Shown: piece by piece, positions 1 through 64,000 of the stretch
How the letters are laid out: the number at the start of each line of letters is the position of its first letter
Position numbering within the stretch: the first letter of the stretch is position 1
Virus record (IMG/VR): IMGVR_UViG_3300021440_000013
Location: 124,001-188,000 of that record
Direction: 5' to 3' (one strand)
DNA: 64,000 nt
Made by a program: the position numbers and the translations under genes
Notes under the pieces: model-generated
What the model saw: only the letters and a program-made list of their open reading frames with translations
Told to the model about the DNA's origin: nothing
Databases searched by the model: none

Positions 1-2022
1 TCTACAGACCGTCCCGTCTTTCACGTTAGAGAAATCATTCAGATGCGTAAGGACGAAGTGGTGTCCTTGCCACTTGTTCATTCTGTCGTCTTTGATGACG
101 GGGAAACACTCACGAACGTACTTCAAAATGAAACGATCTATTCCTGGTTGTTCTGGAAGATCTTCCGTGTGTATAAAAACACACGCATTTTACCGAAGCA
201 CCATGTCGCAAGTGTGCTTAAAGGCAATGCGCTTAACACGGACACGCACGCGAAACTTTGCAGTGCAATCCTTAAATCCATCGTAGCGGACGAGAACCTT
301 TTCTATCCGCAGCAAAAGGAGCCCGTCCTTAAACTGATCTATAAAACCATCAGTGACGCGATGAGTGAACTCTCGCTCTTAAGTGAAGCTAACGTCACAT
401 CGATCGATATCCTGGATTTCATCCAGGCGGCGCACCACCCGACCGTCACGCAGCTCAAGGATCAGGCACACCAGGATCATCGCGCGATCAAGTATGCATA
501 TGAGGAGACCGTCAAACTCATCCGCACGTCGAAGGATTTTGAGGAAAATGGTCTGGCTAAAGCCGTTAAAGCTGAAATGGTCAAGACCAATCAGGTTGTG
601 CAGTGCGTGGTCTTCCGGGGCTTTGGTAGTGATGTGGATGGTGCAATCTATTCTGAACCGGTCTGGGGGAACTATACCTTCGGGAATACGCGCTTTTATG
701 ACTTCGTAGTGGATTCTCGAACGGCTGCAAAGAGTCACTTCTATTCTGACACGGCGCTTAAAGACTCCGAATACATGGCGCGTAAGTTTAGGTTGTTTGC
801 CACGGTGCTTGAACGTATTAACTACACTGACTGCGGCTCAACCGACCACGTTCTATGGGAAGTCAAAGGAGAACAGCGCGATAGCTCTGGTACGGTGCTT
901 TATCCGGGTGATCTGCCTTTCCTGATTGGCAAGAACTACCTTGATGAATCAACCGGCGGCTATCTCTCAATCGAAGGAGATGAGCGGCACCTCATCGGAA
1001 AGAAGATCAAGTTCCGTTCACTACTTCACTGCAAAGAGCCGGATCCTAAAGCAGTGTGTCATATGTGCGCGGGTCGTCTCTCCGAGAACATCTCGCGCTT
1101 TGCCAACCTAGGCCATCTGGGTAGTGTAACGACCACCAAGGAGATTACCCAAAACCTTCTCTCGATCAAGCACGTCAACACCAGTAGCACGCTGATCAAG
1201 ATCTTGATGGGTGAACATGAACGCAAATACCTTAACACCGGCACCGCAGGCACCGCAATCTATCTGAATGAGCCTCTAAAGATGCTCAGGCCTAAGCTGG
1301 TGGTCTTGCGTGATGAGGCCACAGGCCTTATTGCGCTTAACAACGTGGAGGATCTAGAACAGATTACGCTCTCCCGTATCTCACAGGTGACGGTCGTTAA
1401 ACTTATCGTTGAGGCGCACGGCGTTATCCAGGACACGACACTCACGGTCGAGCAAAAGAGCAAACCGGCTATGATGTCGGGCGATCTGATCCGTTACTTG
1501 AAACTTAAGTCATGGACCATCGACGAGCAGAACAACTTCATGATCGATATGTCGGGTTGGGATTACCGTCTACCGGTCTTCGTTATGCAGAATAGGGAGG
1601 AGAGCTACGTTGACTTGGCCAATCAAGTCAACGTGATGGTCCAGTCTAGCCAGAAGAACCTGCAAAAGCGTCAAGCCAAAGCCGCCGCCACACTCCTCTT
1701 GCAAGAGCTCTTTGATCTAGTGAACTCGAAGCTGCGCGTTAATATCCTGTCTTTTGAAATCATCATCTATGCTTTGATGGTGGAGTCAAAGAGCAGCTAT
1801 GCGCTTGCACGCGGTGCCATGGACCCGGTGTTGGGTGTGTCAGAATTGTTGACAAAATACCGATCTCTTGGAGCAGCGATGGCTTTTGAAGACCAAGCTG
1901 AGACGATCACGGACCCGGCGAACTTCTACCAAGGACGCCGACCCGATAGTCCGCTCGATGTGTTCTTTGCACCCAACGAGGTTGTGAGGGCCTATCGAAA
2001 CAAACACTTTACGGTAAACTAA
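1..2022 (+). CDS. Non-virion RNA polymerase beta' subunit, C-terminal part (phiKZ gp74-like); 5'-truncated by window edge
   Basis: Frame is open from base 1. beta' Zn-site motifs DCGS...HCKEPDPKAVCHMCAG and TQNLLSIKH (trigger-loop region). Immediately upstream of an SF2 helicase, as in phiKZ-like phages. Confidence 0.8.
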   Translation, partial: STDRPVFHVREIIQMRKDEVVSLPLVHSVVFDDGETLTNVLQNETIYSWLFWKIFRVYKNTRILPKHHVASVLKGNALNTDTHAKLCSAILKSIVADENLFYPQQKEPVLKLIYKTISDAMSELSLLSEANVTSIDILDFIQAAHHPTVTQLKDQAHQDHRAIKYAYEETVKLIRTSKDFEENGLAKAVKAEMVKTNQVVQCVVFRGFGSDVDGAIYSEPVWGNYTFGNTRFYDFVVDSRTAAKSHFYSDTALKDSEYMARKFRLFATVLERINYTDCGSTDHVLWEVKGEQRDSSGTVLYPGDLPFLIGKNYLDESTGGYLSIEGDERHLIGKKIKFRSLLHCKEPDPKAVCHMCAGRLSENISRFANLGHLGSVTTTKEITQNLLSIKHVNTSSTLIKILMGEHERKYLNTGTAGTAIYLNEPLKMLRPKLVVLRDEATGLIALNNVEDLEQITLSRISQVTVVKLIVEAHGVIQDTTLTVEQKSKPAMMSGDLIRYLKLKSWTIDEQNNFMIDMSGWDYRLPVFVMQNREESYVDLANQVNVMVQSSQKNLQKRQAKAAATLLLQELFDLVNSKLRVNILSFEIIIYALMVESKSSYALARGAMDPVLGVSELLTKYRSLGAAMAFEDQAETITDPANFYQGRRPDSPLDVFFAPNEVVRAYRNKHFTVN

Positions 2023-2036
2023 CACTAACACATCCG

Positions 2037-2069
2037 TAGGTAGGTGGGGCTCAAAACCCCACCTACCTA
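2037..2069. terminator. Intergenic 13-bp hairpin (no U-tract)
   Basis: TAGGTAGGTGGGG-ctcaaaa-CCCCACCTACCTA. Confidence 0.55.
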
Positions 2070-2121
2070 GTCTAAATGAGCTGTGGGTGTGTTTAGTTTT
2101 TCTATCTGTTCGAGTATAAAG

Positions 2122-4434
2122 ATGCCTAAAACCACCATCCACGTCTATACCCATCACCTTGTCGTAAGGGATCCGTCTCAACGAATCCGAGATGCGCTTT
2201 ATGCGCTAGCGAATAAGTACACCCAGTTTTCAATGGAATGGGACCGCTATCTGAGGCAACAGGTCTGGCGTCCCGTAAAGACCTTTGGTGTCTATGTGAA
2301 CCCAGGCGACGAGTTTCGTTTCCATATTGGCCAGCTAGAACCCCTTTTTAGGGAGCTCAAGGGCTTTCACGTAGATCCGAGTGGGTATGACGTCGTCTAT
2401 CATCCTGAGCCCGCGTGTGCCGCTGTAGAGCTTCCTGTAAAGAAAGGTTGGGTACTTCGCCGCGAACAGATCGCTGCTAAAGAATTCATCGTGAACAACA
2501 CGGAACCCGGCCATAATCACCCGATCCTGATGATCCGCACCGGGGGTGGTAAAGCACAGCCGCTCGATGCGCTCATTAAAATACCCGGCGGCTGGACGAC
2601 GATGCGTGACATTCAACCCGGTACCGTGATCACCGCGTGGGACGGCACCCCTACTAAAGTCAATGGCGTGTTCCCCCAGGGTAACACACGTGTCTATAAA
2701 GTCAAGTTTGAAGATACGCGAGAAACCAAGAGCGATGAGCAACATCTTTGGAAGATCTATAGATCCGCGACGACTCAGGATTTTGAGGTCCTTGAGACCT
2801 ACAAAATCCTTGAACTCTTAAAAAGCGGCGAAGTCTATACGGACTTACCTCAGAGCGAAAAGGGCGGTGATGTAGAACTCACGATGGATCCGTTCGAATA
2901 CGGAAAACATCTTGCAGAGACACTTAACCAAGCCACATACTACGAGATCAAACCTTATCTAAACGCCTCACATCGTCAAAGGGTAAGTTTCTTGCGTGGT
3001 CTTATTCATAAAGGCAGCGTTTCACATCAGGACGGCGTAATCTACAAAGACATCAAGGAGGTTCGTCTTTTTAATATCGTTCGGTTAGTGGTGCGTTCAC
3101 TAGGCGGTAAGACAACCAGTGTGGAGATGGACGGGTTTTATTACACCGGCATCATCCTACCTAAGCCCTTCGAGGTGTTTTCCTTCCTACCACCAAAAAC
3201 CTACAGGCTGCGCTTAAAGTTAACGAAACTTGAATACGCAGGGATCGAACAGACGCAGTGTATCGCGATTGATCACCCGAGTCATCTTTATGTCACGGAT
3301 CAATTCATCGTCACGCACAACACCGTCACGGCGCTTGTAACGGCGTCCGAACTCGGTAAGCGCCTTGCGATCGTGGTCTTGGCGATGTATATCGACAAAT
3401 GGGTCGGTGACTTGAAAAACGTCTACGACATCGATGACTCTGAGATCGGGATCATCAAGGGCGGAAACATCCTTCAGCGCACCACCCTTTACCCAAACTC
3501 AGGTAAACAGATCCCCAAGGTGTTTGTGATTTCGATCCCAACGCTTAATGCGTGGTATCGGATCTATGAGGACGATCCAACGAACCCCATACTTGACGCG
3601 TATGAGTGTAAGCCCTATGAGCTCTTTGAACATCTAGGGATCGGTACGGTGATCTTTGACGAAGTTCACCAACACCCTCACCCCGTCTTCAAAGTCTACA
3701 CCTATCTTAATGTCCAAAAGACCATCAATCTTTCAGCCACACTGCTAACGAAGGAGCCAACACTTCGAAAAGTTCAGTCGATGATGTTTCCTTATTCGAT
3801 GCGTTTTGACAAAGTCGAAGCCCCGCAGTACATTGAATGTCAGGCGTGTTCATACCAGATCCACGGCTTTAACCACAGCGGGATTCAGTTCATGATGAAA
3901 GCTCGCCAGAGCTATTCGCATGTCGAGTTTGAAAAGAGCATCCTCAAGCACAAAAAGCTCAGACCGCAGTATCTTGAGATGATCCTCTCGCTTTTTGAAG
4001 AAGCTTATCTTGATGATTATCTACGCGGTGATAAAGCCCTCATCTTTGTCTCAACGATCAAGATGGCGCGGGTTCTTGAAGACTTGATGAGAAAGAAGTA
4101 CAAGAAATATAAAGTCATGACCTATGTGGAAGGCGAGCCACTTGAAAACGCAACCGAATCAGACATCTGTATTTCAACCATGATCTCGGCAGGCACAGCG
4201 ATCGATATCCCTAAGTTAAGAGTTTCGATCATGACGATCTCGGTCGATAGCCCCATCTCAAACGTACAGGCACTGGGTCGGCTCCGCCAGCTCAATGATC
4301 GTGATACCCGCTTTTATTACTTTTACTGCACCAACATCCCCAAGCAGGTGGATTATCATCGAAACAAACTCGAGCTCTTTAAAGACCGTGTAAAAAGCCA
4401 CAGCGTGCGTTTGTTTAGCACACTGTATGCATAA
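2122..4434 (+). CDS. SF2 (DExH) helicase, intein-containing (phiKZ gp75-like)
   Basis: Walker A RTGGGK|T is split by an intein. Other motifs: IFDEVH, LSATL, AGTAIDIP, QALGRLR. Start taken at ATG 2122 (MPKTT). Confidence 0.9.
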   Translation: MPKTTIHVYTHHLVVRDPSQRIRDALYALANKYTQFSMEWDRYLRQQVWRPVKTFGVYVNPGDEFRFHIGQLEPLFRELKGFHVDPSGYDVVYHPEPACAAVELPVKKGWVLRREQIAAKEFIVNNTEPGHNHPILMIRTGGGKAQPLDALIKIPGGWTTMRDIQPGTVITAWDGTPTKVNGVFPQGNTRVYKVKFEDTRETKSDEQHLWKIYRSATTQDFEVLETYKILELLKSGEVYTDLPQSEKGGDVELTMDPFEYGKHLAETLNQATYYEIKPYLNASHRQRVSFLRGLIHKGSVSHQDGVIYKDIKEVRLFNIVRLVVRSLGGKTTSVEMDGFYYTGIILPKPFEVFSFLPPKTYRLRLKLTKLEYAGIEQTQCIAIDHPSHLYVTDQFIVTHNTVTALVTASELGKRLAIVVLAMYIDKWVGDLKNVYDIDDSEIGIIKGGNILQRTTLYPNSGKQIPKVFVISIPTLNAWYRIYEDDPTNPILDAYECKPYELFEHLGIGTVIFDEVHQHPHPVFKVYTYLNVQKTINLSATLLTKEPTLRKVQSMMFPYSMRFDKVEAPQYIECQACSYQIHGFNHSGIQFMMKARQSYSHVEFEKSILKHKKLRPQYLEMILSLFEEAYLDDYLRGDKALIFVSTIKMARVLEDLMRKKYKKYKVMTYVEGEPLENATESDICISTMISAGTAIDIPKLRVSIMTISVDSPISNVQALGRLRQLNDRDTRFYYFYCTNIPKQVDYHRNKLELFKDRVKSHSVRLFSTLYA
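2554..3321 (+). mobile_element. Class 3 (WCT-motif) intein, 256 aa, with degenerate LAGLIDADG endonuclease remnant
   Basis: Begins AQPLDALIKIPGGW and ends HLYVTDQFIVTHN|T. Block B SDEQHLW, block F QTQCIAID. Removal restores GGGKT. Confidence 0.9.
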
Positions 4435-4442
4435 GCCCATTA

Positions 4443-4481
4443 AGAGGAGAGGGTTAAACCCTCTCCTCTATTTTTCTTTTT
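4443..4481 (+). terminator. Rho-independent terminator
   Basis: AGAGGAGAGGGT-taa-ACCCTCTCCTCT followed by T-rich tract. Confidence 0.8.
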
Positions 4482-4530
4482 AAGATCGAGTGACATAACA
4501 GACATCGCTCCGTCACGAAGAGGAATAGAC

Positions 4531-4866
4531 ATGGATCGCCTGCAACCAAATGTTTTATCGTACATACTCATGATGCTTTTTGCGTTTTCAGCACTGGCAC
4601 TCCTGTTAGTTAGTACCTACCTCAACCGCGCCATTCTCAACATGCGCGCTGTTTTTATCGTGGAGATTGGGTCGCTCTTTATTTTCTCGGAAGTGCTGGT
4701 GCTTTACATCTACGTCCTGGGTAAGACAATCGGATACTGGTTTTATAAACTAACATATACTGCCAACCAATCTATTGACACCGGGGCATTTCTAGCAGAC
4801 CTCATTGTGGTTTTCCTTGGGTTCTTGCTCTTTGCCATTTCTTATTTCTTCTTTATTAAGGCTTAG
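4531..4866 (+). CDS. Hypothetical membrane protein (~3 TM)
   Basis: SD GAGGA upstream; three long hydrophobic segments. Confidence 0.7.
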   Translation: MDRLQPNVLSYILMMLFAFSALALLLVSTYLNRAILNMRAVFIVEIGSLFIFSEVLVLYIYVLGKTIGYWFYKLTYTANQSIDTGAFLADLIVVFLGFLLFAISYFFFIKA

Positions 4867-4873
4867 TGTATTC

Positions 4874-5191
4874 ATGCTCTATAGGCTTAACCGTGACCAT
4901 ATCGACATTTTTCTGGGTCTGTATATAAGAGCCACGCTCTTGGTATTTGTTTTTCTACTCATTCTTCAGATCAGTCAGCTCGTGGAGAAGTTTTGGCAGA
5001 GTTTTTTCTTACTGCTTCTAACAGGCTCGCTGGTACTCCAACTGGGCTTTGTGGCGTATGTCGAAATCGGTATAAAGGCCCTCAGAAAGAAAAAGATTTC
5101 CTATCTGGAACTCTCTATCATGGCGGGTTTAACTGTAGTCATGCTTTTTTTAACGCTGCTTTTACTGTACTATAATCAAAAAAGGATTTAA
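4874..5191 (+). CDS. Hypothetical membrane protein (~3 TM)
   Basis: Hydrophobic segments; start at ATG 4874 just after the previous stop. Confidence 0.65.
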   Translation: MLYRLNRDHIDIFLGLYIRATLLVFVFLLILQISQLVEKFWQSFFLLLLTGSLVLQLGFVAYVEIGIKALRKKKISYLELSIMAGLTVVMLFLTLLLLYYNQKRI

Positions 5192-5197
5192 TGCATC

Positions 5198-6544
5198 ATG
5201 GCCATCGCTAAGAGAAAACCAGAGAGTCAGCCTCCCGCCAAACTTAATCTTGCTGAAGTCAAAGAAGAAACGTATCTTGGCATCGTTAACGACAACGATT
5301 CGATCGCCACGACGTCACTGCTGGCCTATATCGAGGGGATGCCGTGGTCCGTTCAGTATTACGCCCAGTTAATCGGCAAACACAACGATCTACGTGAACT
5401 CGATGCGCATCAAGACGCATCGTTTCAACAGTATCAAAAGATCAAAGATCTTGAACTCCGTGTTGATTCGGCTTTGCAAACAAGCTACGACAACACCAAC
5501 GCACTGACTTCGGTGACCGGTAGTGCTAACGTTACCAGCTTTATCCCCAACGTCAACGATTACTTTATCGCTGAAGCGGGTTCAGCCAACACGGCGCTAT
5601 TTCGCGTAACGAGCTCTGAGCGAAAAGTCTTTAATCGCCAAAGCGTCTATTTGATCAATTACACGCTGGTGCGTTACGTCACAAATGAAGACGACGCCTA
5701 CAAGAACCTTGAAGCCAAGACGGTTCGGACATATCATTTCAGTAAAGACCGTTTGGTTGATGGTCTTTCTCCGATCCTCAGGGAAGATCAACATGCCCTA
5801 GGTCGTGAAATCTCACTCCTATACAGAAGCCTGGTTAAGTATTACTTCAAGACCTTTTTTAATCGCTCCTATAAGACTTTGGTTATACCGAGTCAGTCGT
5901 ATTCGATCTATGATCCACTTTTGGTGGATTTTCTTAGACAGATCATGGATACGATGGATGCTGATGAAATACGCGATATCACTTACGCGCCGATCGACCA
6001 AGACCGTTTTATTAAAGACGGCTCTCTTTGGCGAGCCTTGCTTGAGCGCGATCACACCGCTTTGAGTTACGTGGCACATAAGGCAGTGGTGGTGAGTAAA
6101 GATTACTTTAATGGTTCAAGTTGGCTTAAGAGTGCCGCTTACTGGCCACTTGACTACTTTGTCTTTCCTCGCGCAAACGATCGAGCCAGGATCCCCGGAG
6201 ATCCAAATGCGCCCACCGCCAGCATGGTTGAGCTCGCTGGGGATAAAGTCTTCACTGATCTGAAAGAACTTACCCTCTCTCGGCCCGATGGTGCCATCGC
6301 CCTAATACACCCTGTTCTGGTCGATGATTACTACCTTCTTTCAAAGTGGTTTTATACCGAAGTGGGTCAGGCCTCCGCGCTTGAAATCTTGCTGCGTGAC
6401 TACCTTAAAGGAAGCACCTCCGATCTAGGCCTACTTCACCAGCTTGTAGTACGCTACCACACCTGGCCACTCCTTGAGCAATTTTATTATGGACCCCTTC
6501 TTTTTTTATTGATGAAGGATAGTGTGCGCGGGTTTTATCGATAG
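5198..6544 (+). CDS. Putative virion structural protein (phiKZ-like conserved)
   Basis: 448-aa ORF in a structural-gene context; family assignment is from recollection only. Confidence 0.55.
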   Translation: MAIAKRKPESQPPAKLNLAEVKEETYLGIVNDNDSIATTSLLAYIEGMPWSVQYYAQLIGKHNDLRELDAHQDASFQQYQKIKDLELRVDSALQTSYDNTNALTSVTGSANVTSFIPNVNDYFIAEAGSANTALFRVTSSERKVFNRQSVYLINYTLVRYVTNEDDAYKNLEAKTVRTYHFSKDRLVDGLSPILREDQHALGREISLLYRSLVKYYFKTFFNRSYKTLVIPSQSYSIYDPLLVDFLRQIMDTMDADEIRDITYAPIDQDRFIKDGSLWRALLERDHTALSYVAHKAVVVSKDYFNGSSWLKSAAYWPLDYFVFPRANDRARIPGDPNAPTASMVELAGDKVFTDLKELTLSRPDGAIALIHPVLVDDYYLLSKWFYTEVGQASALEILLRDYLKGSTSDLGLLHQLVVRYHTWPLLEQFYYGPLLFLLMKDSVRGFYR

Positions 6545-6552
6545 GTTATACT

Positions 6553-6585
6553 ACAGCCTGTGCCTTAGTAGCACAGGCTGTTTTT
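6553..6585 (+). terminator. Rho-independent terminator
   Basis: ACAGCCTGTGC...GCACAGGCTGT followed by TTTT. Confidence 0.75.
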
Positions 6586-6598
6586 ATTGGAGTTTACA

Positions 6599-7225
6599 AT
6601 GAAGCCTGCTGTTAATGATTTGTTTGACCGTTATTTTCTAGTTCAAATGAACTACCTAAACTCACGCTCAGTCGATCAGCTGCGTCGCTTTGGTCAACGT
6701 ATCTCGGGTGTCGCTGAAATCGATCGCACGCTGGATAGACAAGAGATTGTCACGGAACTCTCAGTTAATGCGATGTTTGAAAAGTTTCGTTCTGGTGTCA
6801 CCATTAAGCTCGTTCGGTATAGTGATGCCGCTGAAGTCTACCGGATCATTCACGCGCATTTGATTAAGTGGGCGGAGTATATCACATCAGGCATTAACGT
6901 TGGAAGTGCTCCATTAACAGACCTTGTAGAACTGGATCGTTTTGCTTCGGTCGTTTACGACAAAGCCGTCAACGTCTTTAGTGAACAGGAACGCACCAGC
7001 GCGCTGGCTGGAACCTTTAACCGTGTTCAAACTATCAACTTCAATAACATCTTGACGCGCGCACGTAAAACCGACTACCACACGGTCGAGACGACTCCAA
7101 ATGGTGTTGAAGTTATGCGCGTTAAAGAGCTCGAGGGACCTAAGCTCGTTGAACGCACCAGTTTCAAGGAGCTTTTCTCAAGCCGTATTAGCGACCTGAA
7201 GGGTTGGAGGGGTGATGATGAGTAA
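6599..7225 (+). CDS. Hypothetical phage protein
   Basis: SD GGAG then ATG 6599; long ORF. Confidence 0.7.
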   Translation: MKPAVNDLFDRYFLVQMNYLNSRSVDQLRRFGQRISGVAEIDRTLDRQEIVTELSVNAMFEKFRSGVTIKLVRYSDAAEVYRIIHAHLIKWAEYITSGINVGSAPLTDLVELDRFASVVYDKAVNVFSEQERTSALAGTFNRVQTINFNNILTRARKTDYHTVETTPNGVEVMRVKELEGPKLVERTSFKELFSSRISDLKGWRGDDE

Positions 7226-8633
7226 AGAAAACGGGAGTTTTGAATCAAGCCCTATGTGGGCTGATGTCAAAGACATCTTAGAGAAATCAGGCACCAAGAC
7301 CGTTTATGACTACAAGGGTGTTTTACACACCGAGAAAGAAGATCTCGCTGTCTGGGATATGAACTCCATCGAACTCTTACGGGATTACCTTAACGATATC
7401 GGTGAAGCGGCACGCGTGACCTTCAAAGTCGGTCTGGGTGATTACGTTAAGCGCATCTACCCCTATCGACACAACCTAGAGTTCTCGATCAAACGAACTC
7501 CGCTCAAAGAAGCGGGTTCGGGTAAAGAAAAGAATAAGAACGTCTTAACGACACGCTACAAGGCGATCTTCGATACATCGAAAAACCCTCAAGTCGGAGC
7601 CAGTGAGCTTGAAACACACGATCACCACTCTTTAAACACCGCCGATATCGCCGAAGTCTATCTTGAGCTTGTAGATCGCTCACTCGAACCCCTGCGAATA
7701 AAGACCGTCGGTGGCGTCTTTCAGAACGTTAAGATGGAAGATGCGATTCGTGCACTTCTTGGTGCAGAATCGGAAAAGGTCTTGGTCGACGGAAAACCCT
7801 CGATCGATGGCGTCGATTTGGTTCCTCCGGATAATAAAGAAATCGTCTCCCACATCGTCATCCCACATGGCACCAAGGTCGCGATGGTTCCGACGATCTT
7901 ACAAAATCAAGTCGGCGGTGTGTATAGCCGAGGTTTAGGGACGTATTTTCAAACCTATAATGGAAAGAAGCTGTGGTTTGTTTATCCGACGTATGACACC
8001 GAACGCTTCAATCAAAAGGGGCGGAAGATCGTTTTTTATGCAGTGCCCCAGGAGCGCTTTCCTCACCTAGATCGAACATGGCATCAAGATGGTGATTTGA
8101 TTAAAGTCTTAGTGACCGCGCAGCGTAAGTATTCCGATAGCGCGGAGCTTGCGATGATGAACGAAGGTTCAGGTTACCGCATGGCTGACGCAAAGGCGTT
8201 CATGAAAAAGCCCGTGGAGTTAACTGAGACAGGTCCACAAGCAAACCGAGCTAAGCTTAATCACGAAGTTGTAATTAAACAACGCGCCGATGGTCTTAAC
8301 TATGCACCAGTGAGTCAAGACGGTCCAAGCAGCAACGCCTTTTTACAACGTTCAAAGGTACTGGCACGAAGCTTAGCGCAGCTGGATTTTGTCTGGGAGA
8401 ACTCGGACCCTAACCTCATTTTCCCTGGCATGCCGTGTAAGTACAACTACCTCTCACAAGGTAAGGTCGTTTCTTTAAAAGGAACGATCCTTTTCGTGCA
8501 TAGTTTTTCAGCACGGGTTGAGAAATACGAAGCCAGCGCCTACCGAGTGATCACACGAATCACAATTGCTTGCGAAGCGCAAACTAAAGTGCCAGATCTA
8601 CCTAAACAAGGAGCAGTCGGTGAAAATCAGTAG
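7212..8633 (+). CDS. Putative baseplate/virion structural protein
   Basis: 473-aa ORF with SD GGAGG. C-terminal WENSDPNLIFPGMPC segment is reminiscent of baseplate-hub-type proteins (inference). Confidence 0.5.
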   Translation: MMMSKENGSFESSPMWADVKDILEKSGTKTVYDYKGVLHTEKEDLAVWDMNSIELLRDYLNDIGEAARVTFKVGLGDYVKRIYPYRHNLEFSIKRTPLKEAGSGKEKNKNVLTTRYKAIFDTSKNPQVGASELETHDHHSLNTADIAEVYLELVDRSLEPLRIKTVGGVFQNVKMEDAIRALLGAESEKVLVDGKPSIDGVDLVPPDNKEIVSHIVIPHGTKVAMVPTILQNQVGGVYSRGLGTYFQTYNGKKLWFVYPTYDTERFNQKGRKIVFYAVPQERFPHLDRTWHQDGDLIKVLVTAQRKYSDSAELAMMNEGSGYRMADAKAFMKKPVELTETGPQANRAKLNHEVVIKQRADGLNYAPVSQDGPSSNAFLQRSKVLARSLAQLDFVWENSDPNLIFPGMPCKYNYLSQGKVVSLKGTILFVHSFSARVEKYEASAYRVITRITIACEAQTKVPDLPKQGAVGENQ

Positions 8634-8946
8634 AATAAGAAAAGCGGTAGCGTGGGTACGGTCTTTTTTCACTCGAAAAATGGTGGTGACTGGACAAGGT
8701 TTTACCACCGACGACAAAAGTATCCCGACTGAGGTTAACCTTAGAGAGCTTAAAGCGCCCACTAAAACAAAGCGTGACAATACGGCGCATCTAATCCGAT
8801 ACCGTTTAAAAGATCTTGATAACTTCGTTATGGTGGGCCTAAAGAGAAAACAAGATCGAGTGGTCTATCAGCTATATCACCCCGAATTACAAAAGACGAT
8901 TTATTTAGATAAAGCGCTCTTTGATCTACTCTTTAAATCCCAGTAG
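8620..8946 (+). CDS. Hypothetical basic protein
   Basis: SD AAGGAG then GTG 8620. Confidence 0.6.
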   Translation: MKISRIRKAVAWVRSFFTRKMVVTGQGFTTDDKSIPTEVNLRELKAPTKTKRDNTAHLIRYRLKDLDNFVMVGLKRKQDRVVYQLYHPELQKTIYLDKALFDLLFKSQ

Positions 8947-8959
8947 GAGGTATTCCAGT

Positions 8960-10390
8960 ATGTATGAGCTTGAAGAAACACATGACTACGCGCCCGAGGG
9001 TACCGTCGACGGTATGGTGGTTGAAAATGAAAACGTTTTAATTTTGCAAGACAGGGATTTTGAAGACGCCGACATCGATAAACTCGGTGAGTATATCGAA
9101 GAGTCCTTTAAAGATCTCGACACCCTCACGAAACTCAACAGCGTTGTCAAGGAAGCGATCGCTGAGCCCGTTAAAGCCACTCAGTGGCTCCTTAATCACG
9201 CCCAGGAGACGCGTATCCAGATGGCTCGGCACTATGGTGGCTCGGTGGCCATGGAGTCGTTCTACACGCCTTCTACGGTTGTGTTTGCGCTAGAAGAGGA
9301 AGAGAAAAAAGAAGTCGGAATCATTGGTCGGATTGTTGACAGTATCGTCAGAGCCTTTAAGTGGCTCTGGAAGAAGATCACTGGCGTATTTTCCAGCAAA
9401 GACCCTGAGAAAGAAGAAGCCAAGCTCGATGAGGCCGTGGCAAGTTCCGAGAAAGCCGAAGAAGCCGGCGTAAAGCCCGCTGAGGTTGATCAGATCGCTG
9501 AGGCTTCGTCAGACAAGAAAGAGGTGGTCGCTGAGAATAAAGAGACGATGAAAAAGCGGGAACCTCAGATCAAAAAGTTCAGTGCGCTTCTTGGCAGAAT
9601 CGATCCGCCCATGTCAGCAGCTAAGCTCATCACCTACTACAAAAAGCTTCAGGACGAAACCCAGAAGCTCGAAGCGATGGTTACGGCAACCGTTAGCGCA
9701 TATAACCTCTTTGAGAAAACCGCCTCTCAGCTCACTAAAGAGAACCTCAAAGACGCTATACCGGTCTTTGTTAATACCATCCCCGAGATGCTCATGGCGG
9801 GTGCTTCACGCTTTGAAGGTATTAACGGAACCATCGCTTCGCCGTACTTTAACCACGTTGACGCAGAGTCAATCGCTAAAGCGTATCGGCTCGAGCAGCT
9901 CTCATGGGGCAAGGATCTTTGTGTCGCACAGGTCAGTAAGGACGGCGGAACCGTTGTGCTGATCTCCTATATGGCACTCAGCAAGTACGAACCTAAGGAT
10001 GTTTCTAAAGTCAACATCCTTTCTTCAACGGAACAAAAAGATCTGAGTGCTGCAATCAAGGCGTTTGGTAAAAAGATGGCGGCGCTTAACGAAACGATTG
10101 CTAAAGTCGCTGCTGTGGCTAAGGATCCCAATGGTCTTACAAGGATGGTGAAGGTTTTTGATACGCTTGAGGTGGGTGATGAAGCGCTAAGAAAACAGAT
10201 TAAAGAAGGTGTCTCTGGCGTGGCGTCTCGTCTACTTTCAATCGTGAAGACGCTGGCTAATGCAGGGAACGAACTTAACAGCGTGCATAAGCTGGGCTTA
10301 GAGTGGGTAAAGGAGTGTTCCAGCATCCTCAATGAACTTGCACGTAACGCTAACAAAGCGACAAAAGAAGCCGAGAAGGAGTCTGAGTGA
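8960..10390 (+). CDS. Internal head (inner-body-type) protein, paralog 1
   Basis: Acidic N-terminal propeptide with AME/ALE protease-type sites, then the IVRAFKWLWKKITGVF helix typical of phiKZ-like head protein families. SD AGGAGG. Confidence 0.7.
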   Translation: MYELEETHDYAPEGTVDGMVVENENVLILQDRDFEDADIDKLGEYIEESFKDLDTLTKLNSVVKEAIAEPVKATQWLLNHAQETRIQMARHYGGSVAMESFYTPSTVVFALEEEEKKEVGIIGRIVDSIVRAFKWLWKKITGVFSSKDPEKEEAKLDEAVASSEKAEEAGVKPAEVDQIAEASSDKKEVVAENKETMKKREPQIKKFSALLGRIDPPMSAAKLITYYKKLQDETQKLEAMVTATVSAYNLFEKTASQLTKENLKDAIPVFVNTIPEMLMAGASRFEGINGTIASPYFNHVDAESIAKAYRLEQLSWGKDLCVAQVSKDGGTVVLISYMALSKYEPKDVSKVNILSSTEQKDLSAAIKAFGKKMAALNETIAKVAAVAKDPNGLTRMVKVFDTLEVGDEALRKQIKEGVSGVASRLLSIVKTLANAGNELNSVHKLGLEWVKECSSILNELARNANKATKEAEKESE

Positions 10391-11757
10391 TGGGTATCCT
10401 AGCCTACGAAGATCTTGACGATCTTGATGAGTCCGGCGCTGAACCTCTTTCTAGTGACGCGCTTGAAATTGCAACCGAGTCGATCGATTACGCTGTTGAG
10501 CAACTATCAACGCTGTTTGATACGCGTAGCTTTATTCAAAACCGCGACACGATTTCAACCGAAGCATTTAAACTTCTTCGTATCGTCCATGAGTCGATCG
10601 CGAAAGATCAGCGGCTCATGGAGCTTGCGGTTAAAGAAAACGTTGTGTTTGAAAGCATCGACGAGACCCAGTTTAAACGCATCATGGCTGCCGAAGCGGA
10701 CGATGGTAAGAATCTGCTCGAAAGACTGATCGATACCGTCATCAAAGCCTTCGAGTGGCTCTGGGAGAAGATCAGCGGGATCTTTAAATCCCCTCCGGTT
10801 GAAATTGACGACACCCTTGAAGAAAAGATCGGTAAAGCGATCGATGCGGCAGGGGGTCTTAAAGAAGCCATCACCCTGACCGGTAAAGCGGCGCCCGCTG
10901 CATTTTCTTACATCGGCGAGACCGTTACCCTCTCGAATGTTCAAGAGGTGCTCAAGGCCCATAAGGAGCAGATAACCCAGCTTAGGAGTTTTACTGATAA
11001 ACTCCTAAGCTCGATCGATCCTTTTAACAGTGTAGTCGTGAAGCTCACACCAGACAGTGACGTGGCAGAAGTCAAAGCATCGCTTGATCAATTCGCGGCT
11101 GACTTCCCAAATCACTTTAAAGAATACATGAAGCTGCCGTTCACGGTCGAACTTGCCAAAGAATACGGCGTTAAGACTTCGGGTGAGATCGATCTGAATA
11201 AATCCTACGCTTACGGTCCGATCCTCACTAATACCGGACCTGGCATTTTTGCCTATGTCACGCAAAAGGGCAGTAAGGGCACGCCGATCTTTACAGCTTC
11301 TCTTTCTAAAAAGAAGCTGGAGACTTCGGAGAAGTTCAAGATCGAAATGGGTCAAGACGCAAACGCCATCAAGAGCTTTGCTAAAGATCTCGTGGAATAC
11401 TCCAAGAAACTTGGCGAAGAATGGTCCGACGTCTCCAGTAAAGAGAGTCGGATGAAATCGGTGATTAAGGACGCATCGGATGCGCTCACGAAAGTCAAGA
11501 AGACCGTTAGCGCCAAGGACTCTCCGGCCCTCACAGGTCTTTTGAAAGACATGGTTCAGCTTAGCAACGCGGTGGGTAAAGTTCCGGTGGGGCTTTTTGG
11601 TGCACTAAACGCACTTAAAGAATCCCTCTCTATTTTCGACAAACTGGTCCAGTCGACGATGAAAGTGATCTCTTCTAAGGCTAAGCCTGAAGAGGGTGAA
11701 AAACCTACTGAAGAAACCAAACCTGCCGAAGAAAAACCGGCCGAAGCCAAAACGTAA
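10387..11757 (+). CDS. Internal head protein, paralog 2
   Basis: Acidic N-terminus with ALE/ATE/STE/AAE sites. VIKAFEWLWEKISGIF helix matches paralog 1. Confidence 0.7.
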   Translation: MMGILAYEDLDDLDESGAEPLSSDALEIATESIDYAVEQLSTLFDTRSFIQNRDTISTEAFKLLRIVHESIAKDQRLMELAVKENVVFESIDETQFKRIMAAEADDGKNLLERLIDTVIKAFEWLWEKISGIFKSPPVEIDDTLEEKIGKAIDAAGGLKEAITLTGKAAPAAFSYIGETVTLSNVQEVLKAHKEQITQLRSFTDKLLSSIDPFNSVVVKLTPDSDVAEVKASLDQFAADFPNHFKEYMKLPFTVELAKEYGVKTSGEIDLNKSYAYGPILTNTGPGIFAYVTQKGSKGTPIFTASLSKKKLETSEKFKIEMGQDANAIKSFAKDLVEYSKKLGEEWSDVSSKESRMKSVIKDASDALTKVKKTVSAKDSPALTGLLKDMVQLSNAVGKVPVGLFGALNALKESLSIFDKLVQSTMKVISSKAKPEEGEKPTEETKPAEEKPAEAKT

Positions 11758-11769
11758 AGGAGGTGTGTT

Positions 11770-12405
11770 GTGGCGCTGATTACCGGGATACGAAAGAGTT
11801 GGTTTAATGGTCGTGACCCTATCGTGCATCGAACAGGCGTGGTTGTTTATACGTCAGATCAGCTCCACGATCTCGACCCTCGGCACATCTTGAGATCGAT
11901 TCAATATTTCTCTCCCTACGAACTGCCTGAAGAGACACATTATCGCTTAGTGCCGTTGATAGGGTTTGTGGATAAAGAAAAGAACCGGTTGATGCGCTTT
12001 TACCTAAAGGACGATCAGCGCTGGACGATCTTTCACCAAGTCGATGAGATGGTTCTTGATCAACTTCCGACTAACGAAGCTGAGAACCGGATTTGTCTCA
12101 CACAACAAATCCGGGCAAGCGTGGTTGAACGCTTTGGTGATTTGGATAAGGTGTTTAATCCACACGCCATGGCGCTGGCTTTATCGCTCAACCGCATCCA
12201 GTGCATGCTCGTTAACGAAGAGTATCCTGATACCGTCTTTTTGCCGTCATGGTTAATGGTGGATCGTAACTACGTCCTACCGGAACCCCCGGTTGAGCGT
12301 GTCGAGTGGCTTCAGCCTTTCGATGTTCAAAAAGAGATCATCATGGATCATCTTTCTTTTCATCCCCTGACCATCACCCATCTTTGCACTGAGTCAAAAA
12401 CTTAA
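11770..12405 (+). CDS. Hypothetical phage protein
   Basis: SD AGGAGG, GTG start, 211 aa. Confidence 0.65.
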   Translation: MALITGIRKSWFNGRDPIVHRTGVVVYTSDQLHDLDPRHILRSIQYFSPYELPEETHYRLVPLIGFVDKEKNRLMRFYLKDDQRWTIFHQVDEMVLDQLPTNEAENRICLTQQIRASVVERFGDLDKVFNPHAMALALSLNRIQCMLVNEEYPDTVFLPSWLMVDRNYVLPEPPVERVEWLQPFDVQKEIIMDHLSFHPLTITHLCTESKT

Positions 12406-12410
12406 AAATC

Positions 12411-12450
12411 AGGCAGAGAAGGCTTCACGGCCTTCTCTGTCTTTTTTATT
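12411..12450 (+). terminator. Rho-independent terminator
   Basis: AGGCAGAGAAGGC...GCCTTCTCTGTCT followed by T-tract. Confidence 0.8.
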
Positions 12451-12506
12451 TTGAAATCGAATGGATAGTTTAAGAATTCAAACAGGCTTTTTGAGGAGTT
12501 TATATC

Positions 12507-12953
12507 ATGCTAGGTTACGAAAGCGAACGCGAGTTCTTAAAAGGACTCGCTGTCTCCCATTTCAATGCTCAATATGCACGAAAGGTCGATAAGACCAAGT
12601 GCGCTATCCGCTCAATCCCGCCGACCTATAGCACCACCCACGGCTACGAGATCGAGACGGTTAAACAGACCGACTATGTGCGGATTCGGATGTATTTTAA
12701 CCTGTCTGGTTATACGCACTTTAACAAGATCCGTATCGAAGTTGATAACACCCACGTCGAAAGCGCACTGGGGGACGAAGTCTATGTCATGCTGGGTGAG
12801 GTAGATCCCGTTTGGGTAGAGGACGGGATTTATAAGTTTCGCTGGCTTCCAGAGGACACGTCGGTTTACGAATACTTGAGTTTCGTTGAAGATAACTCTG
12901 TGATCCAGTTTATGGAGGGAGATTATCTTCGCCTTATGGAGCAGGCCGGTTAA
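12507..12953 (+). CDS. Hypothetical (probable virion/tail) protein
   Basis: SD GAGGAG; first gene of the fibre cluster. Confidence 0.65.
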   Translation: MLGYESEREFLKGLAVSHFNAQYARKVDKTKCAIRSIPPTYSTTHGYEIETVKQTDYVRIRMYFNLSGYTHFNKIRIEVDNTHVESALGDEVYVMLGEVDPVWVEDGIYKFRWLPEDTSVYEYLSFVEDNSVIQFMEGDYLRLMEQAG

Positions 12954-12956
12954 GCT

Positions 12957-13493
12957 ATGTCTAAGCTTATTCCGTATATCTCTACGGCTGCCATCGCCTC
13001 TGGTGATCTTCTAGCCTGGTCACGCGACCCGTATTCTACAATGGGTGATCTTACGCTTGCGGCAATACGGTTCTTTACATCGAGTCCCTATGGACACGTC
13101 GGGATCGCTTGGCGCTGTCACGACGGAATCGATGATGAACTTTTTGTCATTGAGGCAACCATGCCAAAGATTCGCATGGCTAGAGTAACGACCGACCGCC
13201 CCTTCTACTGCCTTCCAATGGGGATCAATTGGACTGAGCGAAACAAAGCATTCCTGCTCAGTAAGCTTGACTACCCCTACGGTACGCTTGATGCGTTTAG
13301 AGCGGGTCTTGGGATCCGTGTTAACCACGATATGAAATGGCAGTGCGCAGAGCTTGCTCATGGGTTTTTTGAAGCCAGCGGAATCCTTCTTAAGCCGCAA
13401 TACACACCCGGTAAGTTGGTTGAGAATGCGTGTGGGTATGCTGGCAACGTCATGCATAAAGTCATTGGTCCTGGCCGAACTCTTGAGTGGTAA
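12957..13493 (+). CDS. Permuted papain-like NlpC/P60 protein (YiiX/YaeF, C92-like)
   Basis: Motif order GDLL, YGHVGI, VIEA, QCAEL (His before Cys indicates circular permutation). Confidence 0.8.
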   Translation: MSKLIPYISTAAIASGDLLAWSRDPYSTMGDLTLAAIRFFTSSPYGHVGIAWRCHDGIDDELFVIEATMPKIRMARVTTDRPFYCLPMGINWTERNKAFLLSKLDYPYGTLDAFRAGLGIRVNHDMKWQCAELAHGFFEASGILLKPQYTPGKLVENACGYAGNVMHKVIGPGRTLEW

Positions 13494-13750
13494 TTAAAGT
13501 ATAGATGTAGTGGAAGATCGACCAAAAATCGAAACTAGGCATTCTATCGAAAGTTAGACACGTGTAAGTTCACCCTATGGCAATAAGCCGCTTTACTTAC
13601 ATCGCATTGTTTAAACTAACGAGGATTGACCTACATGGTTGTAAGGTGGAGCCGTGTTCATAAAGTCCATCTAAAGATTCTTTTAATTAGGTGGTTGGGA
13701 AGCTCTTTTTTAGCCGCCTGTCGCTGTTTTCTCTCTCAAAGGAAGAACTC

Positions 13751-15034
13751 ATGAGTCTGCATATCGTTCGTGTATCCGCTCTGCCGGATCCCCTGGTTGC
13801 CAACACCATCTACCTGCTGGCCGTCTCTGCCACTGAAGTCCAGGTCGTTACCGTTGGTAACAACATCAACAACCCGCGCAAGACCCAGCTCTCGAGCGAA
13901 GTCGCGACCCTGATCAACAACTCGGCGGCCAGCCTGACCGCTGATTACGACGCCAAGATCGCTGCCGCCGTTACCGCTGCCGGTGGTGACGTTGACGGCG
14001 CTTTGGCCGAAGCCAAGGCTTACACCGATACGGGTCTGGCTGCTGAAGTGGCCCGTGTCGATGCGAAGATCGCCGCTGACGACGCCGCTGGTCTGGCTGC
14101 TGCTAAGGCCTACACCGACGCCGAACTCACCGACGAAGTCACTCGCGTCGATGCCAAGATCGGTGCTGATGTGGCCGCTGAAGCTGCTCGCGCTGATGCT
14201 GCCCTGGCTGCTGGCGACTCCGCCACCCTGGACGCTGCCAAGCTCTACACCGACAACGAAGTGGGCGATGAAGCCACTCGCGTTGATGCCAAGATTGCTG
14301 CTGATGTGGCTAGCGAAGCTGCGCGTGCTGATGCTGCCCTGGCTGCTGGCGACTCCGCTACCCTGGCGGCTGCCAAGGTGTATGCTGATGGCCTGAGTAC
14401 CTCCGAAGTGGCCCGCGTGGATGCCGCTATCGCTGCTGGCGATGCTGCTACCCTGGCGGCTGGTAAGGCCTACACCGACTCCAGCGTTGCTGCTGAAGTC
14501 ACCCGTGTGGACGCCAAAATCGCTGCTGACATCGCTACTTCCGATGCCGCTGGTCAAACCGCGCTGAACAACGCCATCGCTGGTGAAGTGACTCGCGTCG
14601 ACACCAAGATCGCTAACGACGTTGCTGCCAACTCGGCGGCTGACCGTGCCTACACCGACGCTGCTGTTGCCGGTGAAGTGACCCGTGTCGATGCCAAAAT
14701 TGCTGCCGACATCTCTGGCGCAATCGGTAACCTGGACCTCTCCAACAGCGCCCAACTGGCTGCCAACATCGCTGAACGCGATGCCCTGGTCCTGACCAAG
14801 AACAGCTTCGTGCTGGTTTCTGACGCCACGGGCGACGCCACCGTTACCGCCGGCGCTGCGCTGTACTTCTACAACACGGGCGACAGCTCCTTCCTGAAGA
14901 TCGCTGAATACGAGTCCCTGGACATCGTGATTCCGAACAAGGCGATCCTGGAACAGTTCTCCGACGTCGGCGGCCAGCTCGCCTACAAGGGCGCACTGGT
15001 GGGCACCGTCCAAGAAGGCACCCACACCTGGTAA
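13751..15034 (+). CDS. Ala/Asp-rich repetitive coiled-coil fibre protein
   Basis: Many EVxRVDAKIAAD and AKAYTD repeats; globular N- and C-termini; strongly C-ending codon bias; SD AAGGA then ATG 13751. Confidence 0.75.
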   Translation: MSLHIVRVSALPDPLVANTIYLLAVSATEVQVVTVGNNINNPRKTQLSSEVATLINNSAASLTADYDAKIAAAVTAAGGDVDGALAEAKAYTDTGLAAEVARVDAKIAADDAAGLAAAKAYTDAELTDEVTRVDAKIGADVAAEAARADAALAAGDSATLDAAKLYTDNEVGDEATRVDAKIAADVASEAARADAALAAGDSATLAAAKVYADGLSTSEVARVDAAIAAGDAATLAAGKAYTDSSVAAEVTRVDAKIAADIATSDAAGQTALNNAIAGEVTRVDTKIANDVAANSAADRAYTDAAVAGEVTRVDAKIAADISGAIGNLDLSNSAQLAANIAERDALVLTKNSFVLVSDATGDATVTAGAALYFYNTGDSSFLKIAEYESLDIVIPNKAILEQFSDVGGQLAYKGALVGTVQEGTHTW

Positions 15035-15082
15035 GCTTGACTCAGCCGGGTTGATCTTGACCTAGCTGTTTGGCTAAGTGTT

Positions 15083-15112
15083 TAAGGGAGGAGGCTTCGG
15101 CCTCCTCCCTTA
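15083..15112. terminator. Hairpin with cUUCGg tetraloop
   Basis: TAAGGGAGGAGGC-ttcg-GCCTCCTCCCTTA. Confidence 0.7.
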
Positions 15113-15197
15113 TTAGTGTTAGTCATAAAACCAAACAGCAAATCGTCTGACTAGAGGTACATGTACATCTTCCCTAACAACCAATACTTTTTATAGG

Positions 15198-15956
15198 TTG
15201 ATCATGCCTAACTTACTGACCCGAACCCCGCTCGCTGCGCCGCAAGAACTCGCTGAACTCTATGTCGTTTGGGATCGTAAAGATTACCGAATGACGCTTG
15301 CCACACTTCTTTCTTTGGTGACTAAAGAGAAGCTGGGTCTGGGGAATGTTGAGAACACAGCTGATGCTGACAAGGCTATTAGCACTGCAACGCAGGTCGA
15401 ACTGGCTAAAAAAGCAGATGCCATCAGCGTCCCGACCAAAGAAGCATTTGACGCCTTGGCGGGTCAGCTTCAAGACTTTGTGTCGATCGATACGCTTAAC
15501 ACCGCTGTCGATGCGATCGTTAATCGTCTAAACGACTACACCACCAAGGTAGAGACAAACCAGGCCGTCTCAGCAGCACTCTCTCCAATCACGCTTGCGC
15601 TCTCGAACATCCAAAGCTCGATCCAAGCTCAGGAACAAGCGATTCAGAGCCTTCAAACTGCACAAGCGAATAACATCACGCTCACGCAGCTTAATGAAGG
15701 CCTGAGTCATCAAGCCGATGCGTTTAATCAGGGTTTGAACACCCTGGCTCAAGCAACCAGTGCGCAGATTACCGCCATCGGAAACCAGCTCACTGCATTC
15801 CAAACGGTCTTGACGAGCTTTGAGCTTCTTCTGAACGATAAAGCCGACCGGGTGCATCGTCATGCCATCGACGATATCGATGGCTTACGCCAGTATATCG
15901 AAGAGATCGCACTTATGGTTGAGCCGGAAGTTACCGCTAACGGCCATGAGTGGTAA
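15198..15956 (+). CDS. Fibre-like coiled-coil protein
   Basis: LGLGNVENTADADKAISTATQ fibre motif; long coiled coil; HRH motif; ends GHEW. Confidence 0.65.
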   Translation: MIMPNLLTRTPLAAPQELAELYVVWDRKDYRMTLATLLSLVTKEKLGLGNVENTADADKAISTATQVELAKKADAISVPTKEAFDALAGQLQDFVSIDTLNTAVDAIVNRLNDYTTKVETNQAVSAALSPITLALSNIQSSIQAQEQAIQSLQTAQANNITLTQLNEGLSHQADAFNQGLNTLAQATSAQITAIGNQLTAFQTVLTSFELLLNDKADRVHRHAIDDIDGLRQYIEEIALMVEPEVTANGHEW

Positions 15957-15983
15957 GTGCGTACTTAATCTAAGGAGATAGAG

Positions 15984-16559
15984 ATGTCCGAGATTAAGCG
16001 CGTCACTACCCTACCCACTACACTGGGTATGGGCGATATATTGATCCTAAAGGAAAATGAGACCGTCTCCCTGGCTGTGGTGGATCAGAGTGCCACCAAG
16101 GCGTATCGTCTAGGCGAGCGGGTGTGTCTGAGTGGTCCTTCGTCGATCTTTCATAAACAGGAAGGGCTGTGGCTTATTCAGGGCTACACGGACCGGGAGA
16201 CCTACCAGTGTGCATCAAACGATGGCACAGTGTGGCAGGAGGGTGCGTATATCCACTTTGTGGTGAGTAACACGGCGCTATCGACCGCGTCTTTCACGGT
16301 CAATGAGCGCGTCTTTACGATCGCGCTCATGCCGGTTAGTGTTTCCCCACCCGTTATCGATGCCCCCACGGCCAACGCCATTAACGTAGCGGTGAGTGGG
16401 GCGCGAGTGATCGCCTCGGCCTTTACGCTAAACGACACTACGAGCGTGGATAGTCACGCCTCAACCGACTGGGAAGTGGCCACCGACAGTAACTTCACAA
16501 CGATCGTGGCTTCGAGCTATGCTGACAAGGACAACCTTGTTGCATGGACGATCCCTTAA
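15984..16559 (+). CDS. Fibre-associated protein with partial FN3/Ig-like module
   Basis: SD AAGGAG; HASTDWEVATDSNF module shared with the genes at 16579 and 18362. Confidence 0.65.
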   Translation: MSEIKRVTTLPTTLGMGDILILKENETVSLAVVDQSATKAYRLGERVCLSGPSSIFHKQEGLWLIQGYTDRETYQCASNDGTVWQEGAYIHFVVSNTALSTASFTVNERVFTIALMPVSVSPPVIDAPTANAINVAVSGARVIASAFTLNDTTSVDSHASTDWEVATDSNFTTIVASSYADKDNLVAWTIP

Positions 16560-16578
16560 CGTTTAAGGAGATAACGCC

Positions 16579-17163
16579 ATGGGCGCTGTACTCACAGCAG
16601 AGATTTTAACGAATGGTCAGTTAAAACTGACCACCACTAACCTCTTAGGCCAGACCGTTCAGTTGTCCTTAGGTGAAAAGATTAAGAGCGAAAACGCACT
16701 TAACTGGGAAGTGGTGGTGGGGCTTAATGCGATATTCAAGGTCACGAATCATCACTTTACCGATCTTTACACGGTCAGTACGACAAACGGTACGGTGAGT
16801 GTCACTGACGGGGTGATCACCTACATCCCGTCAACCATCGGTCAAGGCGGCTTTATCATTAACGGCCAGAAAGTTAATGTGACGGTCGTTCAGGATAAGG
16901 TTGGAAAACCCAACGTTATCTTGCCTAAGAACCAGAGCACGGGAGTGAGTCGTTACGTTGAGGCGGCTTCGAGTGATTTTAAGGTCCAGAACACCACGAT
17001 CACACACGCGTATTCACGTTGGCAGGTGGCCAGTGACGCAAGCTTCATACAGATCATTTATGACGGAGCCGATGTGTCTAACCTTACTCGACTTAAGCTG
17101 CCCAAGCTTAAAAATGGTCAAAAGTATTACGTACGTATTCAGCACTTTGGGAAAAAACCATAA
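16579..17163 (+). CDS. Fibre-associated protein with FN3/Ig-like module
   Basis: SD AAGGAG; HAYSRWQVASDASF...LKNGQKYYVRIQH. Confidence 0.65.
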   Translation: MGAVLTAEILTNGQLKLTTTNLLGQTVQLSLGEKIKSENALNWEVVVGLNAIFKVTNHHFTDLYTVSTTNGTVSVTDGVITYIPSTIGQGGFIINGQKVNVTVVQDKVGKPNVILPKNQSTGVSRYVEAASSDFKVQNTTITHAYSRWQVASDASFIQIIYDGADVSNLTRLKLPKLKNGQKYYVRIQHFGKKP

Positions 17164-17170
17164 GCGCTTG

Positions 17171-17205
17171 ACAAGGAGATGGGTGTTAAGCCCATCTCCT
17201 TGTTT
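17171..17205 (+). terminator. Hairpin terminator
   Basis: ACAAGGAGATGGG...CCCATCTCCTTGT-TT. Confidence 0.65.
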
Positions 17206-17254
17206 GGTGTGAATAGAAATCTCATGGACTACATTCTTTTAAGGAGAATCAACG

Positions 17255-18349
17255 ATGACTACGCTTCATCGCTATGCGCTTGATCCATCGGGGATGAACC
17301 CGAACAACTTTATCTCAGGTGAAGTACATCTGCTCTCGGCGCGCGCCATCCGGGTCGCTGTTCCAAAGTACGCCCCTTTCTTTTCTGACTCCGTTGTCGT
17401 CTATGACGGTGTCTCGATGCGTCGGCTCGATCGAAATGTCGATTACCGTATCCCGACGATTAGCCAAGAGCTTACTTTGCGCTATGGTCAAGAGATCGCT
17501 GAAAGCATCTTGATCGAAAATCAAGATATCTCAAATAGTGTCCGGATAAGCTACCAAGCACTGGGTGGAGACCATCAGAACAACATCGATAACATCGTTC
17601 AAATCTACGAAGCCTGGGTTAACGATAATCGTTCGGTCGACTGGAACAGTGGTGTTTTTGGTAAACCTAATACGTTTCCACCAGGACCCCACCCACACTA
17701 CCTAGCCGATGTCTTTGGGTTTGAACCGATCACCTTTGAGCTTGAACGGATTGCCCAGGCCATCGGTATGGCTAACGCCCAAGGCTATGAACTTCTCTAC
17801 CAAGGCTTAAAGAACCACACGGTCACTGAGGACGATGTCGCTAACGGCATCGTCAGTGATAAATATGTGAGCTTTGAGCGCCTACTTCAAGCGCTTCAAT
17901 GCTATAATTTCAATTCGATAAAACTCACACCTGAGCGTCAAACCATTTTTAATGGAAAGAGTTTTTGGGTAAAGGTCGAAGCCAGCAATGCGCCTCTCAG
18001 TGAGATCTACCACTGGAGTGTTGAACACATCGGCACAGAGAGTGCGGACTTTGTTGTTGGAAGTGGGATTGTGACGCTCACAAACGGCGTGGGTGAGTTT
18101 ATGGTGCAGGCGGCAAGCACCAGTCAGTCCGAAAAAGACGAGCTCTTTAGGCTCGTCTTAAAGCGCCGTAATCAAGACGGCGTGATCCTGATGAGAAGTT
18201 TCCCGCTAACGCTGGTTCAACATCGCAGCGCGCGACGAAACCGCATCATCGAGGGCCTGATTTATCCTAACACACGCTCGCCCCGTACGCGACAAAGCGC
18301 GCGCGTACTCGCCGCCAACCGCGGTTTGTGGCACCATACATTCAGCTAA
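17255..18349 (+). CDS. Virion structural (tail/baseplate-associated) protein
   Basis: N-terminal YALDPSGMNPNNFISGEVH...APFF...ISYQALGG domain recurrent in phiKZ-like tail proteins. Confidence 0.65.
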   Translation: MTTLHRYALDPSGMNPNNFISGEVHLLSARAIRVAVPKYAPFFSDSVVVYDGVSMRRLDRNVDYRIPTISQELTLRYGQEIAESILIENQDISNSVRISYQALGGDHQNNIDNIVQIYEAWVNDNRSVDWNSGVFGKPNTFPPGPHPHYLADVFGFEPITFELERIAQAIGMANAQGYELLYQGLKNHTVTEDDVANGIVSDKYVSFERLLQALQCYNFNSIKLTPERQTIFNGKSFWVKVEASNAPLSEIYHWSVEHIGTESADFVVGSGIVTLTNGVGEFMVQAASTSQSEKDELFRLVLKRRNQDGVILMRSFPLTLVQHRSARRNRIIEGLIYPNTRSPRTRQSARVLAANRGLWHHTFS

Positions 18350-18361
18350 GAGAGGTGTATC

Positions 18362-20272
18362 TTGACGCGTAGAAATAGTCTTATTAGCGATGGCCAAAGC
18401 ATCGTTGGGGGTGCACGCATCACCCAAGGTGGCACCGGCGCAAGTTCTTCTCAGGTGGCATTGAGTAACCTAGGAGGTGTGTCGGTCGATCTAATCGATC
18501 ACGCACTTGGACCCATTCCACTTGATGAACACGGATTACCTTCGCCCTCGATTTTTACAGGGATCTCAGTGATTGACACCGCCATTGACGGCGAGCGTTT
18601 TATCGGGATTCGTGAAACCAAAGAGTATTTCATTACGACTTTTGATGCGTTTTTAAAGTACGTCGTGGAAGCTATCGATGGTGAAGTCGAAATAGAGGGT
18701 CATGTCATCCGCTACACGGCACCCTATCGCACCGGAAGCTCAGGTTTCACAGTCAATGGGCGTCTAATCTCCATCGCTGTAACTGGCGTAACGGTCGGAG
18801 AGCCCAGCATCACTTCGCCGACTGAGAATGCCGATAACCGTCCTTTGAGCCTCAGTGTTTTGTCGAGTCCGTTTTCCTTTAAGGGAGAAACGGACTCTCA
18901 TAAATCAACCGACTGGGAAGTCTCACTTGACAGAGGTTTTGGAACACTCTCTGCCTCAAGTTACAACGACACGTTCCACTTAACGTTCTGGGAAATCATG
19001 GCTCTTAAAGAACTTACTACGCACTATGTGCGCTGTCGCTATCGCAGCCAGAGCGGCTCGGTGAGCGCGTGGTCAAACCCCAGGTCTTTTAAGACCGGGA
19101 ACGACGGTTTGATTAACAATGAAAACCAAGTGATCCCTAACCCAACGGGGCTGCCTAATCAGTTCTTTGGCTGGCATGCTGTCTATGATGGTACGGGTAA
19201 TACACTCTACATCACCAGCGACCGTAAACCACGAAACGGGCTTCAAAATGTAGGAGCGGTTTTTGTTTATAAGCGTGACTCGGCAGGTCTGTGGGCGTAT
19301 TTGACGGAGATCAACATCCCTTCTGCCGATTTAGCCGCTAACGCTTATTTTGGAAACTCGATCTCAGTGAGTGCCGATGGGGCTCATTTGGTTGTGGGCA
19401 CTTACTATGCTAGTGGTGCGGATGGGCGTGTGTACTATTTCACGCGCAGTGGCGACGTATGGACCCACCAGCAAACACTTTATCCTCCAGTTAGAAACAC
19501 TGACGAATATTTTAGTTATTACAAAATAACTCTAAGTTCGGATGGAAACGAACTTATCGTGGGTTCCATTTACTATGAAGATTCTGCGGTAGTCAATACC
19601 GGCTGTATCTATCAATATCTGAGAAGTGGGGCGACATGGGCGCTAAACGCCCAGATTAAAAACAACCACCCCAAGATGGAAAATAACGATAACCTTGGGC
19701 ACTATCAGGCTATGTCGACCGACCGCCAACATCTTTTGGTGGCGGCTATTTGTGGCAACTACAGCGGACAGACAAAAAGCGGGTATGTCAACTACTACAC
19801 TAAGAGCGGCAATAACTGGGTCTATCAAAGCAGGATTGAACGGAGTGACCTTCCATTAGCGGCGATGTTTGGACACACGTTATCGATGAGTGCCGATGGC
19901 ACTCGCGCGGTTATCTTTGCACCCTTAGTAAAAAAAGCGTATATTTATTTGCGCTCCGGTGTAACCTGGACGCTTGAAAAAGAACTGGTAGACACCAACA
20001 CTAAGGCCTTCATCTCGGGGCGTGTTAATATTTCTAGTGACGGATTGACGGCATATTTTTCGACGGCGTATTCGGATTACCCCGGTGTACTCTACATCTA
20101 CAGTAGAAGTTCTGGTTCGTGGGTGCTTACCAAGACTCTCACCCCAGTTAATTCTTTTAACGGCGATCTTTTTGGCCGAAGCACCATTGCCATTCATCCA
20201 TCTCTTCAGGAGATTGCGGTAGCCTCGCTTGGGGGAAGTGGAAACATCGGCTCCGTTTCAATCTTCTCTTAA
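18362..20272 (+). CDS. Putative receptor-binding protein: FN3 module plus FG-GAP-like beta-propeller
   Basis: About 6 repeats of FG-x-S-x-S-x-DG...G-x-VY-x-Y-x-RSG-x-x-W; HKSTDWEVSLD FN3-like module; TTG start after GAGAGG. Confidence 0.75.
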   Translation: MTRRNSLISDGQSIVGGARITQGGTGASSSQVALSNLGGVSVDLIDHALGPIPLDEHGLPSPSIFTGISVIDTAIDGERFIGIRETKEYFITTFDAFLKYVVEAIDGEVEIEGHVIRYTAPYRTGSSGFTVNGRLISIAVTGVTVGEPSITSPTENADNRPLSLSVLSSPFSFKGETDSHKSTDWEVSLDRGFGTLSASSYNDTFHLTFWEIMALKELTTHYVRCRYRSQSGSVSAWSNPRSFKTGNDGLINNENQVIPNPTGLPNQFFGWHAVYDGTGNTLYITSDRKPRNGLQNVGAVFVYKRDSAGLWAYLTEINIPSADLAANAYFGNSISVSADGAHLVVGTYYASGADGRVYYFTRSGDVWTHQQTLYPPVRNTDEYFSYYKITLSSDGNELIVGSIYYEDSAVVNTGCIYQYLRSGATWALNAQIKNNHPKMENNDNLGHYQAMSTDRQHLLVAAICGNYSGQTKSGYVNYYTKSGNNWVYQSRIERSDLPLAAMFGHTLSMSADGTRAVIFAPLVKKAYIYLRSGVTWTLEKELVDTNTKAFISGRVNISSDGLTAYFSTAYSDYPGVLYIYSRSSGSWVLTKTLTPVNSFNGDLFGRSTIAIHPSLQEIAVASLGGSGNIGSVSIFS

Positions 20273-20279
20273 AAAACAC

Positions 20280-20311
20280 CCACAGGAAGGGCCTTATAGC
20301 CCTTCCTGTGG
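20280..20311. terminator. Bidirectional hairpin between convergent genes
   Basis: CCACAGGAAGGGC...GCCCTTCCTGTGG. Confidence 0.7.
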
Positions 20312-20316
20312 TCTCT

Positions 20317-21156
20317 TTATCCTTCGCTTACATCCGTTGCCTTGAGACTGCCATCGACCGCTACATCGCCCTTCATGGTAATATTTCCCTCCATCGCCAT
20401 GTCACCTTGAAGCACCATACCCGAGCCCCCTGACATCGCCACTCCGCCCTTCGTTGTCAGAGGTGCGTTGATCGTCATCTCTGCTGAATTGATCTCAACC
20501 GACTCCGAAGCGTTTAATGTAAAACGCTTCGTATTGACAATGACTTCATTTTCAGTCGTAGCGGTGAGTTTGCCCGCTTTTGAATCCAGTTCGAGTGTAT
20601 TACCCAAACTATCCTTTACCACAAAGAGACCCGCGGTGGTATCGATATCGATGTCGTACTGGCACGCCTCACCGTTGTTATCCGACGTATGAAAAGCGAC
20701 CTTCTTATTTAACGTGTCAACCAAAGCGTAATAGGACGTCTCAGGCGTCGCTGGCGCCTGACCCGAAGGTTGATTGCTCCAAAGGTAGCGGACACGCTCC
20801 AAACGCCTTAGTTCCGGTTCACGAAAGATCGTCGTCCAATAATAGTCTTGCGTATCTGCGTAAGAGAAAACGATGATCGTCTCACCCGCGACCACGTCAG
20901 GTGCGGTATCGCGGTTACTGTGACCAAAGGGGATCCACTTCGCTTTGAGTGAAGAGACCTTTTTCATCGATGCGGTTTTCTTCACGCCGTTTTGATTAGC
21001 GGTCGTCGCTTTGACTTCTTTAGAAGCTGAGATGTCTCCTAGATCCATCGACATGGATTCAATCGGATCGACTTCGACCCAAGGGTCATCAGGGATCTTG
21101 TTTTTCGTTACGATACCGAGAGAGTAGAGCTTAAGACCTGACGTTTTATCACTCAT
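20317..21156 (-). CDS. Baseplate central spike-like protein (Gp5/GpV type)
   Basis: N-terminal OB-fold-like W-x-P...APDVVAGETIIVF; C-terminal beta-helix repeats GDMAMEGNITMKGDVAVDG. Confidence 0.65.
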   Translation of the reverse strand: MSDKTSGLKLYSLGIVTKNKIPDDPWVEVDPIESMSMDLGDISASKEVKATTANQNGVKKTASMKKVSSLKAKWIPFGHSNRDTAPDVVAGETIIVFSYADTQDYYWTTIFREPELRRLERVRYLWSNQPSGQAPATPETSYYALVDTLNKKVAFHTSDNNGEACQYDIDIDTTAGLFVVKDSLGNTLELDSKAGKLTATTENEVIVNTKRFTLNASESVEINSAEMTINAPLTTKGGVAMSGGSGMVLQGDMAMEGNITMKGDVAVDGSLKATDVSEG

Positions 21157-21178
21157 GTTTAGTTGCACCAAGAAAGTG

Positions 21179-21245
21179 GATGGGGTTCAATCGGAGATGG
21201 GGTTCAATCGGAGATGGGGTTCAATCGGAGATGGGGTTCAATGGA
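21179..21245. repeat. 17-bp tandem repeat GATGGGGTTCAATCGGA x4 (4th copy lacks one C)
   Basis: Copies start at 21179, 21196, 21213 and 21230; no spacers. Confidence 0.95.
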
Positions 21246-21317
21246 TGAGGAACTCTGCAAAGAAAAGAAACCGTAGGCACACCAATTGAGTAGACCACTC
21301 TTAACGTATACGTCAAA

Positions 21318-23816
21318 ATGAAGATCGTTAAACTCATCCTAGTTGGCTATCGTGGCTTTAGACTCCGTCAGATTAACCACTTTGAATATACTCCAGATAA
21401 AAAGACCCAGGTCATCCTTGGCACCAATGGTAGTGGTAAAAGTTCGCTTTTGAAGGAACTCTCTCCACTTCCAGCTAACTTTCAAGATTTTGAGAAACAT
21501 GGACGTAAAGAAATCACGATCAATCACGATGGAAAACAATACGTTCTCCAGAGTCTTTTTGACGAAGAGGGTAAGCGCTATCCGTTTTTCTTAAATGGAC
21601 GTAACCTGAATCCAGGCAATACACTTACCGTATATCGCGAGCTCGTTAAAGAACACTTTAACTATACCCCAGAGGTACAGCAGCTTTTGATCGGCTCTTT
21701 ACGTTTTCATGAAATGAGTGCGGTGGATCGACGTAATTGGTTCATGAAGATCAGTGATGTCGATTACACCTACGCTTACAAGTATTTTGGAAAGCTTAAA
21801 GACAAAGTGCGCGACCTTCAAGGTGCGCTCAAACATAACCAAGCCCGCCTCACCGAAGAGACCGAGAAGTGTCTAAGCCAAAAAGATGAAGCGGCACTGC
21901 GTATCAAGATTGAGAGCTACCACCACATCCTGAATGATCTTCTTTTGATTCGGATTCCAAGACTTTCTAATAAGGAAGAGGTCGAAACTAAGGTCCGTCA
22001 CACCGAAGAGCTCATCGTCAGTGATCTAAATGCTTTAGAATCGATTATAGCGTCTCCTGACGCATTAAAAAGCTTTACCCTCGCTGAGATACTAGAGAGC
22101 ACTTTTATTTCGTTACAGAACGAAATAAGCAGTCTGAAGAGCATTCTTGTTTATCGCTGTGAAGTGGTTGAAAAACATCAAACGGCGATCAGTCTCGCGA
22201 GGGCTTCAAGTCAGACCTCTAAAGAAGACGTAGAGCGAACCATCGCCTCACTCGACAAAGAAAAAATGGAGACACTTGAAAGAGTGCGTCTACCTTTATG
22301 CTTTGAAGACCCTGTTAACGCCGAGAAAAGCCTGAGTGCACTCTTTGATGATTTACGCGATATCTTCACGCAGCTCTCAGGATTGCCTAAAACACGCTAC
22401 GAGCGTGAGCATTTTCAAGAGCGTGTCAGTCAGCGCCCGGTCTTTACGCACCGACTCGATACGCTTAAGCGCACTGAGATTGCGTTATTTCAAGAAATCA
22501 AGCACCTCAAGGAACATCTGGCTAAGGGTGAGATTGACTGCCCGAAATGCCAGCATGTCTGGGTTCCTAACTTCGATCAGACGAAGCTTGATAAGTTTGT
22601 GATTCAAAGATCACACACGCTAGCAGAAATCGAGCGTCTAGAAAAAGAGTCGTCTCAAAACGAAGCCTCGATTCTTGAGCACCAAACCCATTTTGGTCTT
22701 CTAGATAGGCTCAATTACTACGTAAGGACTTTTCCAAGTCTGGGACCACTTTGGCTTCATGTTAAGCAGACCGACAAACTCTTTGCCGAGCCTGACAGCC
22801 TAAACCACGACTTACAGACGTTGCGCTCAGATCTTCAAGAGCATGTAAAAGCGATCCGTCTTGAAGAGCGCCTCATCGAACTCAGAAAAACCTATACATC
22901 CATTCTTAACGCCGGAGAGCTCGATCTTAATAAAATTGAAAAAGATCTCGTTGAAGAAAACGAAAAACTCCTCAAAGTACAAACCGAACTCCAGGCTAAA
23001 GAAGTGCAGCTGCGTGAGACCAAGGAGCTCATTGACTTACAGAGAAGTATCACAAACCTCTCAGGGCGGGTAAGAGGGAATCTGAAGTACCGAACCGAGG
23101 CGTATCAAAAACTCTTTGACACCGAACGGATGCGTCTACTTGACGAACTGATCTATCGCCTACGGGGTGAACTCAGTCACGCTGAGCGTGCGCTTTCACA
23201 GATCGATATTCAAAAGGGTTTGGTAACGGACCTAAAAAAGCAAGTCACAGCGATCGAAGATGATCTCTCAACACTTAAGCTTGCGATGCAGGTGCTCTCA
23301 CCCTCAGAAGGTTTGATTGCTAAGGGGATGATGGGCTTTATCAACCACTTTGTTAATCAGGTCAACCAGTTCATCGCTAAGTTCTGGCTTTATCCCTTGG
23401 AGATAAAGCCTCTTAAGGTGATCGATGACGACAACATCCTTGATCTGGATTACAAGTTCCCGGTGTGTGTCAACAACGACACACGGATGTCTAAAGATGT
23501 CGCTGAGACCAGCGCGGGCATGCGTGAAGTGATCGATCTGGCGTTTGTAGCGGTCAGCATGCAGTATCTTGGGCTTTCTCACTCACCGATCTTTTTAGAT
23601 GAGTTTGCTAAAACATTGGATCCAGCGCACCGGCAGATGGCCTATCAAGCCATTGATCATTTGATCGAATCCGACAACTATACTCAGGTGTTTTTGGTGA
23701 GTCACTACCAAGACGGATACACGGCGCTAGGAGAGTGCGATATCTCGGTACTCTGTGATAGTAATATCCAAATACCGAAGCATCTGGCGTATAACAAACA
23801 CATTAAGTTTAAGTGA
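21318..23816 (+). CDS. sbcC: SbcC/Rad50-like SMC ATPase
   Basis: Walker A GTNGSGKSS; coiled coil with CPKC zinc hook; signature TSAG; Walker B IFLDE; VSH. Confidence 0.9.
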   Translation: MKIVKLILVGYRGFRLRQINHFEYTPDKKTQVILGTNGSGKSSLLKELSPLPANFQDFEKHGRKEITINHDGKQYVLQSLFDEEGKRYPFFLNGRNLNPGNTLTVYRELVKEHFNYTPEVQQLLIGSLRFHEMSAVDRRNWFMKISDVDYTYAYKYFGKLKDKVRDLQGALKHNQARLTEETEKCLSQKDEAALRIKIESYHHILNDLLLIRIPRLSNKEEVETKVRHTEELIVSDLNALESIIASPDALKSFTLAEILESTFISLQNEISSLKSILVYRCEVVEKHQTAISLARASSQTSKEDVERTIASLDKEKMETLERVRLPLCFEDPVNAEKSLSALFDDLRDIFTQLSGLPKTRYEREHFQERVSQRPVFTHRLDTLKRTEIALFQEIKHLKEHLAKGEIDCPKCQHVWVPNFDQTKLDKFVIQRSHTLAEIERLEKESSQNEASILEHQTHFGLLDRLNYYVRTFPSLGPLWLHVKQTDKLFAEPDSLNHDLQTLRSDLQEHVKAIRLEERLIELRKTYTSILNAGELDLNKIEKDLVEENEKLLKVQTELQAKEVQLRETKELIDLQRSITNLSGRVRGNLKYRTEAYQKLFDTERMRLLDELIYRLRGELSHAERALSQIDIQKGLVTDLKKQVTAIEDDLSTLKLAMQVLSPSEGLIAKGMMGFINHFVNQVNQFIAKFWLYPLEIKPLKVIDDDNILDLDYKFPVCVNNDTRMSKDVAETSAGMREVIDLAFVAVSMQYLGLSHSPIFLDEFAKTLDPAHRQMAYQAIDHLIESDNYTQVFLVSHYQDGYTALGECDISVLCDSNIQIPKHLAYNKHIKFK

Positions 23817-23962
23817 GGTGTGGACGATGGATGAACCCGTCAGTGATTTCAACCCCTTGATGAAGAGAGCGCTTAGTTACCTTCTATAAACGACTTTACG
23901 GTTGAGATGTGGATCTATCAGGACAGTTCAGTTAAGGGTGGTGTAGTTAAAAAGTAGATAGA

Positions 23963-23994
23963 CTGCACGACGGGCTTTAAAGCCCGTCGTGCAG
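23963..23994. terminator. Bidirectional hairpin between convergent genes
   Basis: CTGCACGACGGGCTT...AAGCCCGTCGTGCAG. Confidence 0.7.
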
Positions 23995-23999
23995 ATGTG

Positions 24000-24611
24000 T
24001 TAAAGCGCGTGATTCTTAATGTAGTTTTCCAGCTGGGTGATGTGAGCCCGTAAAGCGGCCGCCTCTTCACGTAGTCGGTGGTTCTGTGCGTAAAGCGTGC
24101 CTTGTTCACTTACACGTAAGCTTCGGCGAAGCTGTGCGTCCTCATGCGCCTGGCTAGTAACCAAAACGGGCTTAGAAGTCTCTACCATCTTAACGACGAC
24201 ATCGACACCGAGCTGACCCTCGGCAAGTTCCTTCAGATCCTGCATGACCGCACTTAAATCCTGCGAAGACGGTAAGGCTGGCATCGCCAAACCCAGCATC
24301 ACTGAGCGGTACTTAACTCCGTTTGGCGAAGGATAGGACAGGATAAAGCGATACGGAACATAGAGCCAGTGACCCGATTTCGATTGAAGTGAAACCACGT
24401 AGGCGTCGGACGCAACGTCGTCTTGATAGACGTCACCAATCGCGTACTTATCGTAAATCGCGACTTTGACATCTTCGTTATTCGCCAAGTAATCACTGAT
24501 GCGCCGAACCGCTTTACACGTGTATTCGACCTTATCCATCACCAGCGCGTCAAATGGGCTCGCCAGCTCATAATAACCGGAGCTTCCCACAACCGGAAGA
24601 ACGTAGTTCAT
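24000..24611 (-). CDS. Hypothetical (probable virion) protein
   Basis: SD AGGAGG; 203 aa. Confidence 0.7.
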   Translation of the reverse strand: MNYVLPVVGSSGYYELASPFDALVMDKVEYTCKAVRRISDYLANNEDVKVAIYDKYAIGDVYQDDVASDAYVVSLQSKSGHWLYVPYRFILSYPSPNGVKYRSVMLGLAMPALPSSQDLSAVMQDLKELAEGQLGVDVVVKMVETSKPVLVTSQAHEDAQLRRSLRVSEQGTLYAQNHRLREEAAALRAHITQLENYIKNHAL

Positions 24612-24621
24612 AAAGCCCTCC

Positions 24622-25911
24622 TTAGGTGTTGGCCCGGACCGCGACGAGGTAGTTAACCTCGTTGATGATGCGCGTCACGTAAAGTAAACCATCGCGATAT
24701 ACCCGACGGATGGGGTTTTGGATAGAGCTGTATTCGGTGGCGGTTTCGGCGATCTGGATCAGCTCGACCATCTTAAGCACCCATTCGCGTGTCTGAACGC
24801 TCATGCGGTTAAAATCAACCGACGAAGTGGGCACCGGGATATAGTCGTGAAAGAGAGTTTTGATATCGGTCTTTCCTACCACGTTGGTGGTGCCATTGAG
24901 GACTACCGTCTGGATGGCTTTATAATCAAAAGGAAAGACTGACAGATTGGCACGGATCCACTCGCTTGACATACTGGGCCATTTAGCCAAAGCAAACTCA
25001 TAGGTTTCAGCCGGATCAACAATGCTGCTATAGATTCCAGCCAGCTCAGTGAGGTTCGTGATGGCGAGTTTATCCCAGCGCGGATAAAGCAAAAATTCAG
25101 TGCGTTTAAAAAGATCTGGGAAGATCATTTTCCATTCGTCGAGCGTATGGGTGCTGTTTTGGAGCACGTAAGAGACGACGGCATCTTTAATGGCGTCGAT
25201 ATTATCGCCATTCTTACCATAGATGAGCACGCCCCAGTTAACCTTAACCTTTTGGGCGGTGTTCTGTGGGTTGATATAGTCAAACGCGTAAACGCGCGTG
25301 TAGCTCTCCGGAAGACCGTTCTTAAAGTCTTGGATGTGACTCACGGTGTCGGTGATCGTGATCGCGGAGAGTTCAGTGGCCAGTGCCCCGTAGTGACCAA
25401 AGAATCGATCTAGGTTATCGATTGGGGGAACGGTGACGATCTCATATTCCGTATACTGGTTTTCAAAAGCCTCATTGCTGATCCAGACTCGTACCGAAAG
25501 ATCGATGTGCGTGACCGAGCGCCACTCAATCCACTCGGGCAGTGTGTGCTCCAAACCCACCTTGATGGTGCCAAACTGGAGTTGGCTGATCCGACCACCC
25601 ATCTCGGCAAGCACACTGTTATAAAGATCCGTGACGTCGAAGGGAAAGACGTGACTACTCATGTACCCTACGGCCTTATCCACCACGCTCGAGATCTCAT
25701 CGAGCTCAGACGCACCCAGGGTATAGTCCGTTTCACCGTCTTTGGTTACGAACGTGTGGACGATGTCGCCAGGATAACCCATGTATTGATACTCACCTTT
25801 TCTTTTGGAAAAGGTGAGTGCAAAGGGCGAGAGCTCAAAGAATTCGTTGACCTGACCCACCACGTTGTTGGTGTAGCTGGCTTTAGCTAAAAAAGCACGG
25901 ATCGTTTTCAT
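24622..25911 (-). CDS. Putative virion structural protein
   Basis: 429-aa ORF; position next to RNase H recalls phiKZ-like synteny. Confidence 0.6.
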   Translation of the reverse strand: MKTIRAFLAKASYTNNVVGQVNEFFELSPFALTFSKRKGEYQYMGYPGDIVHTFVTKDGETDYTLGASELDEISSVVDKAVGYMSSHVFPFDVTDLYNSVLAEMGGRISQLQFGTIKVGLEHTLPEWIEWRSVTHIDLSVRVWISNEAFENQYTEYEIVTVPPIDNLDRFFGHYGALATELSAITITDTVSHIQDFKNGLPESYTRVYAFDYINPQNTAQKVKVNWGVLIYGKNGDNIDAIKDAVVSYVLQNSTHTLDEWKMIFPDLFKRTEFLLYPRWDKLAITNLTELAGIYSSIVDPAETYEFALAKWPSMSSEWIRANLSVFPFDYKAIQTVVLNGTTNVVGKTDIKTLFHDYIPVPTSSVDFNRMSVQTREWVLKMVELIQIAETATEYSSIQNPIRRVYRDGLLYVTRIINEVNYLVAVRANT

Positions 25912-25935
25912 TATCGTCTTTCTTTAAAATGAGGG

Positions 25936-26217
25936 GTGTCGATGACACATATTGCAAAACTGATTTTCTATCTCCTGCGAGAACTCATCTTCGACACCAA
26001 GGATGAGTACAATTACAAGAGTCGAAAATTTAATACACGTAAGTTTCTGGTGCTGATCCTGTTTTGTCTATCGGTTAGCGTGAACGCTTGGATATTTTAC
26101 CGCTACCTGCTCTTAGCGACTGAGCACCTCACACTCAAGGCAACGTGTGATAAAATAATAGGCGTAAAAAACCCACCGAACGTCTCATCTGATAGAGCGA
26201 TAGATCAATCAAAATAA
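25936..26217 (+). CDS. Small single-TM membrane protein
   Basis: Basic stretch followed by FLVLILFCLSVSVNAWIFY. Confidence 0.6.
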   Translation: MSMTHIAKLIFYLLRELIFDTKDEYNYKSRKFNTRKFLVLILFCLSVSVNAWIFYRYLLLATEHLTLKATCDKIIGVKNPPNVSSDRAIDQSK

Positions 26218-26225
26218 AGGTGTGC

Positions 26226-27713
26226 ATGATGGGTGATAAAGCGGTTTACGATGGTGCGGTATTTTATACCGACGGTTCTGCACGACCTAATCCTGGCGCA
26301 TATGGTTCAGGGGTGCATGGTTATGTCTATCTCTACCCGACTGAGAAACAGAAAGCGACTAAAGTCGAAGCGTATTTTGCCACCGACAAAGGCTACATTC
26401 TTCAAAAGGATCTAGCGGCAAGTCAGGCTAAAGAAGTCCATGTACTCAAATACATGGACGGCTTTCGTTCGAACATCGTTGAGGGTACGAACAACGTCGG
26501 TGAGATCTGCGCTGCGATCATGGCGTTGAAAGATTTCAAAGAGATCACCGACACCCTACCCAGGATCTATATCGCAGGTGACAGCGAATATGTCGTCAAG
26601 GGTGCCGTAGAATGGATCCCAACCTGGATTCGAAACGGCTGGAAATCCTCCACGGGCGCGCCCGTTAAAAACCAACGTGAATGGATTTTGTTTCACGATG
26701 CGATCTGTGCTTTTAAAGAACACGGTGAGTTTAACATCGGCTGGGTGCGAGGGCATAACAACGAGCTGGGGAATGTGAAGGCGGATTACCTGGCTGGGAT
26801 TGCCACCAATCACTCACAGGCCGGTATCTCACACCTACACAAAGTGATCAGTGATGCGCAAGGCTATCATAAGAACACGGTGGATTTCGATCCTCTCTTT
26901 TCTTTAAAGCGTCTTTATTTCAACACCGAAAGAGAGCTCAATGTGCCCGGCCTGTATTATCAGACCGGCTACGCATCGAACGACTATATCACAGGAAAGC
27001 GAACCAGTGACGCATCGTTCTCAGTGATTCGGCTCTCGAGCCCCAGTCCCGTGTTAGAGGCAATCATCGACACTCAGTGCGGGGTAACCGGGGATCAAAA
27101 TACCGTTGTTTTTGCAAAGCTTGAACGTGTTCGCTCGGTTGATCTGTATCCATATCTAAAGGAGTTTGGAAAGTACGCGATCATAAAAGATCCGCGTAAC
27201 CACAGCGTAAACTTCCTGGACTTTAAACCGATCACACAAGAGGTGCGTCCGGGTGAACTGCAGCTCAGAACCATCGATGTTCTTTCACATCTAGAAGAAC
27301 TGCTTTTAGACTTCGAAACGAACTACCTGGAAACTCAGGAGCTGGCCAACAGCGCTCTTTATTCCATCTATGATGTCACCTCTCATTTTTATGATTTTTC
27401 TGAAAAGAAAAAAGGGGGTGTGATCACTTCGGTGATGACTTTGAAAAAGGAGTTTGGTGTTGGTGCCAAATCCACCAAAGTCGATGTGACGAAAACTGTC
27501 GATGGCGTATTGAAAACATGGACGCTGCCCCTTCTTTTCTCTGACGATATCCCAACCCGAAATGCATTTAAGTCAATCGAGACGTTTGAGCCCTCTGTCT
27601 ATGTTGTGACATGGCATGATGCGCCTACCGTCATCCGGTATGCCACGATCGTTAGGACCAACCAAGCGGTAAGTATCTGGTGTAACTATTTCGCTAACCA
27701 GGTCCTCTTTTAA
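26226..27713 (+). CDS. rnhA: Ribonuclease HI with long C-terminal extension (phiKZ gp155-like)
   Basis: FYTDGSARPNPG, NNVGEI, GDSEYV, W..NGWK, WVRGH...GN..AD. Confidence 0.9.
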   Translation: MMGDKAVYDGAVFYTDGSARPNPGAYGSGVHGYVYLYPTEKQKATKVEAYFATDKGYILQKDLAASQAKEVHVLKYMDGFRSNIVEGTNNVGEICAAIMALKDFKEITDTLPRIYIAGDSEYVVKGAVEWIPTWIRNGWKSSTGAPVKNQREWILFHDAICAFKEHGEFNIGWVRGHNNELGNVKADYLAGIATNHSQAGISHLHKVISDAQGYHKNTVDFDPLFSLKRLYFNTERELNVPGLYYQTGYASNDYITGKRTSDASFSVIRLSSPSPVLEAIIDTQCGVTGDQNTVVFAKLERVRSVDLYPYLKEFGKYAIIKDPRNHSVNFLDFKPITQEVRPGELQLRTIDVLSHLEELLLDFETNYLETQELANSALYSIYDVTSHFYDFSEKKKGGVITSVMTLKKEFGVGAKSTKVDVTKTVDGVLKTWTLPLLFSDDIPTRNAFKSIETFEPSVYVVTWHDAPTVIRYATIVRTNQAVSIWCNYFANQVLF

Positions 27714-27734
27714 TCAAAAAGGATAGATGAGCAC

Positions 27735-28196
27735 ATGGCTGAGTTTACTCACATCAGTGCGGCTGGATCGTTTCTAACACGCTTTCTAAGAAGAAAGCTC
27801 AATCAGATTGCGCCCAGGCGGATCAAAAGGCTCTTTTTCATCAGCTCTTTGATCTGTCTGGTGTTAAACAACCGCTCGCCTGACCTAGGTCTTCTAAAAA
27901 AGATCAACGATGTTTTAAACCTCTCATACACCAGCACCGGTATGCTCTTTCCGGTGTATATGGGTTTTACCCACTGGGATGACCTCGATTTTAACCGAAC
28001 ACCCATGATCGTGGATGGCGTTGAGTGCAAGGTCACTGATCTATTCTGGGCAAGTTCTGACCATGATTTATGGAGAGTTGCTTACTTTTATACAACGCAT
28101 GCACCTGACTGGCTTGTTTATGCAAGCCAGTCACTCATGACCACCGATGCGCACGATATGTTTAAACTCCTTAAAAAAGACCATTGTGCTCCATGA
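27735..28196 (+). CDS. Hypothetical protein
   Basis: 153-aa ORF in operon. Confidence 0.65.
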   Translation: MAEFTHISAAGSFLTRFLRRKLNQIAPRRIKRLFFISSLICLVLNNRSPDLGLLKKINDVLNLSYTSTGMLFPVYMGFTHWDDLDFNRTPMIVDGVECKVTDLFWASSDHDLWRVAYFYTTHAPDWLVYASQSLMTTDAHDMFKLLKKDHCAP

Positions 28197-28636
28197 TACA
28201 TTTTCTAAAAGGTGATATCTTCGACTCAGGTACCGACGCGATCGTTAATCCCGTTAACTGCGTCGGTGTGATGGGCGCTGGGTTAGCTGAGAAGTTTAAA
28301 ACCCGTTACCCGTACAATTACATCCATTATAAAGATGCGTGTAAAAACAGGGAGCTTAAGATCGGCACGGTCTTTACGGTTCTGGTTCCGGGTTCTGTTC
28401 CACGTTTCGTTGTGAACTTTCCGACCAAGGTACATTGGCGCGATGCAAGCTCCATGTACTACATCCAGAAGAGCTTGGCTGCGCTCGTGAAGGAGATCGA
28501 TAAATACCATTTCAAATCGATCGCGATGCCTAAAGTAGGCTGTGGTTTAGGTGGGCTCGATTGGAACGACGTTAAGCTTCTCATCATTGAGACGCTAGGA
28601 TCCTTGGAGCAGTGTGACGTTTTGGTTTATGAATAA
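28193..28636 (+). CDS. Stand-alone macrodomain (DarG/TARG1-like ADP-ribosyl hydrolase)
   Basis: KGDIF..DAIVNPVNCVGVMGAGLA, NFPTKVHWR, SIAMPKVGCGLGGLDW. Confidence 0.9.
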   Translation: MIHFLKGDIFDSGTDAIVNPVNCVGVMGAGLAEKFKTRYPYNYIHYKDACKNRELKIGTVFTVLVPGSVPRFVVNFPTKVHWRDASSMYYIQKSLAALVKEIDKYHFKSIAMPKVGCGLGGLDWNDVKLLIIETLGSLEQCDVLVYE

Positions 28637-28643
28637 ACACAGT

Positions 28644-28676
28644 TAGACAGAGAGGCCTACAAAGCCTCTCTGTCTA
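28644..28676. terminator. Bidirectional hairpin between convergent genes
   Basis: TAGACAGAGAGGC...GCCTCTCTGTCTA. Confidence 0.7.
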
Positions 28677-28686
28677 GTTTGATCAC

Positions 28687-29541
28687 TTATCCTTTAAAGA
28701 GTGCACCAAGCTGCTCAGCCATCGAATTGACCGAAGAGATCGCTGTCTCAACGTGATAGCCGTGGATTGACATCGATTCTACGAACTTAGCCACCTCGTA
28801 AGCGCCCTCGGAGATGTTTTTAGCCATCTGTGGTGAAGCAGCACCGATGTCTTCGGTTGCCATCCGGCTACGGATGAGCTCAAGCATACCCGTGGTTTTG
28901 TTCACCTCACTGACGATCTGAGTATAGTTCAGTTGACTGCGTAGCTGCACCAGTTTTTCAGTCAGTGCAAAGACACGCTCCATGTCACCAAAACGCTCAA
29001 TGACTTGACCCACTGGGCGACGTGAGAGAGAAGGGTTGCGTTCATCGAAAAACTTAGCCACATCTTTACGCCAGTCTTCCCGGTCTTTGCGGATCTTCTT
29101 ATAAAAGTCAGCGTGAGACTTCATCGATTGGCGAATATCGGCATTCGAGAGAAACATTGAAAGCTCAAGGTTATAGTTATCAAGGATGCTTTTTCCATCC
29201 TTGATTTCTTTTTCAGTGTGCTGCACCAAGAGCATCAGGTAGTTAATAAGTTTACCATTAAAGCCTTCCGGAACCTGTACAAGCGTTGCGTCGTAGGCAA
29301 GGTAATTGAAATCTTTGCTTTTATGCAAAACATCTTTAAACAAAGCTGAGGAGAGCTGGCTCTCAGCACCTTTTTCAGACAACTGAGTCAGGTTCGGCAA
29401 GAACGAGGAGATCACCTTGACGCTCTTGGGTACAATGCGTTTAAAAAGTCCAAGGACATCCGCCCCCACAGCCGACTCAACCACCATACGGTTCATAAGT
29501 GAGTCAAAACTCACATCGTCAACAGATTCTTGAATAAGCAT
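28687..29541 (-). CDS. Putative virion (head) protein
   Basis: Helical ORF; SD GAAGG then ATG 29541; divergent from uvsX as in phiKZ-like phages. Confidence 0.6.
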   Translation of the reverse strand: MLIQESVDDVSFDSLMNRMVVESAVGADVLGLFKRIVPKSVKVISSFLPNLTQLSEKGAESQLSSALFKDVLHKSKDFNYLAYDATLVQVPEGFNGKLINYLMLLVQHTEKEIKDGKSILDNYNLELSMFLSNADIRQSMKSHADFYKKIRKDREDWRKDVAKFFDERNPSLSRRPVGQVIERFGDMERVFALTEKLVQLRSQLNYTQIVSEVNKTTGMLELIRSRMATEDIGAASPQMAKNISEGAYEVAKFVESMSIHGYHVETAISSVNSMAEQLGALFKG

Positions 29542-29692
29542 AGCGTTTCCTTCATTAACTAAAACAGGGAGAGAGTCATTTTCGATCACAGGTTAGTAAA
29601 AACATCAACAGCGCTGTCATACTATGTCGAAGGCTTCGTGTTTATAAGTCTCAAATTTTAGCTGTATCTGACCTCTTTGGAGATCCTTCAAT

Positions 29693-31153
29693 ATGCGTCC
29701 TCAGTTCCGTCTTCCGCCCCCTGTGATGATGTCAATTAATACGGGTGCGCTTCTCGATATCCCAACAGGCAAGTTTATCAAAGGCACGCATGACCAGCGT
29801 GTGCTTTTAGCGGGCATTGGAAACATTACGGGTTTGGTTGGTCCGGGCAACTGCTTTAAGACGACGGTCATGCGGTATATGATCCTCTCGGCGCTGGCTA
29901 AACTCTACGGGACCGTGCCTGAGATCTTTTATAACTCCTACGACACTGAAGTTAATACCCAAGAAGAACGCGCCCGTCACCTCTCACACCAGATCCCAGG
30001 CTTTGAGAATATCAACCTTCATGACGAAGGGATCTGGCAGATGACTAACCGCGCTGTTTACTCTGGGAATGAATGGTTTACGGAACTTAAAAAATATCTC
30101 TCTGAAAAGGCTTCTGATAAAAAGGCAGCACGCTTTGAGACCGCTTATCTTGATAGAGATGGTGTCTCACCCTTAAAGGTGATGACACCCTCCTTCACTG
30201 ACATCGACTCATTGACGCACTTCATGACCTCTGATGTTGAGAAGATCTTGGATACCGTAGAACTGGGGGATTCTGCGGGCAACACGATGTATATGCGCCA
30301 AGGTCTTGCCAAAGCAAAGCTCCTGATGGAGATGCCTTCGGTTGCCGCATCGTCTCTGAATTACTTTTTGTTTACGGCACACATCGGCAAAGAGATTTCG
30401 ATGCCCTCGGCGCCCGGCACACCGCCTCCGCGTAAACAACTTCAACACATGACGGGTGGTGAAGTGATCAAGGGCGTCACCAATAACTTCTTTTACCTGC
30501 TTCACAACTGCTGGTTGATCAATAGCGCACGTCCGTACACTAACCAAACTACCAAAGCGCCCGAGTACCCCCGCTCACAGGGCGATGAGCGCGCAGGCGA
30601 TCTTGATCTCTTTATTGTCACGATGCGGCAACTTCGTGGTAAGAACGGTACCAGTGGGTTTAACATCGAACTGCTCGTCTCTCAAGCGGATGGTGTGCTC
30701 GCTTCGCTCTCTGAATTCCATTATGTGAAGAAGTCCAACCGCTTTGGCTTAGAAGGCAATGACCGCAGTTATTCGTTGGCACTCTACCCTGAAGTGGCGA
30801 TGAGTCGAACAACGGTTCGGCAAAAGCTTCGTGAGGACAAGAAGCTTGCGCGGGCCATGGAGATCACCAGCCAGCTTTGTCAGATGTATGAATATCAGCG
30901 TGATCTTCTGGATACGCTGATGGAACCTGAAGCGCTGCGTAAAGCACTCGAAGCGAAAGGTTACGACTGGGATTGGCTTTTCGAGAATACCCGAAGCTGG
31001 CATACACTTAACGACGAAGTCCATCCGCTTTACCCGCTCTCAACGCTTGATCTGTGCCGCATTGCCCGTGGTGAGTACCACCCATATTGGTTATGTGTTG
31101 ATAACAAAACCGTTAAACCCGAATACGCTAAGAAAAAACGTCAACTCACGTAA
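29693..31153 (+). CDS. uvsX: UvsX/RecA-like recombinase (phiKZ gp152-like)
   Basis: INTGALLDIPTG; P-loop GPGNCFKTT; YDTE; IDSLT; FTAHIG. Confidence 0.75.
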   Translation: MRPQFRLPPPVMMSINTGALLDIPTGKFIKGTHDQRVLLAGIGNITGLVGPGNCFKTTVMRYMILSALAKLYGTVPEIFYNSYDTEVNTQEERARHLSHQIPGFENINLHDEGIWQMTNRAVYSGNEWFTELKKYLSEKASDKKAARFETAYLDRDGVSPLKVMTPSFTDIDSLTHFMTSDVEKILDTVELGDSAGNTMYMRQGLAKAKLLMEMPSVAASSLNYFLFTAHIGKEISMPSAPGTPPPRKQLQHMTGGEVIKGVTNNFFYLLHNCWLINSARPYTNQTTKAPEYPRSQGDERAGDLDLFIVTMRQLRGKNGTSGFNIELLVSQADGVLASLSEFHYVKKSNRFGLEGNDRSYSLALYPEVAMSRTTVRQKLREDKKLARAMEITSQLCQMYEYQRDLLDTLMEPEALRKALEAKGYDWDWLFENTRSWHTLNDEVHPLYPLSTLDLCRIARGEYHPYWLCVDNKTVKPEYAKKKRQLT

Positions 31154-31164
31154 GGACATCAGTC

Positions 31165-31557
31165 ATGGAACCGAACATTCAGCAGGACGAAGCGTCCGAA
31201 AAGATCGTCGAACTCTTTAAAGGTCCGATGCGCTTTTATAACACGGATCGACAAAGTGACGAACTCGATCTCGTTAAAGAGGTGCGTCAACGTCTTCTTT
31301 CCCTGGGCCTTGAAGATAAGCTCCAAGAAGGTTTTGATACCAACCGCTTCATTTTGGAAGCGGTCGATAAAAACTCCCATGTGCAGCAGTTTTTGTTAAA
31401 CCGCTACCTCACCATTCAGTTTATGGCCTCTCAGGAAGACACTGCCGTTGAACGCTATGCGCTCATGAACGAAGTCAATCCCAGTGACTGGCTTACCGTT
31501 TTTGAACAACGTATCCTGCCGGCAGTGGTTAATCTTGATTTGCCAGTTAAGATCTGA
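31165..31557 (+). CDS. Hypothetical protein
   Basis: SD AAGGA; 130 aa. Confidence 0.7.
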   Translation: MEPNIQQDEASEKIVELFKGPMRFYNTDRQSDELDLVKEVRQRLLSLGLEDKLQEGFDTNRFILEAVDKNSHVQQFLLNRYLTIQFMASQEDTAVERYALMNEVNPSDWLTVFEQRILPAVVNLDLPVKI

Positions 31558-31565
31558 GAGACGCC

Positions 31566-32234
31566 ATGCCTAAAAACCGTCAGAAGGCCGAAGCCTTCAT
31601 CCTTAAGTGCTTAGAAGAAATCCTTCCCGGAAACAGTGACGTCGAGAATTACAAAAACTACTTTGCATCTTTGTCCGATAAGGCGTTTGACGCCTACATG
31701 GAAGGGCTTAAAAGTGGTGAAAAGTTCTTGACACTCACAGCGCCTAACTTTGGTAAGACCAATCTTTCTCTGGAGAGAAACTTTGCCATCGCCGATAAAC
31801 TAGGCCACAACTTCTTTCAACGCCTCTGGATTAAAGGTGAGGGTGAGGTGCCCACACACCTCACCCCGATCCCTTATTTGGTTGTACTGATGCCCTTTCG
31901 GGTGGCCTCACAAAGACTGGATAAGAAAAAATCGATCCCTAAGACTTCGCGTGTCATTAACGCCTTGACAGGTCAGGCAACCGGTGAATCCAAGGGCGCC
32001 AGTATCTCATACCCAGAAATCCGTGTATGTGCCGCTATGGGTTTAGAGTCAACCATGGTCGAGCTCATGAAGTATCGCGGCGGGGACGTACGAGGTAACG
32101 CAGCTTTTAACGCGTCGCTCATGCGTTCAGGTCGGGCCAACATGGACACCCTCAAACATTTTGCCAGTGGTGTCGAATCCACCTCGAGGCTCAAAACCTT
32201 TCTGACTGCGTGCCATTTATCCAACACCCTTTAA
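31566..32234 (+). CDS. Virion RNA polymerase beta subunit, C-terminal fragment (phiKZ gp149-like)
   Basis: beta C-terminal motifs NALTGQATGESKGASISYPE (cf. TQQPLGG..GQRFGEME), ELMKYRGGD, VESTSRL. Confidence 0.8.
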   Translation: MPKNRQKAEAFILKCLEEILPGNSDVENYKNYFASLSDKAFDAYMEGLKSGEKFLTLTAPNFGKTNLSLERNFAIADKLGHNFFQRLWIKGEGEVPTHLTPIPYLVVLMPFRVASQRLDKKKSIPKTSRVINALTGQATGESKGASISYPEIRVCAAMGLESTMVELMKYRGGDVRGNAAFNASLMRSGRANMDTLKHFASGVESTSRLKTFLTACHLSNTL

Positions 32235-32969
32235 ATGACCATGGCTGAATTTGAAACCGCCACGCTTTATGTCGAACTGGATGCGCTTTTTGATACGCGT
32301 ATGGTTGTCTTAAAGAGCTTTGGTTTAGACGCGATCGAAACGCATGTACCCCGTGGCTACTACACCCGCGTGATCGATAGCTTTGGGGACATCACGCTCG
32401 AAGCCTTTGAAGAACGCTACGCTAAACGAAACATCAACACCCTGCGTGAGGCGCTCATCACACCGGTGGCGGGCCATATCTACGACTTTGCCAGAAGGAC
32501 GTTGATCGCGTTGGTGTCGTCTCCATTTAGACGACAACCTAAAGTCTTCGTTAACACCTACCCCTACCAGCTTGACGAAGTCTCAGCAGCCTCTATTGTT
32601 GAGGGGTTAAAGATCGTGACGAAAAACACGATCGACATCGAAGTCGCGTATCTGCCACTTGAAAAGATCACTCCGCAGTATGTGAAGGACAACTACATCC
32701 AGATGGTGATGTATTCATACTGGGAGTGGTTAGAGACCCATGCCAAAAACAAAAACTGGGAGACCACACGCTGTCCAGAGATAACCCTCATTGGTCCCCG
32801 CGTGATAAGGTCAATGAGTGCGCTTCGAGACGCTAAGGTGCGCGATGTCTTTGGTGTGGTTGAAACATACAGCCGTGTATTTGTTAAACTTCAGTTGTAC
32901 CCGGTTAACTTTTTCAGTGCGGATGTCACACGCATCAAGGAGCGTTTAAAAGAAAAAAGTGCTACGTAG
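32235..32969 (+). CDS. Conserved jumbo-phage hypothetical protein
   Basis: LYVELDALFDTR N-terminus; 244 aa. Confidence 0.65.
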   Translation: MTMAEFETATLYVELDALFDTRMVVLKSFGLDAIETHVPRGYYTRVIDSFGDITLEAFEERYAKRNINTLREALITPVAGHIYDFARRTLIALVSSPFRRQPKVFVNTYPYQLDEVSAASIVEGLKIVTKNTIDIEVAYLPLEKITPQYVKDNYIQMVMYSYWEWLETHAKNKNWETTRCPEITLIGPRVIRSMSALRDAKVRDVFGVVETYSRVFVKLQLYPVNFFSADVTRIKERLKEKSAT

Positions 32970-33021
32970 ATCAATGATGACGACTGAGCCTTTGAGAGCT
33001 CAGTCGTCATCAGGTCGTTAT

Positions 33022-33435
33022 TCACGTTTGAGTAATATCCTCGATCGTCAAGGGAAGCATCCCCACGTCCATCTCACCCGGCACCACATTGCTCGGCTTA
33101 ATCGAACCAGGAAGCTGGCGCTTATCACTTGCAACAGGAACATGTTCCGCAGGGCGATAAGAAGCCAGCGCTTTACCGACCAGGGTGGTAAGGTTGGTGA
33201 GGCCCTGTTCGGTCTTAGAGGCGACCTTGATCTTAGCGCGCGTGAGCACTTCGCCGTCGAGATCTTTCATTAACGCCAGCGCTAACTTTTGATCCTCATT
33301 AGTAACGGGGGGTTTTCCGTCCTTGATAAGGCTGGTGAGCATCATGGTTCGGATTCGGCGATTGTTTAAAAGGATGCTGGTGTCTTCACTATTAAAGACA
33401 GTGTCCTCTTCAGCATTTAAGTTGGCGTGTCCCAT
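33022..33435 (-). CDS. Hypothetical protein
   Basis: 137-aa ORF filling the gap between + strand genes. Confidence 0.6.
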   Translation of the reverse strand: MGHANLNAEEDTVFNSEDTSILLNNRRIRTMMLTSLIKDGKPPVTNEDQKLALALMKDLDGEVLTRAKIKVASKTEQGLTNLTTLVGKALASYRPAEHVPVASDKRQLPGSIKPSNVVPGEMDVGMLPLTIEDITQT

Positions 33436-33468
33436 TTCCTATAGTCCTGTTTTAATGTTAGTCTTAAC

Positions 33469-33486
33469 CACATATATCTAACATGA
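33469..33486 (+). promoter_or_regulatory. Putative early (virion-RNAP) promoter
   Basis: CACATATATCTAACATGA, 13/18 identical to the motif at 63226; TATAT core resembles phiKZ early promoters. Confidence 0.4.
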
Positions 33487-33514
33487 GCCCTTATCTATAA
33501 GGAGAATAAAAAGC

Positions 33515-33976
33515 ATGTTTAAAGGACTCTTCGCACGACTTTTCTCTAAGGAGCCCGAGCTCAGTCCGATCGAAGAAAGTGTTGAACGCTTTAAAAAGTA
33601 TTACCATCTTGAGCGTTCGATCTATCGAGATATCCGTGAAATCCAAGTCCTCTATCCCAGTATTACGGACTACATCAAGGAGTTAGAAAAGCTCATCTAC
33701 GCATTCATTGAGCATAAACACTACACCGGACAGATCGGTGAAATCACCCTCATTAGACGCAGAAACTTTTACACTGACCAGAAAGGCTTCTTTGTTTCAC
33801 CGCAGGATTACCACCGACGCTTTATCGATCTTGCGATTGAGGTTTTAACGTACTACCATGCTGCCGAGAGCAGCGAGCATCAAGATGGACTCACGCAGTC
33901 CAATCTTTACCGTGCACTACCACTGATCAATAACCTGATCGTGCTCAGCCAGACACTTGAGGTCTTAGAAGCCTAA
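33515..33976 (+). CDS. Hypothetical protein
   Basis: SD AAGGAG; 153 aa. Confidence 0.7.
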   Translation: MFKGLFARLFSKEPELSPIEESVERFKKYYHLERSIYRDIREIQVLYPSITDYIKELEKLIYAFIEHKHYTGQIGEITLIRRRNFYTDQKGFFVSPQDYHRRFIDLAIEVLTYYHAAESSEHQDGLTQSNLYRALPLINNLIVLSQTLEVLEA

Positions 33977-34026
33977 TAGACCGTCCCCACTACCCCTCAA
34001 AGATCGACGCGAGGAGGATATACACC

Positions 34027-34722
34027 GTGCAACATCGCAAACATCGACTCATACCGTATGGGCAGCGAATCAAATCAGGTCCCGTAGGCAGTGTTTTATG
34101 CAATCTCTTTAGGGGACTTCTTGCAAGCGCAGGTGTCGATCAAGACAGCTATTCGCGTCTTGTCGAGCGTTCTGCCCAGCGTCCTATGAAGGGTGAGAGT
34201 CCCTCGAGTATCGTTGGGCTGGGAAAAGAACTGATGAGAGAGAGTATCACTTGGAAGACCTTTTTAAGAGGTCTGGAGTTCGTTAAGATTAAGAAGTTCG
34301 AATTCATTATCGCGCTTTACCTCGAAGATGGACGTGAACTTCACTTTGCTGAAGCCTATATGCTCAACCAGATCACTTCACAGGGCGTGATCTTGTCCAA
34401 TATCTTTAAAGCCTTAATTGGTTCAGGGGTGATGGATATTACCAAACACAGTGATCTGATGGCGCGCTATTTAGGGAACGCGTGTGCCAACATGGATCGC
34501 ACGAAGCGCTCAGCAGCTAGAGCAAGTCTCACCAAAGAACTTTTCAAACCCACGATGACGTGGAAGAGTTTTGTAAAGGGGATGGTTTATCTTTCCGCCG
34601 TGCGTGTTGAGATTACCTTAAAAGCCTACCCGCTCTTTGGTCGTCAAGCAGAAGTGCTTGGTGCTAGAGAGGTGATTAACCTGTCTGACTTTAAGGACGA
34701 TATCGATGAAGCCTCAGAATAA
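34027..34722 (+). CDS. Hypothetical protein with internal domain duplication
   Basis: SD GAGGAGG; two copies of G-x-(V/I)L-x-N(L/I)F...KEL...(I/M)TWK(T/S)F-x-x-G. Confidence 0.7.
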   Translation: MQHRKHRLIPYGQRIKSGPVGSVLCNLFRGLLASAGVDQDSYSRLVERSAQRPMKGESPSSIVGLGKELMRESITWKTFLRGLEFVKIKKFEFIIALYLEDGRELHFAEAYMLNQITSQGVILSNIFKALIGSGVMDITKHSDLMARYLGNACANMDRTKRSAARASLTKELFKPTMTWKSFVKGMVYLSAVRVEITLKAYPLFGRQAEVLGAREVINLSDFKDDIDEASE

Positions 34723-35188
34723 GGCGCTGCCTGCTGTGATCTACTCGGCTTTTATGGCCGAGTACGATACACTTTCAGATGAAAACAAAACACTCATTAA
34801 AAACTGGCTTACTGAGCTTAAGCTGGTAGGCATCTCGAACTATTTTACCAATGAGTGTCAGGCGATCTTGGTTAAGCAAATCGCCGAGAACCAGCTCCTC
34901 AGGACCTTTTTGTTAAACCACACCGAACGGGTGCACGTGCTCAGTCTTTTTGCTGAGGAGGTTGACCAAGACTGGTTTAACCAAGTTATGGAGACGGTCA
35001 CTAAGTTCCGTCTCCAACTTTCACTAAACTGCGTTTTGCCTGAAGCCGCCTCAGAGAGTCTTTACATACCCACGAGCGAGCTGAGGACGTTGATTAACAA
35101 TAATCCATGGATCCTGGATCTCTACCTCATGCTCATCACGGATGGGGTCTTCGATCACATGGAAGAAGTTCAAAACAAATCCGCTTAA
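34706..35188 (+). CDS. Hypothetical protein
   Basis: 160-aa ORF overlapping the previous stop. Confidence 0.65.
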   Translation: MKPQNKALPAVIYSAFMAEYDTLSDENKTLIKNWLTELKLVGISNYFTNECQAILVKQIAENQLLRTFLLNHTERVHVLSLFAEEVDQDWFNQVMETVTKFRLQLSLNCVLPEAASESLYIPTSELRTLINNNPWILDLYLMLITDGVFDHMEEVQNKSA

Positions 35189-35203
35189 TACGACGAGATA
35201 GAC

Positions 35204-36025
35204 ATGGAAAAAAAGAACCTGCGTGATCAACTGACCGAGATCAAAGCCCATACGTACCGTTTTCCAGCCAATCCCAATATGCGTAAAGAAGAAGGGGTTG
35301 ATCACATCAACCTCTACTGGAACAGTCAGCATGAGCTGGGCCGCTTTCTCTCTCTTTCGGAACAAGGTTATTTTAGCACCCCGGTGCTCGGTAGCTTTAA
35401 ATCGCTCTCAACAGTCATCCAGTTCTTAGGTGCCGAGAAACGCGACGACAGAATTCGTCGCCTTGGGGGCAATCAGCTTCGCAACTATGTGAAACATCAC
35501 TGCGGTGGTTTTAATCGTGCTCGTATTCCGAATGGGCGTGCGGTACTGATGCATACGGCGTATCTGCGTCTCATTCAGAATAAAAAGATGTTTAAGCTTT
35601 TCAAAGAATGCGAGCTGGCTTTCGATAGCTACCATGTCATTGAGAGCGGTCTTCGTATCCGAGAAGACGATGCGGTGTGGCTCTCCAAGGGCTATGAAGA
35701 AATCCGTCAGGCGGTTAAAGAAAACCGAGAGCCCGACTTTCAGTTTCTCTTCGACAAAGGTGAGCGTTCGGTTTATGAGAGCGTGGTTAAGCTACTCTCC
35801 GAGGGTAAGACCGAGGTTCGTATTCCTGATCTGGCGGAGTTCATCGCCACCTATCGTCCGCTTGAGATCGGCACGACGGCGTTTGATCCATCCATGGTGG
35901 GTAATATCGACATGCTCGAAGAACCTAATAATGTGGAGACTTCTCCCACCTCTTTCTCCCCCGATCGTGAAGAGGGTGTGTTAGCTAACACACCCGTGGG
36001 TGATACGCTCCAGCCTCTGGCATGA
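35204..36025 (+). CDS. Hypothetical protein (possibly degenerate NADAR-like)
   Basis: GVDHINLY...ELGRFLS...F....LGSFKS motif; functional label is tentative. Confidence 0.6.
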   Translation: MEKKNLRDQLTEIKAHTYRFPANPNMRKEEGVDHINLYWNSQHELGRFLSLSEQGYFSTPVLGSFKSLSTVIQFLGAEKRDDRIRRLGGNQLRNYVKHHCGGFNRARIPNGRAVLMHTAYLRLIQNKKMFKLFKECELAFDSYHVIESGLRIREDDAVWLSKGYEEIRQAVKENREPDFQFLFDKGERSVYESVVKLLSEGKTEVRIPDLAEFIATYRPLEIGTTAFDPSMVGNIDMLEEPNNVETSPTSFSPDREEGVLANTPVGDTLQPLA

Positions 36026-36062
36026 GTTTTCTCCTTGTGGTTAGTTAGGGTAATGCTGCGTT

Positions 36063-36098
36063 TAGCTAGGGGGTTACGGCCCCCTAGCTATCTTTTTT
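36063..36098 (+). terminator. Rho-independent terminator
   Basis: TAGCTAGGGGG...CCCCCTAGCTA followed by T-tract. Confidence 0.8.
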
Positions 36099-36149
36099 GT
36101 TTGTTGTTTAAAAATAAGGTGACAAGACTTTATACGGAGTTTATGCGCC

Positions 36150-37187
36150 ATGGCAACCGCTACGAAACGTTTTACCTCATACGACCGCGAAACCAACGTC
36201 TCAACCGCTGCGTTTGACTCCACGGTCGATGGTTCGATTTTCAATAGTCCTGAGAATGCGCTTAAAACTGCAAACAAAAACCTCGAGGATCTCATCGCCT
36301 CATCGATGAGTGAGATCGAAGATCAGAAGGCGGCCATGGAAGCGGCCTTCTCTGATGAAATCCGCAGCGTTAAGGATATCACCTCTCAGGTTTCTGATCT
36401 CAGTAAGTTACCCAAAGCGAAGCTCGATGAGTTCTTGGGGGGTTTAGCAGGAGGGAATGCTTTCTTGCAAAAATCCCTCAATGGACTTTTGCAAAAGTGT
36501 TCAACTAAAGGACTTAGCGCCGGACTTCCGGGCAAACCTTTTGATACGTCGATCAACTGTGGATCTGGGAAACTGGGTCTTGGCGCAACGGGTGGAACAA
36601 AAAGCTGTAACGCTGGCTCCTATAGCGATGTCCTAAATAAGCTCACCGGGGGTGAATATGTCTCGGGCTATAAGGACATCAATAGTGCGCTTCGGAATCT
36701 GATGTCTTTATCGGGCCTTGGCTACGATTTAGGCATGTGTGGTGTCTTTGGTGCTCTGGCAGGCAATCTACCGACTGACGCCCTTTCTAGGGCCTCTGCG
36801 GGGCTTTTAAGCTCACTGGGCGCAGCAGGAAACCTAAACGGCTTTCTTGACGTTGCAAAAAGCTCAGTGGGGCTCTCACCCCTGCTCGTTAACCCCGGTG
36901 TCCTGACGGGTTTCGTAGATAACTTTACCCTACCGGGTAATGTGGGCGCAAATAAGTTTCTAGAAACAGCGGAGCGCTCCTTAGGCGGTATGGAACTTCT
37001 CAACGAGTCATGGTTTAACAACCCAGAGAGTGGGGCACTCTCATGGGGCGTGATGAACGAGAAGTCCGAAGACCTCTACAGCTGTTTCGATACAAAACTC
37101 ACCGACAACAGTTTCTCGGAAGCGGATCTGGATATCGTCTTGGGTGACGATATGGATTTCATGATGGGGAGTTATTTGATGGCGTAA
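36150..37187 (+). CDS. Hypothetical Gly/Ser/Leu-rich (probable virion) protein
   Basis: 345 aa; SD GGAG. Confidence 0.65.
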   Translation: MATATKRFTSYDRETNVSTAAFDSTVDGSIFNSPENALKTANKNLEDLIASSMSEIEDQKAAMEAAFSDEIRSVKDITSQVSDLSKLPKAKLDEFLGGLAGGNAFLQKSLNGLLQKCSTKGLSAGLPGKPFDTSINCGSGKLGLGATGGTKSCNAGSYSDVLNKLTGGEYVSGYKDINSALRNLMSLSGLGYDLGMCGVFGALAGNLPTDALSRASAGLLSSLGAAGNLNGFLDVAKSSVGLSPLLVNPGVLTGFVDNFTLPGNVGANKFLETAERSLGGMELLNESWFNNPESGALSWGVMNEKSEDLYSCFDTKLTDNSFSEADLDIVLGDDMDFMMGSYLMA

Positions 37188-37191
37188 AAGA

Positions 37192-37223
37192 CCAAGAGGA
37201 GGGCCGTAAAGCCCTCCTCTTGG
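37192..37223. terminator. Bidirectional hairpin between convergent genes
   Basis: CCAAGAGGAGGGC...GCCCTCCTCTTGG. Confidence 0.7.
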
Positions 37224-37225
37224 AT

Positions 37226-39367
37226 TTATTGGCGTGTTCCGTCGATAACAGACGCACCTTTAACCAACGTGTTTGCAGCACCATAAAGCGCGCCTGACAA
37301 ACCAAATGTCAGGTCGTTAATAAAGCCGTCAGTAACGGCGTTTTTAAAGACCGCTGTGTGGTACGCAGGACTGGTGCTAAATTGTTTAAACTTCAGAATC
37401 TGTTTAGTCATCCGAAGCTGTGCCATCGGCAGCGGGTAGATTTGACTATAGATATCCATGCCAGCCAATACGTTTAAATAATCGGCTGCGATGTTATCGT
37501 CGTCCATCGTCATGTCTTTACTGAACATCCCACTGATCCCGCCGCTTGACATGGGCATGTGCATGATGGTTGAAAGATCCACGATGTTAATACTCACATC
37601 CAGCGCCAGTGCTTGACCTTGCGTATCGAACGCAAGGTTAGACGTTCCGCGTGTAATGCTGATGGATTCAATCATTGCAAGCTTTGACTGAAGACGACCA
37701 CGGTCAAAGATCTGGCAATAGAACGGTGACGTATAGGATTGCTTGCCGGTTGATCGAGGGATCGATCCCGCTAAAAGCATGTAAAAAGGAATCCAGATAT
37801 TAATCAACCGAGAGACAGGGTTGTTGTAAGGGCTGATCAACTGAATTTTGTAGCTCGCTCTTGGAAGCGACGCCGAAGAGCTTTGCCAGTGCTTAGGGAT
37901 GTCCATATAGCCGGAGCCACCCAGACCTGCCACAAGGCCCGAAAAGCCCAGCGTCACCCCATCGATGGCACCCGTGACAAGGTTGGCTGCCGCGCCGACC
38001 ATGTTTTGAATTGTCTCACCAAGCACATTGCCATCGGCAAGACTAAAGCGCGCTTCTTTAAACTGCGAAGAGATCCCGTTCAGTTTCTGAGAGATTTCAG
38101 ATTCACCCACAGTGTTACCGAAGGACTCACTCATCGAGCCCGTGTGATCGACCCGAAACACAGCAAACTGAGAGCCGTCACGAAATTCCGCGTCAGCGTA
38201 TTTCTTAAGGCTGTCCATGTAACTGCCTTCGGTTTTTTGTACACCGGGTTTCTCGGAAGTCAAATCGACACGAGGATCGAGCTCTTGTTTAACTTCGTCA
38301 GACTCTTTTCTAAAGTAATCTCCTACCGTCATCATTTCGTTTAAAAACGCCATGAGGGTTGGTTCGCCTCGATTGTCACTGACCCAGCTTGTGTGGGTGC
38401 CTTCGCCCGTGTTGTCACGGCGCAGATAGCCCTCGAAGTCCGTTGCGGTCCCGTTGTTTAAGTGGGAGAAATCACTCATAAAGAGTTCGTTGGCCATGCG
38501 TTGGGCTCTGTTAGCCAACGCATACACATCGAAATAACTGGCGCCTCGGAAGATATCCGGCATCAAGGCTGAGATCTCTTCTAACTGATCTTTATCGATC
38601 TGATAGGGTTGACCCAGTCTTTGTTGATCTTCGCTTGAGAGAAACTTCTTAAAGACCCCCGTGTTTACCGCGTGGTTATTAACCAGTAGGTTCACCATTG
38701 ACCAGTACATGTGCATCGCGGGTTTAAGCGTAAAGAATTTGCTGCTCTCACGCCCCATGAGCCATCCGATCGCTTTGCCGATCGCCACACCAACCGTGAC
38801 GACCGGGAACGCTACCAGCGCCAGAACACTGCCCGCGATCTTACCGGCCGTGAACCATGCGTCGGGTGCTCGGCCCGTTCTAGCCATGATGATCTGTTCG
38901 TGATCAAAGGCTTTAAATAAAAAAGAAAGCAGCGAGTTAAACTTAGGGACACCAAAGCGTAAAAAGATGCGCTGAGAAGGATCGTCGATTCCTTCACTAT
39001 AGGCCCGACCCATCCCATAGTTGCCTGAAACGTTTGTGAGTGAAACGGCATTTCTGGCTTCACGCATATTGTTACCCACGCGACGTCCGGGCACACGGAT
39101 GTCGCTGTAGCGTGTCCATTGAGGGCGTGGGTTGATTCCGATATTGCACCCTAGGCGACCATCGGTGAATTTAGAAGAAGCACTCGACCAATAGCGGTTC
39201 TTAATATCGCTACTGATGCCGAGCTCGCCATCTGGAACCATGAACGCAACTTTCAACCAGCTTTTATCGAGCGGTTCATTGTCATCGGTGGTGTGATCCG
39301 TTGGGGCGATGGGTCGTCCGTTATACTCCATGTAGCTGGGGTCGATCTTTGTGGTGAGGCTTGCCAT
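37226..39367 (-). CDS. Tail/baseplate structural protein (phiKZ gp182-like)
   Basis: Downstream of the giant tail hydrolase; IPKHWQSSSAS and YTSPFYC...MIESISITRG motifs; SD GGAG then ATG 39367. Confidence 0.65.
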   Translation of the reverse strand: MASLTTKIDPSYMEYNGRPIAPTDHTTDDNEPLDKSWLKVAFMVPDGELGISSDIKNRYWSSASSKFTDGRLGCNIGINPRPQWTRYSDIRVPGRRVGNNMREARNAVSLTNVSGNYGMGRAYSEGIDDPSQRIFLRFGVPKFNSLLSFLFKAFDHEQIIMARTGRAPDAWFTAGKIAGSVLALVAFPVVTVGVAIGKAIGWLMGRESSKFFTLKPAMHMYWSMVNLLVNNHAVNTGVFKKFLSSEDQQRLGQPYQIDKDQLEEISALMPDIFRGASYFDVYALANRAQRMANELFMSDFSHLNNGTATDFEGYLRRDNTGEGTHTSWVSDNRGEPTLMAFLNEMMTVGDYFRKESDEVKQELDPRVDLTSEKPGVQKTEGSYMDSLKKYADAEFRDGSQFAVFRVDHTGSMSESFGNTVGESEISQKLNGISSQFKEARFSLADGNVLGETIQNMVGAAANLVTGAIDGVTLGFSGLVAGLGGSGYMDIPKHWQSSSASLPRASYKIQLISPYNNPVSRLINIWIPFYMLLAGSIPRSTGKQSYTSPFYCQIFDRGRLQSKLAMIESISITRGTSNLAFDTQGQALALDVSINIVDLSTIMHMPMSSGGISGMFSKDMTMDDDNIAADYLNVLAGMDIYSQIYPLPMAQLRMTKQILKFKQFSTSPAYHTAVFKNAVTDGFINDLTFGLSGALYGAANTLVKGASVIDGTRQ

Positions 39368-39389
39368 TCTTTTCTCCAATCATTAAAAC

Positions 39390-39420
39390 CGTGAGGAGGG
39401 GTCTAAAACCCCTCCTCACG
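39390..39420. terminator. Intergenic hairpin
   Basis: CGTGAGGAGGGG...CCCCTCCTCACG. Confidence 0.6.
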
Positions 39421-39427
39421 TGCTCGT

Positions 39428-42400
39428 TTACATCGTTCTTCGCATATCAAGGGCGGATGAGCCAGACTTATCCTTGCGACCCAGGTTGATTCTGTCCTGT
39501 TCTTTCGGAGAAGCTTTTTCATCGCCTGCTTTAGCAGCCTTAGTGGTGGCACTTACAACCGTAGCCATCATCTCAGCCACCTTTTCAACCTTGACATTAC
39601 TCAGGATCTCACGCAGCACTACCAACGATTCTTGTTGGATACCAACAGATTTGTCTAGCGCTGTACTTAATGACCCAAATCCAGCGGCCATGCCTTCGCC
39701 CGACTCAGTGCGTCCGGTGCTAACGACCCCCGGTGTGCGGTTGTCTAAGAAAAGCCCAGAGCTAGAACTCTTAGGTTCTGGCGCCTTCTTTTGCCCCGCT
39801 GCGGGTCCGGCATTAGCAACCGCTGCTTTTTGAGCCGATACCTTTTCACCTGCCATCGGTGTACTGATCGGACTCTGAGCTGGATCGATATCAAGACCAG
39901 GTCCTTTACTTGGCGCCGCGGAGAGACCTAGCGAGCCAGTGGGTGCTTTGACACCGTAGCGGCTTGATTTCTCATTAAGCTTGGCGCTTAAGTTATCGTA
40001 GACCTGTTTAACGGTGAGGGGTTTACCATCTTTGTAAAAGATGTTTTGATTCTTCGAGGCCGGGCCTGGAAAACGATTCGCTGCAATCGCGTCAGGCGGC
40101 ATGGAAAGAAATGCTTTTGCGCCACTGGCCCCTAAGAAATGCGCCAGGTAAAGGTCAGTCAAATTTGGATTTGACTTGACCGGTGCGATGACTTTCTTAT
40201 TCTCCTTAATGTATTCAGCGGCCATCAAACTTGACGCTTCAACACTAAACGGAGACGCCGTCTTCTCTAAGCCATACTTAGAAGAATACTTAGAAACCAT
40301 CGAATCCCAGGTTGACCGAATGAACTGAAAGAGTCCCGCGGCGGAGCTTGTTGAAGCTTTGGCTTGGGGATTCATGTCTGATTCAACCGCAGCAAACGCC
40401 TGCATGAGAGCCGGGTCCTCACCTGCACGTTTGGCGTGCGATGCGATCTGGGCTTTGATGTCGCCACTTGCGCCATTTTCAGCGCTGGCGGTAGTTGCTT
40501 TCCCGCCGGTGGAGGCGGGTTTCTCTTCAGCGTCAGGTGGAGGAAGATCGTTGGTCGTTGAGTTAGCGGCAGCGGTATTTTGCGCCATTGACAGTTTAGC
40601 ATCTTTGGAAGGAGGCGTTCCTGCTTTGGCGTTTTGATCCGAGGCTTTCTTAACCGCAACGGCAGTATCGACCGTGTTGGTCGAAGTCGTTTCAGCTTTT
40701 ACCGCTTCGCTAAATTTAGGCGGAGGGAGCACCTGATCTTTTGCGGTTTGCTGTAGATTAGACGCTACGGGCGAGGGCGGGGCATTGAGTAGACCCAGTG
40801 CAACGTCTTTGTTACGCCGACCCTTTGCGCTGTTAGCCATGCTACCGTATCCGGCGCCACCACGCATGACACCCGCGCTGATCATGGCGTCTCGCAACTG
40901 ACCATTAGTTTTCGCTTCCGAAGGGTTCTTTTGGATCCCTGCGGGCTCTACGTGCCAAGGTTCTTGCCCCACGGGTCTGGTGAAACCATACTTCTTCATC
41001 AAGCCCAGTTTGTCAAGCTCGTCAGCGATCTTTGAATCGATGTCGAGCGCTAAACCAAACTCATGAAGCGAGTTGCCTGGCGCCGCAGCTCTATCGCCAT
41101 ACTTACGCTTCATCTCGACTTGTTCTTCGTAGGTGCGTACACCCGAAGTGACAAGGATGCTCTTGCCTGTATTCTTTCCATACTCCTCAGCCATCCCTAA
41201 GAAGAGCTTGAGCATGGTTGGATTAAGGCTATCGATGTTGATACCCTTTTTCTCAAACTTAACGAACTGGCGACCTGCTGTACCCTCCAAGGGTGCGCCT
41301 GGCGCCATCGCGACTTTACCCGCTCCGCCTACAAGACTCTTTTCTTCACTGCCTTGCTCGCGCGCTGTGGTGCTGGCTGGTGCCGCACCACCATCTTCAC
41401 TCTGGGTGGCCGTCTGTACCTGGGCTTTATTCTGCTCAGCGTTCTTACGGCGCTCCTCTTCGACCTTCGCTTTTTGAGCTTGGTCGATCTGACTCTCTTT
41501 TTCTTTGTCTTTAAAGACGCCGAAGGTGAGTTTGTCAAAGAGCGTTTTAGCAACCGATGTCGCGGTTGTTTCACCGAGCTTTGCAGGAGGCAGCGTTGCT
41601 TTGGTGTCTTTCGGTTTATCCGCTTTCGCCTTAGCGATCAACGCTTCGATGCTGTCCTTGACAAACTTGTTGTCCAAAGAGAGCTGGCTTAATGCTTTAA
41701 CCGGAGAGGTGTCTTCATCATAGGGGCCACTTTCAAAACCAACGAGTTCGAGATACTTGATCCGATCGTCCGGTTTAAACTTAGCCACCTCTTTGAGCTT
41801 GGCTTTGTTATTGACCGCATAGAGCGCGGTCATGTGTGTCAAGAAGAATGGCTTAAAGCGTTTATCGAACCAACGGCTAAACTTCTCGCCTTGCTCAGTA
41901 TCTTCCTTGTCAATCTTAAAGAGCTCAAGGAGTTCTTCAGATTTGACTTTCTTATCATTGATATAGGCTTTACCGTTATCGTAACCGACACGCCCATCTT
42001 CAAGATACGCTTCCAACATGAACGGGTAGTAGTTATACTGATCCACGCTCTGATTGTAACCAAAGCCATATTGGTTTAAGCGGATGCGTTCAAACTCATC
42101 CGCGTTGTTACGCGTCGCGTATTGGTAGAGTTTATAAAGTCCATAGCCGGCACCTGCTATCGCTGCCGCACCTAAAATCACTGGGCTGCTGATCACGGAA
42201 GCAACGGCCCCTATTGCACCACCGGCTACGTTTAACGCACCCATGGCAAGGCCAGGTAGGGCGCGTGTCAACGCAAAGCGCCCTAGTCCTAATGCACCCT
42301 TGCCGGCAAGCTTAGCGGCACCCCACGCGCCTTTACCAGCAAGCTTGGCTACGCCTCCCACTCCCTTAACCAGTGCACCTGGCGTCATCGCGAGAAGTTT

Positions 42401-45400
42401 ACCCGCTAAACCCATCACGCCGCCAAGACCTTTAGTGATCAAGGAGAAGAGTCCACCAAAGCCCGTCATCGCCATTTTGAGGCCATTTCCAAGCAAATCC
42501 ATCAGTCCTGTACCGCCCTTATAGCGTGCGGTCAGATCTGCTTGAGCGCCTTCTTTTTGGCGAGATGCTTTGAGTTCAGCTAACTTTTCTTCACGCTCTT
42601 CAATACTTCCGTCACGTGTACCACTTCCATCGGTGTCGTTCCAAGCACGCTTGGCCGAATCGATCTTTTGCTTAACACGTTTAAGAAGAGAAGGTTTCTT
42701 TTCAACTTGAGGTTGATTTTCGGGTGTGGCTGCCGCAGCACCTTTTTCTCCACCCTTTAAAAACCCGCCAATACTACTTGCAAGTCCACCCGCCATAGCG
42801 GCACCGGTCCCTAATAGACCGCGTGCCTTACCCTGCGCTAACTTAAAGCGACTTGGTTTGGCAGGACCCATCTGGTCTGGAAGTCTAGGCCCCACGAAAT
42901 CACCTGGACTCTGAGCCTTAGGGGTCGACCAACTCGGTTGCTTGAATCGATCCTTGGCAGCTTGAATCATCGCATCGATACGGTCCTGATACGTCTCGTT
43001 GGGTTGTAAGTCCGATATCCCTCTGTCAATCGCATCTTTTTGTCGAGCACCGGGATATATCGGTCCAACAAACTCATCTGGTCTCTGGGTCTTGGTAGCG
43101 GTGTGTTTTGTTTTTAGCGCGCTGTACTGGTATTTGGCTTTATTGAACAAGCCTTTCTTTTTGTCACCCGGCTGCATCGGACCCACAAAGTCTTCCGGTG
43201 TTCTACCCAAAAGCTTGTCTCCGAGTTCGCGTCCCTTGCCTTTTAGGTCAGTGAAGTTTTCTTTATTCTTAAAGAAATCCATTCCACGAGAGAGAAGTGA
43301 GCCTGAGCTTGTTCCGATTGCAGCAGTGCTGACTCCAGGCTGCATCGGACCCACAAAGTCCTTTGCGACCTCTTCACTGACAGCACCACCTTTACCAAAA
43401 CCAAAGAAACCCTTGATCTTGTTCTTGAGCTCTGCGGTCTTTTCTTTGATCTCAGCCGACTTGATGGCTACTTCGTCCTTAGCTTCCTTTAAAACCTCGT
43501 TCAGGTTCTTAGGCGCTTTGTCGACAGGACCGCCAGGCGGCGTTACCTTGAGCTTGGCAGATTCACGCTTCTTAATGCGTTTTAACACATTCACACGCTG
43601 GTTAAGCATGATGTCGCGGATATCGAGCAAGACCTCGTAAGTATCCTTGGCGTATTTATTTTCACCAAAGTTGATACCAAACTGACCCCAGTCGGTGGGT
43701 TGATCCCACCACTCTTTGATCTTTCCACCCATTGAGAGCGACTTATCGGTCAGGACATTAAATCCTTTTCTAGCTTTATCTCCTACCCACGCAGCCGCCT
43801 TGGTCGCTAGACGGATGACGTTGGTGACGTTTCCACGGATCTTATCACCATAGCGATCATAGAGACCCTTGGAGCGTTCTTCAAGACTCAGGATGATGTT
43901 ACCCACCGAGTCAACGATATCGCCCTTAGCCTTATTGAGCTTATCCATCGTGTCAAGCACTTCGCCCGTGACCGCGTCACGATAAAAACCCGCCTTGAGT
44001 TTAACGGCACGAATAACGGGTTCTACGCCATCAGGCAAGTACAGGTCTTTGGCTTCATTAAGCTTATCCCCAACCCAACCAAAGACTTTACTCACCTTGT
44101 CTTTGATGAACTTTAAACCATTGGGAAGTCCTTCGGTTAGAAAAGACTTCGCGCTATCGAAGACGGTGCTTGAAAAAGATGCTGCTTTTTCATAGAGCGT
44201 GCTAAACGCTTTACGCGTACCGCTCTCTTTATCGGTGAGTTGGTCTTTAAGAAAGTCTTTTGCTGAGGTGAAAAGACCCTTGGCTTTCTCGGTTTTCTCA
44301 CCCGGTGTAAAGAATTCTTTAAGCGCCTCGATTGTGCTTGAACCGGCTTTAAATCCTAGGTCCATCGTGCCGCGCATGATCGAAGTAATCATGCCGCGGA
44401 AAGTGCCATCGTGAACAAGTTGGTTTGGAATAAAGCCACCCGCACCCTGGCCACCGCTTTGCACAAGCTCACTGGCCAGCTTTTGCTGTTCGGTAAGCAG
44501 CTTTACCGTGTCAGCGGTATCTTTTTGGATCTTAGCGAGGAGCTCGTTGGTGAGCTCCTCTGCGCTCTTACCCTTGGTACGGTGACGTGAAGAGCTCTTG
44601 GGTGTGGTTTCCGGCGGTGCGGCGTCACGTTTAAAAAGACCTTCGACCTTCTCACCCAAATGTTGAATGGAAGCCATCAAGGCGCCATTCATACTTTGCA
44701 GATCGATCATCTTGCCCTTTGGTGCAACCTCTTCACCTAGGTTCTTACGCACCTCCTGAGCCATGGGTCCTGAGTGCTCTTGATCATCGCCCTTACCCGC
44801 CTGATAGTTCCAGTTAAAGAGCTTGGTCTTTTTAATACCTTCGTAGGCTTCCCTTGGATTAAAACGCTTAACCTTGTCAAAGAAACCCTCTTCTTTGTCG
44901 GGTTTAGACTTCTGTCCAAAGTAGCGTGCCGCCAAGTCTTTATAATCCTGACTCCCAGGCGCACCCTTAAAGCGATCACTGACCGCCTGGAGGAGTTCTT
45001 TTGGGTTAAGCTCTTTGATCGCTTCTTTAACGTTGATGTCCGAACGAATAAAGGCGCTGTCTTCCATGAACTTGGCGTAAGCTTCTTCATCGATGTCGTA
45101 CTTGCCGTCATCACGCTTTTTCGCTAAACCTTTCTTAGCGATTAGATCGCCATAGCCCGCCTTTTCAAACCCAGCGATGGTTTTATCAGACGAAGGTGTC
45201 CTCTTACGGATGTCCTTGATGGCTTTAGTCAGTGTGTTAGCATCGCGGTTTTTAGTATCGCTTTGCTCGCTTGAGCGAAGCTTATATTCAATTAAGTCTT
45301 GGAGTTCATCTGAGAGCTGTCCGAACGAAGGGGACGAGAGGATCGAATCAGGATCAAGTGGGTTATTACTATCCCGACTCAGCCTTGATAAGAATCGTTT

Positions 45401-47038
45401 AAGCTCGATGATTTGGTCTTCGTCGAGGTTTTCATTTTCGGTAAAGAGTTCGACGGCTTTTTCGACTATGTAGTTATAGCCGGATCTCTGGATATGGGAG
45501 GCAAGGTCTTTTTCAACCCGCGCCCCCATGTCCGTTTCACTGGTGAATTCCTTACGCTTAAAATCGTATACCTGCCGGTCGGCTTGATTTCGCCCGGTTC
45601 TTAACATGACGATTTCGCGGTGAATGTTCGCCAGGTGCCCAGGGATAATGTCGGTTAGACTGATGTGTGCTTTGGCATCAAAACCCATCGTAGGGTTATC
45701 GAGCTCATCGAGATTCGTCTCAGAACCAATACTTCGACCCGGATCCCTGTCCGTGAAGTTATCCATGAGCATGTCAAGGGCACGGAAGAACTTACCCTTA
45801 GCACCAACCTCGTTGGTTTTGTCAACCCAGTTTTGAGACTGCCTTAGTTTCTCGATAGCGCCTGCTGGGTTGTTAGCAATATTGGCAAGGCCGGCAAACT
45901 TCTCCTGGATGACCGAGTCATCACCACCGATCTGTTTGATCCGTTTAGCCATCACGTCGCGAAACCATTCCGCGATGTTGGCACCCGCCGTTGCGCCAAG
46001 CATCTCGGCTTTTGACATGGGTTCCATACCCATGTCAACCATCGATGCGTTCATTCCATCCAGCATCTCTTTAGCGTCAATGGCGCTGTCAAGCTGCATG
46101 TCGGCCGTATCGAGCGCCGAAGTAAAGCCAGAAACTGTCTGACGCGCAGTTTCTTTAAGGCGGTCCATACCTTTTTTCAGGAAGGACTTATCGCCATAGA
46201 GCGACTCAATAAACTTTTTCTTACTGACTTCTTTAAAGCGCTCGCTTTCGGTGATCTTTACGTACTCTGGCATCGCGGTGTTTTTAACCACCGCTTCCAG
46301 TTGCGTTTGGAAAACTTTGAAACTGGCCTGAGCTTTTGAGAAGTGTTCTTTTTGTGCAAGCAGCGAACGAATCTGAAGTTCAAGCGACTTGCGTTGAAAG
46401 CGCTGGTTGGTGTTAACCGTATATTGCGTCTGAATGGAGAGGCTACGCTCCATCGAGCGTTGCAGATCGAAGTTGGCATTAAAGCGCTTAGCACCGATGC
46501 GGTCTCGAATCAGGTCTTTGGCGTTATCGAGCTTACCTTGTTCTTGCTGCTGCTCAAAGACCCCTGCAAGCGACATCGCTACCGCTTGTTCTTCTTGGTT
46601 AGGGACTGTGTTCTGCTCACCACCGATGTCTATGCCACCCCAGCGTGCGATTTTCTCAGTCAGGCTTTTAAGGCGCTTAGCACTCTCTGGAACAAGCTGG
46701 TTAATCTTGGCGGTAACACGCCCGACACGGGGCTTTATTTCTCTTACCGTCTCATCGTATAGTTCGTACATCCCGGTGGTGAGCTCACCGGTTGCATCTG
46801 CCACTTCCCCGTAGCTATCAGGGAGCGTTTTGCGAAGGGTGTCCTTTACAAACTCTGGGCTAACCACCGCGTCTTTAACGCCAGACACGGTACCCATAAA
46901 GACGTTGCCAATGACACCACGCGCTTTTTTCTTACCCGTGGCTTCCTGATTAAGCTCGCCATCAATTTCATTCTCGAAGTCGAAATTAAAATCTGTATCA
47001 AACTCCGGAATATCCGAAACCAGCTCCTTCTTGGCCAT
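39428..47038 (-). CDS. Giant tail-associated peptidoglycan hydrolase / tape-measure-like protein (phiKZ gp181-like) with S74-like, M15-peptidase and SLT domains
   Basis: SLT: AAVES..NP...SSAAGLFQF...W, YLAHFLG. M15: TSGVRT..EQ...APGNSLHEFGLALDI...EPWHVE. S74-like: SDINVKE...GPMAQEV. SD GGAGG then ATG 47038. Confidence 0.85.
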   Translation of the reverse strand: MAKKELVSDIPEFDTDFNFDFENEIDGELNQEATGKKKARGVIGNVFMGTVSGVKDAVVSPEFVKDTLRKTLPDSYGEVADATGELTTGMYELYDETVREIKPRVGRVTAKINQLVPESAKRLKSLTEKIARWGGIDIGGEQNTVPNQEEQAVAMSLAGVFEQQQEQGKLDNAKDLIRDRIGAKRFNANFDLQRSMERSLSIQTQYTVNTNQRFQRKSLELQIRSLLAQKEHFSKAQASFKVFQTQLEAVVKNTAMPEYVKITESERFKEVSKKKFIESLYGDKSFLKKGMDRLKETARQTVSGFTSALDTADMQLDSAIDAKEMLDGMNASMVDMGMEPMSKAEMLGATAGANIAEWFRDVMAKRIKQIGGDDSVIQEKFAGLANIANNPAGAIEKLRQSQNWVDKTNEVGAKGKFFRALDMLMDNFTDRDPGRSIGSETNLDELDNPTMGFDAKAHISLTDIIPGHLANIHREIVMLRTGRNQADRQVYDFKRKEFTSETDMGARVEKDLASHIQRSGYNYIVEKAVELFTENENLDEDQIIELKRFLSRLSRDSNNPLDPDSILSSPSFGQLSDELQDLIEYKLRSSEQSDTKNRDANTLTKAIKDIRKRTPSSDKTIAGFEKAGYGDLIAKKGLAKKRDDGKYDIDEEAYAKFMEDSAFIRSDINVKEAIKELNPKELLQAVSDRFKGAPGSQDYKDLAARYFGQKSKPDKEEGFFDKVKRFNPREAYEGIKKTKLFNWNYQAGKGDDQEHSGPMAQEVRKNLGEEVAPKGKMIDLQSMNGALMASIQHLGEKVEGLFKRDAAPPETTPKSSSRHRTKGKSAEELTNELLAKIQKDTADTVKLLTEQQKLASELVQSGGQGAGGFIPNQLVHDGTFRGMITSIMRGTMDLGFKAGSSTIEALKEFFTPGEKTEKAKGLFTSAKDFLKDQLTDKESGTRKAFSTLYEKAASFSSTVFDSAKSFLTEGLPNGLKFIKDKVSKVFGWVGDKLNEAKDLYLPDGVEPVIRAVKLKAGFYRDAVTGEVLDTMDKLNKAKGDIVDSVGNIILSLEERSKGLYDRYGDKIRGNVTNVIRLATKAAAWVGDKARKGFNVLTDKSLSMGGKIKEWWDQPTDWGQFGINFGENKYAKDTYEVLLDIRDIMLNQRVNVLKRIKKRESAKLKVTPPGGPVDKAPKNLNEVLKEAKDEVAIKSAEIKEKTAELKNKIKGFFGFGKGGAVSEEVAKDFVGPMQPGVSTAAIGTSSGSLLSRGMDFFKNKENFTDLKGKGRELGDKLLGRTPEDFVGPMQPGDKKKGLFNKAKYQYSALKTKHTATKTQRPDEFVGPIYPGARQKDAIDRGISDLQPNETYQDRIDAMIQAAKDRFKQPSWSTPKAQSPGDFVGPRLPDQMGPAKPSRFKLAQGKARGLLGTGAAMAGGLASSIGGFLKGGEKGAAAATPENQPQVEKKPSLLKRVKQKIDSAKRAWNDTDGSGTRDGSIEEREEKLAELKASRQKEGAQADLTARYKGGTGLMDLLGNGLKMAMTGFGGLFSLITKGLGGVMGLAGKLLAMTPGALVKGVGGVAKLAGKGAWGAAKLAGKGALGLGRFALTRALPGLAMGALNVAGGAIGAVASVISSPVILGAAAIAGAGYGLYKLYQYATRNNADEFERIRLNQYGFGYNQSVDQYNYYPFMLEAYLEDGRVGYDNGKAYINDKKVKSEELLELFKIDKEDTEQGEKFSRWFDKRFKPFFLTHMTALYAVNNKAKLKEVAKFKPDDRIKYLELVGFESGPYDEDTSPVKALSQLSLDNKFVKDSIEALIAKAKADKPKDTKATLPPAKLGETTATSVAKTLFDKLTFGVFKDKEKESQIDQAQKAKVEEERRKNAEQNKAQVQTATQSEDGGAAPASTTAREQGSEEKSLVGGAGKVAMAPGAPLEGTAGRQFVKFEKKGINIDSLNPTMLKLFLGMAEEYGKNTGKSILVTSGVRTYEEQVEMKRKYGDRAAAPGNSLHEFGLALDIDSKIADELDKLGLMKKYGFTRPVGQEPWHVEPAGIQKNPSEAKTNGQLRDAMISAGVMRGGAGYGSMANSAKGRRNKDVALGLLNAPPSPVASNLQQTAKDQVLPPPKFSEAVKAETTSTNTVDTAVAVKKASDQNAKAGTPPSKDAKLSMAQNTAAANSTTNDLPPPDAEEKPASTGGKATTASAENGASGDIKAQIASHAKRAGEDPALMQAFAAVESDMNPQAKASTSSAAGLFQFIRSTWDSMVSKYSSKYGLEKTASPFSVEASSLMAAEYIKENKKVIAPVKSNPNLTDLYLAHFLGASGAKAFLSMPPDAIAANRFPGPASKNQNIFYKDGKPLTVKQVYDNLSAKLNEKSSRYGVKAPTGSLGLSAAPSKGPGLDIDPAQSPISTPMAGEKVSAQKAAVANAGPAAGQKKAPEPKSSSSGLFLDNRTPGVVSTGRTESGEGMAAGFGSLSTALDKSVGIQQESLVVLREILSNVKVEKVAEMMATVVSATTKAAKAGDEKASPKEQDRINLGRKDKSGSSALDMRRTM

Positions 47039-47089
47039 TTTTAGATAGCCTCCCATAATGTAAAGTTTAGCATCCAAAGGATCTTCGCT

Positions 47090-49116
47090 ATGAACCTTTT
47101 AGATACGGTCCCATTTAACCTGAGTCTTCTAATTCTCACGCCCGAGAATACACGTGGACTTGGGCAAGTCAAAGTGCTCGATGTTTTCTCAGCGGCCAGT
47201 AAGAACTTTCACAGTGACGGTCTTTTTAGTATCGAGACCTTTGGTAAGGTAGGGGGTGAACGCCGTAGCCGCCTCTATGGTTACATTAACCTTAATGTGC
47301 CAATCTTTCACCCTGTGCTCTATAAGAGCTTGATTGGGCTAAAGGAGCTCTACGCGCAGATCATGGCGGGTTCTGCCTACGCCAAATTTGATCCAGTAAC
47401 AAAAGACTTTGAAGCAGCCTCAATCACCGACGGTGAAACAGGCTACGCGTTCTTTGTCAGGCATTTCCAAGCGCTTCAGTTTGAGGAGCGTAAAAGTACG
47501 TCGCGTGAGTTCGCGATCAAGCTCATTAATAAATACCGCGATAAGGCTTTTATTGATAAACTCATTGTGCTTCCTGCTGGATTACGTGACTACACGATCC
47601 AGCCCAACGGTAAGCCTGAGGAAGATGAGATCAATACCCTGTATCGCAAGGTGCTCTCCAATGCTACGGTCATTGGGACTCAGTCAAAGAGCGATCTGAC
47701 CCATATTGACTCAACCCGTTATGGGCTTCAGAATGCGGTACAGGAGGTCTTTAGTTACATCGTGAACTTGCTTGAGGGGAAGGGTAAGTTGATCCAAGGC
47801 TGGTGGACTAACCGAAACGTTCACAACAGCACACGCAATGTGATCACAGCGATCGTCCCCAAGTCTAATGAACTGGGGGACGAACACACCATTTCCCCAA
47901 ACCACACCGTCGTGGGGATCTATCAGCAGATTCGTGCGATTTTTCCGATCTCGATCAATCTGATCCGTGAGATGGCGGGTATGGTTTTTTCAGGTCCTAA
48001 TAACCCAGCGCGGCTAATCGATCCAAAAACACTTCTAGGTGAGACGGTCTCGATTGATCCGGTTCATTTTGATGAGTGGATGACCCAGGAAGGGATCGAG
48101 TCCATTTTAAACCGTTTTGAGATCGAGGCGCTTCGACACGACGAAGTTAAGGTGGGTGGACATTACTTCGCTCTGCTTTACAATGACGGTAAACGCGTCA
48201 AACTCTTTCACGGCTTGCAAGAGCTGCCAGATGGGTTTGACAAGGCATTCGTTAAACCGGTTAGCTATGCAGAGCTGTTCTACTTAGCGGTCTATAAACG
48301 TGTCAGGGAGATCCCTGCGTTTGTGACACGTTACCCCGTGATCGGCTATGGTGGTATCTACCCAAGCTTCGTCTATATGAAAACGACCACGCACAGTCAA
48401 TCTTTGCGTGTTTTAGATGACGCGTGGCAAGAAAGTGGCGATGTCGCTAATGAGTTCCCAATTCGCGGTGTACCTTTCGTTAATTCACTGAGTGTCTCCG
48501 GAGCCCACTTAGGCCGGCTCGGGGCTGATTGACAACGAGTGTAATAATTGATGCTAGAGTTTAGCATCTCGTTGTTTGTCCGATTTTGTAGAAATGCAAA
48601 ATTGATCCTCCTTTAACTGCTGGAACCCACTAAAGCTGTGTCACCACATGCGTCACGAAAGTAGACGTAGACGGTTTAAAAACGACATGGATGATCCGAT
48701 TGACTCGGTGAAATGGGGAACCGTGGAGTGAAACACTCCCTTTAGCAGCCAAGCTCCTAAGGCGTAAGCTATGGAGAAGGTTCAACGATCAGCCCTTAAG
48801 CAAGGGGTAGGCTCAAGCGAGCCGAAACGGGGAGCACCTGACCGGTTGATGCCGAAGGTGAAGATATGATCTGTTCTGCATGCAAAACATGCAGCGTATG
48901 CGGGTAATGCTGCGGGGAGAAGGGTAGCGTCTTTTCTTGAACAACAAGTTCGACGGGGATGTCATGTCGTTTGTACCGGTGATGACCGATGAGTCTATCG
49001 CAGAAGTTACGAAACTCTTGGCCAGTCGCGACTACTATGTGGGTGTCGATGGCAAGATGGTATTTAGCTCTTCTAACGATGTCTCTGAGTTGGTTTTCTC
49101 AGAGATGACCAGTTAA
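47090..49116 (+). CDS. Virion RNA polymerase beta' subunit (phiKZ gp180-like); spliced join(47090..48529,48949..49116), 535 aa
   Basis: DGLFSIETFG, LPAGLR, LEGKGKLIQ, TRYP motifs. Catalytic LGAD|FDGD is restored by removing the intron. Exon 2 = FDGDVMSFVPVMTDESIAEV...EMTS*. Confidence 0.9.
48530..48948 (+). ncRNA. Group I self-splicing intron (419 nt, no homing endonuclease ORF)
   Basis: 5' exon ends in U and intron ends in G. P AACTGCTGGAAC (48615), Q TAGCAGCCAAG (48743), R GTTCAACGATCA (48780), S AAGATATGATCT (48861). P2 with GAAA loop, P9 hairpin, P9.0 TGTTC/GAACA. Confidence 0.92.
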
Positions 49117-49131
49117 GGAAAAGTGGTTAAA

Positions 49132-49662
49132 ATGAACCCAGTTGTTTTAAAGAACACACTTTGGAATGCGCTGGCAAAGTTTCTTCTTAGAAAGAAACTT
49201 GCCGCCATCACCAGTAATCGAGGTATTGAACTTGATCGTGACGAGAAGATCGTCATTCGGTCGTTTGAAGGCACCGCTATTAAAGGTCCTGATAAAGGGT
49301 TTTTTAACAAGTTGATCTGGACCTTCTTTTTAAATGAACTTGACGGAGTCATTGGGGATGCTCGGTGGAACCCTGAGCGTAAAGACACACTTCTGATCCG
49401 TCTTAAATGGTGGTTTAGAAATCCGTGCCATAACTTCACGTGGCATGTAATCGGATTTGCCCAGAAGCTGAGCACTCGGGTCGACTTCCAAGCCGAAGAC
49501 GGACCTGGGTGGAATTACGCGATGACCCTCATCAAAGGTCTGGATGATAAGTTTACACTCTACCCCTACTTTCTTTATCTTTCTTCTAAGATAAAGTTTT
49601 ACATCGGGTGGCGTGGCCGTGGAACCTTCGGAATTAAGTTCAACATTAAGACAGGTGAGTAA
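49132..49662 (+). CDS. Hypothetical Trp/aromatic-rich phage protein
   Basis: WWFRNPCHNF and FYIGWR motifs; lies between two RNAP subunit genes. Confidence 0.7.
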   Translation: MNPVVLKNTLWNALAKFLLRKKLAAITSNRGIELDRDEKIVIRSFEGTAIKGPDKGFFNKLIWTFFLNELDGVIGDARWNPERKDTLLIRLKWWFRNPCHNFTWHVIGFAQKLSTRVDFQAEDGPGWNYAMTLIKGLDDKFTLYPYFLYLSSKIKFYIGWRGRGTFGIKFNIKTGE

Positions 49663-49665
49663 ATT

Positions 49666-52600
49666 ATGAAACCTATTTTTAAGGTACTTTATCGGGCAGA
49701 GGGTATTCGCTACAGCGATCGGCTTTTGAACCTCCCGCAGTATAAGCTGACGCAGTTTCCACGAGGGTCTCTTTTTCACAGCGTCGATTACACGCATCTA
49801 CACCCAGACGTAGAGGCTGCTCAGCCCTATTTCACGGGTTATAGCAAGAAGATCTTGGTTGATCATCTTACGCACTATGAGGCTCTTAAAGGCCCCGCTC
49901 GCCAAATCACCTTCAACATCAATCAAGCCACACGGACGTGGCGTCAAAGCCACCGTGCTCTCTGGAGTGAGCTTGAAGCGCCGTATCGTACAGAGCAAAA
50001 TCCTGACGCACTCATTGTCGTAAACTACGGTTATCTGGACAAAGCCCACATTTACCAAAAGGTGCAGTTGGCAGAATATTACCGCTGGTACAATCTCTTT
50101 GATACGCTTTACCGAAAAGTCAACGAGATCGCCGCCGTAAGTGATCGTCATCAGTTCTTGTTTTATCCTTTGCCAAAACTATTACAAGGCCGGGCAATCC
50201 TTCAGAAGTTTGAAAAAGAAGGCGAAGGCTCAATTCGAACGGTGTCGTTCTTTGGCCAAGGTGGAGATGCCAGTTATCTCTTTTTGGACCTTTGGAAATG
50301 GTTAGGTGTTAAGCACCGCGCTAATAGCCTTTTATCACATATCTATCCGAAACATTACGCCAAAGTCAACTTGATCTTCCAGGGTAGTTCAGGTAATCAA
50401 GTTTGGATTAACTTGGGGTATCTGAACAGTTGGATCAAGGGTCAAGAAAACGCAACCGAATTTAACAGTGTCACGCAGTTTGATGCGGAGTTGATCCAAA
50501 AACTCTACCTTCGAATGGCGATGAGTTTGAACTCGGTGGTGACTGAGCCTGAAGTGCTGCCCGATGAAGCGGTTGAAATCAACCAAAGTGTCCCTGTGCC
50601 GAAGGTTTCTGAAGAACCTTCGGCAGGTAGCGTTGACGAAACCAGTCTTGACACCGAGAGCGCGGCGCTTCCCAGTGACGAAGAAGAGAACCCCAACGCA
50701 GGACAATCACTCCTTCGAGTCAACCTTAAAGCAGGCGCTAAAACCGAGGTGGCGGCGCTGGATAAAAAGAGCGATGAGCTTCCCGTTGAGGACCTCACCA
50801 AACTCATGCTCGATGAGCTTGAAAAAGACATGGAGGCACTGGATCGCATCAGTCTTGTTCACCTTAAGAATAGTGGTGAAAAAATGGATGCGACAGGCGG
50901 TCCGGCGGTTGAAATCACGCTGGATAGCCGTAGTGTAAGAGAAGAAGTTTATAAGACACTGAGCGCTGAAGAAGCGCTTAAGAGCCGTATCCGTGAAGAC
51001 GCTGAGGCGAATCTCATTACCGCTTCGGATTACCGTAAGTATGAAGAGGCGATCAAAGCGTACCAAGAAAGCCCTGATCCTTACGGTGGAAAAGAGCCGC
51101 GCATTAAAGCGATGGTGATTAAACCCGAAGAACTCATCATCACTCCCGAAGAAAGTAAGATCGTCTTGACGAGCGCAACGCCTGACACCACAATGGGTGA
51201 AAGCACGCTGAAGACGTTCGATAAGAAATACATTCGAACGGTTCACCGTAAGGACATCTTACAAGCGATCGACGCGATCCAAGGAACCGGTGTGGTGATC
51301 CGTAACCACGAGGTGGAAATCCGGCATAGCGTCCTAGGTGTGTATGAGCACCACCGACTTGAAATCAAACCGATCGATGGTGCGCCGTCCACGCTTCAGT
51401 TTACGCTTCCTGTGGTCGAGGAGGACGGCACCTTTACAGCAGGAGGAAACAAATACCTTCTGCGTCGTCAACGGGTCGACAACGTTATTCGTAAGATCGC
51501 GCCTCAGATCGTCTCGCTCTCGACCTATTACGGTAAGACGTTTATTCAAACGTCGCCTAAGATGTCAAGCAGCAGTCTAGTCTGGCTCTTTAGACAGATT
51601 AACCTACAGGCGCTCTCGGGTGAAGGCCTTATCAGAGACGTTAACCCAGGCAATGCGTTTGATAACGATTACACCGCACCGTACATCTATAACGCACTTG
51701 CCAGTGAGTTTGAATCGATGAGCGTCGGAGACATTAAGCTCATCTTCGATCACAAAGCCGCAAGGAAGCTTCTTAACGAAGGCCAAGGGTATCCGCGATC
51801 TTTGTTTGCAGATGGGGCTGTGTTTTGCGGTGTGGACAGCAAGGGGAATTATATCCGGGTTGACCGCGATAATCACTTTCAGCGCTTTAGTGACAAAGGG
51901 GTGGAGGAGCTCGGTGATTTTGCCAGCTTGGCTAAGCTGGATGTCGAAAAAGCACCGATCGATTTTGCTGAGATGCGGGTGTTTTCCAAGTATGTGCCTG
52001 TGGGGCTCATCCTTGGCTACTATGTGGGCTTTAAACGCCTTATCGCGCTTCTGGACGAGCCGTACCGTGTGGTTGAGGGGCGTAAGAATAAAGGCTTGGC
52101 GCCTAACGAATACGCGGTAAGTTTCCAGGATGTGAGCTACATCTTTAAAACGACAGACCGCGTTAGCACACTGATCCTCTCAGGCTTTATGGAGTATGAA
52201 AAGATCATCAAGATGTTTGAGGCTAAGGAGTTTGACCATAAAGAAGTCTATCTCAACGTCTTAATGGCGAAGAAGATGAGTGCCATCTATGTGCGTGAGC
52301 TCGACATGATGGAGTCGGCCTTTATTGATCCGATTAGTCGTGAGATCTTGGCTGAGATGAAAGAGCCGACCAGCTTTATTCCGCTGCTGGTAAGAGCCGT
52401 AGAACTCCTCACTACGTTTGAACACCCTGCATCGCAAGACCGCTCTGCTATGCGTGACCGGGGCTATGAGCGTTTTGCAGGCACGATCTACAAAGAACTG
52501 ACCCAGGCGGTTCGGCAGTTTAGGAATAAGAATCTCGTAGGGCGCTCTAAGGTCGATATGAGTCCGTTCCAGATCTGGAACGCCTTAATGAAGGACAATT

Positions 52601-54027
52601 CCTTAAAGATCGTTGAGGACACCAACCCGATCCAGAGTTTAAAAGAACAGGAGGTCATCACCTTTACCGGCACAGGAGGTCGTAATAAAGACACGATGAC
52701 CAAAGAGACGCGCGCGTATCACCCGAACGATGTGGGTATTCTGTCTGAGTCGACTGTCGACAGCACCTCTGTGGGGACCATCGCGTACCTCTCTGCAAAC
52801 CCGAACATCAAAAATGTTCGGGGTATCGCAAAAGATGAGAAGGTCTTTAACCCGACGACGATCCTCTCAACCAGCGCACTTTTATCACCCGCCGCAATGA
52901 ACGACAATCCCAAGCGTGTTATGTTTATCACCACGCAGCATTCGCATACGATCGGCTCAAGTGGCTATAAGCAACCTCGACTCCGAACAGGGTATGAGTT
53001 TGTGATTGGGAAACGGACTCCGAAGCTCTTCTCTAGCGCGGCTGAAGAAGACGGTGTTGTGCTGAGTATTGCGGAAAAAGGCATGGTGGTGCGTTATGCC
53101 TCAGGTAAAGAAGTAGGTCTTGAATTAGGTCGACTTCACGGTAAAGCAGAAGGAACGGTGTACCCTCATGATCTCGTCACCTCTTTAGCAGTCGGTGCTA
53201 AGTTTAAAGCAGGCGATATTCTTAGCTATAACACCAAGTTCTTTGAGCCTGATTTTATAAACCCCAAAGAAGTGGTGCTAAAAGTGAACGATGTCGTCAG
53301 AACCGCGTTCATGGAAAACAACTTAACACATGAAGACTCGTGCTCGATTTCTCAGAGCCTGGGTAAGCGTTTTGAAACCGAGGTGATGAAGGTTAAGTCA
53401 TACGTGGTGAAGTTCCAACAAAACCTTCTCGAAGTCATTAAGCTGGGTGCTCGGGTAGACCCAAAGACCGTCTTGATGATCATTGAGGATGAGATCACCG
53501 CGAACACCGGTGCGTTTAGCGAAGACAGCTTAGCGACACTTAAACGCCTTTCAAATGCTGCGCCTAAGGCTGGCGTGATGGGTATCGTTGAAAAGATCGA
53601 AGTGTTCTATCATGGCGACAAACGTGACATGACGGCGTCGATCAAAAAGCTCGCCGATAAATCCGATCAAGACATGGCTCAAGCGGCTAAGAGTGTCGGT
53701 AAGCCCGTTGTTTCGGGGCGTGTTACCGACGAATATCGCGTGGCGGGTTCTCCGCTTGAACTCGATTACGCTGAAGTGAAAATCTACATCTCCGTTAAAG
53801 CGGGTACGGGCGTAGGTGATAAAGCGGTCTTTGGTCATCAGATGAAGTCGACGATCGCCGAAGTGATGGCCGAACCGATCCATACCGAAGCGGGTGAGAT
53901 CGTAGAGGCGACGTTTGGTTACCGCTCTGTGGCTAACCGCGGTGTTCTCTCTCCTTCAATCATTGGCACCACCATCACGCTTCTGGATGTGGTGGGTAAG
54001 AAAGCGGTTGAGCTTTACGAAGCATAA
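49666..54027 (+). CDS. Virion RNA polymerase beta subunit, large fragment (phiKZ gp178-like)
   Basis: 1453 aa; TFTGTGGR, LSESTVDS..VG, HEDS, GVGDK...HQMKST beta motifs. Confidence 0.9.
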   Translation: MKPIFKVLYRAEGIRYSDRLLNLPQYKLTQFPRGSLFHSVDYTHLHPDVEAAQPYFTGYSKKILVDHLTHYEALKGPARQITFNINQATRTWRQSHRALWSELEAPYRTEQNPDALIVVNYGYLDKAHIYQKVQLAEYYRWYNLFDTLYRKVNEIAAVSDRHQFLFYPLPKLLQGRAILQKFEKEGEGSIRTVSFFGQGGDASYLFLDLWKWLGVKHRANSLLSHIYPKHYAKVNLIFQGSSGNQVWINLGYLNSWIKGQENATEFNSVTQFDAELIQKLYLRMAMSLNSVVTEPEVLPDEAVEINQSVPVPKVSEEPSAGSVDETSLDTESAALPSDEEENPNAGQSLLRVNLKAGAKTEVAALDKKSDELPVEDLTKLMLDELEKDMEALDRISLVHLKNSGEKMDATGGPAVEITLDSRSVREEVYKTLSAEEALKSRIREDAEANLITASDYRKYEEAIKAYQESPDPYGGKEPRIKAMVIKPEELIITPEESKIVLTSATPDTTMGESTLKTFDKKYIRTVHRKDILQAIDAIQGTGVVIRNHEVEIRHSVLGVYEHHRLEIKPIDGAPSTLQFTLPVVEEDGTFTAGGNKYLLRRQRVDNVIRKIAPQIVSLSTYYGKTFIQTSPKMSSSSLVWLFRQINLQALSGEGLIRDVNPGNAFDNDYTAPYIYNALASEFESMSVGDIKLIFDHKAARKLLNEGQGYPRSLFADGAVFCGVDSKGNYIRVDRDNHFQRFSDKGVEELGDFASLAKLDVEKAPIDFAEMRVFSKYVPVGLILGYYVGFKRLIALLDEPYRVVEGRKNKGLAPNEYAVSFQDVSYIFKTTDRVSTLILSGFMEYEKIIKMFEAKEFDHKEVYLNVLMAKKMSAIYVRELDMMESAFIDPISREILAEMKEPTSFIPLLVRAVELLTTFEHPASQDRSAMRDRGYERFAGTIYKELTQAVRQFRNKNLVGRSKVDMSPFQIWNALMKDNSLKIVEDTNPIQSLKEQEVITFTGTGGRNKDTMTKETRAYHPNDVGILSESTVDSTSVGTIAYLSANPNIKNVRGIAKDEKVFNPTTILSTSALLSPAAMNDNPKRVMFITTQHSHTIGSSGYKQPRLRTGYEFVIGKRTPKLFSSAAEEDGVVLSIAEKGMVVRYASGKEVGLELGRLHGKAEGTVYPHDLVTSLAVGAKFKAGDILSYNTKFFEPDFINPKEVVLKVNDVVRTAFMENNLTHEDSCSISQSLGKRFETEVMKVKSYVVKFQQNLLEVIKLGARVDPKTVLMIIEDEITANTGAFSEDSLATLKRLSNAAPKAGVMGIVEKIEVFYHGDKRDMTASIKKLADKSDQDMAQAAKSVGKPVVSGRVTDEYRVAGSPLELDYAEVKIYISVKAGTGVGDKAVFGHQMKSTIAEVMAEPIHTEAGEIVEATFGYRSVANRGVLSPSIIGTTITLLDVVGKKAVELYEA

Positions 54028-54031
54028 AACC

Positions 54032-54065
54032 TAGACTAGGATGGGCCTAAACCCATCCTAGTCTA
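54032..54065. terminator. Intergenic 14-bp hairpin (no U-tract)
   Basis: TAGACTAGGATGGG...CCCATCCTAGTCTA. Confidence 0.55.
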
Positions 54066-54148
54066 AATCTGATGAAGACTGCGCTTATCTATTTAAGAAA
54101 GGCGTACTTGAACCCTGTTTTATTTCTTTAAAATGGAGAGATGCTAAA

Positions 54149-54349
54149 ATGGCAACTGTTAATGAGAAAACGCATGAGACGGCCTTGATCCTGGCCAACG
54201 TCGGTGCTGTCGCAACTGGTATCGTTAAAAAGATCAGCGGCAACGATATCAGCACTGCGGTAAATGGCTCGCCGGTGACGGCCGAACTGATCCAGAACCT
54301 GGTTTATCGCCGTGTGGCTATCGCGGCTGAAAAAGAACTCAACGCCTAA
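54149..54349 (+). CDS. Small hypothetical protein
   Basis: SD GGAG; 66 aa; followed by the SD of the next gene. Confidence 0.65.
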   Translation: MATVNEKTHETALILANVGAVATGIVKKISGNDISTAVNGSPVTAELIQNLVYRRVAIAAEKELNA

Positions 54350-54367
54350 AAGAAGGAGCATCAAGAC

Positions 54368-55870
54368 ATGATTAAACGCGAAGTTTATCTGGGCGCAGTT
54401 CCTGTTGCCAACGAACTTAAAGAAAAGAACATCCACGTGATCGCGGTCGATGGCTCGCCTTTGGCTGAGCTGCTCGATCTGTCAACGAGCATCGTTTCTG
54501 TTCAAACGACGGATTTGCCGCGGGTGCTAGCCAATCCGAGTACCCGTAGTGACAATCAAATCTTCAGCGACGAGCAGCGGGCAGGTGAAGTTGAATCGGT
54601 CACGGCTAACTTCGATGGCCAAAGCCAACACTCTTTGAAAGTGGCGGCGCTGGTTGACGACATTGCGCCGTATGTCACGAGCCATATTTCTTTGGCACGT
54701 AACACGGTGGTGCCGATCATCACGGATCTCTCTAACAAACTTCAAAAGTTTATCGAGACGGCTCGTCCGATCGATCCGTCCAGTCTTTTCAAGATCAATA
54801 AACGCAGCCTGCCAGCTATTTTGCAAGACGAGTCCTTCATGGGTGAAGGACTTGAAAACTACGCCTCGAGTCAACATGGCTGGGTGAACTTTAACCTGCG
54901 TTTGGAGGTTGTTGAGGATGAGAACTTCTATCTCTCTTTGATGAACCTCTCGAACGATCGGCTTAACACGCTCTTGGGCGACTGGATCCGTACGCTCGAT
55001 AAAGACTTTTTGAAAAACGTCTTCTCGGTTAACTTCGGTAACAACGCCATCACTGCTGGGTCAATCGTTCAATACGCGCTGGGTGAGCCGGGCGCTACGC
55101 TTGATGCGTATAACGCTGTGGATATCGCTTTGGCTGTTTACATCATGGGTAACCGCATGATGGTCGATGTCCAGCCGACGCAAGGCGTGCCTTTGACGAA
55201 GTATAAGAGTGAACTACGCGGCGTCATTGATTACGCCGGTACGATCATTCATAAAGCGATGCGTACGATCAAGCGTCAGTTTGAATCGAACGTGATGGTC
55301 TCTCGACTCGTGATGAGTGAGCGCTCGGTGACGGTTAACGCCGCGCTCTATACGTCGTGGTTAGAAAGTGGTGGGTGCCCAGAAGCGATTCTCGGGATGG
55401 TGGCTTCGGGTCAAGTCCAGTACGAAGTCTCTGCGATCGAAGAGAAAAAAGAAGAGCTGTGTCGCTACTGGGAGAATTACGTGATGCTCTCCCAGACCAA
55501 TATTCGTGAAGAACTGCGTAAGCGTTTTGCCGCTTACGCAGAGAGCGAAGTGCTTCAGGGTCTCAGTGAACTCACCGAGGTGGAAAAAGAATACGTCTCC
55601 ACGCACTCAAGCCATATGGCCAAGGTCGCTGAAAACGTCAAAGCGGAACTGGCGCACTTTAGCCATCGTTTGATGGACGATGTGCCGCATTTGGCGCTAC
55701 ATCTGATCGCACGGGCACGCTTTTACTTCACCTCGAGCTATCTGATCCTTAACGAAATGGTCGAGGTCTCCAAAGCCAACCCGGACATTGAGCCGCGTGA
55801 AGCGGCATTGTTGGCGGTGATCGCCTATATCACCGAATACATGACGACGCAGGTGCGTTTCGTTCGGTAA
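54368..55870 (+). CDS. Hypothetical head-assembly-region protein (phiKZ gp177-like position)
   Basis: SD AAGGAG; 500 aa; synteny between RNAP beta and protease. Confidence 0.65.
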   Translation: MIKREVYLGAVPVANELKEKNIHVIAVDGSPLAELLDLSTSIVSVQTTDLPRVLANPSTRSDNQIFSDEQRAGEVESVTANFDGQSQHSLKVAALVDDIAPYVTSHISLARNTVVPIITDLSNKLQKFIETARPIDPSSLFKINKRSLPAILQDESFMGEGLENYASSQHGWVNFNLRLEVVEDENFYLSLMNLSNDRLNTLLGDWIRTLDKDFLKNVFSVNFGNNAITAGSIVQYALGEPGATLDAYNAVDIALAVYIMGNRMMVDVQPTQGVPLTKYKSELRGVIDYAGTIIHKAMRTIKRQFESNVMVSRLVMSERSVTVNAALYTSWLESGGCPEAILGMVASGQVQYEVSAIEEKKEELCRYWENYVMLSQTNIREELRKRFAAYAESEVLQGLSELTEVEKEYVSTHSSHMAKVAENVKAELAHFSHRLMDDVPHLALHLIARARFYFTSSYLILNEMVEVSKANPDIEPREAALLAVIAYITEYMTTQVRFVR

Positions 55871-56586
55871 TGAAACTCATCCGTAACGCCGGGAAGGTTC
55901 TTAACGCACTAACGGATCTTCCCGGTAAACCCGTTATCGCCAAGGAGGCGATCACGATCCAGCTTCCAGTGCGCTTTAAAGAAGTGGATCTCTGTAAGAT
56001 AGGTGAGCAGACCTATGCTTATGGGCTATTTGTGATGATCCTTGACTCTGGGGATTACGCGCTCATGAACGTGAACGCGTATCTTGAGCTAGGTCCGTCA
56101 CACGTCGAAATCTCAAAAGTCGATGAGACGGAGTATTACAACTTTCGTTTTGAGGCAGGCGATGTGCTCTTTAGGACTAAGGAGCTCGTGTGCCGGGCTA
56201 ACCTGATCTATAAGGCTATCGAGGAGTTTGTCTTCAAAGGTAAGGCGCCGTGGTACGTTGAATATGAAGACATGGGTAAGATCTTCGATACCGCCAAGCA
56301 TCACGCGAAAACCACCGCAAACATCATGCCAACGGTCGTGGAGTTTATGGCGGCTTATATTGCGCGAAAGAAAGACGATCGAGTGAAGTTTATTCGAGAA
56401 GGCGCAGAGAGCTACGATGATTTTACACGCAAATATCTTGAATGGGTGCCTATGCGTAGCGTCTATTGGTCAGCACCTGGCACCGTTAATAAACTAGCAG
56501 GCGCCTACTTCTCAGACGGTGTCGTGAGTGCGTTGGTTAATCCAAGCACTAAGACCGAGAATATCGAGGGTATCTTGAGGGCTTAA
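55870..56586 (+). CDS. Conserved hypothetical protein (phiKZ gp176-like position)
   Basis: Translationally coupled (TAATG); KLAGAYFSDG...IEGILRA C-terminus. Confidence 0.65.
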   Translation: MKLIRNAGKVLNALTDLPGKPVIAKEAITIQLPVRFKEVDLCKIGEQTYAYGLFVMILDSGDYALMNVNAYLELGPSHVEISKVDETEYYNFRFEAGDVLFRTKELVCRANLIYKAIEEFVFKGKAPWYVEYEDMGKIFDTAKHHAKTTANIMPTVVEFMAAYIARKKDDRVKFIREGAESYDDFTRKYLEWVPMRSVYWSAPGTVNKLAGAYFSDGVVSALVNPSTKTENIEGILRA

Positions 56587-57354
56587 ATGATGAACGGAAA
56601 AGTTTACTTCACGGCAACGAAGTTGTCGATCTTTAAAAAGGAAGGTAAGTTACTTCCTGATGAAAACGGCTACTACGAACTGGTGGTAGGTGGGCTTAAT
56701 ACCTACAACAACACTGGGGCGTGGTATTACACCATCGAGGGCGTGCGGGAACTCTTTGGTCCAGGCAGCATCTTGCACCGACGTATCGCCAATGGTTGTC
56801 TTAGGGCGGAAGTGAATCACCCTAAGCAAAAGCCAGGTGAGTCCGCCGAAGCATTCTTTAATCGGATGCTTGACATCGATCTCAATAACACCTGCGCTCA
56901 CTTTAAGGAAATCTGGCTTGATGAGGAGTTCGGTAAGAAGAACCCTCAGTACAAGAACCCGAACCTGGTGGCGATCATGGCGAAGGTGAAGCCAGCGGGC
57001 CCCAAGGGCCAGATGCTTCAAGAATCGCTTGATAACCCCAGTGAGAATGTCTGCTTCAGTATCCGTGCTCTGGCTGATGAGGGCTATGTTGGTGGTAAGC
57101 GTCTGAGGGTATTAAAGGAAGTCGTCACCATCGATTACGTCAATGAAGGTGGAATCGTGGTCGCCTCCAAGTGGGATTCTCCCGCCATGGAAAGCATCGA
57201 TGACAGCGCACTTCTTGAGATCACACTTAAGACCATTGAGAAAGCTAAGGTAGGTGAATCATGTCTTGCTACCGAGGCTTCTCGTGAACTCGTTGAGTAT
57301 GTAGAAAAGAAGTATTTCAAAGCGACAAAACCCGCGGTCTGGGCAAACTGGTGA
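56587..57354 (+). CDS. Prohead (head maturation) protease (phiKZ gp175-like)
   Basis: His RAEVNHP, Ser CFSIRA, Asp TIDYV; C-terminal self-cleavage-type sites AME and ATE. Confidence 0.85.
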   Translation: MMNGKVYFTATKLSIFKKEGKLLPDENGYYELVVGGLNTYNNTGAWYYTIEGVRELFGPGSILHRRIANGCLRAEVNHPKQKPGESAEAFFNRMLDIDLNNTCAHFKEIWLDEEFGKKNPQYKNPNLVAIMAKVKPAGPKGQMLQESLDNPSENVCFSIRALADEGYVGGKRLRVLKEVVTIDYVNEGGIVVASKWDSPAMESIDDSALLEITLKTIEKAKVGESCLATEASRELVEYVEKKYFKATKPAVWANW

Positions 57355-57387
57355 TGATGTGGAGTGACCTAACGTCACTCCACATCA
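57355..57387. terminator. Intergenic hairpin
   Basis: TGATGTGGAGTGAC...GTCACTCCACATCA, T-rich stretch nearby. Confidence 0.6.
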
Positions 57388-57420
57388 CGCTGCTCTTTTT
57401 AACTTTACCGGGATAACCCT

Positions 57421-57822
57421 ATGAGTGCGCTCACGATTGTTCGTGTTAATGCGCTTCCGCTCCAAACGGAAGCGAACACGCTCTATCTCGTAAAGAAAAC
57501 GGATACCTTATTCGATCTTTACGTCACAAGTTCTGACGGACTCTCTGTTCGTCACGTTGCAACCCAAGAAGACGTTCTTACCCAAAGCGTTCTCTTTTCT
57601 CAAACGCCACCTGCTCTTCCACAGGCTTCCCGTTTGTGGTGGAACACGGTCGAAGGTGTTCTTTACATTCAGTACGATGATGGCGATAGCGTAAACTGGG
57701 TTGAAGCTAATCCTGCTCCTCTTTACCCGGAATTTGGTGGTACGGGCTCATCGAACACGATGGCGCGTGCTGATCACAACCACGACGAGACGTATGTCAC
57801 GATCGGCATCCATCAGTGGTGA
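57421..57822 (+). CDS. Small fibre-related protein
   Basis: N-terminus matches the 13751 protein; LWWNT..G.LY..YDDGDS..WV and ARADHNH fibre motifs; ends GIHQW. Confidence 0.65.
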   Translation: MSALTIVRVNALPLQTEANTLYLVKKTDTLFDLYVTSSDGLSVRHVATQEDVLTQSVLFSQTPPALPQASRLWWNTVEGVLYIQYDDGDSVNWVEANPAPLYPEFGGTGSSNTMARADHNHDETYVTIGIHQW

Positions 57823-57828
57823 TCAAAG

Positions 57829-58950
57829 ATGCTTAAATTTCCAGTTTCCCCCATTGAAGGTCAGATCTACACGTACGACAATGTGCGTAAGTACATTTAT
57901 TCGGCAGGGCGTTGGAAGGTCTACTCTAACAACTACGTCTTGGCGGTGGAAAACGTTAACTTTGCCAATGAGCCCTATGTAGACGCTAAGGTGGGTGCCG
58001 AAGCACAGCGGGCTAACCAAGCCATTGCTGAAGGCGATACGGCAACGCTAACCAGTGCCAAAGCCTATGCCGACACTAAGATTGTCAACGACCCGAGTGT
58101 TTATGAGGCGTTGATTTCTCAAGGTGACGCTGCTACACTGGCGAGCGCTAATGCTCACTCAGATACGCAAGCGGCCAATGCACTTCAAGCGGCCCAAACC
58201 TACTCGGATGCCCTGGTTGCGGGTCAAGACATCAAGAAATCGGTCACGGTTGCAACGACGCAGAACATCGCTTTGTCTGGTGTGCAAACGATCGACGGCT
58301 ACGCGTTGTCTGTCGGCAACACGGTCTTGGTTAAAGACCAGGCCAACGGCGCACAAAACGGCATTTATGTCGTGGCTGCCGGTGCGTGGGCGCGCAGAAA
58401 TGATGCCGACACCTCTGACAAAGTCACCACGGGTCTTACTGTCACCTCTGAGCAAGGCAGCAGCAATCATGACACCACCTGGGTCCTCACGACCAAGGAT
58501 GTCGTGCTTGGCACTTCACCCCTCTCCTTTACGATCTTTGGCTCGTCGGTCTCGGTTGACAACATCACTTTGCGTAAAACCGACAACGTTGTGTCGGTGA
58601 GTCCTTCGGTTACACCGTACGACATCGGTGCGTATGTGAATGGTAAGCCTAACGCGGCGGATGTCATCACGCGCATCATTTGTGTTCGGCCCTTCAATCT
58701 TCCGGCTAACCTAACGGGTAGTCACGCCAACGCAAGTACCCCGCCCAGTTTTCCCGCTGTCTTTACCATCAAGAAAAACGGAGTTTCGATCGGGTCGTTC
58801 CAGTTTGCGGCAGGCGCCGGTAGCGCTTCATTTACTTTTGCTGCCCCGGTTTTCTTTGCCACAAACGATCTGATCACCGTCCACTCTCCTGACACACAAG
58901 ACGCTACCCTTGCGGATATCGCCTTTACGTTCATGGGGAATCTTCAGTAA
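57829..58950 (+). CDS. Fibre/tail protein
   Basis: FPVSP..GQIY N-terminus; GDTATLTSAKAYAD coiled coil; VATTQNIALSGVQTIDG...VLVKDQ...QNGIY domain; C-terminal beta-sandwich. Confidence 0.75.
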   Translation: MLKFPVSPIEGQIYTYDNVRKYIYSAGRWKVYSNNYVLAVENVNFANEPYVDAKVGAEAQRANQAIAEGDTATLTSAKAYADTKIVNDPSVYEALISQGDAATLASANAHSDTQAANALQAAQTYSDALVAGQDIKKSVTVATTQNIALSGVQTIDGYALSVGNTVLVKDQANGAQNGIYVVAAGAWARRNDADTSDKVTTGLTVTSEQGSSNHDTTWVLTTKDVVLGTSPLSFTIFGSSVSVDNITLRKTDNVVSVSPSVTPYDIGAYVNGKPNAADVITRIICVRPFNLPANLTGSHANASTPPSFPAVFTIKKNGVSIGSFQFAAGAGSASFTFAAPVFFATNDLITVHSPDTQDATLADIAFTFMGNLQ

Positions 58951-58959
58951 GGGGGAGGT

Positions 58960-59376
58960 ATGCTCTTTGGAAACTCAAAGCTCGCCAATAGTCTTCTAAA
59001 CGCCATCTTAACGGAAGGTGCTTTGTCGACGATGGGTCAGTGCTCCATCTTGGTGTATAAAAACACCATCCCGACTGATCAAGCAGCACTTAGTTTCGAT
59101 CCAGCAACACGAAGCGCCGATCTCCTGGGCACGTTTACGAACTCTACGTTCAGTGTTACGGGTAACGCCATCTCACTTAAACAGCCGCCCAGCGCCATCA
59201 CGACGCCTGTGGCCGGCACGGTGACATGGGCGTATATCAAAGGTGCTAATAGCGTTGGCTTTATTGTGGATGTGGGGTTGGCTGGAAGCTACTCGCCGCT
59301 TATCTTAGACAAGCTTGTTTGTACTGCGGGTGGATCTCTAACCGTGGTTGAAGCGGGCATGAGTCTTGTGTTCTAA
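58960..59376 (+). CDS. Small virion protein, paralog type A1
   Basis: PTD...AGTVTW...IVDV. Confidence 0.7.
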   Translation: MLFGNSKLANSLLNAILTEGALSTMGQCSILVYKNTIPTDQAALSFDPATRSADLLGTFTNSTFSVTGNAISLKQPPSAITTPVAGTVTWAYIKGANSVGFIVDVGLAGSYSPLILDKLVCTAGGSLTVVEAGMSLVF

Positions 59377-59390
59377 GAAGGAGATGTGCT

Positions 59391-59843
59391 ATGTCAGTGA
59401 TAAAGATAACGGGGTTGTCTAGCGCACTTTTGAATAGTGCGCTCAGACAAAGTCTGGGGATAAACGTGAACGGCTATGCTGCGTTTACGGGCATCTACCA
59501 AGGCAGCCCGCCCAACATTGTCGATGTGGTTAACAACGTCACCACCTTTAGGGCGAGTGACCTACTCTGGTCTTCTGAGGGCAGCGCTAACACTGTTCTG
59601 CCGCTTGGCTACCAGTTGAATGGTGATGGTTTTTTTTACCCGAAGAAACCCGGTATCGCCGGATGGTTTCTTTGTGCGGGGATTGATAAAGCGACGCGCA
59701 ACATCATGTCGTTTATCACTGGGCGTGTTTCTGAAAGCGGTGGTGATGGGGATCTTATACTTTCGAGCACAACACTCGAAAGTAATAATAAGTATCGTAT
59801 CCATCAACTCAAACTCAATATCCCGTACTCCTTTACCTACTAG
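59391..59843 (+). CDS. Small virion protein, paralog type B1
   Basis: IYQGSPP...FRASDLL...GIAGWF...GGDGDL...YR. Confidence 0.7.
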   Translation: MSVIKITGLSSALLNSALRQSLGINVNGYAAFTGIYQGSPPNIVDVVNNVTTFRASDLLWSSEGSANTVLPLGYQLNGDGFFYPKKPGIAGWFLCAGIDKATRNIMSFITGRVSESGGDGDLILSSTTLESNNKYRIHQLKLNIPYSFTY

Positions 59844-59855
59844 GGGGTGTTTTTA

Positions 59856-60317
59856 ATGGCAGTGATTTCAAAATCGCTAACCGCCGCGTACCTCATATCG
59901 CTTAGAAATAAGCTTTTGTTTCCGGTTAATGCGGCGGGTATTAAGCTGTGTATTGGGGAGATGCCGACAGACGCTGAGATTGAAACCCTCACTCAGTCAA
60001 GTAGCCGCATCACCGACAATGTCGCAGTGACGATCAACACCACGGGCCTCACCTCGAAGTTAAAGGATACGGCGTGGCCGCCCACTTACGCTTCGGACAC
60101 ACTTCCAAGTAACCCCAAGGCGTTGTCTACCAAAGTTGGAAAAATTGGATGGTGTGTTTTTTACCACACCAACCCCAGCGTGGTAGTTATCGGTGACGTC
60201 ACGTTAACGAACGGCACCGGACTTGTTAGTGTCGATGCGCTTGACGTGGTTGTAGGCACGCCTGTTACTCTTACCAACATCGCCATTCAGGTTAAGAGGT
60301 GGAACAGTGAAGCTTAA
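59856..60317 (+). CDS. Small virion protein, paralog type A2
   Basis: LCIGEMPTDAE...DVTLTNGTG...VGTPVTLTN. Confidence 0.7.
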   Translation: MAVISKSLTAAYLISLRNKLLFPVNAAGIKLCIGEMPTDAEIETLTQSSSRITDNVAVTINTTGLTSKLKDTAWPPTYASDTLPSNPKALSTKVGKIGWCVFYHTNPSVVVIGDVTLTNGTGLVSVDALDVVVGTPVTLTNIAIQVKRWNSEA

Positions 60318-60903
60318 ATATAATACCGCAGCTTTTACGGATTTACTCACCTATGCAACTGAAGGGGGTGAGGTCAGTGTGGCGGGAGTTCCTGCGAAAT
60401 ATTTCTGTGGACTTAACGGAGGTTTCTATATCGGAACCAACGGCACGGCTGTGGGTTTTGTTAAATCACTTATCGGAACCGGATGGGGTTGGATAACCTC
60501 GGTACGGGGTCTTTGGATCTATAAAGGTGTCCCACCCACGCTCGGTGAACTTGAAACGTACATCGCAGCGGCGCCAGTGAAAGTGACAGCGACGGACATC
60601 TTCCGGTATAGCGACCTTCTTATCAAATACACACCCCTTACGCAGTCTGTTACAAACACGTCGCTGATTCATAGTTTTAGTCCAAGCACAGCGACAGCAT
60701 CAGGCCAAGCATCGTGGTTTATTATCGGTGTCTATGCTGATAATTCGAGCGGTGTTGCTCTTCCCTCATATCTGATCATGGGTACCATAACGGAAAGTGC
60801 GGGGGGTGGCGACATTGAACTGGCTGATTTAAATATCGTCTCCGGCACGCAGTACCGCCTTCCTCCCTACGAACTTAAATTCCCTTCTAAACTCTCAAGC
60901 TAA
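60307..60903 (+). CDS. Small virion protein, paralog type B2
   Basis: RGLWIYKGVPPT...FRYSDLL...ASWFIIG...GGGDI...YRLP. Confidence 0.7.
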   Translation: MKLKYNTAAFTDLLTYATEGGEVSVAGVPAKYFCGLNGGFYIGTNGTAVGFVKSLIGTGWGWITSVRGLWIYKGVPPTLGELETYIAAAPVKVTATDIFRYSDLLIKYTPLTQSVTNTSLIHSFSPSTATASGQASWFIIGVYADNSSGVALPSYLIMGTITESAGGGDIELADLNIVSGTQYRLPPYELKFPSKLSS

Positions 60904-60918
60904 CAAAGGAAGTAAAAA

Positions 60919-61362
60919 ATGATCACCTCTAAAGGCATGGCCTGCTCGCTGCTTCAGTCGTACCTGATGTCTCTTCGCACCGTTCAAAGTGCATCAGGGC
61001 TTCTTTTGTGTGTCGGAACGCCTCCGACTGACGCCGAAGTCGATACGCTGACCGCTGCTTCCACGATCGTCACGAGTAATCTGGCATGCACGTTCGATAT
61101 GACCGGGTTTACCTATGCGCTTAACAACACTACGGAGTTTCCGCCACGTTATGTGCTCTCGGGCTATCCCTACACCAACACAAAAACTTCCGCCAAAGCC
61201 GGCACGATCACCTGGGGTGTCCTCTCAAATGCGGCATGGGGTATTGCAGTGATTGACGTCACGCCTACTAATGGCGGCGGCATCGTCGAAATCAACACTC
61301 CGACTGTCATCGTAGGTACGCCGGTCACGCTCACCAACTGGTCGGTTAAGATCGATCGTTAA
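60919..61362 (+). CDS. Small virion protein, paralog type A3
   Basis: LCVGTPPTDAE...AGTITW...DVTPTNGGG...VGTPVTLTN. Confidence 0.7.
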   Translation: MITSKGMACSLLQSYLMSLRTVQSASGLLLCVGTPPTDAEVDTLTAASTIVTSNLACTFDMTGFTYALNNTTEFPPRYVLSGYPYTNTKTSAKAGTITWGVLSNAAWGIAVIDVTPTNGGGIVEINTPTVIVGTPVTLTNWSVKIDR

Positions 61363-61381
61363 TCTTTTTAAGGAGAAATAT

Positions 61382-61912
61382 ATGTCTGCTCGTTTTCCTC
61401 TTGCTACGTTGAACTACCTGCTCCGTACTGCGGGCGCTCCTTCTTCCACGATGGGGGGTCTTGCAGCGCCGTCTAAGGGCGTCAATAGCGACATCATCCG
61501 GATTTATAATGCGGCAGTCCCGGTGCGTGGTCTCTTTATCTTCAAAGGCGTTCCGCCCACTAAAACGGAGCTTGATGCTATCGACAACACCGTCTATACG
61601 ACGGTTGCCACTTCGTTCCGTTACGCTGACCTGCTGCTTCAGTTTGCACCAAGTGTTGCACCCCAGTACGTTGAGGATAAAGCGCTCTTTTCGATGCCGC
61701 CGGCTACGCCGATTCGCTCGGGTACGGCCTCGTGGTTTATCTTCGGTGCCTTTAATAACAGTGGCGTCACGGAAACCCACTCATACATCATGGGTACTGT
61801 GGCAATGGACGGAAGTGGCGATCTGAACATCCTTGACACCAATATCGATTCGACGAAGCTGTATCGATTCCCTCAGTTTGCGTTCCAGGCTCCGAAGAAG
61901 TTTGTCTTTTAA
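61382..61912 (+). CDS. Small virion protein, paralog type B3
   Basis: RGLFIFKGVPPT...FRYADLL...ASWFIFG...GSGDL...YRFP. Confidence 0.7.
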   Translation: MSARFPLATLNYLLRTAGAPSSTMGGLAAPSKGVNSDIIRIYNAAVPVRGLFIFKGVPPTKTELDAIDNTVYTTVATSFRYADLLLQFAPSVAPQYVEDKALFSMPPATPIRSGTASWFIFGAFNNSGVTETHSYIMGTVAMDGSGDLNILDTNIDSTKLYRFPQFAFQAPKKFVF

Positions 61913-61935
61913 CCTAAACCACTGAGGTGATCTGT

Positions 61936-63147
61936 ATGCCACTCATCACAGTGGTGCCACAGAGTCGATATAAAACAATCGACTTAATAAACCAGGGTGA
62001 GATAACACTCACCCCTTCGTTTACTAACTACCGCTATACCAACCTGTTTCCTGTGTCGCTCTCCAAAGACGCAGTGGTAAACTATCTGGCGTTAAATAGC
62101 CAAGACACACTGGTTAAAAACGTCAGTATGGGTTCGGGCAGCAGTTATAGCCTAGGTAGTGATATTGCCACGCTTTCGAGCTTAGCAACACTACGTAATG
62201 GTGATGTCTTTACCCAGTCGAGTGAGATCGTTCTCAATAAACCCAGTGCGCTGATGGGAAATGCCGATGTGTTTAGTTTTACAAACGACATCGTTCTCAA
62301 TAAATCAAACGCAATCATGGGGGGTGGAGGTGTTTTTAATCTTACCAGCGACATAACGCCAGGATCTCCATTTGTGGTCTCAGGGGGTGCGGGAGAGTAC
62401 AGTCTTTCGTCACCTGGGATAGCGGTTGCGCCTGCGGTCTTGATGGACGATGCACCCACGTCGTATCCGGCTGATCGAGACACCACTGATCCGTATCTTT
62501 ACACCAACAACGTTCTTTTGACTGACTTTGAAGGTGCGAACGGAAGCACAAGTCTCACTGATGCGTATGGAAAGTTATTTTCCAATAGGACTGGCTTTAG
62601 CCTAAGCACAACCAAATCAAAGTTTGGCTCGAGTAGTGGGTACTTTAACGGCGCCACCTATCTTGAAACTCCGCAATCAGCACAAGACTATGCTTTTGGA
62701 GTCGGGGATTTTACCATCGAGTTCTGGTTTAACACCCCGGCATTACCTGCGTCTGTAGCATGCTTAGTCGATGCGCGAGACGACAGAACCGGAACGAACG
62801 GCTTTTTTGCATACTACCAGTCTAATGGTGTATTCGGTGTATCAGTCGATGGTGGCGCTACTGTTTATCCCACCGCTATTATTACGGCTAATAAATGGTA
62901 CCACCTCGCGGTGGTGAGAAACGGAGGGGTTTTACACACATATATTAACGGCAATTCGATTGGGTCTATTGAGTATAAATCCAACATGACAGCGCGATCG
63001 ATGGTGTTTGGAACAGTAATGACCATCAAGACCGGAGGGAGCGGCTGGGAGTTCTACGGCTACATGGATGCACTGCGTGTTACCAAGGGCGTTGCGCGCT
63101 ATGTTCATGCGTTCACGCCACCGACGGTTCCATATCCACTTCCTTAA
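61936..63147 (+). CDS. LamG/concanavalin-A-like lectin domain tail protein
   Basis: SKFGSSSGYFNG, GDFTIEFWF, WYHLAVVRNGG...YING, GYMDALRVTKGVARY; short internal repeats (IVLNK..A.MG). Confidence 0.85.
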   Translation: MPLITVVPQSRYKTIDLINQGEITLTPSFTNYRYTNLFPVSLSKDAVVNYLALNSQDTLVKNVSMGSGSSYSLGSDIATLSSLATLRNGDVFTQSSEIVLNKPSALMGNADVFSFTNDIVLNKSNAIMGGGGVFNLTSDITPGSPFVVSGGAGEYSLSSPGIAVAPAVLMDDAPTSYPADRDTTDPYLYTNNVLLTDFEGANGSTSLTDAYGKLFSNRTGFSLSTTKSKFGSSSGYFNGATYLETPQSAQDYAFGVGDFTIEFWFNTPALPASVACLVDARDDRTGTNGFFAYYQSNGVFGVSVDGGATVYPTAIITANKWYHLAVVRNGGVLHTYINGNSIGSIEYKSNMTARSMVFGTVMTIKTGGSGWEFYGYMDALRVTKGVARYVHAFTPPTVPYPLP

Positions 63148-63169
63148 TTTGTAATTGCACTTATCATCA

Positions 63170-63201
63170 CAGACAGGAGGGCCGCAAAGCCCTCCTGTCT
63201 G
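63170..63201. terminator. Intergenic hairpin
   Basis: CAGACAGGAGGGC...GCCCTCCTGTCTG, T-rich stretch nearby. Confidence 0.65.
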
Positions 63202-63225
63202 ACTGTGTTTTTAAAACACTTCAGT

Positions 63226-63243
63226 CATATATATTCTACTTGA
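63226..63243 (+). promoter_or_regulatory. Putative early promoter
   Basis: CATATATATTCTACTTGA upstream of small genes; matches the motif at 33469. Confidence 0.45.
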
Positions 63244-63292
63244 CTACATAACGCAAGTAGATTTCTTACTCTGATCTAAGGAGACATGGATC

Positions 63293-63490
63293 ATGCGGCC
63301 TATTGTGTTTGTGGAAGTCTTTAGTGAATGCATTGATCTATTCACTGAGGATGAGGTTGTTGAGCTTCAGCGTTTTGTCGCTGAAGCTCGTGACATCCGC
63401 GTCGTGATGACGCTAAAGGCGTTGGTGACAACCCACCGTCTTGGTGTTGAGAAGGCCATCGCTGGCCTTAAAGAAACTGTCTGTATCTAA
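63293..63490 (+). CDS. Small hypothetical protein
   Basis: SD AAGGAG; 65 aa. Confidence 0.6.
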   Translation: MRPIVFVEVFSECIDLFTEDEVVELQRFVAEARDIRVVMTLKALVTTHRLGVEKAIAGLKETVCI

Positions 63491-63501
63491 AAGAAAAGAC
63501 C

Positions 63502-63744
63502 ATGGACGATTTCATTACCTTTATCTACGTTACGAGCATGCTCGTAACAGCTGTTCTCACCACTCTTGGCACCACCGAGGGAGAACTTAAAATAAAGAAA
63601 AAATACCCGGATATTAAAGATAAGGCGGTAACGCGCCTTGTCATTCTGTCAAACGCAGTTACGGTGTTCATGCCGGTTTTTAACACCGGCATGGTGTTCT
63701 TTGCTGCCTGGCTTGTCCTTAAGAAAGTAAAAGAAAGGAGTTAA
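63502..63744 (+). CDS. Small 2-TM membrane protein
   Basis: Two hydrophobic segments. Confidence 0.6.
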   Translation: MDDFITFIYVTSMLVTAVLTTLGTTEGELKIKKKYPDIKDKAVTRLVILSNAVTVFMPVFNTGMVFFAAWLVLKKVKERS

Positions 63745-63746
63745 CC

Positions 63747-64000
63747 GTGTCGTACGTCGCAGTAAAAAGTCTTTAAATGTGTTTTCTGCGGCGTAGAAGA
63801 GGCGGAGCAGATCGACCAGTGAAGCTCGATCTGGGATCAGTTGGTCCACGAGACACCTGACATGGCAGTGCTCGAAGAAAACGGCACTAATCTCTGGAGG
63901 CTCGGTAAGGTGTGTGACGCCTGCTGTGAGCGAGGCAAGCCGTACAAAAAAGACGAAATCGCTGAAAGCTTTTTCGATCAACTCATCAACAAAGACTTTT
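63747..64000 (+). pseudogene. Disrupted CxxC...CxxC zinc-binding protein gene (runs off window)
   Basis: SD AAGGAG then GTG; frameshift in A5 run (63764-63768); in-frame TGA at 63820. Reconstructed MSYVAVKVFKCVFCG...KVCDACC. Confidence 0.45.

What the first reader, a model, noticed from the sequence alone, without database searches (positions are those of the whole stretch)
48530..48948. ORF-less group I intron splits the catalytic DFDGD motif of the virion RNA polymerase
Seen: the ORF stops at ...HLGRLGAD-TGA, and 419 nt later an unannotated frame resumes with FDGDVMSF... (55 aa). The intervening sequence has the U-end exon and terminal G, recognisable P/Q/R/S elements, P9.0, and a P7 helix with compensatory changes (GATCA/TGATC instead of the usual GACTA/TAGTC). 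The first three intron bases form an in-frame TGA. Established: the three Asp of (N/G)ADFDGD bind the catalytic Mg of multisubunit RNAPs. Inference: the packaged RNAP that starts the next infection depends on ribozyme splicing, and unspliced mRNA gives a catalytically dead 480-aa subunit. The intron encodes no endonuclease, so it is either a stranded remnant, mobilised in trans, or protects this site from a competitor's homing endonuclease. An extra stem (ACAACGAG/CTCGTTGT plus a GATGCTA/TAGCATC hairpin) sits next to the 5' splice site and could modulate splicing.
Basis: partly seen in the sequence, partly recalled or inferred. Interest (0 to 1): 0.85.

Follow-up and report, generated by a model that had tools for sequence, protein, structure and literature searches.

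The report
Endonuclease-less intron in phage polymerase gene
A 419-base self-splicing (group I) intron interrupts the catalytic-site codons of a giant phage's virion RNA polymerase gene. It is real and looks intact, but phiKZ and many relatives carry an intron at the same site, so this is an ordinary copy of a known element that has lost its homing-endonuclease gene.

Summary
The ORF at 47090-48529 ends ...GAD followed by TGA, and FDGD... resumes at 48949. The two pieces match PHROG 2986 at positions 5-484 and 485-539 with no gap. The 419 nt between them (48530-48948) is a group I intron. It has the U.G splice-site pair in P1, a terminal G, and helices P2-P9 and P9.0, all canonical in the window and covarying across 17 homologous introns. 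P7 is paired in 17/17.

It scores below Rfam's gathering threshold (29.6 vs 50 bits, E 1e-5). However, it aligns with the phiKZ gp180 intron (92 bits), which sits at exactly the same GAT|TTC position.

The nearest relatives (94% and 88% protein identity) carry a 367-aa HNH endonuclease ORF in the P1 loop. The window lacks about 1,085 nt there. The next relative (73%) has no intron.

Of 122 related loci, 35 are interrupted within 13 nt of this motif. Nineteen use this site, and 13 of those have no ORF.

Verdict: a new member of a known kind, of modest interest. Splicing is inferred, not shown.

The parts
47090..48529 (+). Exon 1 of the virion RNAP beta'-N subunit gene (480 codons, ends GAD; last base U48529)
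   Evidence: ORF list. phrog_2986 profile positions 5-484, E 1.6e-161. 38% identity to phiKZ gp180, E 2e-107.
48530..48948 (+). Group I intron, 419 nt, with no endonuclease ORF
   Evidence: RF00028 over the full model, 29.6 bits. 84% identical in the ribozyme core to the endonuclease-bearing intron of L005. Covariation in alignment A2. Longest ORF 32 aa.
48530..48532 (+). In-frame TGA, the first three intron bases. It would stop translation of unspliced RNA after GAD.
   Evidence: Sequence. Relatives have TAA or an early stop at the same place.
48527..48539 (+). P1 5' strand: exon GAU (48527-48529), unpaired U48530, then GACAACGAG
   Evidence: Pairs with 48568-48580. The same register holds in L005, L004, L083 and L084 with different sequences. 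Recovered in the MFE fold.
48540..48567 (+). L1 loop of P1. The first 13 nt (48540-48552) are shared with endonuclease-bearing relatives. A cap hairpin follows, GATGCTA (48550-48556) / TAGCATC (48562-48568). This is the place where relatives hold the 367-aa HNH ORF.
   Evidence: Alignment with L005 and L004. The distal 15 nt cannot be assigned to any part of the relatives' endonuclease region.
48568..48580 (+). P1 3' strand with the internal guide sequence. G48578 pairs with splice-site U48529, U48579 with A48528, and C48580 with G48527.
   Evidence: GUCC is invariant in all 17 cores. Pairing table.
48582..48603 (+). P2 hairpin (48582-48589 / 48596-48603)
   Evidence: RNAalifold: 8 pairs, all with compensatory changes in relatives.
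48608..48613 (+). P3 5' strand; pairs with 48829-48834
   Evidence: 6 pairs, CG to UA covariation at four of them.
48617..48748 (+). P4 (48617-48622 / 48743-48748) enclosing the P5 peripheral extension. The extension includes a covarying helix, 48636-48641 / 48685-48690.
   Evidence: The 116-nt insertion relative to the Rfam model explains the low score.
48754..48776 (+). P6 (48754-48757 / 48773-48776) with a GUAA-capped tip
   Evidence: 4 pairs, all covarying.
48787..48791 (+). P7 5' strand GAUCA (part of the R element GUUCAACGAUCA). G48787-C48871 is the presumed guanosine-binding pair.
   Evidence: Pairs with 48867-48871. 17/17 paired at all 5 positions and two positions covary.
48794..48823 (+). 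P7.1 (48794-48797 / 48802-48805) and P7.2 (48810-48814 / 48819-48823), both with AAGC loops; a subgroup IA-type insertion
48835..48860 (+). P8 (48835-48839 / 48856-48860 and 48843-48845 / 48852-48854)
   Evidence: covarying.
48861..48871 (+). J8/7 (AAGAUA) and the P7 3' strand UGAUC (48867-48871); the S element
   Evidence: Rfam alignment. Invariant columns. P7 count.
48874..48875 (+). P9.0 5' side (UU); pairs with A48946-A48947 just before the terminal G
   Evidence: 17/17 paired at both positions, three pair types each.
48876..48894 (+). P9 hairpin CUGCAUG / CAUGCAG
   Evidence: 7 pairs, 6 of them with compensatory changes in relatives.
48895..48947 (+). 3' peripheral region: conserved GUAAUGCUGCGGG, a terminal hairpin, and GAACAACAA
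   Evidence: The hairpin stems differ completely between relatives but stay self-complementary. Column counts were unreliable because of misalignment.
48948..48948 (+). Terminal guanosine (omega-G), the 3' splice site
   Evidence: Invariant in 17/17.
48949..49116 (+). Exon 2: FDGDVMSF..., 55 codons plus TAA
   Evidence: phrog_2986 profile positions 485-539. Contiguous with exon 1 in intron-less relatives.
39428..47077 (-). Context: 2,549-aa virion protein, counterpart of phiKZ gp181 (SLT domain in relatives)
   Evidence: The order gp181 / gp180 / gp178 is the same as in phiKZ.
49666..54027 (+). Context: uninterrupted virion RNAP beta subunit gene (phiKZ gp178 counterpart), 1,453 aa
   Evidence: phrog_3148, E 0. 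No second group I match in the window.

Best explanation
Window 48530-48948 is a self-splicing group I intron of subgroup IA type, with P7.1 and P7.2. [quoted passage not shown]

Inferred mechanism:
- The pre-mRNA folds into the ribozyme.
- Exogenous guanosine binds at the G48787-C48871 pair of P7. It attacks after U48529, which is held in P1 as a U.G wobble with G48578.
- The freed 3' OH then attacks after G48948, which is positioned by P9.0.
- The result is GCU GAU|UUC GAC and a 535-aa subunit with an intact Mg-binding loop.
- Unspliced RNA would be translated only to the TGA at 48530.

Inferred history: the intron belongs to the same lineage as the phiKZ gp180/gp179 intron. Its ancestor carried an HNH homing endonuclease ORF in the P1 loop. 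This copy has lost about 1,085 nt there and can no longer home on its own, but its ribozyme has stayed under purifying selection because the host gene needs it.
For: Shown:
- The two exon pieces are exactly contiguous on the family profile and in intron-less alleles.
- Given U at -1 and G at the intron end, only one splice solution restores D.DGD.
- The full-length RF00028 match has E 1.4e-5.
- Across 17 homologous cores, 44 of 62 RNAalifold pairs carry compensatory changes.
- P7 and P9.0 are paired in 17/17 and covary.
- P1 keeps its register with unrelated sequences in L083 and L084.
- All 59 consensus pairs are canonical in the window. Against L005, 47 are the same, 3 changed on one side, 9 are compensatory and 0 are broken.
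- The ribozyme core is 84% identical to L005, while exon third positions are only about 50% identical.
- phiKZ carries an intron at the same GAT|TTC position, scoring 92 bits in Rfam.
- Relatives at 94% and 88% protein identity have a 367-aa HNH_3 ORF in L1. That ORF is 46-48% identical to those of L084 and phiKZ gp179.
- The window shares the first 23 and the last roughly 385 intron bases with L005 and lacks what lies between.
- The host protein is the orthologue of virion gp180 and not of gp55, and gene order matches phiKZ.
Against: - The Rfam score is below the gathering threshold (29.6 vs 50).
- There are no RNA data for this uncultured phage, so splicing is not shown.
- For the phiKZ introns, one long-read transcriptome study reported no spliced reads under its conditions (PMC10914365).
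- I found no P10 pairing with the 3' exon when inspecting the sequence by eye.
- The deletion breakpoints cannot be mapped, because 15 nt of L1 match nothing in relatives. Loss of the ORF therefore rests on parsimony.
Confidence: 0.9

Rival explanations
1. The ORF-less intron is kept for a benefit rather than being a passive leftover. One version: it splits the target of HNH endonucleases carried by co-infecting relatives and so protects the virion RNAP gene, a defence against the interference competition shown for PhiPA3 gp210. Another version: it is spread in trans by those endonucleases.
For: - 35 of 122 related loci are interrupted within 13 nt of this motif, at six or more positions.
- Alleles with an endonuclease gene circulate in close relatives.
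- A second phage from the same metagenome carries two ORF-less introns in this motif.
- An intron endonuclease aimed at a virion RNAP gene gives a competitive advantage in PhiPA3 versus phiKZ (PMC11620839).
Against:
- The endonucleases have HNH_3 plus weak I-HmuI/NUMOD-like matches. From my own knowledge, I-HmuI-type enzymes recognise mainly the downstream exon and can nick intron-containing DNA too, so occupying the site need not protect it.
- The flanking exons show no co-conversion tract. Exon identity near the junction (66-72%) is lower than elsewhere.
- Ribozyme conservation is explained fully by the need to splice an essential gene.
Confidence: 0.2
2. The ORF-less form is ancestral, and the HNH ORF was gained later by relatives. 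On this view the window's intron never lost anything.
For: ORF-less introns are the majority at this site (13 of 19). The distal L1 sequence has no detectable remnant of an endonuclease gene.
Against: - Homologous HNH ORFs (46-48% identity) sit in the same loop in L004, L005, L084 and phiKZ. These hosts span 38-94% identity to the window protein.
- The window's two nearest relatives both carry the ORF.
- The window shares the 13 nt of L1 that precede the ORF in those relatives.
Confidence: 0.1
3. It is a decayed intron that no longer splices, so the gene is a pseudogene or gives only the truncated 480-aa protein.
For: The Rfam score is below threshold. There is no endonuclease gene and no RNA evidence.
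Against: - All 59 consensus pairs are canonical, none is broken relative to L005, and 9 changes are compensatory.
- All invariant core positions are retained.
- The core is 84% identical while synonymous sites are about 50% identical.
- Both exons are intact, and so are the neighbouring beta subunit and gp181-like genes.
- L005 and L083, which are clearly homologous, also score below threshold.
Confidence: 0.04
4. It is a split gene without splicing. The 480-aa piece and a separately translated 59-aa piece (TTG at 48937) would assemble non-covalently.
For: An ORF 48937-49116 with a TTG start exists.
Against: - The TTG lies in the conserved GAACAACAAG 3' end of the ribozyme and is there for RNA reasons.
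- I saw no Shine-Dalgarno sequence upstream when reading the sequence.
- This model would not explain a covarying 419-nt ribozyme with exact U/G boundaries.
- Intron-less relatives encode one chain.
Confidence: 0.02

Closest known systems
Group I intron in phiKZ gene 180 (virion RNAP beta'-N) carrying the HNH endonuclease gp179
   Same: - Identical insertion point, GAT|TTC between GAD and FDGD.
- Orthologous host gene and the same gene order.
- Alignable ribozyme with the same GUCC guide, P2-P9, P7.1/P7.2, P9.0 and 3' end.
- The endonuclease gene sits in the P1 loop, as in the window's closest relatives. L005's endonuclease is 46% identical to gp179.
   Different: - The window has no ORF (419 vs 1,443 nt).
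- P7 is GAUCA/UGAUC instead of GACUA/UAGUC.
- The window has a longer P5 extension and a lower Rfam score (29.6 vs 92 bits).
- The host proteins are only 38% identical.
PhiPA3 gp210 intron in the virion RNAP beta gene gp211/209 (Birkholz et al. 2024, PMC11620839)
   Same: A group I intron in a chimallivirus virion RNAP gene, placed at conserved catalytic aspartates and associated with an HNH endonuclease. It is the experimental model for what such introns do during co-infection.
   Different: - It is in a different subunit (beta, the phiKZ gp178 counterpart) and at a different site.
- It carries an active endonuclease.
- The window's beta gene is uninterrupted.
phiKZ gp55/gp56 intron (non-virion RNAP beta')
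   Same: It interrupts the same catalytic motif, after the N of NADFDGD. Its 3' end is almost identical to that of the gp180 intron.
   Different: It lies in a paralogous polymerase, 6 nt upstream in the motif, and carries an endonuclease gene.
Phage subgroup IA introns (T4 td, nrdB, sunY; SPO1, Twort and Staphylococcus phage introns) and the endonuclease gain-decay-loss cycle (Goddard and Burt)
   Same: - The core sequence elements are shared; blastn of the core hits Staphylococcus, Vibrio and E. coli phage introns.
- An early in-frame stop follows the 5' splice site.
- The insertion is at active-site codons of an essential gene.
- All three states coexist among close relatives: empty, endonuclease-bearing and ORF-less.
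   Different: The endonuclease gene is in the P1 loop rather than P6, P8 or P9 (my recollection of the T4 cases). The host gene is a multisubunit RNAP. Formal subgroup assignment was not tested.

Membership tests
Group I intron (Rfam RF00028) | The last exon base is U, paired as a U.G wobble with an internal guide sequence in P1 | tested here: met
   U48529.G48578, A48528-U48579 and G48527-C48580. GUCC is invariant in 17 cores. The same register holds in L005, L004, L083 and L084 with different intron-side sequences.
Group I intron (Rfam RF00028) | Terminal guanosine at the 3' splice site, positioned by P9.0 | tested here: met
   G48948 is invariant. P9.0 (48874-48875 / 48946-48947) is paired in 17/17 with three pair types at each position.
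Group I intron (Rfam RF00028) | Conserved core helices P3-P8 with the P3/P7 pseudoknot and a G-C guanosine-binding pair in P7 | tested here: met
   RNAalifold: 44 of 62 pairs have compensatory changes. P7 is paired in 17/17 with an invariant G-C and two covarying positions. All 59 pairs are canonical in the window.
Group I intron (Rfam RF00028) | Score at or above the curated gathering threshold (50 bits) | tested here: not met
   29.6 bits, E 1.4e-5 locally and 0.0013 window-wide. Homologues at the same site form a graded series: phiKZ 92, L088 56, L005 42, L083 26 bits. The shortfall comes from insertions in P5 and P7.1/7.2 and a misaligned P1.
Group I intron (Rfam RF00028) | Removal restores the host reading frame | tested here: met
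   Profile positions 484|485 are contiguous. There is a single U/G solution that gives GADFDGD. Intron-less alleles exist.
Group I intron (Rfam RF00028) | Guanosine-dependent self-splicing | not testable with these tools
   Needs in vitro transcription and a splicing assay, or RNA from an infection.
Subgroup IA group I introns | Extra helices P7.1 and P7.2 between P7 and the 3' strand of P3 | tested here: met
   48794-48805 and 48810-48823, both supported by RNAalifold with covariation. No formal subgroup classifier was run.
Mobile (homing) group I intron | An intron-encoded homing endonuclease gene | tested here: not met
   The longest ORF is 32 aa. There is no homologue of the relatives' HNH ORF anywhere in the window. 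Relatives L004, L005, L084 and phiKZ have the ORF.
phiKZ-type virion RNAP beta'-N subunit (phiKZ gp180, phrog_2986) | Sequence orthology to gp180 rather than to the non-virion gp55, with the catalytic xADFDGD loop | tested here: met
   E 2e-107 to gp180, no significant match to gp55. phrog_2986 E 1.6e-161. Gene order is gp181-like / beta'-N / beta. PDB profile hit to a phage RNAP beta' chain, 7S01_d.
phiKZ-type virion RNAP beta'-N subunit (phiKZ gp180, phrog_2986) | The protein is packaged in the virion | not testable with these tools
   Inferred from orthology. phiKZ gp180 and gp178 are annotated as structural head proteins.

The most novel reading that the evidence does not exclude
The 13 nt encoding A-D-F-D-G of the chimallivirus virion RNAP beta' gene may be a contested homing hotspot. 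It has six or more insertion positions, about 29% occupancy, and two phages with two introns flanking a 6-nt micro-exon. On this reading, ORF-less introns such as this one persist because they blunt or exploit the HNH endonucleases of co-infecting relatives. They would then be standing immunity in phage-phage interference competition rather than neutral relics.
Probability: 0.15. Interest if true: 0.55.

Novelty: new member of a known kind. Interest (0 to 1): 0.28.

Why it matters
For annotation, the 480-aa and 55-aa pieces are one gene and should be joined. Gene callers split this subunit in about 40% of its relatives in public protein databases: 48 of the best 120 hits end at or just after the motif.

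For biology, the locus adds a clean natural series of the homing cycle in one gene of an uncultured jumbo phage lineage. The series runs from empty site, to intron with an HNH endonuclease gene, to the same intron without it. This is the kind of gene already shown to be a target of intron-endonuclease warfare between phiKZ and PhiPA3.

The finding itself does not open a new question. The same intron site has been annotated in phiKZ since its genome was published.

Tried and rejected
- Rfam at gathering threshold gave no hit in the window. Only the permissive search found the intron.
- Megablast of 48000-49400 against 50,697 phage records found nothing. The phage has no close cultured relative.
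- The search for related loci with the single protein returned only the window's own contig.
- An unconstrained search for the best P1 partner was noisy and gave false guides. It was replaced by anchoring on the invariant GUCC.
- I tried to map the deletion breakpoints by aligning the distal 15 nt of L1 to the relatives' endonuclease region. It scored no better than shuffles. My earlier by-eye match to the ORF start (ATGCT..AGA..TTTAG) is therefore dropped.
- I looked for a co-conversion tract, meaning raised exon identity next to the intron. There is none.
- I looked for a free-standing homologue of the HNH endonuclease in the window. There is none.
- Column-based pair counts for the terminal P9.1/9.2 hairpin failed because MAFFT misaligns it. 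Its support is per-sequence self-complementarity only.
- RNAalifold paired the guide UCC with the conserved GCGGG near the 3' end. I treat this as an artefact of leaving out the P1 5' strand. The pair has no covariation either way.
- Ceyssens et al. 2014 (PMC4178840) is not held in the library, so the primary evidence for phiKZ splicing could not be read.
- I did not submit a long dot-bracket string to the count of structure pairs. The pair counts were made in scripts instead.
Full report
**1. What is in the sequence**

The + strand ORF 47090-48532 encodes 480 aa ending HLGRLGAD, followed by TGA. At 48949 a frame with no proper start codon reads FDGDVMSF... for 55 codons, ending at TAA 49114-49116.

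PHROG family 2986 ('RNA polymerase beta subunit', 539 positions) matches the first piece at profile positions 5-484 (E 1.6e-161). It matches the second piece at 485-539 (E 6e-11). The two pieces therefore abut exactly on the family profile. The 419 nt between them begin after a U (48529) and end with a G (48948).

**2. The host gene**

The first piece is 38% identical over its whole length to phiKZ gp180 (E 2e-107). It has no significant similarity to gp55, the beta'-N subunit of the non-virion polymerase.

Gene order matches phiKZ gp181 / gp180 / gp178:
- a 2,549-aa protein on the minus strand upstream, whose counterparts in relatives carry an SLT domain;
- the beta'-N gene;
- a 1,453-aa beta gene (phrog_3148) downstream.

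The GenBank record annotates gp180 and gp178 as structural head proteins. A profile of the family hits one solved structure, a phage RNAP beta' chain (7S01_d).

'Virion RNAP beta'-N subunit' is therefore supported by orthology. Packaging itself is inferred.

The window comes from an uncultured 216,876-bp viral contig, IMGVR_UViG_3300021440_000013. It has no near relative among 50,697 phage records; the best protein identity there is about 44%.

**3. The insert is a group I intron**

Rfam at gathering threshold finds nothing in the window. With permissive filters, RF00028 matches 48551-48894 over the full model at 29.6 bits (gathering score 50). The E-value is 1.4e-5 for the 701-nt search and 0.0013 for the whole window against all families.

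The low score is explained by a 116-nt insertion in P5, the P7.1/P7.2 insertion and a misaligned P1.

Homologous introns at the same site form a graded series: phiKZ 92 bits, L088 56, L005 42, the window 29.6 and L083 25.7.

I aligned 17 ribozyme cores, from the guide-sequence G to the terminal G, all from introns at this site (A2). The structural results:
- RNAalifold predicts P2, P3, P4, a P5 helix, P6, P7.1, P7.2, P8 and P9. Of its 62 pairs, 44 have compensatory changes.
- P7 is pseudoknotted and so invisible to RNAalifold. It is paired in 17/17 at all five positions, with two covarying positions: GAUCA/UGAUC in the window, GACCA/UGGUC in L005 and GACUA/UAGUC in phiKZ.
- P9.0 (48874-48875 with 48946-48947) is paired in 17/17, with three pair types at each position.
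- The plain MFE fold of the window sequence recovers P1 through P9, with z = -2.5.

**4. P1 and the 'extra stem'**

GUCC is invariant in all cores. G48578 pairs with the splice-site U48529, U48579 with A48528 and C48580 with G48527. U48530 is unpaired. G48531 to G48539 then pair with 48568-48576.

The same register holds in relatives with different sequences:
- L005: ACAACGUG / CGCGUUGU
- L004: ACAACGUU / AGCGUUGU
- L084: UGCGAAUAC / GUAUUCGUU
- L083: CUUUGAAUGG / CCUAUUUGAAA

The GATGCTA/TAGCATC hairpin (48550-48568) caps the P1 loop.

**5. Relatives show all three states**

A search with exon 1 found 668 relatives. Of the best 120, 48 are 460-504 aa long and end at or just after GAD or GADxD. 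The other 72 are 529-547 aa long. For 28 of these a strict pattern search confirmed a contiguous xADFDGD; the rest were judged by length and their C-terminal sequence.

The states among the nearest relatives:
- The two closest relatives (94% and 88% identity, L004 and L005) have the same 480-aa exon 1, followed by a 367-aa HNH_3 ORF and then the ribozyme.
- The L005 intron is 1,503 nt long, and its ORF starts 57 nt after the splice site.
- The next relative (73%, L006-L008) is intron-less.

The window's first 23 intron bases and its last roughly 385 align with L005. The roughly 1,085 nt between them in L005, which hold the ORF, are absent from the window.

The HNH ORFs of L005, L084 and phiKZ gp179 are 46-48% identical to one another and occupy the same loop. 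By parsimony, the window has lost the ORF.

The exact breakpoints cannot be mapped, because 15 nt of L1 match nothing in the relatives. No homologue of the endonuclease lies elsewhere in the window.

**6. The ribozyme looks functional**

All 59 consensus pairs are canonical in the window. Compared with L005, 47 are unchanged, 3 changed on one side and stayed paired, 9 changed on both sides and stayed paired, and none is broken.

Exon 1 is 77-80% identical at the nucleotide level to L005 and L004, with third codon positions at about 50%. The ribozyme core is 81-84% identical. The RNA has therefore been under purifying selection since these lineages split.

Identity is not raised in the exon sequence next to the intron, so there is no sign of recent homing.

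**7. It is already known in kind**

phiKZ gp180, annotated as 490 aa, ends ...LAPLGAD followed by TAA. Next come gp179 (an HNH protein), a ribozyme core, and then ...CATAACG|TTCGACGGGGAC, which encodes FDGDTVSF... for 58 codons before gp178. This is the same GAT|TTC insertion point as in the window.

The literature lists phiKZ introns in gp55 and gp180, with the endonucleases gp56, gp72 and gp179 (PMC11512511). Birkholz et al. showed that a PhiPA3 intron endonuclease attacks the phiKZ virion RNAP beta gene (PMC11620839).

One caveat applies. A long-read transcriptome of phiKZ found no spliced reads under its conditions (PMC10914365). I could not read the 2014 RNA-seq paper. In vivo splicing of this intron family is therefore thinly documented in what I could access.

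**8. Survey of the site**

I fetched related loci from IMG/VR, JGI metagenomes and Logan assemblies. In 122 unique loci both exons are visible. Of these, 87 are intron-less and 35 are interrupted.

Requiring U at -1, G at the intron end and a restored D.DGD gives a single solution for each of 32 loci. The positions, relative to the window's site, are:

| Position (nt) | Loci |
|---|---|
| -3 | 1 |
| 0 (the window's site) | 19 |
| +1 | 4 |
| +2 | 1 |
| +6 | 5 |
| +9 | 2 |

At position 0, 13 of the 19 introns have no ORF of 150 aa or more. The ORF-less state is therefore the common one.

**9. Mechanism and status of each step**

Shown:
- the boundaries;
- the fold and its conservation;
- homology to the endonuclease-bearing introns, including phiKZ's;
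- absence of an ORF;
- orthology of the host gene.

Inferred:
- guanosine-initiated two-step splicing that gives a 535-aa subunit;
- a truncated 480-aa product from unspliced RNA;
- loss rather than gain of the endonuclease gene;
- virion packaging.

Not tested: whether this phage forms a nucleus. If it does, splicing would be uncoupled from translation.

**10. Verdict**

The 'modulating extra stem' is P1 plus its cap, and the novelty was overestimated. The intron is a new, endonuclease-less member of the phiKZ gp180-type intron lineage.

Noticed in passing
L015:4932-5685 (IMGVR_UViG_3300021440_000015, same metagenome as the window) and L013:4935-5830: Two group I introns sit in the same DFDGD-coding stretch, separated by a 6-nt micro-exon TTCGAT (Phe-Asp; L015 5341-5346, L013 5461-5466). 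All four introns pass Rfam's gathering score at 64-80 bits.
   Followed up: partly
122 related loci (L009-L166), junction region of the beta'-N gene: Introns occupy at least six positions (-3, 0, +1, +2, +6, +9 nt) within the 13 nt encoding A-D-F-D-G, and 35 of 122 loci are interrupted. Intron-less alleles use GAC for the first Asp in 67 of 87 loci. Every intron allele at the window's site uses GAT, as the U.G splice-site pair requires.
   Followed up: partly
L167:2186-3545 (phiKZ NC_004629 about 49185-50544): The phiKZ non-virion RNAP beta' gene gp55 is interrupted after the N of NADFDGD (AAT|GGACAA ... CAATACG|GCTGATTTTGACGGCGAT) by the intron holding gp56. The last roughly 50 nt of that intron are almost identical to those of the gp180 intron.
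   Followed up: partly
L088:6938-7349: A 67%-identical relative has a second group I intron (50.8 bits) about 2 kb downstream, apparently inside the beta subunit gene. The window's beta gene is uninterrupted.
   Followed up: no
L050:4965-6203 and L117:4499-5773: Introns at position +1 carry ORFs with DUF723 / DUF4379 treble-clef domains instead of HNH_3. A different endonuclease type is therefore associated with a site 1 nt away.
   Followed up: no
window 49123-49662 (+): A 179-aa DUF7338 gene lies between the beta'-N and beta genes. It is conserved at that place in close relatives (L005, L006) but absent from the phiKZ arrangement.
   Followed up: no
window 63148-63199 (+): Near-threshold Rfam match to the Caulobacter sRNA CC0196 (RF01519): 32 bits against a gathering score of 35, E 0.003.
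   Followed up: no
window 48904-48914 and alignment A2 columns 495-505: A conserved GUAAUGCUGCGGG motif lies near the intron's 3' end. RNAalifold pairs its GGG with the UCC of the guide sequence, with no covariation either way. Its role is unexplained.
   Followed up: no

What the first reader, a model, noticed from the sequence alone, without database searches (positions are those of the whole stretch)
58960..61912. Six paralogous small virion proteins in a strict A-B-A-B-A-B array
Seen: the genes at 58960, 59856 and 60919 share PTD(AE)...G-x-x-x-W...DV motifs (type A; A1 is the most diverged). The genes at 59391, 60307 and 61382 share I(Y/F)xGxPP...FRxxDLL...A(S/G)WF...GxGD...YR motifs (type B). 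A and B look distantly related to each other. The array is flanked by a fibre gene and a LamG lectin gene. Inference: an A-B gene pair was triplicated and diverged, suggesting obligate heterodimers that build a segmented fibre or whisker, or a hetero-hexameric ring, capped by the lectin protein. This may be an uncharacterised modular appendage.
Basis: partly seen in the sequence, partly recalled or inferred. Interest (0 to 1): 0.62.

Follow-up and report, generated by a model that had tools for sequence, protein, structure and literature searches.

The report
Bead proteins of a chain-like fibre
Six small neighbouring genes of a phiKZ-like jumbo phage are real paralogues in strict A-B-A-B-A-B order, and they belong to a recently solved family of small dimer-forming "bead" or "garland" proteins of phage tail fibres, so this is a new variant of a known appendage, not an unknown one.

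Summary
Six genes (58960-61912) form two subfamilies, A1-A3 and B1-B3. These are separated by a starred tree branch and are themselves homologous (hhalign 96%, E 1.8e-9). Four other metagenomic jumbo-phage contigs carry the same six genes in the same order, each with a one-to-one orthologue. Shorter contigs show the same A/B alternation and two natural A-B fusions.

The family is not uncharacterised. A family profile hits the garland proteins of Agrobacterium phages 7-7-1 (gp014, PDB 9RKV) and Milano (gp125, gp127). It also hits fibre protein gp40 of Pseudomonas phage A1002 (PDB 44NX). The B3 model matches 9RKV chain A at Z 9.2. In those phages such proteins form dimers. The dimers are threaded on an extended "rope" chain or wreathed around fibre tips.

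My reading is that the six proteins are beads of such a fibre, encoded in one operon with a fibre gene and a LamG protein. The LamG protein's conserved N-terminus has 21-residue repeats and no confident fold, which makes it the likely rope.

Whether the beads are three A:B heterodimers or six homodimers is open, because the complex predictor was unavailable. I rate this a new variant of a known kind, of moderate interest.

The parts
57421..57822 (+). First gene of the operon: 133-aa protein with a short tail-fibre-type C-terminal motif.
   Evidence: PHROG phrog_3304 (L-shaped tail fibre assembly) 1.1e-6 and phrog_9729 (tail fibre) 6.2e-6 over residues 55-100. It lies 6 nt upstream of the fibre gene. 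It is not conserved in relative L004.
57829..58950 (+). Fibre protein, 373 aa, with alanine-rich N-terminal repeats and conserved middle and C-terminal domains.
   Evidence: PHROGs annotated tail fibre (phrog_11518, 6e-35; phrog_7049, 3e-18) and head decoration (phrog_2647, 3e-25). It is 48% identical to the 618-aa gene at the same position in L004. Its middle domain matches PDB 9nx3_A, 'capsid decoration protein', at 2.6e-8.
58960..59376 (+). A1, 138 aa, the most diverged A-type bead protein.
   Evidence: Family profile 5.9e-16; phrog_3758 3.2e-4 over its full length; orthologues 45-51% identical in four relatives.
59391..59843 (+). B1, 150 aa, B-type bead protein.
   Evidence: Family profile 1.3e-29; 28% identical to B3 at 5e-9; orthologues 39-45% identical.
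59856..60317 (+). A2, 153 aa, A-type bead protein (an alternative GTG start lies at 59847).
   Evidence: 42% identical to A3 at 1e-31; family profile 1.6e-21; orthologues 48-62% identical.
60307..60903 (+). B2, 198 aa, B-type bead protein with a longer N-terminal extension. Its GTG start overlaps the end of A2 by 11 nt.
   Evidence: 42% identical to B3 at 2e-26; family profile 3.3e-41. The A2-B2 gap is -11 to +3 nt in all five genomes.
60919..61362 (+). A3, 147 aa, A-type bead protein.
   Evidence: Family profile 1.2e-24; orthologues 55-63% identical.
61382..61912 (+). B3, 176 aa, B-type bead protein. This is the one that was modelled.
   Evidence: AlphaFold2 model with pLDDT 83.7 and pTM 0.77. 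Foldseek to 9rkv_A gives 6.9e-5. VIA-align gives Z 9.2, rmsd 4.0, 124 residues aligned, with the next hit at Z 5.0.
61936..63147 (+). LamG (concanavalin-like lectin) protein, 403 aa. It has an N-terminal module of about 180 aa followed by one LamG domain. It is a putative receptor binder and a candidate 'rope'.
   Evidence: Pfam Laminin_G_3 1.8e-17 over residues 242-386. The N-terminal module is conserved in proteins of 1031-1297 aa that carry several LamG domains. In the model, residues 1-203 have pLDDT below 50.
62131..62448 (+). Five tandem 21-residue repeats (residues 66-171 of the LamG protein). These are candidate docking sites for bead dimers.
   Evidence: Self-similarity peaks at period 21 in the window protein and in the L004 protein. 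Each repeat is predicted as short beta strands.
63170..63201 (+). Strong intrinsic-terminator-like hairpin that closes the operon.
   Evidence: 13-bp stem with 9 G-C pairs, followed by a T-rich tail.

Best explanation
The six genes encode the small 'bead' subunits of a chain-like or garland-type accessory fibre of the phage's receptor-binding apparatus.

Shown:
- They belong to the same sequence family as the garland proteins of Agrobacterium phages 7-7-1 and Milano, and as fibre protein gp40 of Pseudomonas phage A1002.
- B3 has the fold of 7-7-1 gp014.
- The six genes lie in one operon between a fibre gene and a LamG protein gene.
- The six-gene order is fixed in five genomes.

Inferred by analogy with the solved structures:
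- The proteins dimerise.
- The dimers are strung by beta-sheet augmentation on an extended chain.
- The most likely chain is the N-terminal module of about 180 residues of the downstream LamG protein, which has 21-residue repeats and no confident fold of its own.
- The result would be a segmented fibre whose far end carries the lectin domain that contacts host surface sugars.

I slightly favour three A:B heterodimers (about even odds) over six homodimers laid down in gene order.
For: Family.
- Profile A5 against PDB sequences: 44nx_B at 2e-10 and 9rkv_A at 2.1e-7.
- The 9rkv_A sequence is that of 7-7-1 gp014. The 44nx_B sequence is that of the 147-aa fibre I protein, and equals KPP25 ORF006 over the aligned stretch.
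- Per-genome hits: 7-7-1 gp012 at 3.2e-15 and gp014 at 1.7e-9; Milano gp127 at 3.1e-16 and gp125 at 1.8e-11.
- 113 of 150 family representatives match phrog_3758, 'virion structural protein'.

Fold. The B3 model matches 9rkv_A at Z 9.2, far above the next hit.

Published roles.
- 7-7-1: a garland of 36 gp014 chains in homodimers around the distal fibre domains (PMC12796354).
- Milano: 18 dimers of gp125 and gp127 (PMC10811340).
- A1002: 11 dimers of gp40 and gp41 threaded on the rope part of gp39 by augmented beta sheets. GP4: five dimers on a separate rope protein (PMC13730344).

Synteny.
- In 7-7-1 and Milano the bead genes directly follow the fibre gene.
- In KPP25 the bead genes directly precede the rope gene.
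- Here the six genes lie between the fibre gene and the LamG gene.

Operon. Gaps are 6-19 nt and a terminator follows the LamG gene.

Conservation.
- Five genomes carry A1-B1-A2-B2-A3-B3 followed by the LamG gene. The positional orthologue is the best hit in 120 of 120 comparisons.
- The array is fixed while the fibre length (373 to 618 aa) and the LamG protein length (403 to 1297 aa) vary.

Rope candidate.
- 21-residue periodicity.
- An N-terminal module of 160-180 aa conserved across eight proteins.
- pLDDT below 50 for residues 1-203.

Heterodimer hints.
- Two independent A-to-B fusion proteins exist. Their N halves fall on the A side and their C halves on the B side of the tree.
- B-A-B-A-B arrays occur in L016 and L017.
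- A2 and B2 always abut.
Against: - No direct evidence here that the proteins are in the virion, that they dimerise, or that they touch the LamG protein.
- Most solved homologues are modelled as homodimers, including the two paralogues of A1002. The Milano dimers were left open as homo- and/or heterodimers.
- The rope of the A1002 relative KPP25 shows no sequence periodicity, so repeats are not a signature of ropes.
- The number of clear repeats varies (3 in most relatives, 4 in one, 5 here) while the gene number stays at six.
- The low confidence of the LamG N-terminus may only reflect an alignment of 8 sequences.
- In Milano and 7-7-1 the dimers form a garland around fibre tips with no identified rope.
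- The fibre gene also resembles head-decoration proteins, so a tail location is not proven.
- The structural match to GP4 gp80 is only Z 3.6. None to A511 gp105 or T4 gp8 rose above noise.
Confidence: 0.6

Rival explanations
1. Six different homodimers, not three heterodimers. Each paralogue forms its own dimer and takes a fixed place along the rope, in gene order, alternating A2-B2-A2-B2-A2-B2. This resembles A1002, where gp40 dimers and gp41 dimers occupy separate stretches of the rope.
For: - Most solved homologues are modelled as homodimers (PMC12796354, PMC13730344).
- A1002 uses two adjacent paralogous genes (147 and 171 aa) as separate homodimers (PMC13730344).
- A1002 spends roughly 24 rope residues per dimer: 268 fibre-dock residues for 11 dimers.
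- The LamG stretch from about residue 30 to 175 would therefore hold about six dimers.
- One-to-one conservation of six distinct paralogues fits six distinct positions.
Against: - Both natural fusions run A to B.
- A-to-B gaps are the shortest ones in L016 and L017, and A2-B2 always abut.
- In L004 three docking repeats are nearly identical, so sequence alone would not address six different dimers.
- Most relatives show only three clear repeats.
Confidence: 0.4
2. A garland rather than a threaded fibre. As in Milano and 7-7-1, the dimers wreathe and cross-link the distal domains of the fibre protein (57829-58950) and of the LamG protein. The LamG N-terminus does not serve as a rope.
For: - The closest sequence and fold match is 7-7-1 gp014, a garland protein.
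- The Agrobacterium-phage proteins sit on the A side of the family tree.
- The bead genes follow the fibre gene exactly as in those phages.
Against: - The Milano authors themselves expect an unidentified 'string' (PMC10811340).
- The LamG N-terminal module is conserved, repetitive and without a confident fold.
- In KPP25 the bead genes lie immediately before the rope gene.
Confidence: 0.25
3. A head-associated rather than tail-associated appendage. The fibre gene and the six proteins form capsid fibres or whiskers.
For: - The fibre protein's middle domain matches a 'capsid decoration protein' (9nx3_A, 2.6e-8) and the head-decoration family phrog_2647.
- The operon starts directly after the prohead protease gene.
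- GP4's chain-like fibre docks onto the capsid (PMC13730344).
Against: - The same domain also occurs in families annotated as tail fibre.
- In L004 and L018 the module lies next to a tail-sheath-like gene, not the protease.
- All solved homologues are anchored on the tail or baseplate.
Confidence: 0.1
4. Non-structural helpers: chaperones or assembly factors for the fibre and the LamG protein that are absent from the finished particle.
For: - Small genes next to fibre genes are often chaperones.
- There is no proteomic evidence for this phage.
Against: - Homologues are seen in cryo-EM maps of virions (9RKV, 44NX).
- 7-7-1 gp014 and gp012 are annotated as virion structural proteins.
- Six conserved distinct paralogues is excessive for a chaperone role.
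Confidence: 0.05

Closest known systems
Garland proteins of Agrobacterium phages 7-7-1 (gp014, PDB 9RKV chain A; paralogue gp012) and Milano (gp125, gp127)
   Same: Same sequence family (profile E 1.7e-9 to 3.1e-16). Same fold for B3 (Z 9.2). About 140 aa. Two paralogues per genome. The genes sit directly after the tail fibre gene.
   Different: They have two paralogues separated by an unrelated gene, not six in strict alternation. They come from 69-kb phages rather than a 217-kb phiKZ-like jumbo phage. No LamG protein follows them. Both paralogues fall together on the A side of the tree, so the B subfamily is not represented there. Their arrangement is a ring-like garland.
Chain-like fibre of Pseudomonas podophage A1002 (gp40 and gp41 dimers on nozzle-rope gp39; PDB 44NX), and the related fibres of GP4 (gp80, PDB 8JOU) and VP1 (gp11)
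   Same: gp40 is a sequence relative (2e-10; KPP25 ORF006 8.8e-13). There are two adjacent small paralogous genes, one short and one with an N-terminal extension, as with A and B. The bead genes lie next to the gene that supplies the rope. The architecture is a segmented fibre.
   Different: These are podophages. The dimers are homodimers, many copies of each. The rope is part of a nozzle protein (A1002) or a separate protein (GP4) and has no lectin domain. gp41 is not detectable by my profiles. The fold match to GP4 gp80 is only Z 3.6.
Baseplate wedge 3 to tail-fibre-network connectors: T4 gp8 and Listeria phage A511 gp105
   Same: According to PMC10811340, the garland proteins share their fold and dimer form. 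In A511 three dimers sit like beads on an extended chain of a wedge protein. That is the same number of dimers as three A:B pairs would give.
   Different: I found no sequence match. The structural matches are only at noise level (6hhk_B Foldseek E 0.62). Those proteins sit at the baseplate end of the fibres.

Membership tests
Garland / chain-like-fibre bead protein family (7-7-1 gp014, Milano gp125 and gp127, A1002 gp40; PHROG phrog_3758) | Significant sequence-profile similarity to solved or published members | tested here: met
   Profile A5 gives 44nx_B 2e-10 and 9rkv_A 2.1e-7. It gives 7-7-1 gp012 and gp014, and Milano gp125 and gp127, at 1.7e-9 to 3.1e-16. All six window genes score 5.9e-16 to 3.3e-41 with the same profile. 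phrog_3758 hits four of the six weakly and 113 of 150 family representatives.
Garland / chain-like-fibre bead protein family | Shared fold (a small, mostly beta domain of about 140 aa) | tested here: met
   The B3 model (pLDDT 83.7) matches 9rkv_A at Z 9.2, rmsd 4.0, 124 of 139 residues, with the next hit at Z 5.0. The A type was not modelled. Its fold is inferred from hhalign of A against B (96.3%).
Garland / chain-like-fibre bead protein family | Forms dimers | not testable with these tools
Natural A-B fusions exist, but a usable alignment for folding them could not be made.
Garland / chain-like-fibre bead protein family | Gene lies next to the tail fibre, receptor-binding or rope gene | tested here: met
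   The window order is fibre gene, six bead genes, LamG gene, in one operon. The same neighbourhood logic holds in 7-7-1, Milano and KPP25.
Garland / chain-like-fibre bead protein family | Present in the mature virion | not testable with these tools
   No proteome or particle is available for this metagenomic phage. Homologues are seen in virion maps (PMC12796354, PMC13730344).
Chain-like fibre (A1002, GP4, VP1 type) | Dimers dock by beta-sheet augmentation on an extended rope chain | not tested
   Only indirect evidence. The LamG N-terminus has 21-residue repeats, is conserved, and has pLDDT below 50. The known rope of KPP25 has no periodicity, so the repeats are not diagnostic.
BW3-tail fibre network connectors (T4 gp8, A511 gp105) | Fold similarity to gp8 or gp105 | tested here: inconclusive
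   6hhk_B reached only Foldseek E 0.62, and phi812 baseplate chains Z 3.2. The link rests on the statement in PMC10811340.

The most novel reading that the evidence does not exclude
This would be the first heteromeric, position-addressed chain-like fibre. Three obligate A:B heterodimers (or six position-specific dimers) would each be encoded by its own gene and each take a defined site on a 21-residue-repeat rope. The rope would be the N-terminus of a LamG lectin protein. The fibre's order would then mirror gene order, and its tip would be a swappable lectin cassette (one to five LamG domains in relatives), in a phiKZ-like jumbo myophage.
Probability: 0.3. Interest if true: 0.65.

Novelty: new variant of a known kind. 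Interest (0 to 1): 0.5.

Why it matters
Chain-like fibres and garlands built from small dimers are a very recent discovery (2023 to 2026). They are known only from a few podophages and two Agrobacterium myophages, and all use one or two bead proteins.

This locus shows the family is large: 1114 cluster representatives at E up to 1e-3. It also shows that one jumbo-phage lineage has fixed a six-paralogue, two-subfamily version next to a lectin protein.

If the beads are heterodimers, or are addressed to fixed positions, the locus gives a tractable system for two questions. One is how order is specified along a beaded fibre. The other is what supplies the 'string' that the Milano study could not identify. 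It would also give a functional label to many 'hypothetical' or 'virion structural' genes of phrog_3758.

Tried and rejected
No binding was tested, and that is no evidence either way.
- Megablast and tblastn of the region, A3 and B3 against the phage collection found nothing.
- The search for related loci in viral contigs found nothing with the protease, the B alignment or the family alignment.
- Folding a natural A-B fusion (P0025) as a stand-in for the dimer was dropped. MAFFT puts all single-domain relatives on one half, which leaves the other half without an alignment.
- P0114 (1840 aa, 15 matched stretches) is a repeat protein that matches only a short motif of the profile. I do not count it as a relative.
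- 7-7-1 gp013 and Milano gp126, the proposed 'string' in Milano, show no similarity to the LamG N-terminal repeats.
- The rope of KPP25 shows no periodicity, so the repeat argument is weaker than it first looked.
- No family member was found in phiKZ, RP12, RSL2, FLC9, PhiEaH1 or AgentSmith. The module is therefore not part of the phiKZ-like core.
- Pfam gave nothing for any of the six.
- The reads tools were not used.
Full report
**Setting**

The window is bases 124001-188000 of a 216,876-bp virus record with direct terminal repeats. It is a phiKZ-like jumbo phage. It encodes:
- split virion-type RNA polymerase beta subunits (43-2022, 47090-48532, 49666-54027);
- a 2548-aa gp181-like tail protein with a transglycosylase domain (39428-47077, minus strand);
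- a phiKZ-type head maturation protease (56587-57354).

The nearest cultured phages by the protease are only 36-45% identical: Bacillus phage AgentSmith, Burkholderia phage FLC9 and Ralstonia phage RP12.

Six ORFs lie on the + strand from 58960 to 61912. Each has a Shine-Dalgarno-like sequence, and the gaps run from -11 to +19 nt.

All-against-all BLAST gives:

| Pair | Identity | E-value |
|---|---|---|
| A2-A3 | 42% | 1e-31 |
| B2-B3 | 42% | 2e-26 |
| B1-B3 | 28% | 5e-9 |
| B1-B2 | 25% | 4e-7 |
| A1-A3 | 27% | 0.045 |

Profile-profile comparison shows that A and B are homologous (hhalign 96.3%, E 1.8e-9, 116 columns).

A maximum-likelihood tree of the six genes and their six orthologues from a relative splits A from B with support 98/99. 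A 52-row tree that includes distant relatives keeps the split (99/89, starred). It also shows A1 and B1 outside well-supported A2+A3 and B2+B3 clades (both 100/99). That congruence is what duplication of an A-B unit predicts.

The whole genome holds exactly six members of the family.

**The array is old and fixed**

A word search with B3 led to a 214-kb contig (L004). A search with the N-terminus of its LamG protein led to three more contigs (L018, L019, L020). All four carry A1-B1-A2-B2-A3-B3 followed by a LamG protein.
- Orthologues are 39-66% identical on average, and the positional orthologue is the best hit in 120 of 120 comparisons.
- The gene number stays at six while the upstream fibre protein varies from 373 to 618 aa and the LamG protein from 403 to 1297 aa.
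- More distant short contigs show B-A-B-A-B (L016, L017) and A?-B-[A-B fusion] (L010).
- Two natural fusion proteins (P0025 of 300 aa; P0092 of 326 aa) have an A-side N half and a B-side C half.

**What the family is**

Pfam finds nothing for any of the six. PHROG phrog_3758, 'virion structural protein', hits A1, B2 and A3 weakly, and B1 more weakly still.

A profile of 23 A and B sequences, searched against 1.84 billion representatives, found 1114 proteins at E up to 1e-3 and 221 at up to 1e-10. Most are 130-220 aa long. Of 150 of these, 113 match phrog_3758 and 35 match phrog_17152.

An AlphaFold2 model of B3, built on that alignment, has pLDDT 83.7. Its only clear structural match is chain A of PDB 9RKV, 'Agrobacterium phage 7-7-1 tail fibers':
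- Foldseek E 6.9e-5;
- VIA-align Z 9.2, rmsd 4.0 A, 124 residues aligned, with the next best hit at Z 5.0.

The family profile also finds two solved chains by sequence alone: 44nx_B (2e-10) and 9rkv_A (2.1e-7).
- The sequence of 9rkv_A is that of 7-7-1 gp014.
- The profile further hits 7-7-1 gp012 and Milano gp125 and gp127.
- 44nx_B is the 147-aa fibre I protein gp40 of Pseudomonas podophage A1002. It is identical over the aligned stretch to ORF006 of the related phage KPP25.

**What these relatives do (from the papers)**

- *Milano.* Eighteen homo- and/or heterodimers of gp125 and gp127 (about 30% identical) do the same. The authors note a fold like T4 gp8 and A511 gp105. In A511 three such dimers sit like beads on an extended chain of a wedge protein. 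The authors could not identify the 'string' in Milano (PMC10811340).
- *A1002.* Each of six chain-like fibres consists of 11 dimers: seven of gp40 and four of gp41. These two proteins are 16% identical and share the fold. Each dimer forms an augmented beta sheet with the rope-like fibre-dock domain of gp39. In GP4, five dimers are strung on a separately encoded rope protein (PMC13730344).

**Anatomy of the locus**

Genes 57421-57822 (133 aa), 57829-58950 (fibre, 373 aa), the six bead genes and the LamG gene are packed with gaps of 6-19 nt. A 13-bp G+C-rich hairpin with a T tail follows at 63170-63201. This looks like one operon.

The LamG gene should start at ATG 61936. The resulting N-terminus (MPLI..VPQ) is conserved in all relatives, and a GAGGTG lies just upstream.

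Its first 160-180 residues form a module conserved in eight proteins that otherwise differ in size three-fold. The module holds 21-residue repeats:
- five clear ones here (residues 66-171);
- three nearly identical ones in L004;
- three or four in the others, plus degenerate units upstream.

An AlphaFold2 model of the whole protein gives pLDDT below 50 for residues 1-203, with one or two short strands per repeat. The LamG domain reaches 60-79. That alignment had only 8 rows, so this is weak evidence.

In KPP25 the two bead genes lie immediately upstream of the rope gene, the same order as here. A1002 uses about 24 rope residues per dimer (268 fibre-dock residues for 11 dimers), which is close to the 21-residue period.

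I therefore propose that the LamG N-terminus is the rope. This is inference. The known rope of KPP25 has no sequence periodicity. The repeat count does not track the constant gene number.

**Heterodimers or homodimers**

| For A:B pairs | For homodimers |
|---|---|
| Deep, conserved A/B split | Most solved relatives are modelled as homodimers, including the two-paralogue fibre of A1002 (Milano left open) |
| Equal numbers and strict alternation in at least seven contigs | The rope module is long enough for about six dimers |
| Two A-to-B fusions | |
| A2-B2 gap of -11 to +3 nt in all five genomes, and 2-3-nt A-to-B gaps in L016 and L017 | |

I put the two at about even odds.

**Where on the virion**

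The tail is more likely. All solved relatives are on tails or baseplates, and in L004 the module lies next to a tail-sheath-like gene. However, the fibre protein's middle domain also occurs in head-decoration proteins, and in this genome the operon follows the prohead protease. A head fibre is therefore not excluded.

**Distribution**

The same profile that finds the family in this genome, 7-7-1, Milano, Yoloswag and KPP25 finds nothing in phiKZ, RP12, RSL2, FLC9, PhiEaH1 or AgentSmith. The module is an accessory of this lineage and not part of the phiKZ-like core.

**Verdict**

This is a new variant of a known kind: six paralogues, two subfamilies, a jumbo myophage, and a lectin-tipped putative rope. 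Interest is moderate. It would be higher if heteromeric or position-addressed assembly is shown.

Noticed in passing
window 61927-61936: The mechanical ORF for the LamG protein starts at GTG 61927. The conserved N-terminus of all relatives (MPLI..VPQ) and a GAGGTG just upstream point to ATG 61936 as the real start.
   Followed up: yes
window 57829-58950: The 'fibre' protein's middle domain (residues 138-247) matches a solved 'capsid decoration protein' (PDB 9nx3_A, 2.6e-8), and matches PHROGs annotated both as tail fibre and as head decoration. Its N-terminal alanine-rich repeats differ in number between relatives (373 against 618 aa).
   Followed up: partly
window 13691-15034: This stretch has G+C 0.56 against about 0.48 elsewhere. 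Long ORFs lie on both strands (447 aa on +, 429 aa on -). The + ORF hits only phrog_7946 (unknown function) at its C-terminus.
   Followed up: partly
window 39428-47077 (minus strand): A 2548-aa protein: phrog_3201 'tail fibre protein' at 6e-188, plus transglycosylase and endolysin-like domains near the C-terminus. It is probably the counterpart of the giant phiKZ tail-lysin/tape-measure-like protein. It is the only long minus-strand gene in this part of the window.
   Followed up: no
window 43-2022, 47090-48532, 49666-54027: Three genes for split multisubunit RNA polymerase beta-type subunits (phrog_3015, phrog_2986, phrog_3148). These mark the phage as phiKZ-like.
   Followed up: partly
L010 818-1720; L011 356-1336: Two metagenomic genes encode natural fusions of an A-type and a B-type domain in one protein (300 and 326 aa). 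The contigs are short (3.4 and 1.9 kb), so an assembly or frameshift artefact cannot be excluded.
   Followed up: partly
P0081 (312 aa) and P0150 (205 aa): Some family members carry long Thr/Pro/Gly/Asp-rich low-complexity tails after the bead domain. This suggests a mucin-like or linker extension in other lineages.
   Followed up: no
L015 (Erwinia phage Yoloswag, record 38965-41002): The cultured jumbo phage Yoloswag has two family members (gp70, gp72), annotated as hypothetical and separated by one gene. The structure-based search also listed further Yoloswag and Alexandra proteins. These would be accessible laboratory models.
   Followed up: partly
L004 13682-16691; L018-L020, downstream of the LamG gene: In the relatives the LamG gene is followed by a conserved set of small genes and a 352-358-aa protein with an endolysin-type match (phrog_669, 4.6e-12 in L004) and a weak LysC hit. 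In the window the LamG gene is instead followed by a terminator and two small genes (65 and 80 aa).
   Followed up: no
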